Shown in pieces: positions 1 through 64,000 of a DNA stretch of 64,000 nucleotides. Under the pieces are notes generated by a model, which made no database searches, had not been told where the DNA came from, and saw nothing but the letters and a program-made list of their open reading frames with translations. Origin of the DNA: Macrostomum lignano (taxonomy: Eukaryota); the NCBI GenBank assembly GCA_002269645.1, contig NIVC01002098.1:28343-92342 (forward strand). The letters run 5' to 3'. The translations under genes and the position numbers were made by a program. Numbering within the stretch: position 1 is the stretch's first letter; each line of letters begins with the position of its first letter.

Positions 1-20885
<20,885 letters not shown>

Positions 20886-22589
20886 TATGCAAGTCGCCGT
20901 GCGCTTGGTTGAGTCAGAGTCCGGCGACTGCCGGATGTGCAGTGAAAAACATTCGGTTTCAAAGTCTGCGGGTAGCGGGATCGGTGTGACGCAGCAGTGG
21001 GCTTCCAATGCACTATTATTCAGTTCAGATTGGCGTTGGGCAATTAGCTTAGCTACTATGCCATTATAAAACTGCATCAATCATATTTTATAATGGGCCA
21101 AAAACGCGACGCGCACGCAAGCAGGCACCCTGTTAGTATTAGTTGTTAAATCAAGTTTTATGAACAGAGTTTATAGCTAGCCAGCTGTGCGCCATCTGAT
21201 TAGGGAATTTCTTCGTTAAAGATTGTTGGACAACGCTAAATAGTTCTCTATCTCCCATCAAAGATTCTATAGGATAACTTGATTCTTGGACAGGCTTTAT
21301 CAAGAATATGAGCCCATCATGCGCCCAACGAGCGACAAGAGAAATCCTGAAAAATCTTGTGCATAAGGCCAAGGACCAACAATAAATGTGAGGGAAGTGA
21401 ACTCAGGATGACTCACGACTCTTGCTCATTGAGAAAGCAGCTGAGCTGACCCTTTCGGCCTGGCTAGCTTCACATCGATCGATTATTTAACCCAAGTTAG
21501 CTTTTAATTTTCTTTTAAGACTGACTATACAGACTGAATACAGCGACCAGCATTTGAACTTCTCTTTAGCCGAAATAACACAATTCAAGACACGAGACAC
21601 TTTATTATTCAAGACATTACACACCGCAATTTGCTAAATAGTAAGGGGGCTTGCTTTCTCAGATTAAATATCTCTATAAACAGTTAAACCACACTTACCA
21701 GACTTGTTCGTTCCTTTTGATTTTAGTTTCTACTAGATATTATCTTCTGGCTATAGAAGTATAGTTGTGTTTAAGTTGCCTATCGGAAACGACAATTTCT
21801 CCGCTGAATGCAGTACCAAAATATCAGTCTTGATGGGTAAGCGACAAGCGTGTCTTTCTTTTCAAGCTTTTAGCTGTGCTTGCTTGTGAAACTGAATTAA
21901 AATGCAATGAGCATTGAGCAATGTGTGGGCGGGAAATACAGCAAAGAACAAAAAGAAGCACTTCGTTTCGTCTCCTAAGCTCGGGGTTTTTAACCAATGA
22001 ATTGAGGGGACCTCCAAAGCTCCAGAATTCGGGCCATATGCTCCTCTAGTTTACGCCCTTTCCTTTCCATTTCAATTCACCCCTTTCTAAAAGCTTCTAT
22101 CTATGACTCCACTCGGGTGGACGGCTGCGATGAACGCGGCCTCGTGTGTACATTTGCAATGTACATCTATTTGCAAAGTGCGGGGTGGGTGCAGCGGGGG
22201 GCAGTTAGGGCAATAAAAACTAGAAAAGAGTTTGGTTTGTTCAGTCAGTCTGCGACTGCTAATGTTAAGCTTGATCTTCGACAAATGCAAATGTCGTTTT
22301 TTAAATCACGTGACTGAATTTCAGCAGCAGCAGGCCAATACCAATACTAATAAACCTCCTGATGCAATAATAATCTTAAATAAAACCTCCCTATTTTAGG
22401 TTGTTTAAGAAAAATACAAATCGTTTACTTAACTGGGCTGATGGGAACAAGTGAACAACAGAGGGACGAGGTTCCACTTCAGTTAGAGCATAATTGTTTA
22501 AAATTTAAAACCACTACATTCTCATGCTACTGCAGTAATAATGCTCATACTATACTGAAAAACAGTAAAAAACTAGGTCAAAAACCGGA

Positions 22590-22680
22590 CTTTTCCAATC
22601 CCGAAAAAATCGCTAAAATCGGGATCCCGAAGGTTAATATTGGGATATCCCAGACATAGATGCCAAATGCCGGGATTGAC
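22590..22680. mobile_element. Fragment of the ATCCCG-type hAT MITE family
   Basis: AATCCCGAAAAAATC..ATCGGGATCCCG..GCCGGGATTG motifs like the subterminal repeats at 6416-6988; no paired ends seen. Confidence 0.4.
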
Positions 22681-24699
22681 TTCCCCTTGTGTAGTGCTGG
22701 ATTGATTTTATTAAAATAATTGTGTCAACAGTAGTATGCAGGACTGCATGTAGCACAAAGGCCCGTCCCGTCCGTCCTAAGCTTTTGTTCTCATCTCTCA
22801 TCTCTGAAAAGCTCATAATTTTTCTTTGTCTTTGTATACTTACTTTACATACTGAGCATTAGAAAAAAGAACTCAATCGGCCGTGTTTCATTTTCTCAGC
22901 GCGCACGCACGCAGTAACGAGCTCGGAGTTCGAACAAAGACGATATGAGTACGAATTCTTAAACAATTCTCGGCCCTCAGTCTAGTGCTTTAGTGTCACC
23001 TTCCAGTGCCTGAATGAAACGTACAGAATTTAACCTTTTATTCCTGCTCCGGCTTGCCCATAATTTAAATTCCATGTTGCGATGCATCGTTCACTTAACT
23101 GGTGCTTGCTTGCTTAATACTGAGTCATTCTGATGTCAAATATTAATTCTTATATAGCCGAGTCATACAAAAGAACAGTCAGGCTTGTTATAGTATGGTA
23201 CTTTATTGTTATGGTTATAGTCAGATTAGCGATTCAAATTCGAAATTCGTGACACTCTGTCAGTGGTGAATGTTGATTGACTGAAAATATATTAGTTGAA
23301 TTTAAGCCTGTTAGCCTGACACTTCACGACATTGCAGTTCAGTAGGTAATTCTGTATAGTATAAAAAATAAGGACTTCATTATTAAACTTACCTTAGCAA
23401 TCGATTTTAGCAGAGCTGTAGGAGTTATCGGCTTTGCTTCAATATAGTAGGTACTCGTAAATATAAATATAAATATACGCTGATATAAGGTTACCAATTT
23501 ACAACACTTTGAGGGCTTTTTAGGCCGTCGGAATACTTTAAATCTTATATTGTATGGTTTCCAAGAGCTTACCGAAGTGAAATATGCAAGCTATGGGGAT
23601 TAGGGGACGAGAGGAGAGAATGGGTCAAAGCGCCGCGTCGGTGGGTCGGCTTGCGTCAGCTGTATAGACAGTGGAATCCTTTGCCGGGGGTGAAGGCAGG
23701 GATTGGGAGAACTATGCTTAGTTTGGAGGTAAGGGAGGACTATAGCAGTTGCGGATTGTAAAGTTTCGGCAAGGAGGAGGGCTGTTGTAAGGGATTTCAA
23801 AAATGAATGAGGAGCTTGCGCTGTGCGCTGGTGCTGCCTAAGGTCTTCTTCCTTCCTTCTCCCCTCCAAAGCCCCAGTTAAACTTTCTATATATAAAGCC
23901 CTTTTTTGGCCATGCGTGGTCCTCCTCGCGCTTCCCCAGCCAATTGGGTGTGAGCAGTTTGCGGACAGGCTGAGGCTGTGCATGGAGTGGCTGCAGGGGG
24001 AGCCCTCATAACATGGTGAAATGAGTCGTCCACACAATATCCAGATGCTCATGGCTGGCCATTGAATCAGAGTGTGTTCTGCATCCCATTATTTGCTGAT
24101 ACTAAAATAGCCTTCCCAGCTACGGTGGCAACTCCGTCCACCTGTGTACACGATGAGGTGGATTGTAAAATGCTAATAAGATAATCCATAGCTGATGATG
24201 GAGATTGGGGAACTGGAAGTTTTCCCTTGAATCGCTTGTTCCGTATCGATCGATTCAAAAGCAGTCTTCAGTCTCACAAGAAAGATCTTAGTGGATATTG
24301 AAAGAATTCCTTCAGATCAAATCTTTTGAACTATCTTGCCCATCCGGATTTGCTAGCGCATTTAATCAAAACGAGTTTAATTGAAAAAAAGAATTTACAT
24401 TCACAATTTAATTCGAAACTTGGTGCTTGAGCGTGACAAGTCTCAGTATTGGCATTGGGCAAAACAACAGCTGCAGTTCACAAAGGCCAAAGTTTACAGC
24501 AAAATCGATAATCCAATCTTATCCATCCAGCTGTTTTCTTTCTCCAAACAGACTCGACTCGCTCCACAGCGCTCCATAACTGCACAGCTCCTCTACGAGC
24601 GTGCACATGTATTATGACTCTCATACGCATCATCTGTGAATACCCTTCCAACAATGGTACCCACCAGTTAAACAACACCGGCGTGTATGACACCAGTTC

Positions 24700-25352
24700 C
24701 CACTTGTTAGACATCAGTTCTCACTTGTTAGACATCAGTTTCCACTAGTTTGACATCAGTTCTCACTTGTTAGACATCAGTTTCCACTAGTTTGACATCA
24801 GTTCCCACTAGTTTGACATCAGTTCCCACGTGTTTGACATCAGTTCCCACTAGTTTGACATCAGTTCTCACTTGTTAGACATCAGTTTCCACTAGTTTGA
24901 CATCAGTTCCCACTAGTTTGACATCAGTTCCCACGTGTTTGACATCAGTTCCCACTAGTTTGACATCAGTTCCCACGTGATTGACGTCAGTACCCACTTG
25001 TTAGACATCAGTTCCCACGTGTTTGACATCAGTTCCCACGTGTTTGACATCAGTTCCCACGTGTTTGATATCAGTTCCCACTTGTTAGACATCAGTTCCC
25101 ACGTTTGACATCAGTTCCCACGTGTTTGACATCAGTTCCCACTTGTTAGACATCAGTTCCCACGTGTTTGACATCAGTTCCCACGTGTTTGACATCAGTT
25201 CCCACTTGTTAGACATCAGTTCCCACGTGTTTGACGTCAGTACCCACTAGTTTGACATCAGTTCCCACTTGTTTGACATCAGTTCCCACTTGTTAGACAT
25301 CAGTTCCCACTTGTTAGACATCAGTTCCCACTAGTTTGACATCAGTTCCCAC
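24700..25352. repeat. 21-bp minisatellite (GACATCAGTTCCCACGTGTTT) upstream of plexin
   Basis: About 30 tandem units; contains CACGTG and TGACATCA/TGACGTCA. Confidence 0.95.
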
Positions 25353-28041
25353 CTGTAAAGGCAACAGTTTCAAGACATGTAAATATACAGGTTAAATAAA
25401 ATTGTTAGAAGTAGGTATAAATAAGCGCAAACCTGTTAGACATAGTGCTCCCTGTTAGACAAGCAATGGGTGCTCATCAACTGGTTTTATAGACGTGCAG
25501 ATCTTTTGCACAATATATGGATTCATAAATTTATTACTGAAATACAAAATTATTAGTAAAAAATAACCCTTATAATTATCAGTTAAACGGGCATTCAGCA
25601 AGTAAATTAACAAAGCACACGGTTAAATAGATTCGCACACATTCACTATTATGAATAATTCCTGATGATAAATGCAAGGCAAGGCTGGAAGCTTTTATAA
25701 AATGCCTGCAGACGAAGCGCAGACGGACACCGCTGCCGTCAGCTGGCAAATAAATGCATCGCTAGCTGCTGCACCCTCTTTCACTAATAGTATCTATACG
25801 CACCGAGCTTTGCATCCCTCTTCCATCGAGGGCAAAAAACGCGAGAGAGGAAAAAAATGGGAGAGTGAACCAACAAGAGGGAGGATGTGACCCAACAGAT
25901 TGCAATGCAAGGGTCGCTACGAAACTCTTCTTCACCCATACAAAGCTCTCTGCATGCATCCTTCACGACTGTTTAGTCTATTTGCATTGGATATAGCTAT
26001 GGCTGAATCGGAACATTATAAATTCTCGTATAGTACGCTTGAAAAATGTATGCATTTTTTGCATGGTATTCGATAATCTTCTGACACGACCCAGCAGCGC
26101 GCTGCAGCCCCGCATACTGTCCCTCGATCCTTCATTATATACATAAATAGCCTTACAGGATAAGAGGCGCTTCTTCGACCCGTCGTACACAGTCCTGCGT
26201 CTGCCTATTACCCGGTAGCTGCTGTATGGCTGGGATGACGGTATACAGCCGCATATTCGAGCAACCGCAGGCCGATCCTGCATGAATAGTTGAAGGATCC
26301 CTGATGAGGAAGAATGACCACTACACAGAGAAATTAGGAGTACTTCGTAATTATCTACTGCAAACAGATCTTTCATCTGCAGCATAATTTGCCTCTAATC
26401 TGCCAATTGAATCTGCATAATAAAAACACGATGAAAAATCGTGCGTGCGTACACATTACATGTACATGGTAGTTGTAAATTCTCTCCGCTTATTTTGACC
26501 CCAACAACAGGGGTCAGACTTTAAGGACACTGAGCTGCAGTCTGCAGCAGCATCCTCTCGATTTTTTGTAAAAATGGCACCACCAAGCCGATCACCGCAT
26601 TCCATACTGCAACTCTGTATATTGGGCGCATTATTGAATACATGTATTTAGTATAATGTTAAGTGCAGCGTTGGGCAAATTTCCAGCACTTCCGGCACTA
26701 ATTAATAGTTACCTTTTTCAAAGTAACAACTTGCCCACACTGGTTAAGTGCGAGCTAGCACTATTTGCTTCAAAGAGCAAAATCTGTTACTCTACAGGTC
26801 ATTTTGGTTTATCTAATCGCGTAGGATGCTTTATACAGTGCATACATGTATGCTTAGCATGCTACTAAACGATTTTCTAATCGTGTCGAATTTTGCAACA
26901 ACTTCTGTATGCTGTATATAATATACCAGACAAAGATACTGTGGATATACAGTATATATTTAATAATTCATGAATAAAAGCTGGAAGAAAAATATAAGCT
27001 GCCAATTAACAGCAAAGAAGAACAAGAAGATTATGCGTTAATATTGATAAGCTGATTTGAAGAAAGAATTAAAGAAAAGAAAGATGGAAAAAAGCCAGAG
27101 TGGGAAAGATCGTAAATTAAGCTTGGAAGAAAAATTCTAATTTTGATAAGCTGATCGAGAGACAGAGGCACCTGCATATATTTTAGAATCTTATGTAGTT
27201 TGAGTGCTTCTTGCATGGGCTGCGTTTAATAAAACAAGAGAAAGGGATAAATAAAAACGCCGTAATATTTTCTGCCGATTGGGAAATAATAATTTTTCCT
27301 AATTGCTGGGCGGGTCTTACTAATCTAATTTTTTCCCAGGGAATACTGAAACAGTGAAACTGCAACACCGCCGACAGAAAGCAGCACTGGCACCACCGAT
27401 GAGGAGCTAAGAAAGTGACCGAATATTGCTGCACGTTTCTTACATAACGTAATTTACGCCATGCCTTTCTTTCGCTGGCATTTTTAAATTGCTTGTTTAA
27501 ATTATTTTTTATTCAAAGAATCGTCGTCGACTTAGTCTGCGTCGGCTGTCGGGCCGTCTGGCGTCTTACTCTTGGCTGGCTTGCGTTGATAGCGCTTGCC
27601 CTTGATCTTTCACTTAGGCCTTCACCTATCTCCTATATATCATGTATGGTGGTTAGATGCTCTTACATGCATAATCATGGACCCTACTGTGTCAAGCACA
27701 AGCAGACCAGACAGCAGCAATTACTAATGATTGTCCCAGGGTTTTTTTTTTGTGCGCAGAGTGTGCGTATGCACCCTAAATTTTAAAATCGCACCCTGAA
27801 ATTAAAAAAGTAGGTGCGGTTTAGGTGCGGTCTTATAACCATTTTTCTTTAAAGGCTTAACCATGCTTAAGCTATTTTTTATGCACTGCCTTAAAATATG
27901 AAACAAAATAACTCTTTAAATCCTATTAAGTCATATAGGCGATATAGCCTATAGCTATAGCCTTATGTAAGATATTAAAATATACATTCCCAGTTGTCAG
28001 AAATGTGAGCAATATGAGGGTTTCACGAGAGATATTCAGAC

Positions 28042-28376
28042 AGGGGCTCCCTAAAACACGCCCCGCACCGGGCCCCAAACCGCTACACATTATAACATTT
28101 TTTGTCAATGCAGTATTTGATTGCAAGGAAAAGTTAAAATAGTAATGGAATAAACATCTTTATTTATTTTTTTAAATATTATTTTTTTATATTCTCGTTT
28201 TCATTATTAATATCACTTATTGTTCACCAAATTTTATATTTCAAAGTAAAAAAACTAAATTTAATAAAAACTTGAAGCTTAACAGAAAACGCATTCTGAA
28301 GTGTCTTTAGTTATAGTCCAATTTGTTTTAATGTGTAGCGCTGCAGGGCGGTGCGGGGCGTGTTTTAGGGAGACCC
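28042..28376. mobile_element. Small MITE (hAT- or P-like) in the Sola2-like left TIR
   Basis: TIR (C)AGGGGCTCCCTAAAACACGCCCCGCACCG / CGGTGCGGGGCGTGTTTTAGGGAGACCC; flanked by ATTCAGAC at 28034-28041 and 28377-28384. Confidence 0.8.
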
Positions 28377-29189
28377 ATTCAGACCACCCGTATATACACG
28401 TTAGGCGGTATAGAACACGGCAAAAACCGCCTATAAGGCAGTCCGTATCATGCTATATGATACAGTAGCATGCTATAGACCGCCTTTTTTATGCGCACAA
28501 GGGCCAAATATGGCACAAATTTGAACAGACGTTTCTGCTTATTTTTTAGTTCACTAATGCAAAGTAGGCCTAGCGATTTTACTAACCTACTACGCTACTA
28601 TTCTCTAGTACAGTATTTTAGTGTCACTAGAATGCTAGATAAATATTAGGTCAGGATGACTTAGTTACAACTTACAAGTGTAAGTGTTAACATTTAACAT
28701 TATTTTATGTAGGCCTACTAAGTACTAGCTGTTTATTATTTCCACAATATTAATAGGCCCAGCGAATTAATATTAGAACAGGAGGAGAACAATACGACTC
28801 GACTTAAAGTTCAATAAGTGAACTTGGATGGCGCTCAGTTTCAGTTTGTAGCTAGGCCTATGCACAATTTTGTAACTGAATGCAATAACTGTGTGACTAA
28901 GCTAGGCCTAGGGCTATATATTCAATATTCTTTTTTCTGAACCCTGAATCCTGAGTTTAGGAGAGAAACTATTTAGTAAAGCTAGCTATATTGATAGATA
29001 TATTGAACAACCATAATTTAGGGTTCTAATATACTATACTAATAGCCTATTATATATATTCCATAAATGGATGTATTTTTTATTTTTTATTTTATTGATA
29101 AATTGGGTTCTATTCTACTATTTTATGTTATAGGTTGAGCCTGAAATTAGTATTTAGTATTTAGAGGTTCTATATTTTTTTTAACCTTC

Positions 29190-31440
29190 CCTTTCCCCAT
29201 AACCTGCTAGCCTTCCCTACATGGTTACACCCTACTGCCCTTGCTTTACCATACCTTACCCTGATGGCCTTCCTACAACACTTGCTACCTTTTCTTATCA
29301 ATACAAGCCTTTCCCATACCTTACTGCCCTTCATTGTCTTTTATGGGCCTTTTCCATACCCTGCTGTCTTTCACAAACCTTGCTGCTCTTCAATGTATCC
29401 TGCTTGGCCTTCATTGTATATTGTTGGCCTTCCCACATGGCCATACCTTGCTGGCTTTTCCCATATCCTGCTAGCCTTCCCCACACCCTACTGTCTTTCC
29501 CCATACCCTGCTGTCTTTCCCCTACCCTGCTGTCCTTCCCCACACCCTTGCCAGCCTTCCTTACTCCTTGCTAGATTTCCCCACACCCTGCCAGCTTCCC
29601 CACACCCTGCCAGCTTCCCCACATCCTGCTCGCCTTCCCTACTCCATGCTACCCTTCCCCACACCCTGCTGTCCTTCCCCACATCCTGCTGGCCTTCCCT
29701 ACTCCCTGCTACCCTTCCCCACACCCTGCTGTCCTTCCCCATCAATGCAGGCCTTCCTCACTCCCTGCTGGCATTCCCCACACCCTGCCGGCCTTCCCCA
29801 CATCCTGCTGGCCTTCCCTACTCCTTGCTACCCTTCCCCACACCCTGCCGGCCTTCCCCACATCCTGCTGGCCTTCCCTACTCCCTGCTACCCTTCCCCA
29901 CACCCTGCTGTCCTTCCCCACACCCTGCTTGTCTTCACTACCAATGCAGGCTTTCCCTACACCCTGCTGTCCTTCCCCATACCCTGCTGTCTTTCCCCTA
30001 CCCTGCTGTCCTTCCCCACACCCTGCCAGCCTTCCTTACTCCTTGCTGGCTTTCCCCACACCCTGCTGGCTTCCTCACATCCTGCTAGACTTCCCCACAC
30101 CCTGCCAGCTTCCCCACATCCTGCTGGCCTTCCCTACTCCTTGCTACCCTTCCCCACACCCTGCCGGCCTTCCGCACACCCTGCTGGCTTTCCTTACTCC
30201 CTGCTACCCTTCCCCACACCCTGCTGTCCTTCCCCACATCCTGCTGGCCTTCCCTACTCCCTGCTACCCTTCCCCACACCCTGCTGTCCTTCCCCATCAA
30301 TGCAGGCCTTCCTCACTCCCTGCTGGCATTCCCCACACCCTGCTGTCCTTCCCCACACCCTGCCTGCCTTCCCTACTGCTGGCCTTCCCTATTTCCTGCT
30401 ACCCTTCCCCACACCCTGCCGGCCTTCCCCACACCCTGCCGGCTTCCCCACACCCTGTCAGCCTTCCCTACTGCTGGCCTTCCCTTTTTCCTGCTACCCT
30501 TCCCCACACCCTGCCGGCCTTCCCCACACCCTGCCGGCTTCCCCACTTCCTGCTGGCCTTCCCTACTCCTTGCTACCCTTCCCCACACCCTGCCGGCTTC
30601 CCCACTTCCTGCTGGACTTCCCTACTCCCTGCTACCCTTCCCCACACCCTGCCAGCCTTCTCTACTGCTGGCCTTCCCTATTTCCTGCTACCCTTCCCCA
30701 CACCCTGCTGTCCTTCCCCATCAATGCAGGCCTTCCTCACTCCCTGCTGGCATTCCCCACACCCTGCCGGCCTTCCCCACACCCTGCCGGCTTCCCCACA
30801 TCCTGCTGACCTTCTCTACTCCCTGCTACCCTTCCCCACACCCTGCCGGCTTCCCCACACCCTGTCAGCCTTCCCTACTGCTGGCCTTCCCTTTTTCCTG
30901 CTACCCTTCCCCACACCCTGCCGGCCTTCCCCACACCCTGCCGGCTTCCCCACTTCCTGCTGGCCTTCCCTACTCCCTGCTACCCTTCCCCACACCCTGC
31001 CGACTTCTCCACATCCTGCCGGCTTCTCCACATCCTGCCGGCCTTCCCTATTTCCTGCTACCCTTCCCCACACCCTGCCGGCCTTCCCCACATCCTGCTC
31101 GCCTTCCCTACTCCCTGCTAACCTTCCCCACACCCTGCTGTCCTTCCCCACATCCTGCTGGCCTTCCCTACTCCCTGCTACCCTTCCCCACACCCTGCTG
31201 TCCTTCCCCATCAATGCAGGCCTTCCTCACTCCCTGCTGGCATTCCCCACACCCTGCCGGCTTCCCCACATCCTGCTGACCTTCTCTACTCCCTGCTACC
31301 CTTCCCCACACCCTGCTGTCCTTCCCCACACCCTGCCTGCCTTCCCTACTGCTGGCCTTCCCTATTTCCTGCTACCCTTCCCCACACCCTGCCGGCCTTC
31401 CCCATACCCTGCTGTCATTTTCCACACCCTGCCACTCTAC
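29190..31440 (+). repeat. C-rich ~20-21-bp minisatellite (CCTTCCCCACACCCTGCTG..) in left foldback arm
   Basis: Tandem units; reverse-complement array at 37320-39300. Confidence 0.95.
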
Positions 31441-31998
31441 CTCTCACAGGCTACCCCTCCCAGACAGCCCTCCCAGACAGCCCTCCCAGACAGCCCTCCC
31501 AGACAGCCCTCCCAGACAGCCCCTCCAGGCTAACCGGACTCTACCCCTCCCAGGCAGCCCTTCCGGGCTTTATCTCCCACTCAACCTCTTCCAGACAGCG
31601 CTCCCAGGCTACCCTTCCTGGCTACTCTTGCCAGGCTACCCCTCTCGGGCTCCTCTCCCACTCTACCCCTCCCAGGCAGCGCTCCCCCTTCCATGGCAAC
31701 CACTTCCAGGCTATCTCCCACTGTGCCCTTGAGTACTGTCTCCATTTATGTTCAAAACTGAGAAGATTGTTTCGTTTCGGTATTATTTAAAAATATAACA
31801 CTATGCATCGTTATTTACTTCAGACGCTTCACTCTTACCATTTCAGGTGCGTACATGCGAGTCAGCTAACGCTGACGCCGCACTTTGTATTCGGCTTTCC
31901 AACGGGGAACTGTGCGTTTATGAAAGCCATTTGGGATTTGGAATGCCAGAAAAGAAATTCTATTTTGCAAGGATCCGATAAATGCTGCCGCTACGGCT

Positions 31999-32345
31999 GC
32001 AGTGACCACTGGCTCAAGCGGAGGACGATCGCAGGACTGTCTGCTGCCTGCCGCTTGCTGCAGTGACCGCCGGCTCAAGCGGAGGACGATCGCAGGACTG
32101 TCTGCTGCCTGCCGCTTGCTGCAGTGACCGCCGGCTCAAGCGGAGGACGATCGCAGGACTGTCTGCTGCCTGCCGCTTGCTGCAGTGACCGCCGGCTCAA
32201 GCGGAGGACGATCGCAGGACTGTCTGCTGCCTGCCGCTTGCTGCAGTGACCGCCGGCTCAAGCGGAGGACGATCGCAGGACTGTCTGCTGCCTGCCGCTT
32301 CGGCTGCAGTGACCGCCGGCTCAAGCGGAGGACGATCGCTGCTCC
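31999..32345 (+). repeat. 61-bp CpG-rich tandem repeat at inner end of left arm (about 6 copies)
   Basis: GCAGTGACCGCCGGCTCAAGCGGAGGACGATCGCAGGACTGTCTGCTGCCTGCCGCTTGCT starting at 31999, 32060, 32121, 32182, 32243, ~32305; inverted copies at 37040-37188. Confidence 0.95.
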
Positions 32346-33239
32346 GCGTGCTATCATCCAGTCCGGTTCCGTTTCGACCTTAACGAACAGTGGCAAAGTG
32401 AGGGTTATTTAATAACTATGTTTATTTCCTGAACGATTGTCTGAAGTGATGCGTGTTCGTGGGACTCACACCCTGGCGATGCGCAGTCCTGTACCAGCGG
32501 TTTGTAGTTGCTGTGTAGCTGAAGTTTTTGCGGGCAGCTCTATGTTGCGCGCATTACTTCAGTTGTTTTTGCGTAGCTGCATAAAGTTTTTCTATCCAAG
32601 CGGCACATTACCTTTGCGTTTATTGAGAGCTATAATTATTTTTTGTCCGAATAACAAATAAAAAAGCTTTTTTCTCGACCGATGTCACCCGGTAATTTGG
32701 CTGTTGCGCCACGCATTTTAGTGCAGTTTTGAAAGGTCAAATCGTCCAAGTAGTTTTCTAATTTTTTCACTTTGTGTTACACTTATTTGAGAAATTTCGT
32801 TCGTGCAAAAGAAATGACCAGACTGCAAGTCGCGGTTTGAATTTCGGATCGCGGCGGCCTGAAAAGTCTCTCATCCTGCTCAGAATGTTAAACTATCCTT
32901 AGCTAATGGCAAACTATCCACATAGTCTGGCTAATTTGCTACCTCAAGTAAGCTAGGCTTAAAAATAGCACCAAAATTGGGTTGCATGAACAAGCTCGCA
33001 CTAGCAAAAGCAAGCACGGCTAGAATGGAGATTAGCACAAGAGCTCAAGTATTTTGGAGCAAGAGCGTATTGACACTGACGCAACTCACGCAAGTATTTC
33101 ACCTACATGTATGTTCAATCATGGATTAGTGCCAGTATGCACACGAGTATGTTTGACCTAGCTGCAGAGGAGATCATCCGGCGGATGCAGCAATCAGGAG
33201 GCGAAGAAGACCGCCCAATTCCGCTAGCCTCTGGCGACC

Positions 33240-33532
33240 ATGAATGACTTCCATCGAAGTGATGTCCCTCCGGGGGCGTCGGTCTCGCTTGCAGCGCGGT
33301 ACCGGGTGAGCATCGATATGCTCTCGGGCCTGCAAGCGTCGGAGAGTTGGGCCGGGGTGAGTGAGTGGTGAAGACCGGGTAGTGGCAGATAAATTGTTCT
33401 GCATTTTTACTGCCTGTTGAGCGGCAGAAAAGCTTGGGGCACCGCGCACGGCTCCTCAAGTACCTGGCCCTGAAGGAAGCGGTGGCGAGAGAAGCAGCCA
33501 TGCATGCCCGGAGAGGGCCCATGTACATGTAA
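33240..33532 (+). CDS. Candidate two-exon small ORF (~73 aa) in foldback spacer
   Basis: ATG 33240, 39 codons to GGG|GTGAGT, acceptor CAG| at 33427, KSLGHRARLLKYLALKEAVAREAAMHARRGPMYM*; no homology recognised. Confidence 0.25.
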
Positions 33533-33561
33533 ATGCTCTTAAGATCCCTGAGGTTGAGCCT

Positions 33562-33699
33562 AAGGAAGGCTTGTGTGTAAACGTAGCCACTTATGTAGTA
33601 AATAGAGGCTTTTTCCTCGGTAGAAATTCGAGCAAGGGATAAACTTACCTGTAGCTCATCAAAACTGACATTCTCTTCAATTTGATGGGTTCGGCCTTT
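33562..33699 (-). pseudogene. Probable remnant of P-element/THAP9-type transposase C-terminal region
   Basis: Minus frame KGRTHQIEENVSFDELQVSLSLARISTEEKASIYYISGYVYTQ; EEKASIYYISGYV (33618-33580) resembles the YIxGYV motif of P transposases (recalled, not searched). Confidence 0.55.
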
Positions 33700-35024
33700 C
33701 TAAGCCTATATAGCTTCGGGCCTCAGAATTCGGAAATGAATCACTTAGAACTCTGGCCTCTCACTCCTGTCAGATGGTCAGCCCCATGGTAGCCAGATTG
33801 TGGGCGAGCAGCAAGGTCCTATAGCTAGGAGAAGACAGCGAGAGACAAGCAGGGAGAATTTGAAAGGTAGAGATTAGCTAATCCGCAGATTAACTAACCC
33901 GCTGCCACCAGTCCGTGCGCCCCGGCTCACCAAACCGGAGCTATCGAAATCGGACTTCCGACTAGAGGGGCACTGCACTTACCTGCCATCTAGTCTTTTA
34001 GCTGTCTAAATCTCGAAGTCATAGCCGAATAGAACGGACGCTGCTGGGACTAAGATCGCATTGGCCATGCAGGGACAGAGGACTTTTGCAGGGGGTTCTT
34101 GCACTGGCGAGCCTTTATACACTACCAAATGTACTATTTCATTACCAAATTCCCAGAAGTACATGTATAAGTACACGTAACTGCACGCTTTTGGAACTAA
34201 ATGTGCGTTAACACGTCGACAGATAGCGATGATGTAGATGTATTGTCACTTTTGGAGACCTTCAGACTAATATTTATCTCGTTTTAGCCGCTTAGCTGCC
34301 TGAGACAGTGCGAAAGCGCCAGTCTGGCACTTAATTTGCATGCTTAACATAATGATTTCTTAGATCGACTGATTGACTGGGAACTGTGCCGCTTCCGGTC
34401 CACTGTGACCTCTGCCTCTAGATTTAGCTGCTCATCTCAGCTGGCGTTGCGAAAAATAAAGAAAACGCCAAGTCTTTAACTTCCAGATTTAACTTTCTCA
34501 CTTAATCCGCAATCCTAAACACTTTAGATTGAGTTAGAGCAAATGGCTACTTTTAATATTAACTAACACTTCTGCCTCGAGATTGGCACACAAAAGCAAG
34601 TAAGCAAAAGTGCAAATCCTATCAGACTACCTAGGAAGGGGTTAGACAAAGGGTGCACCCAGTTAAGCAGGTCAAAAGAGCCTCTCACCCAACTAATCGG
34701 AGGACCTATCTGCCGGTAGCCAAGGAATCCACAGAGACCGAAACACTCAGATGGTATGCTGCTGCTGATCTTAACTGACGCGCGACGCTGTTGCTCCTCA
34801 CTTGCCGGTTGTCGTTGCTACTCTTAGATCACTGCCGGGAGATATTGATGATGCTTCTCAGGGGGAACTTAGCTTTTGAAGACGAAACTGCCGGGGGAAG
34901 GAGGATCAGATCGGCAGGACCGTAGGGGGAAGAGCCAGAAGGCAGTATCAGGCCAAGTTGAGCGCCCCAGGCCTTGGCAAGGACAAAAACCGGGAGATAT
35001 TTCGAGCGCAGTTAGAGTTGCCGC

Positions 35025-35081
35025 CTTTTATAGCTCTCACGCGGCCGATTTGTTATAACGCACGCTGAATTTTCCGATTGG
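35025..35081 (-). promoter_or_regulatory. Pol II promoter-like CCAAT plus TATA box in foldback spacer
   Basis: Minus strand CCAAT (35081-35077) followed about 45 nt later by TATAAAAG (35032-35025), pointing toward the transposase remnant. Confidence 0.45.
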
Positions 35082-35139
35082 CTGAGAGCTTTTGTTAAAA
35101 CTCCGCCGAACGACGAAAACGCCAAAAACTGCTGCACGA

Positions 35140-35420
35140 TCCTTCACAAGACCGAAACTTCATAAGACCGAAATTTCACAACGCCGAAACACCATACTTC
35201 ACAAGACCGAAACTTCATAAGTTCAAACTTCGTTACTACAAATAAAAGTATTTCGTGGTAACGACGAGGCAGCAAAAAAGGCAGCAAGTTCGCAAGTCTT
35301 GTGAAGGGCCCAGTATTTTAAGCTTTGGGGTTGTGAAACTTCGGTCTTATGAAGTTTCTGTCTTGTGAAGTGCCCTGCATTTTGAGCTTTCGGCGTTGTG
35401 AAATTTCGGTCTTATGAACC
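35140..35420. mobile_element. Small MITE-like inverted-repeat element in foldback spacer
   Basis: Repeated CACAAGACCGAAACTTCATAAGACCGAAATTTCACAACGCCGAAA with inverted copies at 35330-35418; TSD not resolved. Confidence 0.6.
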
Positions 35421-37319
35421 CCCCCCCCATGTAGCTAGTGCATGTGCACTTGCCAAGCACGTCACAGAGAAGGCAAAACTTTTCCCGATATATTGTGCTT
35501 CTCAAATCAAATACTCGTACGTATTTAAATTAATAACATGCAATCCGTGTTTCCCGTTCGTTATTTTCAGCAGTACAGCATTTTTGCACCCCCTCATAAT
35601 AGGTGCCCCTCATTACTCATGTTGGCCTCCTAAACTTGGACCGCCCCCTCCCAAAATGAAATTCTAGATCCGCCACTGCTCGTATATGATAAGACTGACT
35701 GAATTTACTATTACTAATATACCTATACTAGTTATAAATCATGTCTCAATCCGATGGAAACAACTTACGTATGTAAATGTCCATGTACCAGGAAAGTCAT
35801 GGCTATTTAAAAAGTGGCAGGATGTCAGGCTATGAGAGCACGAGACTTTTCCACAGAGGCTTTTCTTGCCGAGCTTTCCTCTAATTTTTAACCAACAGGT
35901 GCTGCAGAGACAGAGGGCGAGAAGGAGAAAGGGAGGCCAATAGGGGCAGATAAACTATTGAGACTACTGTAATGTAAAATCATACCTCTCGTAAAATCAT
36001 GTAAAATCATGTAAAATCACTTTATACCTCTCGCCATATGGCTCTACCTCCCACTATTCTTTGTGACCATATTTGTGTCATCATCAAAAGAGAATTCGAT
36101 AAAATAGGAATGTTTCAGGACATGACAGAGCGAATTATCGTAAAAAGCATAGTTAAAAGCAGTGAAGTCTGTTTTATTTTAGAGGCACATGTTTACAATA
36201 CTCAGTTAAGTATATACATGTACTCGTAAAACTGCACATTGACAAAAGACAATGAAAAACTCTTGTCGAAAAAATGCGCTGCATAGTTCTCTCAAACTCG
36301 ACAAGGGGGGGACAAAAAACTGGTTACAGCATTACAGAGCGAGAAAAAGAGCGTCAGCGTTTGATGGTAGTGCAATATTGCAAAGAAGTCACGGATTAAA
36401 TGTTCTATACGCCACGGGCACAGAGAAGTGTGACCAAACATTTATACGGCTACGTCGGCTAACAGCTAATTTCTGTCCAATGTGGCTGAATAGTCATACA
36501 TGTCGTAGTCGTCACCGTCGTCTTCTTTCACCTCAGAGGATCCTGCGTGCACTCTGCGTCCTATGAATAGGCAGCAGCATAATGCACATTGCTTTGTCTC
36601 ATCTCGATACCTGCCAATGAACGAGAGAAAAAGTCCTTGTATTTAAAATGCAAATGCATGATGCAAAGCATTCCAATACAGTTCATAGCTAATCTGCATT
36701 GTTAGCACTTGATGCTGGAGTGACTATGAGCGGAGAAGCTGAATAGGTTCTGTAAGCGACCAACACAATTCACTGATTTCACTAGGAAGAAGCTAAATAC
36801 ATGCCATCTTACCATCTACGTACTCTTGTTTCAAACGACCTCATTTAACGTATTCTGCTGATGATATTGTAGAGTGTATAAGCGGCAGCATATAATAGTC
36901 GTCTTTTTTTCCTCACTGCTAATTAAACGAGAAGATAAATAACTGGCATAGATCTCCTCTAAAAGAAATCGGATAATATGCTTCTTCATTAGTCCTTCGA
37001 TCGCCCTTAGCACTCACAACACTAGTAGATGATAGCACGCGGAGCAGCGATCGTCCTCCGCTTGAGCCGGCGGTCACTGCAGCCGAAGCGGCAGGCAGCA
37101 GACAGTCCTGCGATCGTCCTCCGCTTGAGCCGGCGGTCACTGCAGCTGAAGCGGCAGGCAGCAAACAGTCCTGCGATCGTCCTCCGCTTCTGGAAGAGGT
37201 TGAGTGGGAGATGAAGCCCGGAAGGGCTGCCTGGGAGGGGTAGAGTCGGGTTAGCCTGGAGGGGCTGTCTAGGAGGGCTGTCTGGGAGGGCTGTCTGGGA
37301 GGGGTAGCCTGTGAGAGGT

Positions 37320-39300
37320 AGAGTGGCAGGGTATGGGAAATGACAGCAGGGTATGGGGAAGGCCGGCAGGGTGTGGGGAAGGGTAGCAGGAAATAGGGAA
37401 GGCCAGCAGTAGGGAAGGCAGGCAGGGTGTGGGGAAGGACAGCAGGGTGTGGGGAAGGGTAGCAGGAAATAGGGAAGGCCAGCAGTAGAGAAGGCTGGCA
37501 GGGTGTGGGGAAGGGTAGCAGGGAGTAGGGAAGGCTAGCAGGATGAGGGGAAGCAGGCAGGGTGTGGGGAAGGCCAGCAGGGTGTGGGGAAGGCCGGCAG
37601 GGTGTGGGGAAGGGTAGCAGGAAATAGGGAAGGCCAGCAGTAGGGAAGGCTGGCAGGGTGTGGGGAAGGACAGCAGGGTGTGGGGAAGGGTAGCAGGGAG
37701 TAGGGAAGGCCAGCAGGAAGTGGGGAAGCCGGCAGGGGGTGGGGAAGGCCGGCAGGGTGTGGGGAAGGGTAGCAGGATGTGGGGAAGGCCGGCAGGGTGT
37801 AGGGAATGCCAGAAGGGAGTGGGAAAGGCCTGCATTGATGGGGAAGGACAGCAAGGTGTAGGGAAAGCCTGCATTGGTAGTGAAGATTAGCAGGGTGTGG
37901 GGAAGGACAGCAGGGTGTGAGGAAGGACAGCAGGGTGTGGGGAAGGGTAGCAAGGAGTAGGGAAGGCCAGCAGGAAGTGGGGAAGCCGGCAGGGTGTGGG
38001 GAAGGCCGGCAGGGTGTGGGGAAGGGTAGCAAGGAGTAGGGAAGGCCAGCAGGATGTGGGGAAGGCCGGCAGGGTGTGGGGAATGCCAGCAGGGAGTGAG
38101 GAAGGCCTGCATTGATGGGGAAGGACAGCAGGGTGTAGGGAAAGCCTGCATTGGTAGTGTAAGACAAGCAGGGTGTGGGGAAGGACAGCAGGGTGTGGGG
38201 AAGGGTAGCAGGGAGTAAGGAAAGCCAGCAGGGTGTGGGGAAGGCCGGCAGGGTGTGGGGAAGGGTAGCAGGGAGTAAGGAAAGCCAGCAGGGTGTGGGG
38301 AAGGCCGGCAGGGTGTGGGGAAGGGTAGCAAGGAGTAGGGAAGGCCAGCAGGATGTGGGGAAGCTGGCAGGGTGTGGGGAAGTCTAGCAGGATGTGAGGA
38401 AGCCAGCAGGGTGTGGGGAAAGCCAGCAAGGAGTAAGGAAGGCTGGCAGGGTGTGGGGAAGGACAGCAGGGTAGGGGAAAGACAGCAGGGTATGGGGAAA
38501 GACAGCAGGGTATGGGGAAGGACAGCAGGGTGTAGGGAAAGCCTGCATTGGTAGTGAAGACAAGCAGGGTGTGGGGAAGGACAGCAGGGTGTGGGGAAGG
38601 GTAGCAGGGAGTAGGGAAGGCCAGCAGGATGTGGGGAAGGCCGGCAGGGTGTGGGGAAGGGTAGCAAGGAGTAGGGAAGGCCAGCAGGATGTGGGGAAGG
38701 CCGGCAGGGTGTGGGGAATGCCAGCAGGAAGTGAGGAAGGCCTGCATTGATGGGGAAGGACAGCAGGGTGTGGGGAAGGGTAGCAGGGAGTAGGGAAGGC
38801 CAGCAGGATGTGGGGAAGGACAGCAGGGTGTGGGGAAGGGTAGCATGGAGTAGGGAAGGCGAGCAGGATGTGGGGAAGCTGGCAGGGTGTGGGGAAGCTG
38901 GCAGGGTGTGGGGAAATCTAGCAAGGAGTAAGGAAGGCTGGCAAGGGTGTGGGGAAGGACAGCAGGGTAGGGGAAAGACAGCAGGGTATGGGGAAAGACA
39001 GTAGGGTGTGGGGAAGGCTAGCAGGATATGGGAAAAGCCAGCAAGGTATGGCCATGTGGGAAGGCCAACAATATACAATGAAGGCCAAGCAGGATACATT
39101 GAAGAGCAGCAAGGTTTGTGAAAGACAGCAGGGTATGGAAAAGGCCCATAAAAGACAATGAAGGGCAGTAAGGTATGGGAAAGGCTTGTATTGATAAGAA
39201 AAGGTAGCAAGTGTTGTAGGAAGGCCATCAGGGTAAGGTATGGTAAAGCAAGGGCAGTAGGGTGTAACCATGTAGGGAAGGCTAGCAGGTTATGGGGAAA
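37320..39300 (-). repeat. Inverted copy of the C-rich minisatellite in right foldback arm
   Basis: CAGCAGGGTGTGGGGAAGG units; outer part near-identical to the left arm. Confidence 0.95.
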
Positions 39301-40531
39301 GGGAAGGTTAAAAAAAATATAGAACCTCTAAATACTAAATACTAATTTCAGGCTCAACCTATAACATAAAATAGTAGAATAGAACCCAATTTATCAATAA
39401 AATAAAAAATAAAAAATACATCCATTTATGGAATATATATAATAGGCTATTAGTATAGTATATTAGAACCCTAAATTATGGTTGTTCAATATATCTATCA
39501 ATATAGCTAGCTTTACTAAATAGTTTCTCTCCTAAACTCAGGATTCAGGGTTCAGAAAAAAGAATATTGAATATATAGCCCTAGGCCTAGCTTAGTCACA
39601 CAGTTATTGCATTCAGTTACAAAATTGTGCATAGGCCTAGCTACAAACTGAAACTGAGCGCCATCCAAGTTCACTTATTGAACTTTAAGTCGAGTCGTAT
39701 TGTTCTCCTCCTGTTCTAATATTAATTCGCTGGGCCTATTAATATTGTGGAAATAATAAACAGCTAGTACTTAGTAGGCCTACATAAAATAATGTTAAAT
39801 GTTAACACTTACACTTGTAACTAAGTCATCCTGACCTAATATTTATCTAGCATTCTAGTGACACTAAAATACTGTACTAGAGAATAGTAGCGTAGTAGGT
39901 TAGTAAAATCGCTAGGCCTACTTTGCATTAGTGAACTAAAAAATAAGCAGAAACGTCTGTTCAAATTTGTGCCATATTTGGCCCTTGTGCGCATAAAAAA
40001 GGCGGTCTATAGCATGCTACTGTATCATATAGCATGATACGGACTGCCTTATAGGCGGTTTTTGCCGTGTTCTATACCGCCTAACGTGTATATACGGCTG
40101 TTCAGACAGACATTCAAAACGACCGTCTGTAACTTCAAACAAAATTGACCCGTTTCAACCATCTTTTTGGCAAATACTTACGCAAGTGTTGGGCGTCAAA
40201 TAAGCTTTAATTTATTAACTGAAGTAAAAATCCTTCTGACATACATTGATTTAAAAATTGCTTAGCAACACTAGCTCTGATTAGAAATCGCTTTACTGTT
40301 GACTAAAATTGTTTTGATCGTAGCAGCCTAAAAGCAGATACTGGATTTAAAAATGCTTCGATTTACTCTATACGCATGTCTCAGCTTTAAAATGACACCT
40401 CAGGTGTTGCAAAAGACAGCTTTGATGCTGAGATATTCGACACTAAACATTGCTTTGCTCAAACTCACATTCGGAAACTTCACTGATTTTTATTCAATAT
40501 TTGTTCAGATGCTTGTCTACTTCTCCATTTA

Positions 40532-40980
40532 TTAACCATCGCATGGAGCCTTGCTAACGTACAAGTGTATGTAGTTACTGTAAATGGGGGGTTTTGTGAC
40601 TCACTTAAACTTGTTTACGCATTCTGCAGCTATTTGCCGCCTTTCATTGGAGTGATTCATGGAGTCCAGTTGATAAATTTCCGCAAATTGGACTGCTTCT
40701 ACGTCAGATCTCAACATTTGGAACCATCCTTGAACTATTTCAGAGTTAAGTGAGCTAATGGCATCAAATGGAAGGCTAGTGCTCATACTCGTAAGCAAAG
40801 CAGGTTCACAATTGAAATGGTTGTATTCATGGCCATCGGATCTAAACTGATCTGTTTTACTTTCACGATTGCTTCGGTCTCAGAAGGAGCAGCAGTTGAT
40901 GGACTGAGGTGAGAAGAAGATGTGTCACGACTTGAGCTGTTTTTAGAAAATATCTTTATCCAATTAAATATTTTCATGCG
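40532..40980 (-). other. Spliced coding remnant inside the Sola2-like element (unknown protein)
   Basis: Overlapping frames MKIFNWIKIF.. and ..EIVQGWFQMLRSDVEAVQFAEIYQLD..KF; 51-nt GTGAGT..TTAG intron at 40604-40554 gives N|KAPCDG*; junction between the two frames unresolved. Confidence 0.3.
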
Positions 40981-42814
40981 GCTCCTTAGGTTGTTCCGAA
41001 TTCCGAGTCTAGAAGTCAAGACAGAAAAAAAGTTAAGAACTGCTACGGTAGTCCGTAGGGATTGGAAAGCTTAGCAGTACATTAGAAATCGCCTGTTCAA
41101 TCTAAAAAGTTTGAAGTACATATAGCTATTGGGTTGCAACAACAGTAGAAAATTTTTTTCCTTTTTATTTTATTCCCACCGCTTACCTCATTCCAATTTG
41201 GATAGCAGAATTGCCACGCAAAAAAAGTAAAAACATAACAATAAACTATTTGCTTCATATTAATTGCCACTGACTGTTAATAAACGCGACGTCAATTTCT
41301 CTCAATAACAATTGGAACATGTTTCTTGTACACTCGTATATTTATTTGAATTGCAAAGCGGTGAAAAAGTCATGATTGGTCGCCATATGTACAAATGTAC
41401 ACTCACAGACTCACTGACTCAGGTACAATCTATGCAATATAAAGGCAGGAATCATTAAAAATCAAATACTTAAGACAGTTTAAGAGAAGTCCAGGTTTAA
41501 ACTGGACATGACTAGAATTTGACAAGTTTCTGATGAAAAACAAGGACATGGCAGCTGCACAAATATCGATAAAAATCAGTGAAATTTCTGAATGTGAGTT
41601 TGCACAAAGCAATTGTTTAGTGTCGAATATCTCAGCATCAAAGCTGTCTTTTGCGACGCCTGAGGTGTCATTTTAAAGCTGAGACATGCGTATAGAGTAA
41701 ATCGAAGCATTTTTAAATCCAGTATCTGCTTTTAGGCTGCTACGATCAAAACAATTTTAGTCAACAGTAAAGCGATTTCTAATCAGAGCTAGTGTTGCTA
41801 AGCAATTTTTAAATCAATGTATGTCAGAAGGATTTTTACTTCAGTTAATAAATTAAAGCTTATTCGACACCCAACACTTGCGTAAGTATTTGCCAAAAAG
41901 ATGGTTGAAGCGGGTCAATTTTGTTTAAAGTTACAGACGATCGTTTCGAATGTCTGTCTGAATATCTCTCGTGAAACCCTCACATTCTAAACAAGACTCA
42001 AGAGAAATTGCACTCTGAGCCTTAAAATCGCACCTTGAAATTTGGCACAAGGTGCGATTTCGCACCTTATCTCTGGCGAAAAAAAAAACCCAGGATTGTC
42101 CATTGGGCTGGGTATTGGCATTGGGTTGCTAAAGTAAATTGCCAATAACAATACTTTCACTATAATGAAAATTATATAACTAGAATATTTACTATATATA
42201 GGTAGGCATATTATATAATTGCATAAGGCATATTTTAAATTAAAAGTAGGTTAACAAGAATTTTGTTTTGTTATAACTTTCTTGACTGAAACAACTTGTA
42301 CTTGAGTTTTTAGCCTACCCAACACTTTTACACATATCCTATTACTAAAAATGGTTTGTATCTATTTATAGGGCCTATAGACTATCTATCTAACTTTTAG
42401 TTTCTAGGCCTAACTAGTAGGCCCTTAACTAATCCTAATCCTATATACTAAAAATGAAAATCTTGCTTGCTTGTAATTTAGATAAGATATGGCTCAAGCT
42501 TAACTAGTAGGCCTAATTTTCTTCAAAATTGCACCATTCAATTAATTAGAAACTTTTCCATGATGGTACATGTTTCTTGGCTAAGAAATTGCACAATGCT
42601 AAGGGGTTCAAAATTAAAAAGTCTTTTTGAAAAGGTCAAATAGACTTTTTGACTTTAAAATGCATTGTAAAAAATGCTAAAAAACTAACTAGCTAAATTC
42701 TGATTGCATCATACTAGGCTTCTATAGTCTATTTCATGCTTAAAGTTATGCCAGAAGAAAACTAATACAATTTTATCATTTACTTATACCAGACTTATGC
42801 CATGCTTATGTACC

Positions 42815-44193
42815 GGTCACCAATAACTTTGGCGATAGTTCACTTCGGTGACAGTCACTTTGGTGACAAGTCACTTCGGCAACAATTAATAACAGCTAAA
42901 GAATGCATTTATAATATATGTATTTTTTGCCAATGAAATTTCATGATTAAAAAAGCAACACAAATTTATATTTAGGTATATTTAGGTATTTAGCTAGGTA
43001 TATTTATTCTCCTACATGCGCAACTGCTAGCTGACCTGGCCGATCTGGCCACTGTAAATTGTGGTAGACTAGGGGTAAGTTGCAAAAATGCCCAGCCTAA
43101 AGAATACAGATGTAGTATTAATTAGATGACGAGACATTTAGCCCTTATTTATAAGACAGTCATAGTTACTCCTGCCATTTACCCAAAATTGCATTAGGGT
43201 TTCTTTCACAAGTAAGTCACATTTTTGGTCAAAAAGTAAGTCGCATGGCCAGTGTAAATCAGGAGGGGTTGTGCATGTATGTTTATTCTCAATTTAATAA
43301 GTAGAAGGTGGGGTTAACACAAGCTCTAGCGGGTTGTAAATATGCATGCATTACTATGTACTTGTACATTAACTGTACGTTAACACAATGTATTTGCCAC
43401 AAGAGATCTCAGTCTACAAAAAAGCCACTTGAACTAATAACAACATTGAGGGCTTTCACAACCGCTTGAACAGTCGGGCTCAATGTGGTCAGCTCCAGTT
43501 CTACCTCCTGGTTAAGCTGCTATACGACAAGGGCCACATAGTCTCTATCGATTTGCAATTGGTGTCACAAGGTGCTCTGAGGTGGTTGCAGCAAAAGAAG
43601 TACTGCCAGTGACAGTCCAAATACTTCAAACTTTGGTTGGAGTATCAAGCTGGAGACTGATCAATTCAGTCACTTCTAGAGGCTTGCAGCAAGCTGAATG
43701 GACCGTAAACTGTCTATGGTGCACCTGCATATGCTTAACTTCTGTAATGCTAAGACTTCTTTGCATGCTACATGTAGCATCTCTGCTTTTAATGCTTTTA
43801 ATGCATGTTTATTTCTCTTTCTTTATTTCTGCAATGGAGTGACACAGTGTATGTGCCCATACATCCCAATATGCCAAATAAATTTATAACAATACTTACA
43901 GTACTATATAATGCAAGTCAATTCATTTTGTACTTTATCATATTTATTGTAAGTTGGCGCCTCTCAATGTCTTTTAGACATGGCGCATCTCAATGTCTTT
44001 TAGACATGGCGGTTTATAACAAAATACTGAAAATTTGTGTTTCTTTTTTAATCCAGATAAATCACACTTTTTAATTGTGAAGTTTCATTGGCAAAAAAGA
44101 TGTCTTTTAGCTGTTAATTGTTGCCAAAGTGATCCAAATGTGTTGCCAAAATGACTGTTGCTGAAGTGACTTGTCACCAAAGTGATTGTAATT
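42815..44193 (+). mobile_element. Decayed Mutator (MULE) element
   Basis: Degenerate TIRs (42815-~42965 vs ~44035-44193) with CACTTCGG/CCAAAGTG subrepeats; 9-bp TSD TTATGTACC / CTATGTACC. Confidence 0.75.
43409..43708 (+). pseudogene. MULE transposase C-terminal remnant with in-frame stops
   Basis: SVYKKAT*TNNNIEGFHNRLNSRAQCGQLQFYLLVKLLY...FKLWLEYQAGD*SIQSLLEACSKLNGP*; RTNNxxEGxH motif of invertebrate MULE transposases. Confidence 0.85.
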
Positions 44194-45329
44194 CTATGTA
44201 CCACATGCCAGGCATAATGCCTAGACTAAGGGAAGGTATAGGGCAGTTTGTTTAAACATTTTCATTACAAAAATTAAAAATATAATACACAAATGTTTCT
44301 ATTTGTATATTATATTAAAACTTTATAAATATATAGGTATAAAAAAGAAAATAATGTAAAAAAAAATTGTATTATAACATAATTTCTAAATTTTAAACTT
44401 TGTTTTACTTTTTACAAAATATATAGTTTAAATTCTCTATTTTATTCAAATACAGAATAAGTTAACACAGTGGTTGAAATCACAGTCATATTTATTTCTA
44501 ATCAGGTTAAATACACCAAATGATCATATTGTAATTGTTTTTATACTAGCCATTTATGCCTATCTATTTTTTATCAATTTTATTTCCAAGCATTTATGCC
44601 AAGGCTTTTTTTTGTAAAATTACACTAGATATTTTGGCATAACAGTAATAAAACAGACCATGGCTAAGCTTTTTATTTATTGACTTTTGTCAGTTTACAA
44701 TTGATTGGCCTAATGTGAATCCAACTTGAATTGTATTACTATAAAACAGAGTTTGGTAGCATAGGCCCTAGAATAAGATTGCATTTACAAATTAGACTTG
44801 ATTTGCATTCTATAATAGTCATATATGCCCAACCTTAAAATTTCACCCATCTAATGCAACTTACTTTTGTCTAGATTTGTGATTTAGTTTCTCCCGATTA
44901 TGACTTAGTTGCCCCGATTGCGACTTAATTTTCACTTTGTATATGATTTTTCTTGCCTTTTTTCTTTTTTCTCTTTTTCTTTTTCTTTCCTCTTCTCTTC
45001 TCTCTTTTTCCCTCCTTTCTTTTCCCTTTCTCTTCCTCTCCCTTCTTTCTTCCCAATTTTTTGTTTTTTGCATTTTCAATTTTGTGACTTACCTTGGTTG
45101 GTGGCCATTTCACCCATCTGGTTTGGATGGGTTAGACAGGTATTAGGCATATATGATAACAGTATATCTATAATTGTATATTAAATTATTACAAGCTATT
45201 TTGAATAAAATTTAATAATAATTTGTAATGTAGCTCCCAATAAATCAGCCCTATTGGAATAAATGTTAAAAACCCGCAGACGCGCGCTTTAGAAAAGAGT
45301 CAAACTATTTTACCGCACTTTAGGATTAT

Positions 45330-45639
45330 TAGAGATGTTCCAAAAGATCTGCAGTTTCATCGAAATCAAAATTCGCTAACTTTCCAAAATCAAAATTGAA
45401 ATTTCCCGAAATCATAATTCAGAAAAACAAAGTTTAGTATGATCAACACTCACTTTTTTACTTTCAATTTACTGCTTAAGCAAAAAGTAATACATGTATA
45501 TGTAGTAGAAAGTAGTTTATTTTTAGCAACTTTTTAGACACTACCAAAATTTTACTTCTAAATTTTATTTCGAAATTGAAATTCGCTCTAAAAAATTTCA
45601 AATTTTGGAAAATTGAAATTGAATTTTCGGAACATCTCT
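45330..45639. mobile_element. hAT-like MITE (TAGAGATGTTCC TIR), possibly nested in a CpG-rich element at ~45264-45825
   Basis: TAGAGATGTTCC at 45330 and GGAACATCTCTA ending 45639; TSD poorly conserved. Confidence 0.5.
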
Positions 45640-46494
45640 AAGCTTAATAAATTACGAGTGTATAAGCCCCTTCAACAGAGGTATTATACCCATTTCCATG
45701 TATATGTATTTGCTAGAGCAGCAGCCAGTAAGAAAGGGCAGCGCGCGCAAGCGCTGCGCCTGTGCGCGCGCTGCGCTTTAGAAAAATTTCAAAAGTGCGC
45801 CAGACACCGTCCGCGGTTTTACAACTTTTTCCTATAGGGTAAATCAGTATTGTTTGTCACCTAGGATATAGAAAATATGAATTTATAGTGCAAGACTAGC
45901 AATATAGTGCCTGCTTGGGGGTGCCCAATAAGTAAAGAACAAAAAATATTTAATAAAGACAATTAAAAAGCATATTTTATTAAAAACTAATTGGTTCTTC
46001 AGTTTTAAAAATCACCTTATTCATGTAAAATTGTCATAGACAAAGATCAATAAAGAAATAAACCTAGTGCTTAAACATTTGCAAATTAAGTTAAAAAATA
46101 AAAGAAACACTCAATTGCCTTTGTAAGATAATATTTTTTTCTTTTTACAGAGCAATAATACTTAATTGCTATAAAAAGTACTAATGCTAAACGTTTTCAC
46201 ATTAAAAAAAATTTGAGTTTGCTTGTGCTTTATTATACTTTATTAGGTATATTCTATAAGTTTCTAAGTTAATAATATAGTTTACTAAAGTATCTTTGGT
46301 TTATTTTACTTGTATCTAATATTTTTTCAATTTTTTTAAAATTAATAACTATGGCTATGGGAATCTATGGAATATAACAGCAACTACCATATTTCTGTAG
46401 TTGTAGCCATAAGAGCAGCTAGCTACCATAGGCGTATCTATAGCTGCTATAGGGCACCTATTTTACCATATTTGCCATAGGATCCCTAGCACAC

Positions 46495-48960
46495 TAATTA
46501 TTGCACTTGATAAGCCAGGATTATTGGACCTAATAAACCAAGGATTATTGCACTTGATAAGCCAAAGATTACTGCACTTGATAAAGAAAGGATTATACCA
46601 AGGATTATTACACTTGATAAGCCAAGGAGTATTATACTAGCTTAGAAAGGGGCTTATGGCACTAGCTGAGAAAATGAATATTGCACTAGCTAAGAAGCAG
46701 ACTATTATACTGGCTGAAAAAGCTAAAAAAAGAGAGCTGAGACATGGATTATTGTACAACTTAAGAAAGCAATTATTGTATTAGCTTTACTAACTTTAGC
46801 TTAGTAACTCATGCTAACTTTATGAAGTATAATAAATATCAACTAAGGACTAATCAAATATTATAATCAAATTATAAATACCAATATTACTAGGGCCTAA
46901 TATATCTTTTTGATTCAAAATATTTTGTTTTCTAGACTTTTCGTTAAAGCTACAGCTACAGCTATGGGAATATGGTAACATTGGGGTCCCTCTGGCTACA
47001 GAATATGGAGAATTGGGATAAGCCATAGTTTTGCTTATGGCTACGGCTATAGTACATGGACCCTCCTTATGGCGGAACACTAGCAATAATCCTTGGTTTA
47101 TCAAGTGCAATAATCCTTGGCTTACCAAGTGCAATAATCCTTGGTTTATCAAATGCAATAATCCTTAACTTATCAAGTGCAATAATCCAAGTCTTTTTAT
47201 TTAGTCCTTTATTAAAAGCTTTCAATAAAAAAAATTACACTATTAAGATTTGAACTCAGGTTGCTGCATTAGTAGTCTTGTCTGTTCACATCTAGGCTAG
47301 CTCTTATTGAATTTATAAATGAATTTCTAGCATTTATAATTCAACACTCACCAAGTCAGTTATGCCACAATCAATTTCTTAGGCAAGTCAGTACTAGTCT
47401 CTATTAAAGTTAATAATATAGTTACGCAATATAAATCAAGTATTTTACTATGTTTCCACATTGCACTTTCAACAATAATGCAATTCAATTCAGTGTCAAA
47501 ATTCAGCCAGTAAATCGACTGGATAAATAAAAAGCTTTGTATAATGCACTTTATTTTAAAATTAGAATTCAGTCAATTAGTTTTTTTCTTAAGCATTCTT
47601 ACAATGCATTTTAAGTCAAAAGAGCTGCTTGACCTTGCAAAAAAGCATGTTGCAGATTTGGAAATTTTATTTTCCAAATTTCTAAATGTGCTTCCAAATA
47701 TGAAAAAACAAGTGTTATTAAGTAAAAGTACTTAACTTTGGGACCTTTGAGGCATTCAACCTAAAGTTGTAGGAACATTTTTAGGTAATCATTGTTTAAG
47801 TGTAATTACTACTTTGTTTTTTTTCAAAATGCAAATGCAATAGACTTTAATGTGCACTATACATGGTAAAGTTATCAAATTGCACAAATGTAATGTCAGT
47901 TAGTATTAGTAATTGGAATTAGTTAGACTAGATATATAAGAATTAAATTCAATTCTAAGTTCAATTCAGATACTAGATAGATATAATATAAGCCCGAAAT
48001 AAATTGAATATTGTCAGTAACTTAATGTACAGTACTAATATGATTACTAATTAGATGATTAGGCTAAAAGGTGTCATAGTTACTCCCACTGTTTACCTTT
48101 TATTTTTACACTAAGAAACACATTAGGATATTTGGATTCAAATTTTGAATTTTTTGTACATTTGGATTCAGTTTCGAAAACTTGCAAAAATTTACATTTA
48201 GTCCATCACTAAAACTTATGATTCAACAGTGCAAGTTCAAAGAAACTTGGTTGAGCCATTTTTTCTCTAATCAATCACATAGATAAATAGATACAGAAGA
48301 TACAGACAGACCATTGTAAGTATATGGAAAAGATTATATTATAAACATGAATGTGTACAATTAATAAATTGATTTTATAAACAAAGGTTTTACATTAGAT
48401 TTTGCAAAGAAAGGGAAACTGAAAAGGGAGAAGGAAGTATAAATCACTTGATTTGCATTGTAAGCTTAATGCACTATTGCTAAAAACCTATGTGGCCTCG
48501 TCTGAGATATTTAAAAAATTCATATATAAAATATTCATATATATTTTATGTATTCTTATTTTTTATTATTATATTTCCAATATTGAAACACAAAAAATAA
48601 ATACAAGCTTGCTTTATTGCTTTCTTCTAATGACTAAAATATGCTTTTTTGTAAGCTGCAAAAAGGTTATTCCAACAGCTAAAAAAGGATTATTGCATTG
48701 GTTTAGAAAGGGATTATTATATTAGCTAAAATATGAATAATCACACTAGCTAAGAACATGATTTTTGCATTGTATAAAAAAGGATCATTGCACTTGCACT
48801 AATTTAGAAAGAGATTATTATTGCACTAGAAAAAAAGAATTACTGCACTTGATAAAAAAGGAGTATTGCACTAACTAATAAATGGATTATAGCACTAGCT
48901 AAAAAGCAATACTATTTCACTAGCTAAGAGCATGATTATTGCATTAACTGGAGAAAATTT
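46495..48960. repeat. Dispersed degenerate repeat (CCAAGGATTATTGCACTTGATAAG) in three clusters
   Basis: Direct clusters 46495-46780 and 48660-48960; inverted cluster 47085-47190. Confidence 0.7.
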
Positions 48961-50014
48961 TGTATTAGCTTACTTGCTATCTAGGGGATGCTTGCTATTT
49001 GGAAGGTTCTTGCTATCTAGGGGGGGGGATGCTTGCTTTTTGGAGGAGGGGGTTCTTGCTATCTAGAGATTCTTGCTTTTTTGTTTATGACAAAAAGACT
49101 AAAAGAAATTGAAAGCATAAAAGCTTCTAAACTTCTGCTACACTTGACTATTTCTTATAAAGGCCTTTTTTGCTATGTATGTGTAAAATTGCCTAAAATA
49201 ATTTTGTAGTTTTGAGCTATGAGTACATAGTATTGTTGGTTAAGTTGCCTTTAACCAAAAAATTCATTGAGTTTTTAGAAAGTGGGAATTAACAAACTAA
49301 TACATTGCTATACAAAGTGCATTTAGTTAAAGAGCAGTTGAGCACACTGGAATTGCTAAAAATGGACAAGGATGCAGATTATTGACTTAATAAACACATT
49401 TAAACTTGGCTAATTTTGCTAGTGAAGTGGGAACTATAAACTAATAAGACTTTTTAAGAACAAGTGTGGTATGAGGGTTGTTGCTTATTGATGTTACACA
49501 CATTGTTAAGCTTATAGAGGAATTATAAATCTTAAGGCTTATTGTAAAAAATCCTTTTAGACAAGAGAAGAGAACTTAAAGTTAGCTTTAGTCCATAGTT
49601 ACTATTGTACGAGTATATGGTGTTGGCATTTTGGTTCTTTGTGTTTTTCAAATCTGAAGCTTTGCTCTGCCTTTTTTTCTTTGTCTGTCTCTCCTTTCTC
49701 TATTCCTCTCTAATAATCATTTTCCCAATCAAATTTAGGAAAGTCAAAACTGAAATCAAAATTCAGTCCACCTGTTAGACCATTTTTTCAAACAATGGGA
49801 CAAACAGATAAGCAGTTATGTGCAATCTCATGATAGACTTCAATGATTTTTAATGCAATTTCCATTGCATCTATGGTGTATGGTATCAAACCATTGATTA
49901 GACCAACTTTGCCATGAGATCATAACCTTTTATCTGTTTGACTAATTGATTATTGTTCTAATATTTTATGATGTTAATATGAACATACATGTACTTAATG
50001 TATCTATAATTTTA

Positions 50015-50092
50015 GCTGGCTCGAGCATCCCTTTAAAAAACGATAACCTTAATCCAGAAACTTTAGAGGCAACCCTCATATTTTATGAATGA
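50015..50092 (+). pseudogene. Possible hAT transposase dimerisation-domain tail remnant
   Basis: After TTTTAG|: AGSSIPLKNDNLNPETLEATLIFYE*, resembling the hATC end AG..I..KRN.L.PETLEAL.F; very short. Confidence 0.35.
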
Positions 50093-50544
50093 AAACCTAT
50101 ATATGGTTTCTTTAAATTGACAATTATTTTGTACATTCACTTTTGGCATCTGTTTATATGGACTAACTATTCTTTAGTGTCAATAAGAGTTGGGTTAGAT
50201 TTTCTATTTTTAACAATCATATATAAATGTAATTACTTAACATTAGTTCGAGGCTCTCAGTAGATAATAAAAATCAGTTTATTTCTGTGGAAACAAAAAA
50301 GTTATAAGACTTTAGCATATTTATCTTAGTTATAGTTAAAATGAACACACAGACAAAGAACCCTTGATAGGATTCATCACCTTGCCCTTTATAAATTTAT
50401 TAATGTTTCTTATGGTAGCGAGAAACAGTCAGTCTTGTATATTTCTATTAGGCTGCACAGTTTCAGTGTACATTTGTTAGAAATAGAAACACCGCACAAA
50501 TATTTGCTATTGACTAAATTGCACACAAACATTGGACTCCCTTC

Positions 50545-52587
50545 ATGCAGCAGCAGCGGCAGGCTAGCAGCAGCATGATGAGTCAGAAGCAGCCGCAGCT
50601 GCAGCAGGCGCTGACGCCTAGCCGGTCCTATCTAATGGCCGGCAGCGCGTCGCCTGCACCGCCGCAGTCGCCAGCGTCGCTCAATACGCCGCTGAGCAAA
50701 TCCGGCAGCGGCGAAGGTGGTCGAAGCGGCGGCGGCGGCAAGTCGGAGACAAAAGTGCCAAAGCCGCCGAAGCCGCCAGAGAAGCCGCTGGTGCCCTACA
50801 TGCGCTACAGTAGACGTGTCTGGGAGCGAGTTAAGCTGGATAATCCAAACCTCAAGCTGTGGGAGGTTGGCAAAATTATTGGCCAAATGTGGCGTGAACT
50901 TGGCGACGATGAGAAGCAGGAATTTGTAGAGGAATACGAGGCCGACAAGGCCCAGTATAGCGAGGTGCTCCGCCAGTACCACAACTCGCCGCAGTACCTG
51001 GCCTGGCTAGCCGTCAAAGAGCGGGCCGAGCGCCTTGCCGAGGAGGATGCGGCCAATGCCGCCTCGGCCAACGCAACGGCAGCCGCCGCCATAGCCGCAA
51101 AGCGCGAGGGCCGAGGGCACCACCATCATAACTCTATGGACCATAATCAGCTCGGCGACCATCCCGACGCCGACGGTGGCCACCGCTCCGGTGACCCCGG
51201 CTGGGCACTCGGCGTCAACGGCTTTCTATGGGACGACGAACTGGACGAGGCCTGGTCGATTCGGCACGCCGCCACGGTGCGCTATCGTAGGAATCACCGC
51301 CTACTGCTTGACGTGCTGTCCGAAGCTCGCGTCCCAGACGGCCGTCAACTGGTGCCGCCAGCCCGGGTTCACAGTCTCAGACGGCAGTGCGAGTCGCTTG
51401 AGGCGCACAATTCCCGATTGTCCACCGAGCTTGCCGCTTTAGAGACTCAACACGGCGAGCGTCGGGCCCAGATGCAACGCTGGACTGAGAGATTTCGCCA
51501 GGCTATGCGAGACTCTTTGGAGGCAAAGCCTAAGCCTGACTTTGCCAAGCTGCTCGCTCGAGCTCAGGAAGACGCTGCGGCTGGTCGGCTTGGCAACGAG
51601 GATGCGAGATTAGCGCCGCTTCAGCCCATCGCTACCACGAGTGTTTCCCCACCACCGCCGCCGCCGCAGCAGCAGCAGCAGCAGCAGCAGCCTCTAGCGC
51701 CGCCGTTACCGTCGTCGCCCCAGCAGCAGCAGCAGCCAATGATGCAGGATTCGCGCCAATCGGCTCCTGTTCCAGCTCCTCACCAGCCTCATCATCTTCA
51801 ACAGCAGCAACAGTTGCTTCCTCCGCCGCCCCCGCCGCCCCCGCCGCCCCCGCCGCCTCCACCCGTTTCGGAGTCTTCGAAGCCGCCTGCTAAACGGCGA
51901 AAAAAGAAAAAGAAAAAGGAACCAACTCCGCCGCCGCTTGCGCAAGCGGCTTCTCAGCAGCAGCAGCAGCCAGCCCCAAATTCGTCTCTTGGGCCTCCGC
52001 CTGCAAAGTCGCCGTCAGCCAAGTCGCATCACGGCACTCCTAAACAGCAGCAGCAGCAGCATCATCAGCCAGATCATCCAGCCTCCGATTCGATCCCGCC
52101 ACCTTCTGGCTACCCTCCTCCGCAGCACCCAATGACCTCCCAGCCACCACCTGGCCATTTCGGTCCGCCGCCGCCCTCGCCCTCGTCGCACGCTGGCGGA
52201 CCGCCGCCGCCCCCGCCGCCGACTCACTTTGGCGGCCAACCGCGCGGCGGCTACGGGGCGCCACCAGGCGGCGGAGGCTATGGCGGCCCGCCTTACATGG
52301 CCCCGCCCGGCCCAGCCTATTACCAGCAGCCGCAGCAGCCCTATGGATACGATCCCTCTGCTGGTTATCTGTCCATGCCTCCGCCGCCTCCGCCACCGCC
52401 TCCACACGGGGCTTATCAGCATCATCAGCAGATGCACATGCAGCACCAGCAGCAGCCACCGCCGCCGCCGCAGCAACAGCCGCCTCAGCAGCAGGCGCCT
52501 CCACAGGCGGGCGGACAACCCTACGTTGGTGGGCCTCCTGGCGTGATGATGCATCATCACCACACACCGTTTCCTCACAACTGCTGA
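50545..52587 (+). CDS. SMARCE1: SWI/SNF subunit SMARCE1/BAF57 (Bap111-like), single coding exon, 680 aa; true start may be Met at 50575
   Basis: PKPPKPPEKPLVPYMRYSRRVWERVK.DNPNLKLWEVGKIIGQMWREL HMG box, YHNSPQYLAW, then NHRLL domain and coiled coil, as in BAF57. Confidence 0.95.
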   Translation: MQQQRQASSSMMSQKQPQLQQALTPSRSYLMAGSASPAPPQSPASLNTPLSKSGSGEGGRSGGGGKSETKVPKPPKPPEKPLVPYMRYSRRVWERVKLDNPNLKLWEVGKIIGQMWRELGDDEKQEFVEEYEADKAQYSEVLRQYHNSPQYLAWLAVKERAERLAEEDAANAASANATAAAAIAAKREGRGHHHHNSMDHNQLGDHPDADGGHRSGDPGWALGVNGFLWDDELDEAWSIRHAATVRYRRNHRLLLDVLSEARVPDGRQLVPPARVHSLRRQCESLEAHNSRLSTELAALETQHGERRAQMQRWTERFRQAMRDSLEAKPKPDFAKLLARAQEDAAAGRLGNEDARLAPLQPIATTSVSPPPPPPQQQQQQQQPLAPPLPSSPQQQQQPMMQDSRQSAPVPAPHQPHHLQQQQQLLPPPPPPPPPPPPPPPVSESSKPPAKRRKKKKKKEPTPPPLAQAASQQQQQPAPNSSLGPPPAKSPSAKSHHGTPKQQQQQHHQPDHPASDSIPPPSGYPPPQHPMTSQPPPGHFGPPPPSPSSHAGGPPPPPPPTHFGGQPRGGYGAPPGGGGYGGPPYMAPPGPAYYQQPQQPYGYDPSAGYLSMPPPPPPPPPHGAYQHHQQMHMQHQQQPPPPPQQQPPQQQAPPQAGGQPYVGGPPGVMMHHHHTPFPHNC

Positions 52588-52863
52588 TGTAAATTGCTAT
52601 TTTTACTAAATTATTATTAATATTATTATTAATTCATCTTTTTGATATGATTTTATTATACGCCTTGTAACAATTTTTGCCCTATTTTTTTAATTTGTGT
52701 CACCCGTCTACCGTGTTGTGTGGTTTTTATTCTTCCATATGGGAAAGCCATATTTGTGTGTACAAATCTATGCTCAATGATCTACAGAACCGCAGTACCA
52801 TCCTAAACAGTTAGTGTTGTCTTTTTTATCACTGTCTGCTTTGCCCTCATGTAGATCATATGC

Positions 52864-54005
52864 AATTTATTCCCCACTTGGGCCCGGGCTGTAGACTATA
52901 GAAACATATTTATTCCCCTATTAGGCCCGGCCATAGACTACAGAAACGTATTTATTCCCCACTTGGGCCAGGCCATAGACTACAGAAACGTATTTATTCC
53001 CCACTTGGGCCAGGCCATAGACTACAGAAACATATTTATTCCCCACTTGGGCCAGGCCATAGACTACAGAAGCGTATTTATTACCCACTTGGGCCAGGCC
53101 ATAGACTACAGAAACGTATTTATTCCCCACTTGGGCCAGGCCATAGACTACAGAAACGTATTTATTCCCCACTTGGGCCAGGCCATAGACTACAGAAACG
53201 TATTTTTTACCCACTTGGGCCCGGCCATAGACTACAGAAACATATTTATTCCCCACTTGGGCCAGGCCATAGACTACAGAAACGTATTTATTCCCCACTT
53301 GGGCCAGGCCATAGACTACAGAAACGTATTTATTACCCACTTGGGCCCAGCCATAGACTACAGAAACGTATTTATTCCCCACTTAAGCCGGGCCATATAC
53401 TACAGAAACGTATTTATTCCCCACTTGGGCCAGGCCATAGACTACAGAAACGTATTTATTCCCCACTTGGGCCAGGCCATAGACTACAGAAACGTATTTA
53501 TTCCCCACTTGGGCCAGGCCATAGACTACAGAAACGTATTTATTACCCACTTGGGCCCAGCCATAGACTACAGAAACGTATTTATTACCCACTTGGGCCC
53601 AGCCATAGACTACAGAAACGTATTTATTCCCCACTTAAGCTGGGCCATATACTACAGAAACGTATTTATTCCCCACTTGGGCCAGGCCATAGACTACAGA
53701 AACGTATTTATTCCCCACTTGGGCCAGGCCATAGACTACAGAAACGTATTTATTCCCCACTTGGGCCAGGCCATAGACTACAGAAACGTATTTATTCCCC
53801 ACTTGGGCCAGGCCATAGACTACAGAAACATATTTATTCCCCACTTGGGCCAGGCCATAGACTACAGAAACGTATTTATTACCCACTTGGGCCAGGCCAT
53901 AGACTACAGAAACGTATTTAGTCCCCACTTGGGCCCGACCATAGACTACAGAAACTTATTTATTCCTTTATTAGGCCCGGCCATAGACTACAGGAACGTG
54001 TTTAT
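52864..54005. repeat. 42-bp minisatellite (GGCCAGGCCATAGACTACAGAAACGTATTTATTCCCCACTTG), about 27 copies
   Basis: Contiguous units with no spacers, about 280 nt downstream of the SMARCE1 stop. Confidence 0.97.
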
Positions 54006-55369
54006 TAGCCTTTTGTTTATCTAAGTGTGGAATAAATATCCATACGCGTGGCCGAAGCCGTTCGCGGCCACAAATTAAGCAAGCGGGGGAATAACTTGTA
54101 CTTATTGGCGTTATATAGCTCATGCTACATAGGAAATCAATGTTTTACACATTTTTGCGTGTGTATATATAATTACTAGGTATTAAAGTTCCTGGTGAAT
54201 AGATTAAAATGACCGGCGTCAGCTTTTTAAAAGATCAGTTTTATTACCTTTCTGTGTACATGTTGTTGTTAAGCCTGGAATAAATTAAACTAGTGCTGGG
54301 TACTGTTTTTAGTCTGTGTTGTTTGCCGGAAAAAATTCTCTGCAAATTGGCCACGTAATAATAATAATAAATTCAAATAATGCAGTTTAATTGCGTGTTT
54401 GTTTTGTTAATAAATTAGAAAATGCAGCTTAGTTAAATGCTGTCCCTGTCTGCAATTATTATATATTAATTATAATGTCATTTGTCATTTCTACTTCCAT
54501 TGCTCTTGTAGTTTTCTATATTGATAATGTTTTAACTTTTTGCCCCGCCGGCAATCTGTAAGCCTGATTTGCTTAATCTCAAATATAGTTATTTATTTAA
54601 TCTCCCCTTATTTTTGTTTTTGCATGCTGAATTTAAGAAAAAAAATTTTTTTTGATACGGTTTACTAATGATTGTTGTATGCGCTTGCTTGCAACTTGGT
54701 TATTAATTTTTATAATTCTGTTTGCATATTTTATGTCGCACAGCGCAATGACTACTGTACAGATTTCAGCACGCGTATATATTATATATAGTTATAATCT
54801 CGCTCTATTTATACATTTTTGTCATTTTTTAATCCGAACCAACTCTCTCTGAACAGCTGACATTTTAGTATTACTTATTAATACTACAATATATACGCTA
54901 CTGACGATGAACTCTGGCAACTTTTCTATCGTCACGAGCCTTCTAGTTAGTTATTATATCTCTAGTAGCATATCCGATGACCAGTCTGTCTATATTTTTG
55001 TGCCCCATCTGCAACACGATTCTATCATAATAAAGTCACTCTTGCTTATTAAAAGTCAAAAACATTCGTTTAAAACCTTTAATTACTAATCATTTCCTCT
55101 GCTAAGCGTTATTATAAAACAAACTGATTGTGACGTATGTAAAGGATGTCTATTAGGCTACACATTAGTTTTAATCGATAGTAGAGCTAATCAAGATGGT
55201 AACTTATTAGTCAACGATAAACATTTACAGGGCAGTGCGCAGTACTATATGTTTTTGCGTATTTATGATTCAGCTTGGCATGATACTTAATTTGGCTATG
55301 GTAACTAATGACGCAGCTCTACTGTAGGTACGCAGAAATGATAAGCATGTAAATCTATATTAAGGTAAT

Positions 55370-57451
55370 TCACACAGTGGCCTCGAGCAGGTCAATACCA
55401 GGCATTGACAACGCCAGGTCTCCATTCTCTTGCTTCTTCGTATTCAAGACTGGCGGCTCGCTACTGGCGATGAGGCCCAGATTCATACTACTGCTGGTCA
55501 CCAGCTGGGTGCCCTCGACCAGCAGGAAGCTGGCGTGCAGGTTCTGCACACTTCGCATGGTCTCCTGCAGCTCACTCTTGTTGGCCTCCTGGCGCTGGCT
55601 GAACCGCGGCAGGAGCAGGATGCTGAAGATGACGGAGCTCAGAGCGAAGAGGCCGCCGCCCACAGCGAACGGGAGCAGGTACTTGGTGCTGGGGCTGTAC
55701 AGGGAGGCTGCGAGCGGTGACCCTACGCAGGTACTGATTCCCCTGGCCAGAGTGATGAGGCCAAAAGCGCTGGTTAGGTTGTCTAGGCCAACTAGGCGGC
55801 ACAGAATCTCCGAGGTGAGGGTGATGAAGGGGGCCAGAGTGACGCCGAGCGCCGTGTAGGTGGCGATCAGCATCGGGAAGCTGGTTGAGTAGTTGAGCAC
55901 CAGCACCAGGACTGCGCTGAAGAATAGCGAGACATTGTTGACGAGCAGGGGCGACACCTTCGGGTTGCCGGCGGCCCATCCGACCAGAATGCGGCTGAGG
56001 GTGTTGGCGCTGCCGAAGGCTGTATTCAGGTACTTGGACTCGCCGTCAGAGACTCCAGCCTCGCGGGCAAAGTCGTTTACAAAAAATAGGGGAATGTAGA
56101 AAGCGAGCATTGTGGCTAGATTGCTCAGCCACACTATTAGATAGCTGGTGTCCTTCATCAGTGACACGTCAGTCATCATGAGAAACGCGTCACAAATCGG
56201 CTTGGGCAGGCATCTGCCTTCCTCGGCGCTTTCGGTATCCGCTTCTTTTCCTGATTCAGCTGTGTTGTTTATTAACCTGGGATAAGCAGGCTCTCCTGGT
56301 ATTCGCGTCATGGACAGGAACAGCTGACTTGGTGTCAGTGTAGATTTGGTTCTTATTCTGTTGCTCGCCAGACTCGCCACAGAGCCGGCATAGAAGATAT
56401 CCTTGCGGTACAGAGGCCGCTTCAAGTCACCCATGGCCGCCGTTGCTATGGGGTCGTCACACACCGCCTTGACGTCAAATTGGCGCGCCCGAGCAGCCTT
56501 GGCGACTTTGCAGCGGTTGCTGGCGGAGCCCGCAGGGATTTTCGTACGGTGGTCGACGAGCGCAGGCAGGGATCGTAGCACGGCTCCCACGCTTCCGCCC
56601 TCGGTGCTGGTGCTCATCTTCCTGATGCTCACAGTTGAGGCAACCAGCTCTCGGCATGCAGCCGCCTCGTCTGTGTCGTCAGGCCTGCGGCCACGCTCCA
56701 CACGTGACGTGCTGCGGCATCTCTGCTGCACCGGCTCCGGCTCGTTCGGCTTCATCAGGGCGCCGAACACGGCAGAGTTAAACACGATTCCTCCCAGAAT
56801 GAGCAGGCAATTCCTCCAGCCGAACTCCTCAGTCAGAGCTCTGGTCAGTGGCCCCATCACCATGGTGCCGATCCCCGTGCCGCAGACGGCCAGCCCCATG
56901 GCCAAAGCTCGATATTCCTCGAAGTAAAAATTGACGCAAACCATCGAGGGCAGGTAGATCAGTCCGAATCCGATGCCCCCGAGAACGCCGTAGGTGAATG
57001 TGAGTATGGTGAGGCTGGGAGCGAAGCTGCTGATCACGAAGGCAGCGGTTGCTAGCACTGCGCCCGCTATGCAGACTGGACGGCAGCCGAACTTGTTCAC
57101 CAGAGCTCCAGCTATTGGACCAGTTAGTAAAAAGACGCCGCATAGAAGCGATCCGATAAGCGTTACAGAAGCCTTATCAGCGTTAAAATACTCGCAGAAA
57201 TCGCCCAGCAGATAGCCGAATGAGTTTGCGATGCCGTCCACAATTACACTGTTCATCATGCAGGCGAAAGTCACAACCCAGCCGTAGCCTCTGTCTAGCG
57301 GCAGGGGCAGCACGTCCTCGGTATTCACCGTCACAACTTTGAGTGCAGCGGCCTGATCATCCGTTACCAGTTCTGTTGCTTCATCAGCAGCCTTCTCCGT
57401 GGATTCCATATCTTTTAATTGGCTTAGATTTGCACACGCTTTTTTTAACAC
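55370..57451 (-). CDS. SLC16A: Monocarboxylate transporter (SLC16/MCT family, MFS), single coding exon; likely start Met at 57409
   Basis: PLDRGYGWVV TM1 motif, VNKFGCRPVCIAG, EEYRALAMGLAVCGTGIG, large central loop with RPLYRKDIFYAGS, second 6-TM half. Confidence 0.95.
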   Translation of the reverse strand: MLKKACANLSQLKDMESTEKAADEATELVTDDQAAALKVVTVNTEDVLPLPLDRGYGWVVTFACMMNSVIVDGIANSFGYLLGDFCEYFNADKASVTLIGSLLCGVFLLTGPIAGALVNKFGCRPVCIAGAVLATAAFVISSFAPSLTILTFTYGVLGGIGFGLIYLPSMVCVNFYFEEYRALAMGLAVCGTGIGTMVMGPLTRALTEEFGWRNCLLILGGIVFNSAVFGALMKPNEPEPVQQRCRSTSRVERGRRPDDTDEAAACRELVASTVSIRKMSTSTEGGSVGAVLRSLPALVDHRTKIPAGSASNRCKVAKAARARQFDVKAVCDDPIATAAMGDLKRPLYRKDIFYAGSVASLASNRIRTKSTLTPSQLFLSMTRIPGEPAYPRLINNTAESGKEADTESAEEGRCLPKPICDAFLMMTDVSLMKDTSYLIVWLSNLATMLAFYIPLFFVNDFAREAGVSDGESKYLNTAFGSANTLSRILVGWAAGNPKVSPLLVNNVSLFFSAVLVLVLNYSTSFPMLIATYTALGVTLAPFITLTSEILCRLVGLDNLTSAFGLITLARGISTCVGSPLAASLYSPSTKYLLPFAVGGGLFALSSVIFSILLLPRFSQRQEANKSELQETMRSVQNLHASFLLVEGTQLVTSSSMNLGLIASSEPPVLNTKKQENGDLALSMPGIDLLEATV

Positions 57452-59404
57452 CTTTCTGCTCCGAAAATTATCTACAGAGCTCTCACAACCCGTTATTTAT
57501 ACAAGTGACTTTCTGCTTGACTGGAGTGGCAGCCGCTTCTAAACCAGATAACGAGACACACCTTCCTGCTCAAGCAGAGTCGCTCTGTTGTACTGGCTGT
57601 GTTGCTTTTGCTTTTTGACCATTTTCCAGCTAGGGTAGTTTGCGTTTGAAGAAACGCCATCCGGCTTTTTTCGGCTGTCTAAAGTCGAGTGGTTGACTAG
57701 ATTAGTGAGCACTATGGCTTTTAATTCTGTCAATTAAAACTATTGGCACGCCAGTTCAGGTGTTTACGAGCTTAAAGAGTACGATCGACTTTTCCACCAA
57801 GTGTCCAAGTCAGCAGCATTCAAGACTGTTAAACGATCCCTCCAGAAAGGTTTGTCCACACCGAATCCGATGGACTGTCTAAAGAACCATTTGAATGAAT
57901 AGTTTTAGAATGTGGACTGAATCAAACCGAGAAGCGGTGTTAATCCTTTTAACATTCGCTATTACGAAGTATATGAAATGAAATCCTACACCCAGAAAGT
58001 CATGTTATTTAATGGCTTAATTGATGGCGGTGTAAAGGTGCGTTTAAAATATTGAAAGTCGATCGTCTTCCAGATACTTAATCTAGAACTCCGCGACCAG
58101 GCATTAGCAGACATTGGCCAACCAATAGAGGACAATTGTACAGGTCAGATAAGGAGTTCCTGCTAACTGCTTTGCCCCGCGCTGTCACACCAACAAGTGA
58201 CAAGTGTAACTGAAGTGTGCTCTCCAGCTTGGCAATTGTCTGACCAAAATTTAATTGGCATTTAAGAACCTGTTTAAACTGGTTTTTTGGCGGCTCCACT
58301 TATACACACGCTTTCTGTTCGCACTAATGTTGAACAATTTATGAGCCATATGAATCGCACGCTCAGGTATAAATTATCTCTCTCGTGTAACCAGAGCAAT
58401 AAACAATTTATCTATTATTTAGAATCTCGTAACTGGCGGAACGACTGTTAAAAATCTTGCAACGGTTTCTTTAAGAGTAAAGCTGATAAATTCCGCACTC
58501 GTGTAGATAAATTATTTGACTCATCTTGCTTCAAGGCAGTGAGTGCACTTCGGACCGCGTGTTAAATAAGAAAATCTACCGACTGTGCTGCAGTCTTGAA
58601 TTAGTCAGTCATTCACAAAAGGTACAAGTATGAAGCATATATTCGATGCCAAATCGGACATTAGAAGCACTAGAAAATACTTTAGTTAGTCAGGACAAAA
58701 AGGGTCACACAAAGCACAGTTCTGTACACAGGAATGATGCCGCCCAATGGTTAAATTGGTTAAAGCGAAACCAATGGGGCGAAAAACATACTCGTGATCC
58801 AGTAAAAACATGGAGCACTAAAGTATAGACGCAAAACAATGGAATAATGGAATGGTTGGTTAAAAATTAACGAAGAGACAGTAAAACAATAAATCAATAA
58901 ATAAGTAAAGAAGCACCTAGAAGGTCCGGACAGAGTATGTGCGCTAAGCAAACGCAAAATGATGTATAACAGCAACATGGCTTGCACAATATCAATTGAA
59001 TTAAGCAGAAAGCATAAAATCGGCACAAATTCCGCAATCAAATCGCCGTGTGTTTTAGTCGGCAGAAATTCATTCGAGCAAGGCACAAAGTTACAGTGAT
59101 AAAATAGATTGTGCGGGAAGGCGAAAAGCGGAAGCGAAGCAAAACAAATAAAAGGTTTATTCAATCTTGCATTAATCTTTTTTACGGTTCATCGAATTTT
59201 AAGGAGATTGGAAGCTAAAGCTCCTTTTTGGTGACCATCAGAATATATAACAGACGCATAACACTGTACTGTATATGTGTAACACTGACATTGTTAGTTT
59301 GATTGCTAGTATATTAAAGTAACCGCGTATTGCGACATAAGAGCTTATGAGCGTAAAATACTTTTTTATTAGCTAGATTAGCATTCCGCTGCACTCCATC
59401 ATCC

Positions 59405-59950
59405 TGACATTGGCTAGACTAGCAACATATCATTATCAGCATTGGCTAGATTAGCAATCCGTCAACATAGCATTGGCTAGATTAGCAATCCGTCAACATA
59501 GCATTGGCTAGATTAGCAACCCGTCAACATAGCATTGGCTAGATTAGCAATCCATCAACATAGCATTGGCTAGATTAGCAATCCATCAACATAGCATTGG
59601 CTAGATTAGCAATCCATCAACATAGCATTGGCTAGATTAGCAATCCATCAACATAGCATTGGCTAGATTAGCAATCCATCAACATAGCATTGGCTAGATT
59701 AGCAATCCATCAACATAGCATTGGCTAGATTAGCAATCCATCAACATAGCATTGGCTAGATTAGCAATCCATCAACATAGCATTGGCTAGATTAGCAATC
59801 CATCAACATAGCATTGGCTAGATTAGCAATCCATCAGCATAGCATTGGCTAGATTAGCAATCCATCAACATAGCATTGGCTAGATTAGCAATCCATCAAC
59901 ATAGCATTGGCTAGATTAGCAATCCATCAACATAGCATTGGCTAGATTAA
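59405..59950. repeat. 31-bp minisatellite (CATAGCATTGGCTAGATTAGCAATCCATCAA), about 17 copies
   Basis: Nearly perfect tandem units. Confidence 0.97.
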
Positions 59951-59959
59951 CATACCAGC

Positions 59960-60795
59960 TAGGGGTCCCAAATCCCGGACATTTTACAATCCCGGGATCC
60001 CGGACAAGAAATTGACCCAATCCCGGGATCCCGGACAAGAAATTGACCCAATCCCGGGATCCCGGACAAGAAATTGACCCAATCCCGGGATCCCGGACAA
60101 GAAATTGACCCAATCCCGGGATCCCGGACAAGAAATTGACCCAATCCCGGGATCCCGGGCCAATCCCGGGATTGAACAAACAAATTTACGGGAAGCTTTC
60201 CCATTTTCCACAAAACAATTTGTCAACCAATTTGAGCATCATTCGGGTTTCTACTTTCTATGTCTAGCTTATACGAGTAGAACTGCATTGATAAAATAGT
60301 TGAAGTTACATGTAGTTGTTGGTTGTACATACATACTAAACTACACCCTCTCCCCTCGGATTAGGACCGTATACGCTGCGCTGGTGCCTCTCTCTGCCCC
60401 CAACACAGACCACCTCACACACACAGAGAGACTCAGACTCCACCCCACCCCCATTTTTCCCTTTCCCTTCCTTAGCTGCGCCTGCGCACTGCGGCGGGGC
60501 CCGGGCCAGTGGGCCCAGTGTCCAGGCCATCGCCACTTAGACAGTTAGAGTCTAGACTAGAGTCAGACCCCTTAGTCTAGTGACTAGTAGTGCTTGATAC
60601 AGTTGATTGATGGTCCTACTGTCCTTCATTCTATAACTTTGTTCTCTCAAAACTGTTAAGTGCTAACTGCAAGAAGAGAAATATTCACTTCTGCAAAGTG
60701 TAAATTCCAATCCCGTGTTTACCGGGATCCCGGACCCCTAATCCCGGGATCCCGAACACTAACAAAAAGCCGGGATCCCGGGATTGGGACCCCTA
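59960..60795. mobile_element. hAT MITE with perfect 8-bp TSD
   Basis: TIR TAGGGGTCCCAA(A)TCCCGG / CCGGGATTGGGACCCCTA; TSD ATACCAGC at 59952-59959 and 60796-60803; internal 31-bp tandem at 60001-60155. Confidence 0.92.
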
Positions 60796-60876
60796 ATACC
60801 AGCATTGGCACTCAGCAACCTGTTGTCAAGCGATTGCACGCAGCCCCTTAGCAACCAAGCGCGTCCAGTCTTAGCT

Positions 60877-62526
60877 CTAATTGAAAGGTCGTAACTGTAG
60901 AGTCGCAGAAGTGAAGCCGACCTCCTCGCCACCGCCGACGCCGCCTCCTCGGCCGACAGTCGACGCCGCGGGCGTGGCAGCCGCCGAGCCCGAGGAAGCC
61001 AGCAGGCCGGAGCGGACGGTGCCGGGCCCGCTGGCGCTGCGCAGCTGGAACTCCTGCTCCCGACGCTGGCGTGCGAGCAGCCGCTCCCCAGGCAGGAAGT
61101 CGCCGTAGACAAGTCGACTACATGCGTCGGCGCTGCAACAGCCGCCGTCGTTGGCCTCGCCATCGTCGTCGGCACGGGCGCAGACTGTCATAATAAGGAG
61201 GCCGACGCCGATTCCGAGTGCCGGCGGCGCGGCGGCGATCAGCCAGCCAATGACGCGGAAGCCGGCGCCGATCGGCTGCTGCCTGCCGTTGCCCAGCTCG
61301 TAGTGGCAGCCGGAGTTGGCCGGCTCGCTTGTGCTGGCCGCGGCGAACCAGCCGTAGCCGGCCAGCGACAGGGCGCAGGCGAGCCCCAGGGCAATCAGGT
61401 ACAGCAGGCGGGCCACCAAGGACCTGGTGCGCACCCGGTAATACGCGATGAAGAATCCAGTTCCGGCGCCGGCTATGGTTACCAGCATGAACCGGTCCAT
61501 GTACCAGTCGTATAGGCGGAGCCACCTGCAGTTTAAAGTGCATCCCGATGGATTACATTTAAGGGAATTTATTCTTTCTTTTCCCAGATACAGACTGACT
61601 CAAATTTAATTGACCTCGATTCCCAGATCCCCAAGCCCCGATTCCCAGATCCCCAAGCCCCAATTCCCAGATCCCCAAGCCCAAATTCCCAGATCCCCAA
61701 GCCCCAATTCCCAGATCCCCAAGCCCCAAATCCCAGATCCCCAAGCCCAAATTCCCAGATCCCCAAGCCCCAATTCCCAGATCCCCAAGCCCAAATTCCC
61801 AGATCCCCAAGCCCCAATTCCCAAATCCCCAAGCCCCGATTCCCAGATCCCCAAGCCCAAATTCCCAGATCCCCAAGCCCAAATTCCCAGATCCCTAAGC
61901 CCCAATTCCCAGATCCCCAAGCCCCGATTCCCAGATTCCCAAGCCCCAAATTCCCAGATCCCCAAGCCCCAATTCCCAGATCCCCAAGCCCAAATTTCCA
62001 AATCCTTAAGTCCCGATTTTCAGGTCCCCAAGTCCCGATTTTCAGATCCCCAAGTCCCGATTCACAGATAATCAAGTCTCGATTCCCAAATCCTCAAGTC
62101 CCAATTCCCAAATCCTCAAGCCCCAATTCCCAAATCCCGAATCCCCAATTCCCAAATCACCAGGAACAAATTCCCAGATCCCCAAGCCCCGATTCCCCAG
62201 CTGCACTTACCAGTATCCGGACCGCAGGATGCAGGGGAAGCTGAGCGCCAACATGGCGGCACAGGCCAACCCAGCGATGAGCCGGTAGACCCGAGTCTGC
62301 CGCTCTTCGACAGTTCGGTGCCGCCGACGCAGCCGGTCGGTAATGCTGTCAGCCGAGGCCACAATCAGCAGGGCCTGGGACAGCAGCAGGCAGATGTAGA
62401 GGCCGGCATAGTAGCAGACTGACACGGCGGGGTGGATGGAGAACTTCGACAGCACGTGGGGAATTAGGGTGAACAGCAGTGCAAAGCTGTGAGCCACGTG
62501 ACAGCGCAGGTACTCCTTTTCGTAGG
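60877..62526 (-). CDS. Multi-pass membrane protein, divergent 7TM/GPCR-like; last two exons (62211-62526, 60877-61525), 5' exons beyond right edge
   Basis: GT-AG splice (TG|GTAAGT ... CAG|G) joins SGYW-WLRLYDWYM in frame; six hydrophobic helices visible, Cys at the start of the putative TM3. Confidence 0.75.
61612..62198. repeat. 21-22-bp minisatellite (TTCCCAGATCCCCAAGCCCCAA) filling the 7TM-like gene intron
   Basis: About 26 units starting immediately after the donor. Confidence 0.95.
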
Positions 62527-62624
62527 CTGGCGGTTAGCGTTTGACCGGATTAAAATTTCTTAAAAAATTATAAAATCATAATGCTTCACTCTTCCCCTTT
62601 AGGAATCCACCTGGTCTTAATGCC

Positions 62625-64000
62625 CCCTTAATCCCTGATCCTCAATCTGGTCGAAATGCTAACCTCAATTCCCGATCCTCAATCTGGATGCTCCCCTCAA
62701 TCCCTAATCCTCAATCTGGATGCTCCCCTCAATCCCTAATCCTCAATCTGGATGCTCCCCTCAATCCCTGATCCTTAATCTGGGCCTGATGCTCCCCTCA
62801 ATCCCTAATCCTCAATCTGGGCCTGATGCTCCCCTCAATCCCTGATCCTCAATCTGGATGCTCCCCTCAATCCCTAATCCTCAATCTGGATGCTAACCTT
62901 CAACCCCTGATCCTCAATCTGGATGCTTCCCTCAACCCCTGATCCTCAATCTGGATGCTCCCCTCAATCCCTGATCCTCAATCTGGATGGTTTCCTCAAT
63001 CCCTGATCCTCAATCTGGATGCTCCCCTCAATCCCTAATCCTCAATCTGGATGCTCCCCTCAATCCCTGATCCTTAATCTGGGCCTGATGCTCCCCTCAA
63101 CCCCTGATCCTCAATCTGGGCCTGATGCTCCCCTCAATCCCTGATCCTCAATCTGGATGGTTTCCTCAATCCCTGATCCTCAATCTGGATGGTTTCCTGA
63201 ATCCCTGATCCTCAATCTGGATGGTTTCCTCAATCCCTGATCCTCAATCTGGATGGTTTCCTCAATCCCTGATCCTCAATCTGGATGCTCCCCTCAATCC
63301 CTGATCCTCAATCTGGATGCTCCCCTCAATCCCTGATCCTCAATCTGGATGCTCCCCTCAATCCCTGATCCTCAATCTGGATGCTCCCCTCAATCCCTGA
63401 TCCTCAATCTGGATGTTCCCCTCAATCTCTGATCCTCAATCTGGATGCTTCCCTCAACCCCTGATCCTCAATCTGGATGCTCCCCTCAATCCCTAATCCT
63501 CAATCTGGATGCTCCCCTCAATCCCTAATCCTCAATCTGGGCCTGATGCTCCCCTCAATCCCTGATCCTCAATCTGGGCCTGATGCTCCCCTCAATCCCT
63601 GATCCTCAATCTGGATGCTCCCCTCAATCCCTGATCCTCAATCTGGGCCTGATGCTCCCCTCAATCCCTGATCCTCAATCTGGATGCTCCCCTCAATCCC
63701 TGATCCTCAATCTGGATGCTCCCCTCAATCCCCGATCCTCAATCTGGATGCTCCTCTCAATCCCTGATCCTCAATCTGGATGGTTTCCTCAATCCCTGAT
63801 CCTCAATCTGGGCCTGATGCTCCCCTCAATCCCTGATCCTCAATCTGGATGCTCCTCTCAATCCCTGATCCTCAATCTGGATGCTCCCCTCAATCCCTAA
63901 TCCTCAATCTGGGCCTGATGCTCCCCTCAACCCCTGATCCTCAATCTGGGCCTGATGCTCCCCTCAACCCCTGATCCTCAATCTGGATGCTTCCCTCAAT
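62625..64000. repeat. 32/38-bp minisatellite (ATGCTCCCCTCAATCCCTGATCCTCAATCTGG +/- GCCTG), runs off right edge
   Basis: More than 35 tandem units in the upstream intron. Confidence 0.97.

What the first reader, a model, noticed from the sequence alone, without database searches (positions are those of the whole stretch)
27737..42093. Four-level nested transposon stack with two elements inserted at the same target site
Seen: hAT MITE (TSD GATTGTCC) contains a Sola2-like element (28016-41981). Its left TIR now reads ATTCAGAC-[MITE 28042-28376]-ATTCAGAC-[foldback 28385-40100]-TTCAGAC. The intact right TIR (41940-41981) shows the pre-insertion sequence ...GAGATATTCAGACAGACATTC. A further MITE sits in the foldback spacer. 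Inference: two elements hit the same ~8 bp inside another element's TIR, which suggests a sequence-specific target, a shared transposase, or attraction to transposon ends.
Basis: partly seen in the sequence, partly recalled or inferred. Interest (0 to 1): 0.78.

Follow-up and report, generated by a model that had tools for sequence, protein, structure and literature searches.

The report
Nested flatworm transposons reusing one target
A recently inserted 14.4-kb pile of non-coding "cut-and-paste" transposons in the flatworm Macrostomum lignano is real. Two unrelated elements did land on the same few bases inside a third element's end, but this is a tidy example of known transposon behaviour, not a new mechanism.

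Summary
The window is Macrostomum lignano DNA.

- **Empty site.** A 98-99% identical copy of the locus in assembly GCA_002269645.1 lacks all 14,357 bp and keeps a single GATTGTCC. The outer 8-bp-TSD (target site duplication) MITE, with everything inside it, is therefore a true and recent insertion.
- **One site.** Removing 28042-40107 restores a gapless 430-bp terminal inverted repeat (TIR) of the second element. Both inner elements therefore occupy one site, and the target is present three times.
- **TSD lengths.** With symmetric ends, the best reading is a 334-bp MITE with a 9-bp TSD ATTCAGACA, inserted first. The 11.7-kb foldback with a 7-bp TSD TTCAGAC came second, on the same centre base.
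- **No shared ends.** The two elements share no terminal sequence, so a shared transposase is not supported.
- **Levels.** Only three nesting levels are verified. The "MITE in the spacer" has no TSD.
- **Not tested.** I could not test whether the site is a family-wide hotspot. No other copy of the three inner families was reachable.

Same-site double insertion with a shared TSD is already documented for P and hobo elements. This is a heterotypic instance of that. Interest is modest.

The parts
27729..27736 (+). Left copy of the outer element's 8-bp target site duplication, GATTGTCC
   Evidence: Direct reading. The homeolog contig has a single GATTGTCC at the empty site.
27737..42093 (+). Outer hAT-like MITE with everything nested in it (14,357 bp). 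Its own sequence is 27737-28015 plus 41982-42093, about 387 bp. Ends are CAGGGTTTTTTTTTT / CTGGGTTTTTTTTTT.
   Evidence: Absent as one block from NIVC01002670.1. A second family copy in L004 4921-5169 has the 8-bp TSD GATAAGCT.
42094..42101 (+). Right copy of the outer TSD, GATTGTCC
28016..41981 (+). E2: long-TIR non-autonomous element, 1,900 bp without its inserts. Ends are GAGGG...CCCTC and flanks are ATAT/ACAT. The left TIR is 28016-28041 plus 40108-about 40540; the right TIR is about 41550-41981.
   Evidence: Gapless TIR reconstruction. TIR identity is about 96%. No Pfam domain in its ORFs.
28034..28042 (+). Target copy 1: ATTCAGAC(A)
28043..28376 (+). 334-bp MITE. TIRs are GGGGCTCCCTAAAACACGCCCCGCACCG / GGGTCTCCCTAAAACACGCCCCGCACCG, with an AT-rich core.
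28377..28384 (+). Target copy 2: ATTCAGAC. This is the only sequence between the MITE and the foldback.
28385..40100 (+). Foldback element, 11,716 bp. Termini are CACCCGTATATAC / CAGCCGTATATAC(rc). Arms are 28385-about 32358 and about 37028-40100. Each arm has about 1.05 kb of unique terminus (99.3% identical between arms) plus 20-bp, 13-bp and 61-bp tandem arrays. The spacer is about 4.7 kb and non-coding.
40101..40107 (+). Target copy 3: TTCAGAC, followed by the rest of the E2 left TIR (AGACATTC...)
41955..41963 (-). The same 9 bp, unoccupied, in the intact right TIR of E2. This is the pre-insertion reference.
35133..35418 (.). Palindromic module of 16-bp units in the foldback spacer.
   Evidence: Inverted repeats. 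No TSD of 3 bp or more. No other copy.

Best explanation
This is a young stack of non-autonomous cut-and-paste DNA transposons in Macrostomum lignano, present in one homeolog or allele and absent from the other.

**Shown**
- A roughly 387-bp hAT-like MITE (8-bp TSD) carries a 1.9-kb long-TIR element, E2.
- At bp 19-27 of E2's left TIR, two unrelated elements sit back to back, separated only by one copy of the target.

**Inferred from requiring symmetric TIRs and no mutation**
- The 334-bp MITE inserted first and duplicated 9 bp, ATTCAGACA.
- The 11.7-kb foldback then inserted into the right-hand copy and duplicated 7 bp, TTCAGAC.
- Both staggered cuts are therefore centred on the same base pair.

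**Inferred mechanism**
- These were two independent transposition events by different transposases.
- The site was reused because this short stretch is a favoured target. The first insertion copies the favoured core instead of destroying it, so the site stays available.
- This is the heterotypic version of the 'double insertion at a strong site' already described for P and hobo elements.
For: - The species is M. lignano: 99% and 96% identity to its annotated proteins.
- The empty site has a single GATTGTCC, in flanks 97.8-99.1% identical. This matches the 1.9-2.4% SNP divergence between the S/L1/L2 subgenomes, which rises to 32-36% when long insertions are counted (PMC10733133).
- Removing 28042-40107 restores a gapless TIR.
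- All three target copies are perfect and lie exactly at boundaries defined by the TIRs.
- The termini of the two inner elements are unrelated.
- The foldback arms are 99.3-100% identical, which fits the foldback being the latest arrival.
- A rough rate from this locus is two TSD-flanked window-specific insertions in about 23 kb of shared sequence. At that rate, two further hits in a 1.9-kb element have a probability of about 1%, and the same centre base about 1 in 1,900. Uniform in-situ chance is therefore unlikely.
- Precedent: P and hobo dimers carry one TSD between the two copies and form at the strongest target sites (PMC5932611).
Against: - There is only one instance. No other copy of E2, the MITE or the foldback could be examined, so no target logo exists for any of them.
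- The identical sequence in E2's right TIR is unoccupied.
- The order of insertion and the 9/7-bp TSD lengths rest on assuming symmetric TIRs. An 8+8 reading (with an A-to-G change or asymmetric ends) and a foldback-first order are not excluded.
- If the composite is older than this locus, because it was built elsewhere and moved in as a unit, the time available for a chance coincidence is much longer.
Confidence: 0.5

Rival explanations
1. Pure coincidence. Two independent insertions hit the same base by chance in a genome that is mostly transposons, and the case was noticed because the reader was looking for oddities.
For: - With N insertions in a genome of G bp, about N^2/2G same-site pairs are expected. 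For G of about 0.76 Gb and N of 10^5 to 10^6, that is about 7 to 650 pairs genome-wide (my arithmetic).
- Homeologs differ by 32-36% when long insertions are counted, so insertion density is extreme.
- The unoccupied identical site in the right TIR shows the site is not compulsory.
Against: - Both inner TSDs are perfect and the foldback arms are at least 99.3% identical, so the events are recent.
- At the local recent rate of about 1 insertion per 11 kb, a same-base double hit inside a 1.9-kb element, itself inside a 387-bp element, is expected far less than once per genome.
Confidence: 0.2
2. End attraction. The second element was drawn to the terminus of the first, by local hopping, homing, or a transposase or host factor bound at a transposon end. 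Under this view the underlying 7-9 bases themselves are not what attracted it.
For: - The foldback lies 1 bp (9/7 reading) or 0 bp (8/8 reading) from the MITE terminus.
- The whole event lies 18-26 bp from the E2 terminus.
- From memory, not checked here: P elements show local reinsertion at or next to resident P ends, and bacterial IS30 targets inverted repeats.
Against: - The two elements have unrelated ends, so one transposase binding both is unlikely.
- Attraction to an end does not predict reuse of exactly the same centre base, whereas a target preference does.
- E2 itself did not insert near an end of the outer MITE. It sits at bp 279 of about 387.
Confidence: 0.12
3. The stack was not built here. 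It was assembled elsewhere over a longer time, and the outer MITE (or E2) then carried its passengers into this locus as a single 14-kb unit. This concerns history and is compatible with any cause of the site reuse.
For: - The comparator lacks every layer at once, and no intermediate state is seen.
- The outer TIRs and TSD are intact.
- E2's TIRs differ by about 4%, more than the 0.9-2.2% between the flanks of the two locus copies. E2 may therefore predate the split.
- Elements carrying a nested MITE are known to amplify as units (rice MULEs, PMC3903597).
Against: - Only one comparator copy is available.
- TIR differences can be inherited from a master copy.
- No second copy of any junction was found. 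The junction-ORF look-ups were negative, though that test is weak.
- A 14-kb passenger load is large for a MITE-sized hAT end pair.
Confidence: 0.3
4. Both inner elements are hAT-type with 8-bp TSDs and are mobilised by the same or closely related transposases. Their common target preference (nTnnnnAn) explains the reuse.
For: - ATTCAGAC fits nTnnnnAn, the hAT consensus as I recall it from memory.
- The MITE is flanked by a perfect 8-mer on both sides.
Against: - The foldback's right-hand copy reads GTTCAGAC, so an 8-bp TSD needs a mutation or asymmetric ends.
- Neither terminus matches the other or the outer hAT-like element.
- An nTnnnnAn preference gives only about 16-fold enrichment, far too little to specify one base.
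Confidence: 0.08
5. Assembly artefact: a palindromic chimera from long reads.
For: 1,327 nt of the two foldback arms are 100% identical.
Against: - The arms are asymmetric: 101.6 versus 87.6 copies of the 20-bp unit, and a roughly 400-bp indel.
- There is a 4.7-kb unique spacer.
- The foldback is bounded by exact TIR ends and a TSD.
Confidence: 0.03

Closest known systems
Double insertion of a transposon at one target site (P-element and hobo dimers; McGurk & Barbash 2018, PMC5932611)
   Same: Two elements are separated by exactly one copy of the target duplication, so the target is present three times. These cases are attributed to reuse of strong insertion sites.
   Different: Here the two elements belong to unrelated families and probably have different TSD lengths (9 and 7). 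The target also lies inside the TIR of a third transposon, not at a promoter.
Nested transposon stacks in repeat-rich genomes, including elements that amplify together with a nested MITE (rice and maize MULEs, PMC3903597)
   Same: Layered insertions, each with its own TIRs and TSD. The composite may move as a unit.
   Different: This is a flatworm, all layers are non-autonomous DNA elements, and two layers share one site.
Galileo and Foldback-type elements of Drosophila (P superfamily; PMC3573991)
   Same: Very long TIRs that are internally repetitive, with arm-to-arm differences in tandem copy number. TSD of 7 bp.
   Different: - No transposase or THAP-domain coding sequence is present.
- No sequence similarity was tested or expected.
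- The arms here are about 3-4 kb, mostly a 20-bp minisatellite.
- Classical Drosophila FB has a 9-bp TSD (from memory).
Sola2 DNA transposons (PMC3627910)
   Same: 4-bp AT-rich flanks (ATAT on one side), like the AWWT/ATAT/AAAT TSDs reported for Sola2.
   Different: The other flank is ACAT, and there is no Sola2 transposase. The GRG...CYC terminus rule is from memory only.
hAT-derived MITEs
   Same: 8-bp TSD and a short CAGGG-type terminus. Excision or absence leaves one target copy.
   Different: No autonomous partner was identified. Neither observed TSD fits nTnnnnAn.

Membership tests
hAT superfamily (outer MITE) | 8-bp target site duplication | tested here: met
   GATTGTCC on both sides and once at the empty site. 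A second copy in L004 has GATAAGCT on both sides.
hAT superfamily (outer MITE) | Short TIRs beginning YARNG (rule recalled from memory) | tested here: inconclusive
   One end is CAGGG and the other is CTGGG, in both copies.
hAT superfamily (outer MITE) | Mobilised by a hAT transposase (autonomous partner with matching ends) | not testable with these tools
   No autonomous copy in the window or in loci L001-L006, and no M. lignano genome search was available.
Sola2 (E2) | 4-bp AT-rich TSD (AWWT; PMC3627910) | tested here: inconclusive
   The flanks are ATAT and ACAT, 3 of 4 identical. No empty site or second copy is available.
Sola2 (E2) | Sola2-type DDE transposase, or ends matching a Sola2 autonomous element | not testable with these tools
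   No ORF with a Pfam hit and no protein-database hit.
Foldback / Galileo-like elements (11.7-kb element) | [quoted passage not shown] | tested here: met
   Arms of about 3-4 kb carry 20-, 13- and 61-bp arrays, and the terminal 1.05 kb is 99.3% identical between arms.
Foldback / Galileo-like elements (11.7-kb element) | 7-bp TSD (Galileo) | tested here: inconclusive
   TTCAGAC on both sides if the ends are the symmetric CACCCG/CAGCCG. An 8-bp reading needs one mismatch. Only one copy is available.
Foldback / Galileo-like elements (11.7-kb element) | P-superfamily (THAP) transposase or its binding sites | tested here: not met
   There is no coding capacity in the spacer or arms apart from minisatellite ORFs. 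The resemblance is architectural only.
MITE (334-bp element) | Small, non-coding, with TIRs, flanked by a TSD | tested here: met
   334 bp, 28-bp TIR with one mismatch, perfect 8/9-bp flanks.
MITE (334-bp element) | Multi-copy family | tested here: inconclusive
   No second copy in the window or in about 110 kb of other M. lignano loci. The genome itself was not searchable.
Same-site double insertion (sensu McGurk & Barbash) | The junction between the two elements is exactly one TSD copy | tested here: met
   The 8 bp ATTCAGAC at 28377-28384 are the only bases between the two elements.
Same-site double insertion (sensu McGurk & Barbash) | Both elements belong to the same family (tandem dimer) | tested here: not met
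   The termini and interiors are unrelated.

The most novel reading that the evidence does not exclude
The first ~25 bp of E2-type TIRs, or transposon termini more generally in this genome, could be a structural insertion hotspot used by transposases of different superfamilies. That would be a eukaryotic counterpart of inverted-repeat targeting by bacterial insertion sequences, and it would actively drive the stacking of elements in the extremely repeat-rich M. lignano genome.
Probability: 0.1. Interest if true: 0.6.

Novelty: new member of a known kind. Interest (0 to 1): 0.3.

Why it matters
**As it stands**
- It is a clean, fully resolved example of nested insertion and same-site reuse.
- It comes with an empty-site comparator, in a regeneration-model flatworm whose three subgenomes differ mostly by recent insertions.
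- It shows that at least four non-autonomous DNA-transposon families were mobile after the subgenomes or alleles diverged.
- It provides exact ends and TSDs that could seed a curated repeat library.

**If the site proves to be a recurrent hotspot**
- It would bear on how transposons pile up in "safe" positions inside each other.
- It would bear on how different transposases can converge on one target geometry.

Tried and rejected
1. **Other copies in the window.** None of the four families has one.
2. **Other copies through proteins.** A concatenated query of 23 transposon-derived ORFs gave no hit. Exact look-ups of a foldback ORF and two junction-spanning ORFs were not on record. The window's HMG-box protein was also not on record.
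3. **Sampling other M. lignano loci.** Six loci, about 110 kb, yielded only one more copy of the outer MITE family and one of an unrelated 591-bp MITE.
4. **Exact-pattern scans.** The MITE TIR, the foldback terminus and the E2 terminus gave nothing in the metagenome and prokaryote genome collections, as expected for an animal repeat.
5. **Coding capacity.** There are no Pfam domains in E2 or the foldback spacer. The long ORFs in the foldback arms are translated minisatellite.
6. **TIR+TSD scan of the foldback spacer for a fourth-level insert.** Nothing convincing was found.
7. **Shared terminal motifs between families.** Only AT-rich low-complexity 10-mers are shared, so I rejected a shared transposase.
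8. **Assembly-palindrome artefact.** Rejected because the arms are asymmetric, the spacer is unique, and the TSD is exact.
9. **Sola2 terminus rule.** The original Sola paper could not be retrieved to check it.


Full report
**Source.** The window is nuclear DNA of the flatworm Macrostomum lignano. An intronless MFS transporter gene at 55370-57451(-) is 99% identical to BOX15_Mlig004039g1. An HMG-box gene at 50545-52587(+) is 96% identical to BOX15_Mlig000086g6. Both lie on contig NIVC01002670.1 of GCA_002269645.1.

**Observation.**
- The outer element spans 27737-42093. Its ends are CAGGGTTTTTTTTTT and, reverse-complemented, CTGGGTTTTTTTTTT. It lies between two copies of GATTGTCC.
- Inside it, E2 spans 28016-41981 with ends GAGGG...CCCTC and TIRs of about 430 bp.
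- E2's left TIR is interrupted after 26 bp. It reads ATTCAGAC, then a 334/335-bp MITE, ATTCAGAC, an 11,716-bp foldback, TTCAGAC, and then the rest of the TIR.
- Joining 28016-28041 to 40108-40540 gives a sequence that aligns to the reverse complement of the right TIR with no gap at the junction. Both inserts therefore occupy one site and the target is present three times.
- ATTCAGAC occurs nowhere else in the window except in the intact right TIR.

**Empty site.** Fetching 10 kb around the HMG-box gene of NIVC01002670.1 gave a locus that aligns to the window on both sides of the stack. On the left it matches window 25559-27736 at 99.1%. On the right it matches window 42094-44417 at 97.8%. The two alignments overlap by 8 bp.
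- The sequence there reads ...attactaatGATTGTCCattgggc..., with one copy of the target and none of the 14,357 bp.
- The 1-2% flank divergence matches the published divergence between the S, L1 and L2 subgenomes of this neopolyploid: 1.9-2.4% in SNPs, and 32-36% when long insertions are counted (PMC10733133).
- The stack is therefore specific to one homeolog or allele, and it is recent.
- A second copy of the outer family in another contig (L004 4921-5169) has its own 8-bp TSD, GATAAGCT, and the same CAGGG/CTGGG end pair. This supports a hAT-like assignment.

**Anatomy of the inner elements.**
- None of them codes for anything recognisable. The long ORFs in the foldback are translated minisatellite.
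- The foldback has two arms, 28385-about 32358 and about 37028-40100. Each arm has about 1.05 kb of unique terminus (99.3% identical between arms, with one 1,327-nt stretch at 100%). Next comes a 20-bp array (101.6 copies in one arm, 87.6 in the other), then 13-bp and 61-bp arrays. The arms flank a 4.7-kb unique spacer.
- This architecture, with a 7-bp TSD, resembles Galileo-type foldback elements (PMC3573991). There is no transposase, so the resemblance is not membership.
- E2's flanks are ATAT/ACAT. That is compatible with the AT-rich 4-bp TSDs of Sola2 (PMC3627910) but does not prove it.

**Re-reading the duplications.**
- The MITE's TIRs are symmetric only if it starts at 28043 (GGGGCTCCC... 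versus GGGTCTCCC...). The A at 28042 then belongs to the target.
- The foldback's ends are symmetric (CACCCG / CAGCCG) only if it ends at 40100, which leaves a 7-bp TSD.
- The mutation-free history is therefore as follows. The MITE inserted first and duplicated ATTCAGACA (9 bp). The foldback then inserted into the right-hand copy and duplicated TTCAGAC (7 bp).
- The 7-mer is nested centrally in the 9-mer, so both events share the same centre base (A at 28038).
A foldback-first order needs an extra A. Neither is excluded.

**Cause of the reuse.**
- The two elements share no terminal or subterminal sequence and probably differ in TSD length. A shared transposase is therefore not supported.
- From this locus, the window lineage gained two TSD-flanked insertions in about 23 kb of shared sequence.
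- At that rate, a 1.9-kb element should rarely receive two more insertions, and the same centre base has odds of about 1 in 1,900. A uniform in-situ chance model is therefore unlikely.
- Chance is not excluded if the composite is older than this locus. With 10^5 to 10^6 insertions in 0.76 Gb, tens to hundreds of same-site pairs are expected genome-wide.
- The best-supported mechanism is the documented one. Strong target sites are hit repeatedly, and because insertion duplicates the target, the preferred core survives. P and hobo dimers carry exactly one TSD between the copies and form at the strongest sites (PMC5932611).
- What differs here is that the two elements are unrelated and the site lies in another element's TIR.
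- Attraction to the resident element's end is a weaker rival, because it does not predict reuse of the same centre base.

**History.**
- The comparator lacks all layers at once.
- E2's TIRs differ by about 4% (mostly transitions, many at CpG), more than the two locus copies differ from each other.
- It is therefore possible that the composite was assembled elsewhere and carried in as a unit by the outer MITE. Elements with a nested MITE are known to amplify as units (PMC3903597). This could not be tested.

**What was not confirmed or not possible.**
- The 'further MITE in the spacer' is at best the palindromic 16-bp-unit module at 35133-35418. It has no TSD and no other copy. Three levels are shown, not four.
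- No other copy of E2, the MITE or the foldback could be reached.

**Verdict.** The structure is real and precisely described, and an empty site now supports it. It is a heterotypic instance of known behaviour (nested insertion plus same-site double insertion), based on a single case. Interest is modest, and the novelty is a new member of a known kind.

Noticed in passing
window 45249-45839: A 591-bp TIR element (CCCTATTGGAA... / CCCTATAGGAA...) with the 8-bp TSD TAAATCAG. It is absent, with a clean empty site, from the homeolog contig. An 86% copy lies in L004 17394-18023. This is a second recent insertion polymorphism at this locus.
   Followed up: partly
window 44418-44564: A 147-bp indel relative to the homeolog, bounded by a 13-bp overlap. 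It looks like a microhomology deletion or duplication, not a transposon.
   Followed up: no
window 28016-28041 + 40108-40540 versus 41550-41981: Differences between the two E2 TIRs in the first 330 bp are all transitions, and more than half are CpG to TpG/CpA. This hints at methylation-type decay of this element.
   Followed up: no
window 41933-41957 (E2 right TIR, bp 25-49 of the TIR): A 6-bp stem, ACAGAC/GTCTGT, with a 13-nt loop that contains the palindromes TTCGAA and CGATCG. The stem begins inside the reused target. Its significance is unknown and it could be chance.
   Followed up: no
window 29441-31432 and 37326-39051: The two foldback arms carry the same 20-bp minisatellite but with 101.6 versus 87.6 copies. 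The left arm also has about 400 bp extra (31594-31995). The arms therefore evolve independently despite 100% identity over 1.3 kb.
   Followed up: partly
window 1-25000 and 52865-64000: The window is packed with 20-42-bp minisatellite arrays with strong strand skew, for example 9800-11046, 11607-12497, 24684-25356, 52865-54006 and 62620-64000. Several differ in copy number from the homeolog.
   Followed up: no
window 50545-52587 (+) and 55370-57451 (-): Two intronless genes: a SMARCE1/BAP111-like HMG-box protein and a monocarboxylate-transporter-like MFS protein. Both are conserved in the homeolog contig, next to an SNF-family transporter gene.
   Followed up: partly
window 27860-28015 versus L004 5016-5049: The window's copy of the outer MITE carries about 130 bp next to the E2 insertion point that the L004 copy lacks. 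The outer family therefore has length variants, and the E2 target region is not present in every copy.
   Followed up: no

What the first reader, a model, noticed from the sequence alone, without database searches (positions are those of the whole stretch)
28385..40100. Giant Galileo-like foldback transposon with 3-4 kb minisatellite-filled arms
Seen: 28385-32358 (~3.97 kb) and 37028-40100 (~3.07 kb) are inverted copies around a 4.67-kb spacer, with CA...TG termini and a 7-bp direct repeat TTCAGAC on both sides. Each arm holds a C-rich ~21-bp array and a 61-bp array. Known: Drosophila Galileo is a P-superfamily foldback element with long TIRs containing tandem repeats and 7-bp TSDs. Inference: this is a Galileo-type family in a non-dipteran, probably flatworm, genome with unusually long arms. 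The YISGYV remnant in the spacer supports the P-superfamily assignment.
Basis: partly seen in the sequence, partly recalled or inferred. Interest (0 to 1): 0.85.

Follow-up and report, generated by a model that had tools for sequence, protein, structure and literature searches.

The report
Nested foldback transposon in a flatworm
This is a real 11.7-kb non-coding "foldback" jumping gene in the flatworm Macrostomum lignano, sitting inside another mobile element that is missing from a duplicated copy of the same region; it is a new example of a known kind, and its assignment to the P-element/Galileo family is plausible but unproven.

Summary
Window 28385-32358 and 37028-40100 are inverted copies around a 4.67-kb middle. 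The ends read CA...TG and TTCAGAC flanks both sides. Each arm holds a 786-bp unique end, a 20-bp (not 21-bp) C-rich array of about 2 kb, a 13-bp array and a 61-bp array.

The host is Macrostomum lignano (Mlig_3_7, contig NIVC01002098.1).

- It lies in one arm of a 440-bp internal inverted repeat of a larger element, X (27737-42093).
- The other arm of that repeat keeps the uninterrupted target, a single TTCAGAC. This proves insertion with a 7-bp duplication.
- A 336-bp MITE sits at the same target.
- All 14,357 bp of X are absent from a duplicated contig (NIVC01002670.1). The empty site there is clean, and X has an 8-bp duplication (GATTGTCC) and CAGGG ends, a hAT-like signature.

No coding capacity was found in the middle by six-frame Pfam, a 5.8-billion-protein search or a phmmer search of 1.84 billion representatives. 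The YISGYV "remnant" is unsupported: the motif arises in 7% of shuffles.

The element is a non-autonomous foldback-type cut-and-paste transposon. P-superfamily membership rests only on the 7-bp duplication. No other copies could be retrieved. Interest is modest.

The parts
27729..27736 (.). Left copy of the 8-bp target-site duplication GATTGTCC of the outer element X
   Evidence: It is single-copy in the duplicate contig (L004 2173-2180).
27737..42093 (+). Outer element X, 14,357 bp including its nested inserts and about 2.3 kb without them. Ends are CAGGGTTTTTTTTTT...AAAAAAAAAACCCAG. It is absent from the duplicated contig NIVC01002670.1.
   Evidence: L004 1-2180 matches window 25559-27736, and L004 2173-4486 matches window 42094-44417.
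42094..42101 (.). Right copy of the 8-bp duplication GATTGTCC of X
28011..28041 (+). Outer 31 bp of the left arm of X's internal inverted repeat. It ends in TTCAGAC copy 1 (28035-28041), and the arm continues at 40108-40512.
28042..28377 (.). 336-bp MITE with terminal inverted repeats of about 55 bp (AGGGGCTCCCTAAAACACGCCCCGCACCG). It is inserted at the same TTCAGAC target, and its duplication can be read as 7 or 8 bp (ATTCAGAC).
28378..28384 (.). TTCAGAC, left target-site duplication of the foldback element
28385..29170 (+). Left arm, unique AT-rich terminal (flanking) domain, 33.7% GC. The terminus is CACCCGTATATACACG. The motif AGGCGG/ACCGCC occurs three times in the first 130 bp.
29171..31432 (+). 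Left arm: degenerate units at 29171-29440, then the 20-bp C-rich minisatellite at 29441-31432 (101.6 copies, with a 59-60-bp higher-order period).
31455..32358 (+). Left arm, inner domain: 13-bp array (31455-31522), 27-bp array, a 604-bp segment found only in this arm (31595-32198), and the 61-bp array (31996-32339, 5.6 copies). The repeat ends at 32358.
32359..37027 (.). Middle domain, 4,669 bp, 44.8% GC, with no detectable coding capacity. It contains a small palindrome built of 16-bp units at 35135-35418.
33118..33699 (-). 194-aa open frame containing YISGYV. It is not supported as a transposase remnant.
37028..40100 (-). Right arm: 61-bp array (37047-37189, 2.3 copies), 13-bp array (37262-37303), 20-bp array (37326-39051, 87.6 copies) and unique terminal domain (about 39322-40100). 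The terminus is ...CGTGTATATACGGCTG.
40101..40107 (.). TTCAGAC, right target-site duplication of the foldback element
40108..40512 (+). Remainder of the left arm of X's internal inverted repeat
   Evidence: (I2).
41551..41986 (-). Right arm of X's internal inverted repeat (96% identical to the left arm). It carries the uninterrupted target, a single GTCTGAA at 41956-41962.

Best explanation
Window 28385-40100 is a non-autonomous foldback-type class II (cut-and-paste, terminal-inverted-repeat) transposon of Macrostomum lignano.

Architecture. It has the modular layout described for foldback elements: a unique terminal domain, tandem-repeat domains, an inner domain, and a non-coding middle domain.

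Insertion. It inserted with a 7-bp staggered cut at TTCAGAC, about 30 bp inside one arm of the internal inverted repeat of a hAT-like non-autonomous element, X (27737-42093). X has an 8-bp duplication and CAGGG ends. A 336-bp MITE occupies the same target. The whole nest is an insertion relative to a duplicated copy of the region.

What is shown: the anatomy, the duplication, both empty sites and the lack of coding capacity.

What is inferred:
- It is mobilised in trans by a DDE transposase that recognises the CA(C/G)CCGTATATACACG termini and subterminal AGGCGG(T) motifs.
- The arms grew to 3-4 kb by minisatellite amplification. The arrays change by slippage or unequal exchange, while the unique parts stay about 99.9% alike because the element is young or the arms convert each other.
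- The composite probably arrived at this locus as one 14.4-kb unit moved by X's ends.

The superfamily of the foldback element is unresolved. P is the best guess (about 0.4-0.5) because 7 bp is that superfamily's characteristic duplication length.
For: - Inverted arms with E = 0; their unique parts are 99-100% identical.
- Exact 7-bp direct repeat at the boundaries.
- Joining 28011-28041 to 40108-40512 restores collinearity with the reverse complement of 41551-41986, which holds one TTCAGAC.
- Window 27737-42093 is absent from contig NIVC01002670.1, whose flanks are 98-99% identical and which holds a single GATTGTCC.
- The terminal 816 bp occurs only at the two outer ends, so the arms are not themselves complete elements.
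- There is no ORF over 137 aa and no Pfam, 5.8-billion or 1.84-billion protein hit in the middle domain.
- The subterminal region holds short inverted motifs and folds better than shuffles, z = -2.66.
- Published foldback architecture, and the use of TSD length for classification when no transposase is found.
Against: - Only one copy could be examined. Copy number, TSD consistency and an autonomous partner are untested because the host genome could not be searched by DNA.
- One TSD of 7 bp could be an aberrant event of a family that normally makes 8-bp duplications.
- The near-identity of the arms could be inflated by consensus polishing of a PacBio assembly.
- Whether the foldback element entered X before or after X reached this locus is not resolved.
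Confidence: 0.8

Rival explanations
1. One reading: a Galileo-type member of the P superfamily, mobilised by a THAP-plus-P-type transposase, with a decayed transposase (YISGYV) in the middle domain.
For: - The 7-bp duplication and CA...TG ends.
- Long inverted repeats with internal tandem repeats, as in Galileo.
- TNNGGCA, a THAP1-type core recalled from my own knowledge, occurs twice in the first 150 bp; 2% of shuffles reach that count.
- From general knowledge of TSD lengths, P is the main superfamily with 7-bp duplications.
Against: - No trace of a transposase: six-frame Pfam found nothing, the 5.8-billion-protein search found nothing, and phmmer of the YISGYV frame against 1.84 billion representatives returned 0 hits.
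- The motif class arises in 7% of shuffles.
- Foldback architecture is convergent, and most foldback elements are Mutator-related.
- Only one duplication is available.
- Sequence similarity to Galileo or P ends could not be tested.
Confidence: 0.4
2. A foldback element of another superfamily (hAT, Mutator or an undescribed one), whose single observed duplication happens to be 7 bp.
For: - Most foldback elements are placed in Mutator.
- The neighbourhood is full of elements with 8-bp duplications: X, the 591-bp MITE and possibly the 336-bp MITE.
- hAT duplications of 5-8 bp are on record (own knowledge).
Against: - Against the uninterrupted target, 7 bp is the exact reading. An 8-bp reading needs an A-to-G change at one specific base.
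- The ends show no significant similarity to X or to either MITE.
Confidence: 0.3
3. A composite: two inverted copies of a 3-4-kb repeat-bearing element that captured 4.67 kb of host DNA and moved together by their outer ends.
For: The middle domain has no relation to the arms and no coding capacity.
Against: - The inner ends of the arms do not resemble the outer termini.
- The terminal 816 bp occurs only at the two outer ends, so each arm is not a complete element.
- No duplications flank the individual arms.
Confidence: 0.08
4. An assembly fold-back artefact (a palindromic chimeric long read), or a non-transpositional inverted duplication.
For: - Mlig_3_7 is a PacBio/Canu assembly of a very repetitive genome.
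- 1,327 bp of the arms are 100% identical.
Against: - A 4.67-kb unique middle and arms of unequal length with a 604-bp one-sided segment.
- Precise ends with a 7-bp duplication and an intact target in the sister arm.
- The structure lies 56 kb inside a 204-kb contig, within an element that itself has clean ends and an empty site.
Confidence: 0.03

Closest known systems
Galileo (Drosophila buzzatii / mojavensis; P superfamily)
   Same: - 7-bp target-site duplication.
- Long terminal inverted repeats that contain tandem repeats and differ in length between the two ends.
- Many non-autonomous copies.
- Tandem repeats proposed to act as secondary transposase-binding sites.
   Different: - Galileo repeats reach about 1.26 kb with 136-210-bp units; here the arms are 3.1-4.0 kb with 13-, 20- and 61-bp units.
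- No P-type transposase or remnant was found here.
- The host is a flatworm.
- Sequence similarity of the ends was not testable.
Drosophila FB (foldback) elements and Tetris of D. virilis (assigned to Mutator)
   Same: - The same modular layout: terminal domain, tandem-repeat domain, inner domain and a non-coding middle.
- Multi-kb arms made mostly of short tandem repeats, with the two arms unequal.
- No transposase of their own.
   Different: Their duplications are 8-10 bp (9 bp for FB, from my own knowledge). Here the duplication is 7 bp.
hAT-type non-autonomous elements (Ac/Ds-like ends CAGGG..., 8-bp duplication)
   Same: - The outer element X has an 8-bp duplication and CAGGG/CTGGG ends.
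- X has subterminal GGTGCG/CGCACC motifs in both orientations.
   Different: - This applies to X, not to the foldback element, whose duplication is 7 bp.
- GATTGTCC does not fit the weak nTnnnnAn hAT target consensus (own knowledge).
- No transposase is present.

Membership tests
Foldback-type TIR transposons (structural class) | Very long terminal inverted repeats built of a terminal domain, tandem repeats and an inner domain | tested here: met
Foldback-type TIR transposons (structural class) | Flanking target-site duplication showing insertion | tested here: met
   TTCAGAC lies on both sides, and the sister arm holds the intact target.
Foldback-type TIR transposons (structural class) | Middle domain without coding capacity (non-autonomous copy) | tested here: met
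Foldback-type TIR transposons (structural class) | Multiple dispersed copies sharing the termini | not testable with these tools
   - There is no DNA search of the host genome.
- No second copy occurs in the window or in about 60 kb of related loci.
- The metagenome scan was empty.
- The protein-handle search with the arm ORF was empty.
P superfamily / Galileo | P-type transposase (THAP, RNase-H-like catalytic domain with GTP-binding insertion) or a recognisable remnant | tested here: not met
   No hit in any frame, and YISGYV is compatible with chance. A non-autonomous copy need not carry one, so this lowers membership but does not exclude it.
P superfamily / Galileo | 7-8-bp target-site duplication | tested here: met
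   7 bp, from one insertion.
P superfamily / Galileo | Terminal sequence related to Galileo/P ends; THAP-binding sites near the ends and in the repeats | tested here: inconclusive
   - No reference ends were available.
- TNNGGCA occurs twice in the first 150 bp; 2% of shuffles reach that count.
- No 8- or 9-mer of the terminal 300 bp recurs in the 20-bp array. One 7-mer does (CAGGATG, 13 times as its reverse complement).
- GACCGCC recurs in the 61-bp array (5 times).
Mutator-type foldback elements (FB, Tetris, Tm1) | 8-10-bp target-site duplication | tested here: not met
   7 bp; the family values are.
hAT (for the foldback element) | 8-bp target-site duplication | tested here: not met
   An 8-bp reading needs a mismatch at 40100 against the intact target.
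hAT (for the outer element X) | 8-bp duplication and CAGGG-type short terminal inverted repeats | tested here: met
   GATTGTCC on both sides; CAGGGTTTTTTTTTT / CTGGGTTTTTTTTTT ends; empty site in L004. Transposase: none present.

The most novel reading that the evidence does not exclude
This would be the first P-superfamily (Galileo-like) foldback family outside insects, with arms about three times longer than any Galileo. Alternatively, or in addition, foldback-type elements like this one carry and seed a share of the minisatellite arrays that make up about 13% of the M. lignano genome. Two smaller foldbacks with tandem-repeat arms lie in the same 64 kb. Such elements could also contribute to the species' known karyotype instability through ectopic recombination.
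Probability: 0.2. Interest if true: 0.55.

Novelty: new member of a known kind. Interest (0 to 1): 0.3.

Why it matters
- M. lignano is the only flatworm with stable transgenesis, and its genome is hard to assemble because of tandem repeats and transposons.
- This locus shows recent DNA-transposon activity. A 14.4-kb nested insertion and a 591-bp MITE differ between duplicated copies that are 98-99% identical.
- It gives a concrete foldback family whose termini can be used to find the autonomous partner.
- If that partner is active, it bears on transgene stability, on tool building, and on how minisatellites and rearrangements arise in this genome.
- As a transposon finding it is otherwise ordinary.

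Tried and rejected
1. Transposase remnant. Pfam on all six frames of 32340-37040, 40 stop-free stretches joined and searched against 5.8 billion proteins, and phmmer of the YISGYV frame against 1.84 billion representatives all came back empty.

2. Other copies through protein handles. The 769-aa frame of the arm is not on record and has no homologues.

3. The plexin first exon as a handle to the left flank in duplicated contigs gave no hits.

4. An exact 26-mer of the terminus found nothing in JGI metagenome contigs.

5. A third copy of the region (NIVC01003084.1, L005) could not be followed to the insertion site.

6. MFS paralogue P0004 lies in a non-syntenic locus.

7. A shared subterminal motif between the foldback element and the 336-bp MITE (AACACG-N7-ACCGCC) is not significant: 11-16% of shuffles do as well.

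8. The idea that the 20-bp unit derives from the terminal domain found little support. Between the terminal 300 bp and the 20-bp array, no 8- or 9-mer recurs, and only the 7-mer CAGGATG does (13 times as its reverse complement).

9. Rfam found no RNA family in the window, so a Dada-type small-RNA-gene target is unlikely.

10. The idea of a larger outer inverted repeat beyond 28011/41986 was rejected. Only the 15-bp X termini match there.
Full report
**1. The observation**

- The repeat finder gives a 1,327-nt arm pair at 100% complementarity (28672-29998 against 38494-39820) and a terminal pair running to 28379/40106.
- A global alignment shows that the outer 1.78 kb of the arms differ by two substitutions (28387 C/G, 29763), one 7-bp indel and one 20-bp unit indel.
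- The inner ends also match: 31400-31594 against 37358-37190 (97%) and 32199-32358 against 37189-37028 (99%). A 604-bp stretch (31595-32198) is present only in the left arm.
- The arms are 3,974 and 3,073 bp and the middle is 4,669 bp.
- The termini are CACCCGTATATACACG... and ...CGTGTATATACGGCTG. TTCAGAC lies at 28378-28384 and 40101-40107.
- Each arm runs in this order: a 786-bp AT-rich unique domain (33.7% GC); degenerate units; a 20-bp C-rich array (CCACACCCTGCTGGCCTTCC; 101.6 and 87.6 copies; 62% GC); a 13-bp array; and a 61-bp array of 5.6 and 2.3 copies.

**2. Host and setting**

The MFS-transporter ORF at 55370-57409 (minus strand) is encoded on NIVC01002098.1 of GCA_002269645.1. The record position equals the window position plus 28,342. 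Members of its protein cluster are named "[Macrostomum lignano]". NIVC01 is the Mlig_3_7 assembly, built from PacBio data with Canu. The authors report 13% tandem repeats, 3% DNA transposons and 180 Mb of duplicated blocks at 95% identity or more.

The element lies between two genes:
- a plexin gene on the minus strand (Plexin_cytopl at 2375-2842, PSI repeats at 7.6-9.7 kb);
- an HMG-box gene at 50548-52587.

About 26% of the window is tandem arrays (summed).

**3.

Immediately right of the element starts a 412-bp inverted repeat, 40101-40512 against 41551-41962, at 96% identity. The match continues on the far left side of the element, 28011-28043 against 41986-41954.

Reading the sequence:
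- The left arm reads ...GAGATA TTCAGAC [336-bp MITE, 28042-28377] TTCAGAC [foldback element, 28385-40100] TTCAGAC AGACATTC...
- The reverse complement of the right arm reads ...GAGATA TTCAGAC AGACATTC..., with one copy of the heptamer (41956-41962).
- Joining 28011-28041 to 40108-40512 restores a collinear alignment with the right arm (the one-base gap in that printout came from my joining at 28040).

This is an internal "empty site". It shows that the foldback element, and the MITE, inserted into a pre-existing sequence and that each added one copy of TTCAGAC. For the foldback element, 7 bp is the exact reading. An 8-bp reading would need a base change at 40100.

**4. A second, independent empty site**

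Through the protein cluster of the MFS gene I reached a duplicated copy of the region on contig NIVC01002670.1.
- BLASTN shows L004 1-2180 matches window 25559-27736 (99.1%), and L004 2173-4486 matches window 42094-44417 (97.8%).
- Window 27737-42093 (14,357 bp) is therefore absent from that contig.
- The junctions are clean. L004 reads ...CTAAT GATTGTCC ATTGGGC... The window reads ...CTAAT GATTGTCC | CAGGGTTTTTTTTTTGTGCGC ... GGCGAAAAAAAAAACCCAG | GATTGTCC ATTGGGC....

So an outer element X has an 8-bp duplication, CAGGG/CTGGG ends and subterminal GGTGCG/CGCACC motifs. That is a hAT-like signature. X contains the 440-bp internal inverted repeat, the MITE and the foldback element.
- Without its passengers X is about 2.3 kb.
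- No duplication flanks the internal repeat, so I treat that repeat as part of X.
- X's internal arms differ by 4% and the MITE's ends by 15%, while the two contigs differ by only 1-2%.
- On that basis it is more economical that the nest formed elsewhere and arrived here as one 14.4-kb unit. Three successive local insertions cannot be excluded.

A third copy of the region (NIVC01003084.1) shares the 591-bp MITE with the window. That contig ends about 3.4 kb beyond the fetched stretch, near the window equivalent of 42.2 kb, which is at X's right end. This would fit an assembly break at X or the foldback element in that copy, but it is only an inference.

**5. Coding capacity**

The middle domain has no ORF above 137 aa.
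- Pfam found nothing in any of the six frames at E <= 1.
- Forty stop-free stretches (2,547 aa), joined into one query, found nothing at E <= 0.01 among 5.8 billion proteins.
- The 194-aa frame that contains YISGYV (33118-33699, minus strand) found nothing at E <= 0.001 among 1.84 billion representatives with full HMMER.
- The pattern Y[IVL][SAG]G[YWF] occurs at least once in 7% of shuffles of the spacer.

The "remnant" is therefore not evidence for a P transposase. This copy is non-autonomous.

**6. What it is and how it works**

- The precise ends, the duplication, two kinds of empty site, the non-coding middle, and the modular arms (terminal domain, tandem repeats, inner domain) match the published description of foldback elements.
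- The terminal 816 bp occurs only at the two outer ends. The arms are therefore not complete elements in their own right, which argues against a composite of two elements.
- An assembly fold-back is excluded by the unique middle, the unequal arms, the one-sided 604-bp segment and the duplications.

The mechanism is inferred:
- A trans-acting DDE transposase binds the ends and probably the AGGCGG(T)/ACCGCC motifs, which occur three times in the first 130 bp of each arm. That region is more structured than shuffles, z = -2.66.
- The enzyme excises the element and integrates it with a 7-bp stagger.
- GACCGCC recurs five times in the left arm's 61-bp array. This could serve as a secondary binding site, as shown for Galileo's repeats, but the support is weak.
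- The arrays evolve by slippage or unequal exchange. The unique parts stay about 99.9% alike because the element is young, or because of intra-element conversion.

**7. Family**

Published work states that the foldback shape arises independently in several superfamilies. Most foldback elements are placed in Mutator, and Galileo (P superfamily) is an exception.
- Galileo has 7-bp duplications and repeats up to about 1.26 kb with internal tandem repeats.
- This element shares the 7-bp duplication and the architecture, but no transposase evidence exists.
- Mutator-type foldbacks (8-10 bp) and hAT (8 bp) fail the duplication test on this single insertion.
- From general knowledge of duplication lengths, P is the most likely superfamily. 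I put that at 0.4-0.5, not higher, because there is only one insertion to judge from.
- A THAP1-type core (TNNGGCA) occurs twice in the first 150 bp, and 2% of shuffles reach that count. The motif is short and recalled from memory, so this carries little weight.

**8. Same-target double insertion**

The MITE and the foldback element sit at the same heptamer. Their ends are not significantly alike. The coincidence remains unexplained. It could reflect a target preference or a shared enzyme.

**9. Verdict**

This is a real and well-delimited nested transposon locus, and a new foldback family in a flatworm. It is a new member of a known kind. The literature searches found no paper that links foldback elements with M. 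lignano. Interest is modest. The main value lies in the evidence for recent DNA-transposon activity in M. lignano and in a possible link between foldback elements and its minisatellite load.

Noticed in passing
window 28035-28041, 28378-28384, 40101-40107 (intact target 41956-41962): Two different elements, the 336-bp MITE and the 11.7-kb foldback, are inserted at exactly the same TTCAGAC target, giving three tandem copies of the heptamer. Their ends are not significantly similar. The cause is unexplained; target preference or a shared enzyme are possibilities.
   Followed up: partly
window 45249-45839 (duplication TAAATCAG at 45241-45248 and 45840-45847): A 591-bp MITE (ends CCCTATTGGAA...TTCCTATAGGG, 8-bp duplication) is absent from the duplicated contig NIVC01002670.1, which shows a clean empty site at L004 about 5150. 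At least part of it is present in the third copy, NIVC01003084.1. This is a second insertion polymorphism between the duplicated regions.
   Followed up: partly
window 46497-47186: A small foldback-like structure: 100-bp arms made of 24-bp tandem units (GCAATAATCCTTGGCTTATCAAGT) in inverted orientation around about 490 bp, 88% identical. Ends and duplication were not determined.
   Followed up: no
window 35135-35418 (inside the middle domain): A palindrome of about 290 bp whose arms are arrays of a 16-bp unit (CTTCACAAGACCGAAA / TTCGGTCTTATGAAGT). It looks like another miniature foldback.
   Followed up: no
window 44418-44564; L004 6958-7083: Further indels between the duplicated contigs: 147 bp extra in the window, and about 125 bp extra in NIVC01002670.1 opposite window 47647-47651. 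Their nature was not determined.
   Followed up: no
window 1-21080 (minus strand): A plexin gene: Plexin_cytopl at 2375-2842, PSI repeats at 7599-9727, and a signal-peptide-bearing first exon in 19872-21080. Its introns are packed with minisatellites of 20-40 bp. About 26% of the whole window is tandem arrays. The first exon matched no protein in the 5.8-billion collection, so it seems to be missing from the deposited gene models.
   Followed up: partly
window 50545-52587 (+), 55370-57409 (-); L003, L004, L005: The HMG-box, MFS-transporter and SNF-transporter gene trio is present on three contigs of the assembly (NIVC01002098.1, NIVC01002670.1, NIVC01003084.1) at 95-99% identity, consistent with the known duplications of the DV1 line. 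The deposited HMG coding sequence starts one codon after the ATG at 50545.
   Followed up: partly
L005 2525-6541: In the third copy, a Ty3/gypsy-type pol ORF (1,338 aa; RVT_1, RNase H, integrase) sits inside the range of the SNF gene, where the window has no counterpart (window 61896-61958). This is an LTR-retrotransposon insertion polymorphism.
   Followed up: no
NIVC01003084.1, record positions 1-3362 (not fetched): The third contig ends at roughly the window equivalent of 42.2 kb, the position of the right end of element X. This would fit an assembly break at X or the foldback element in that copy.
   Followed up: no
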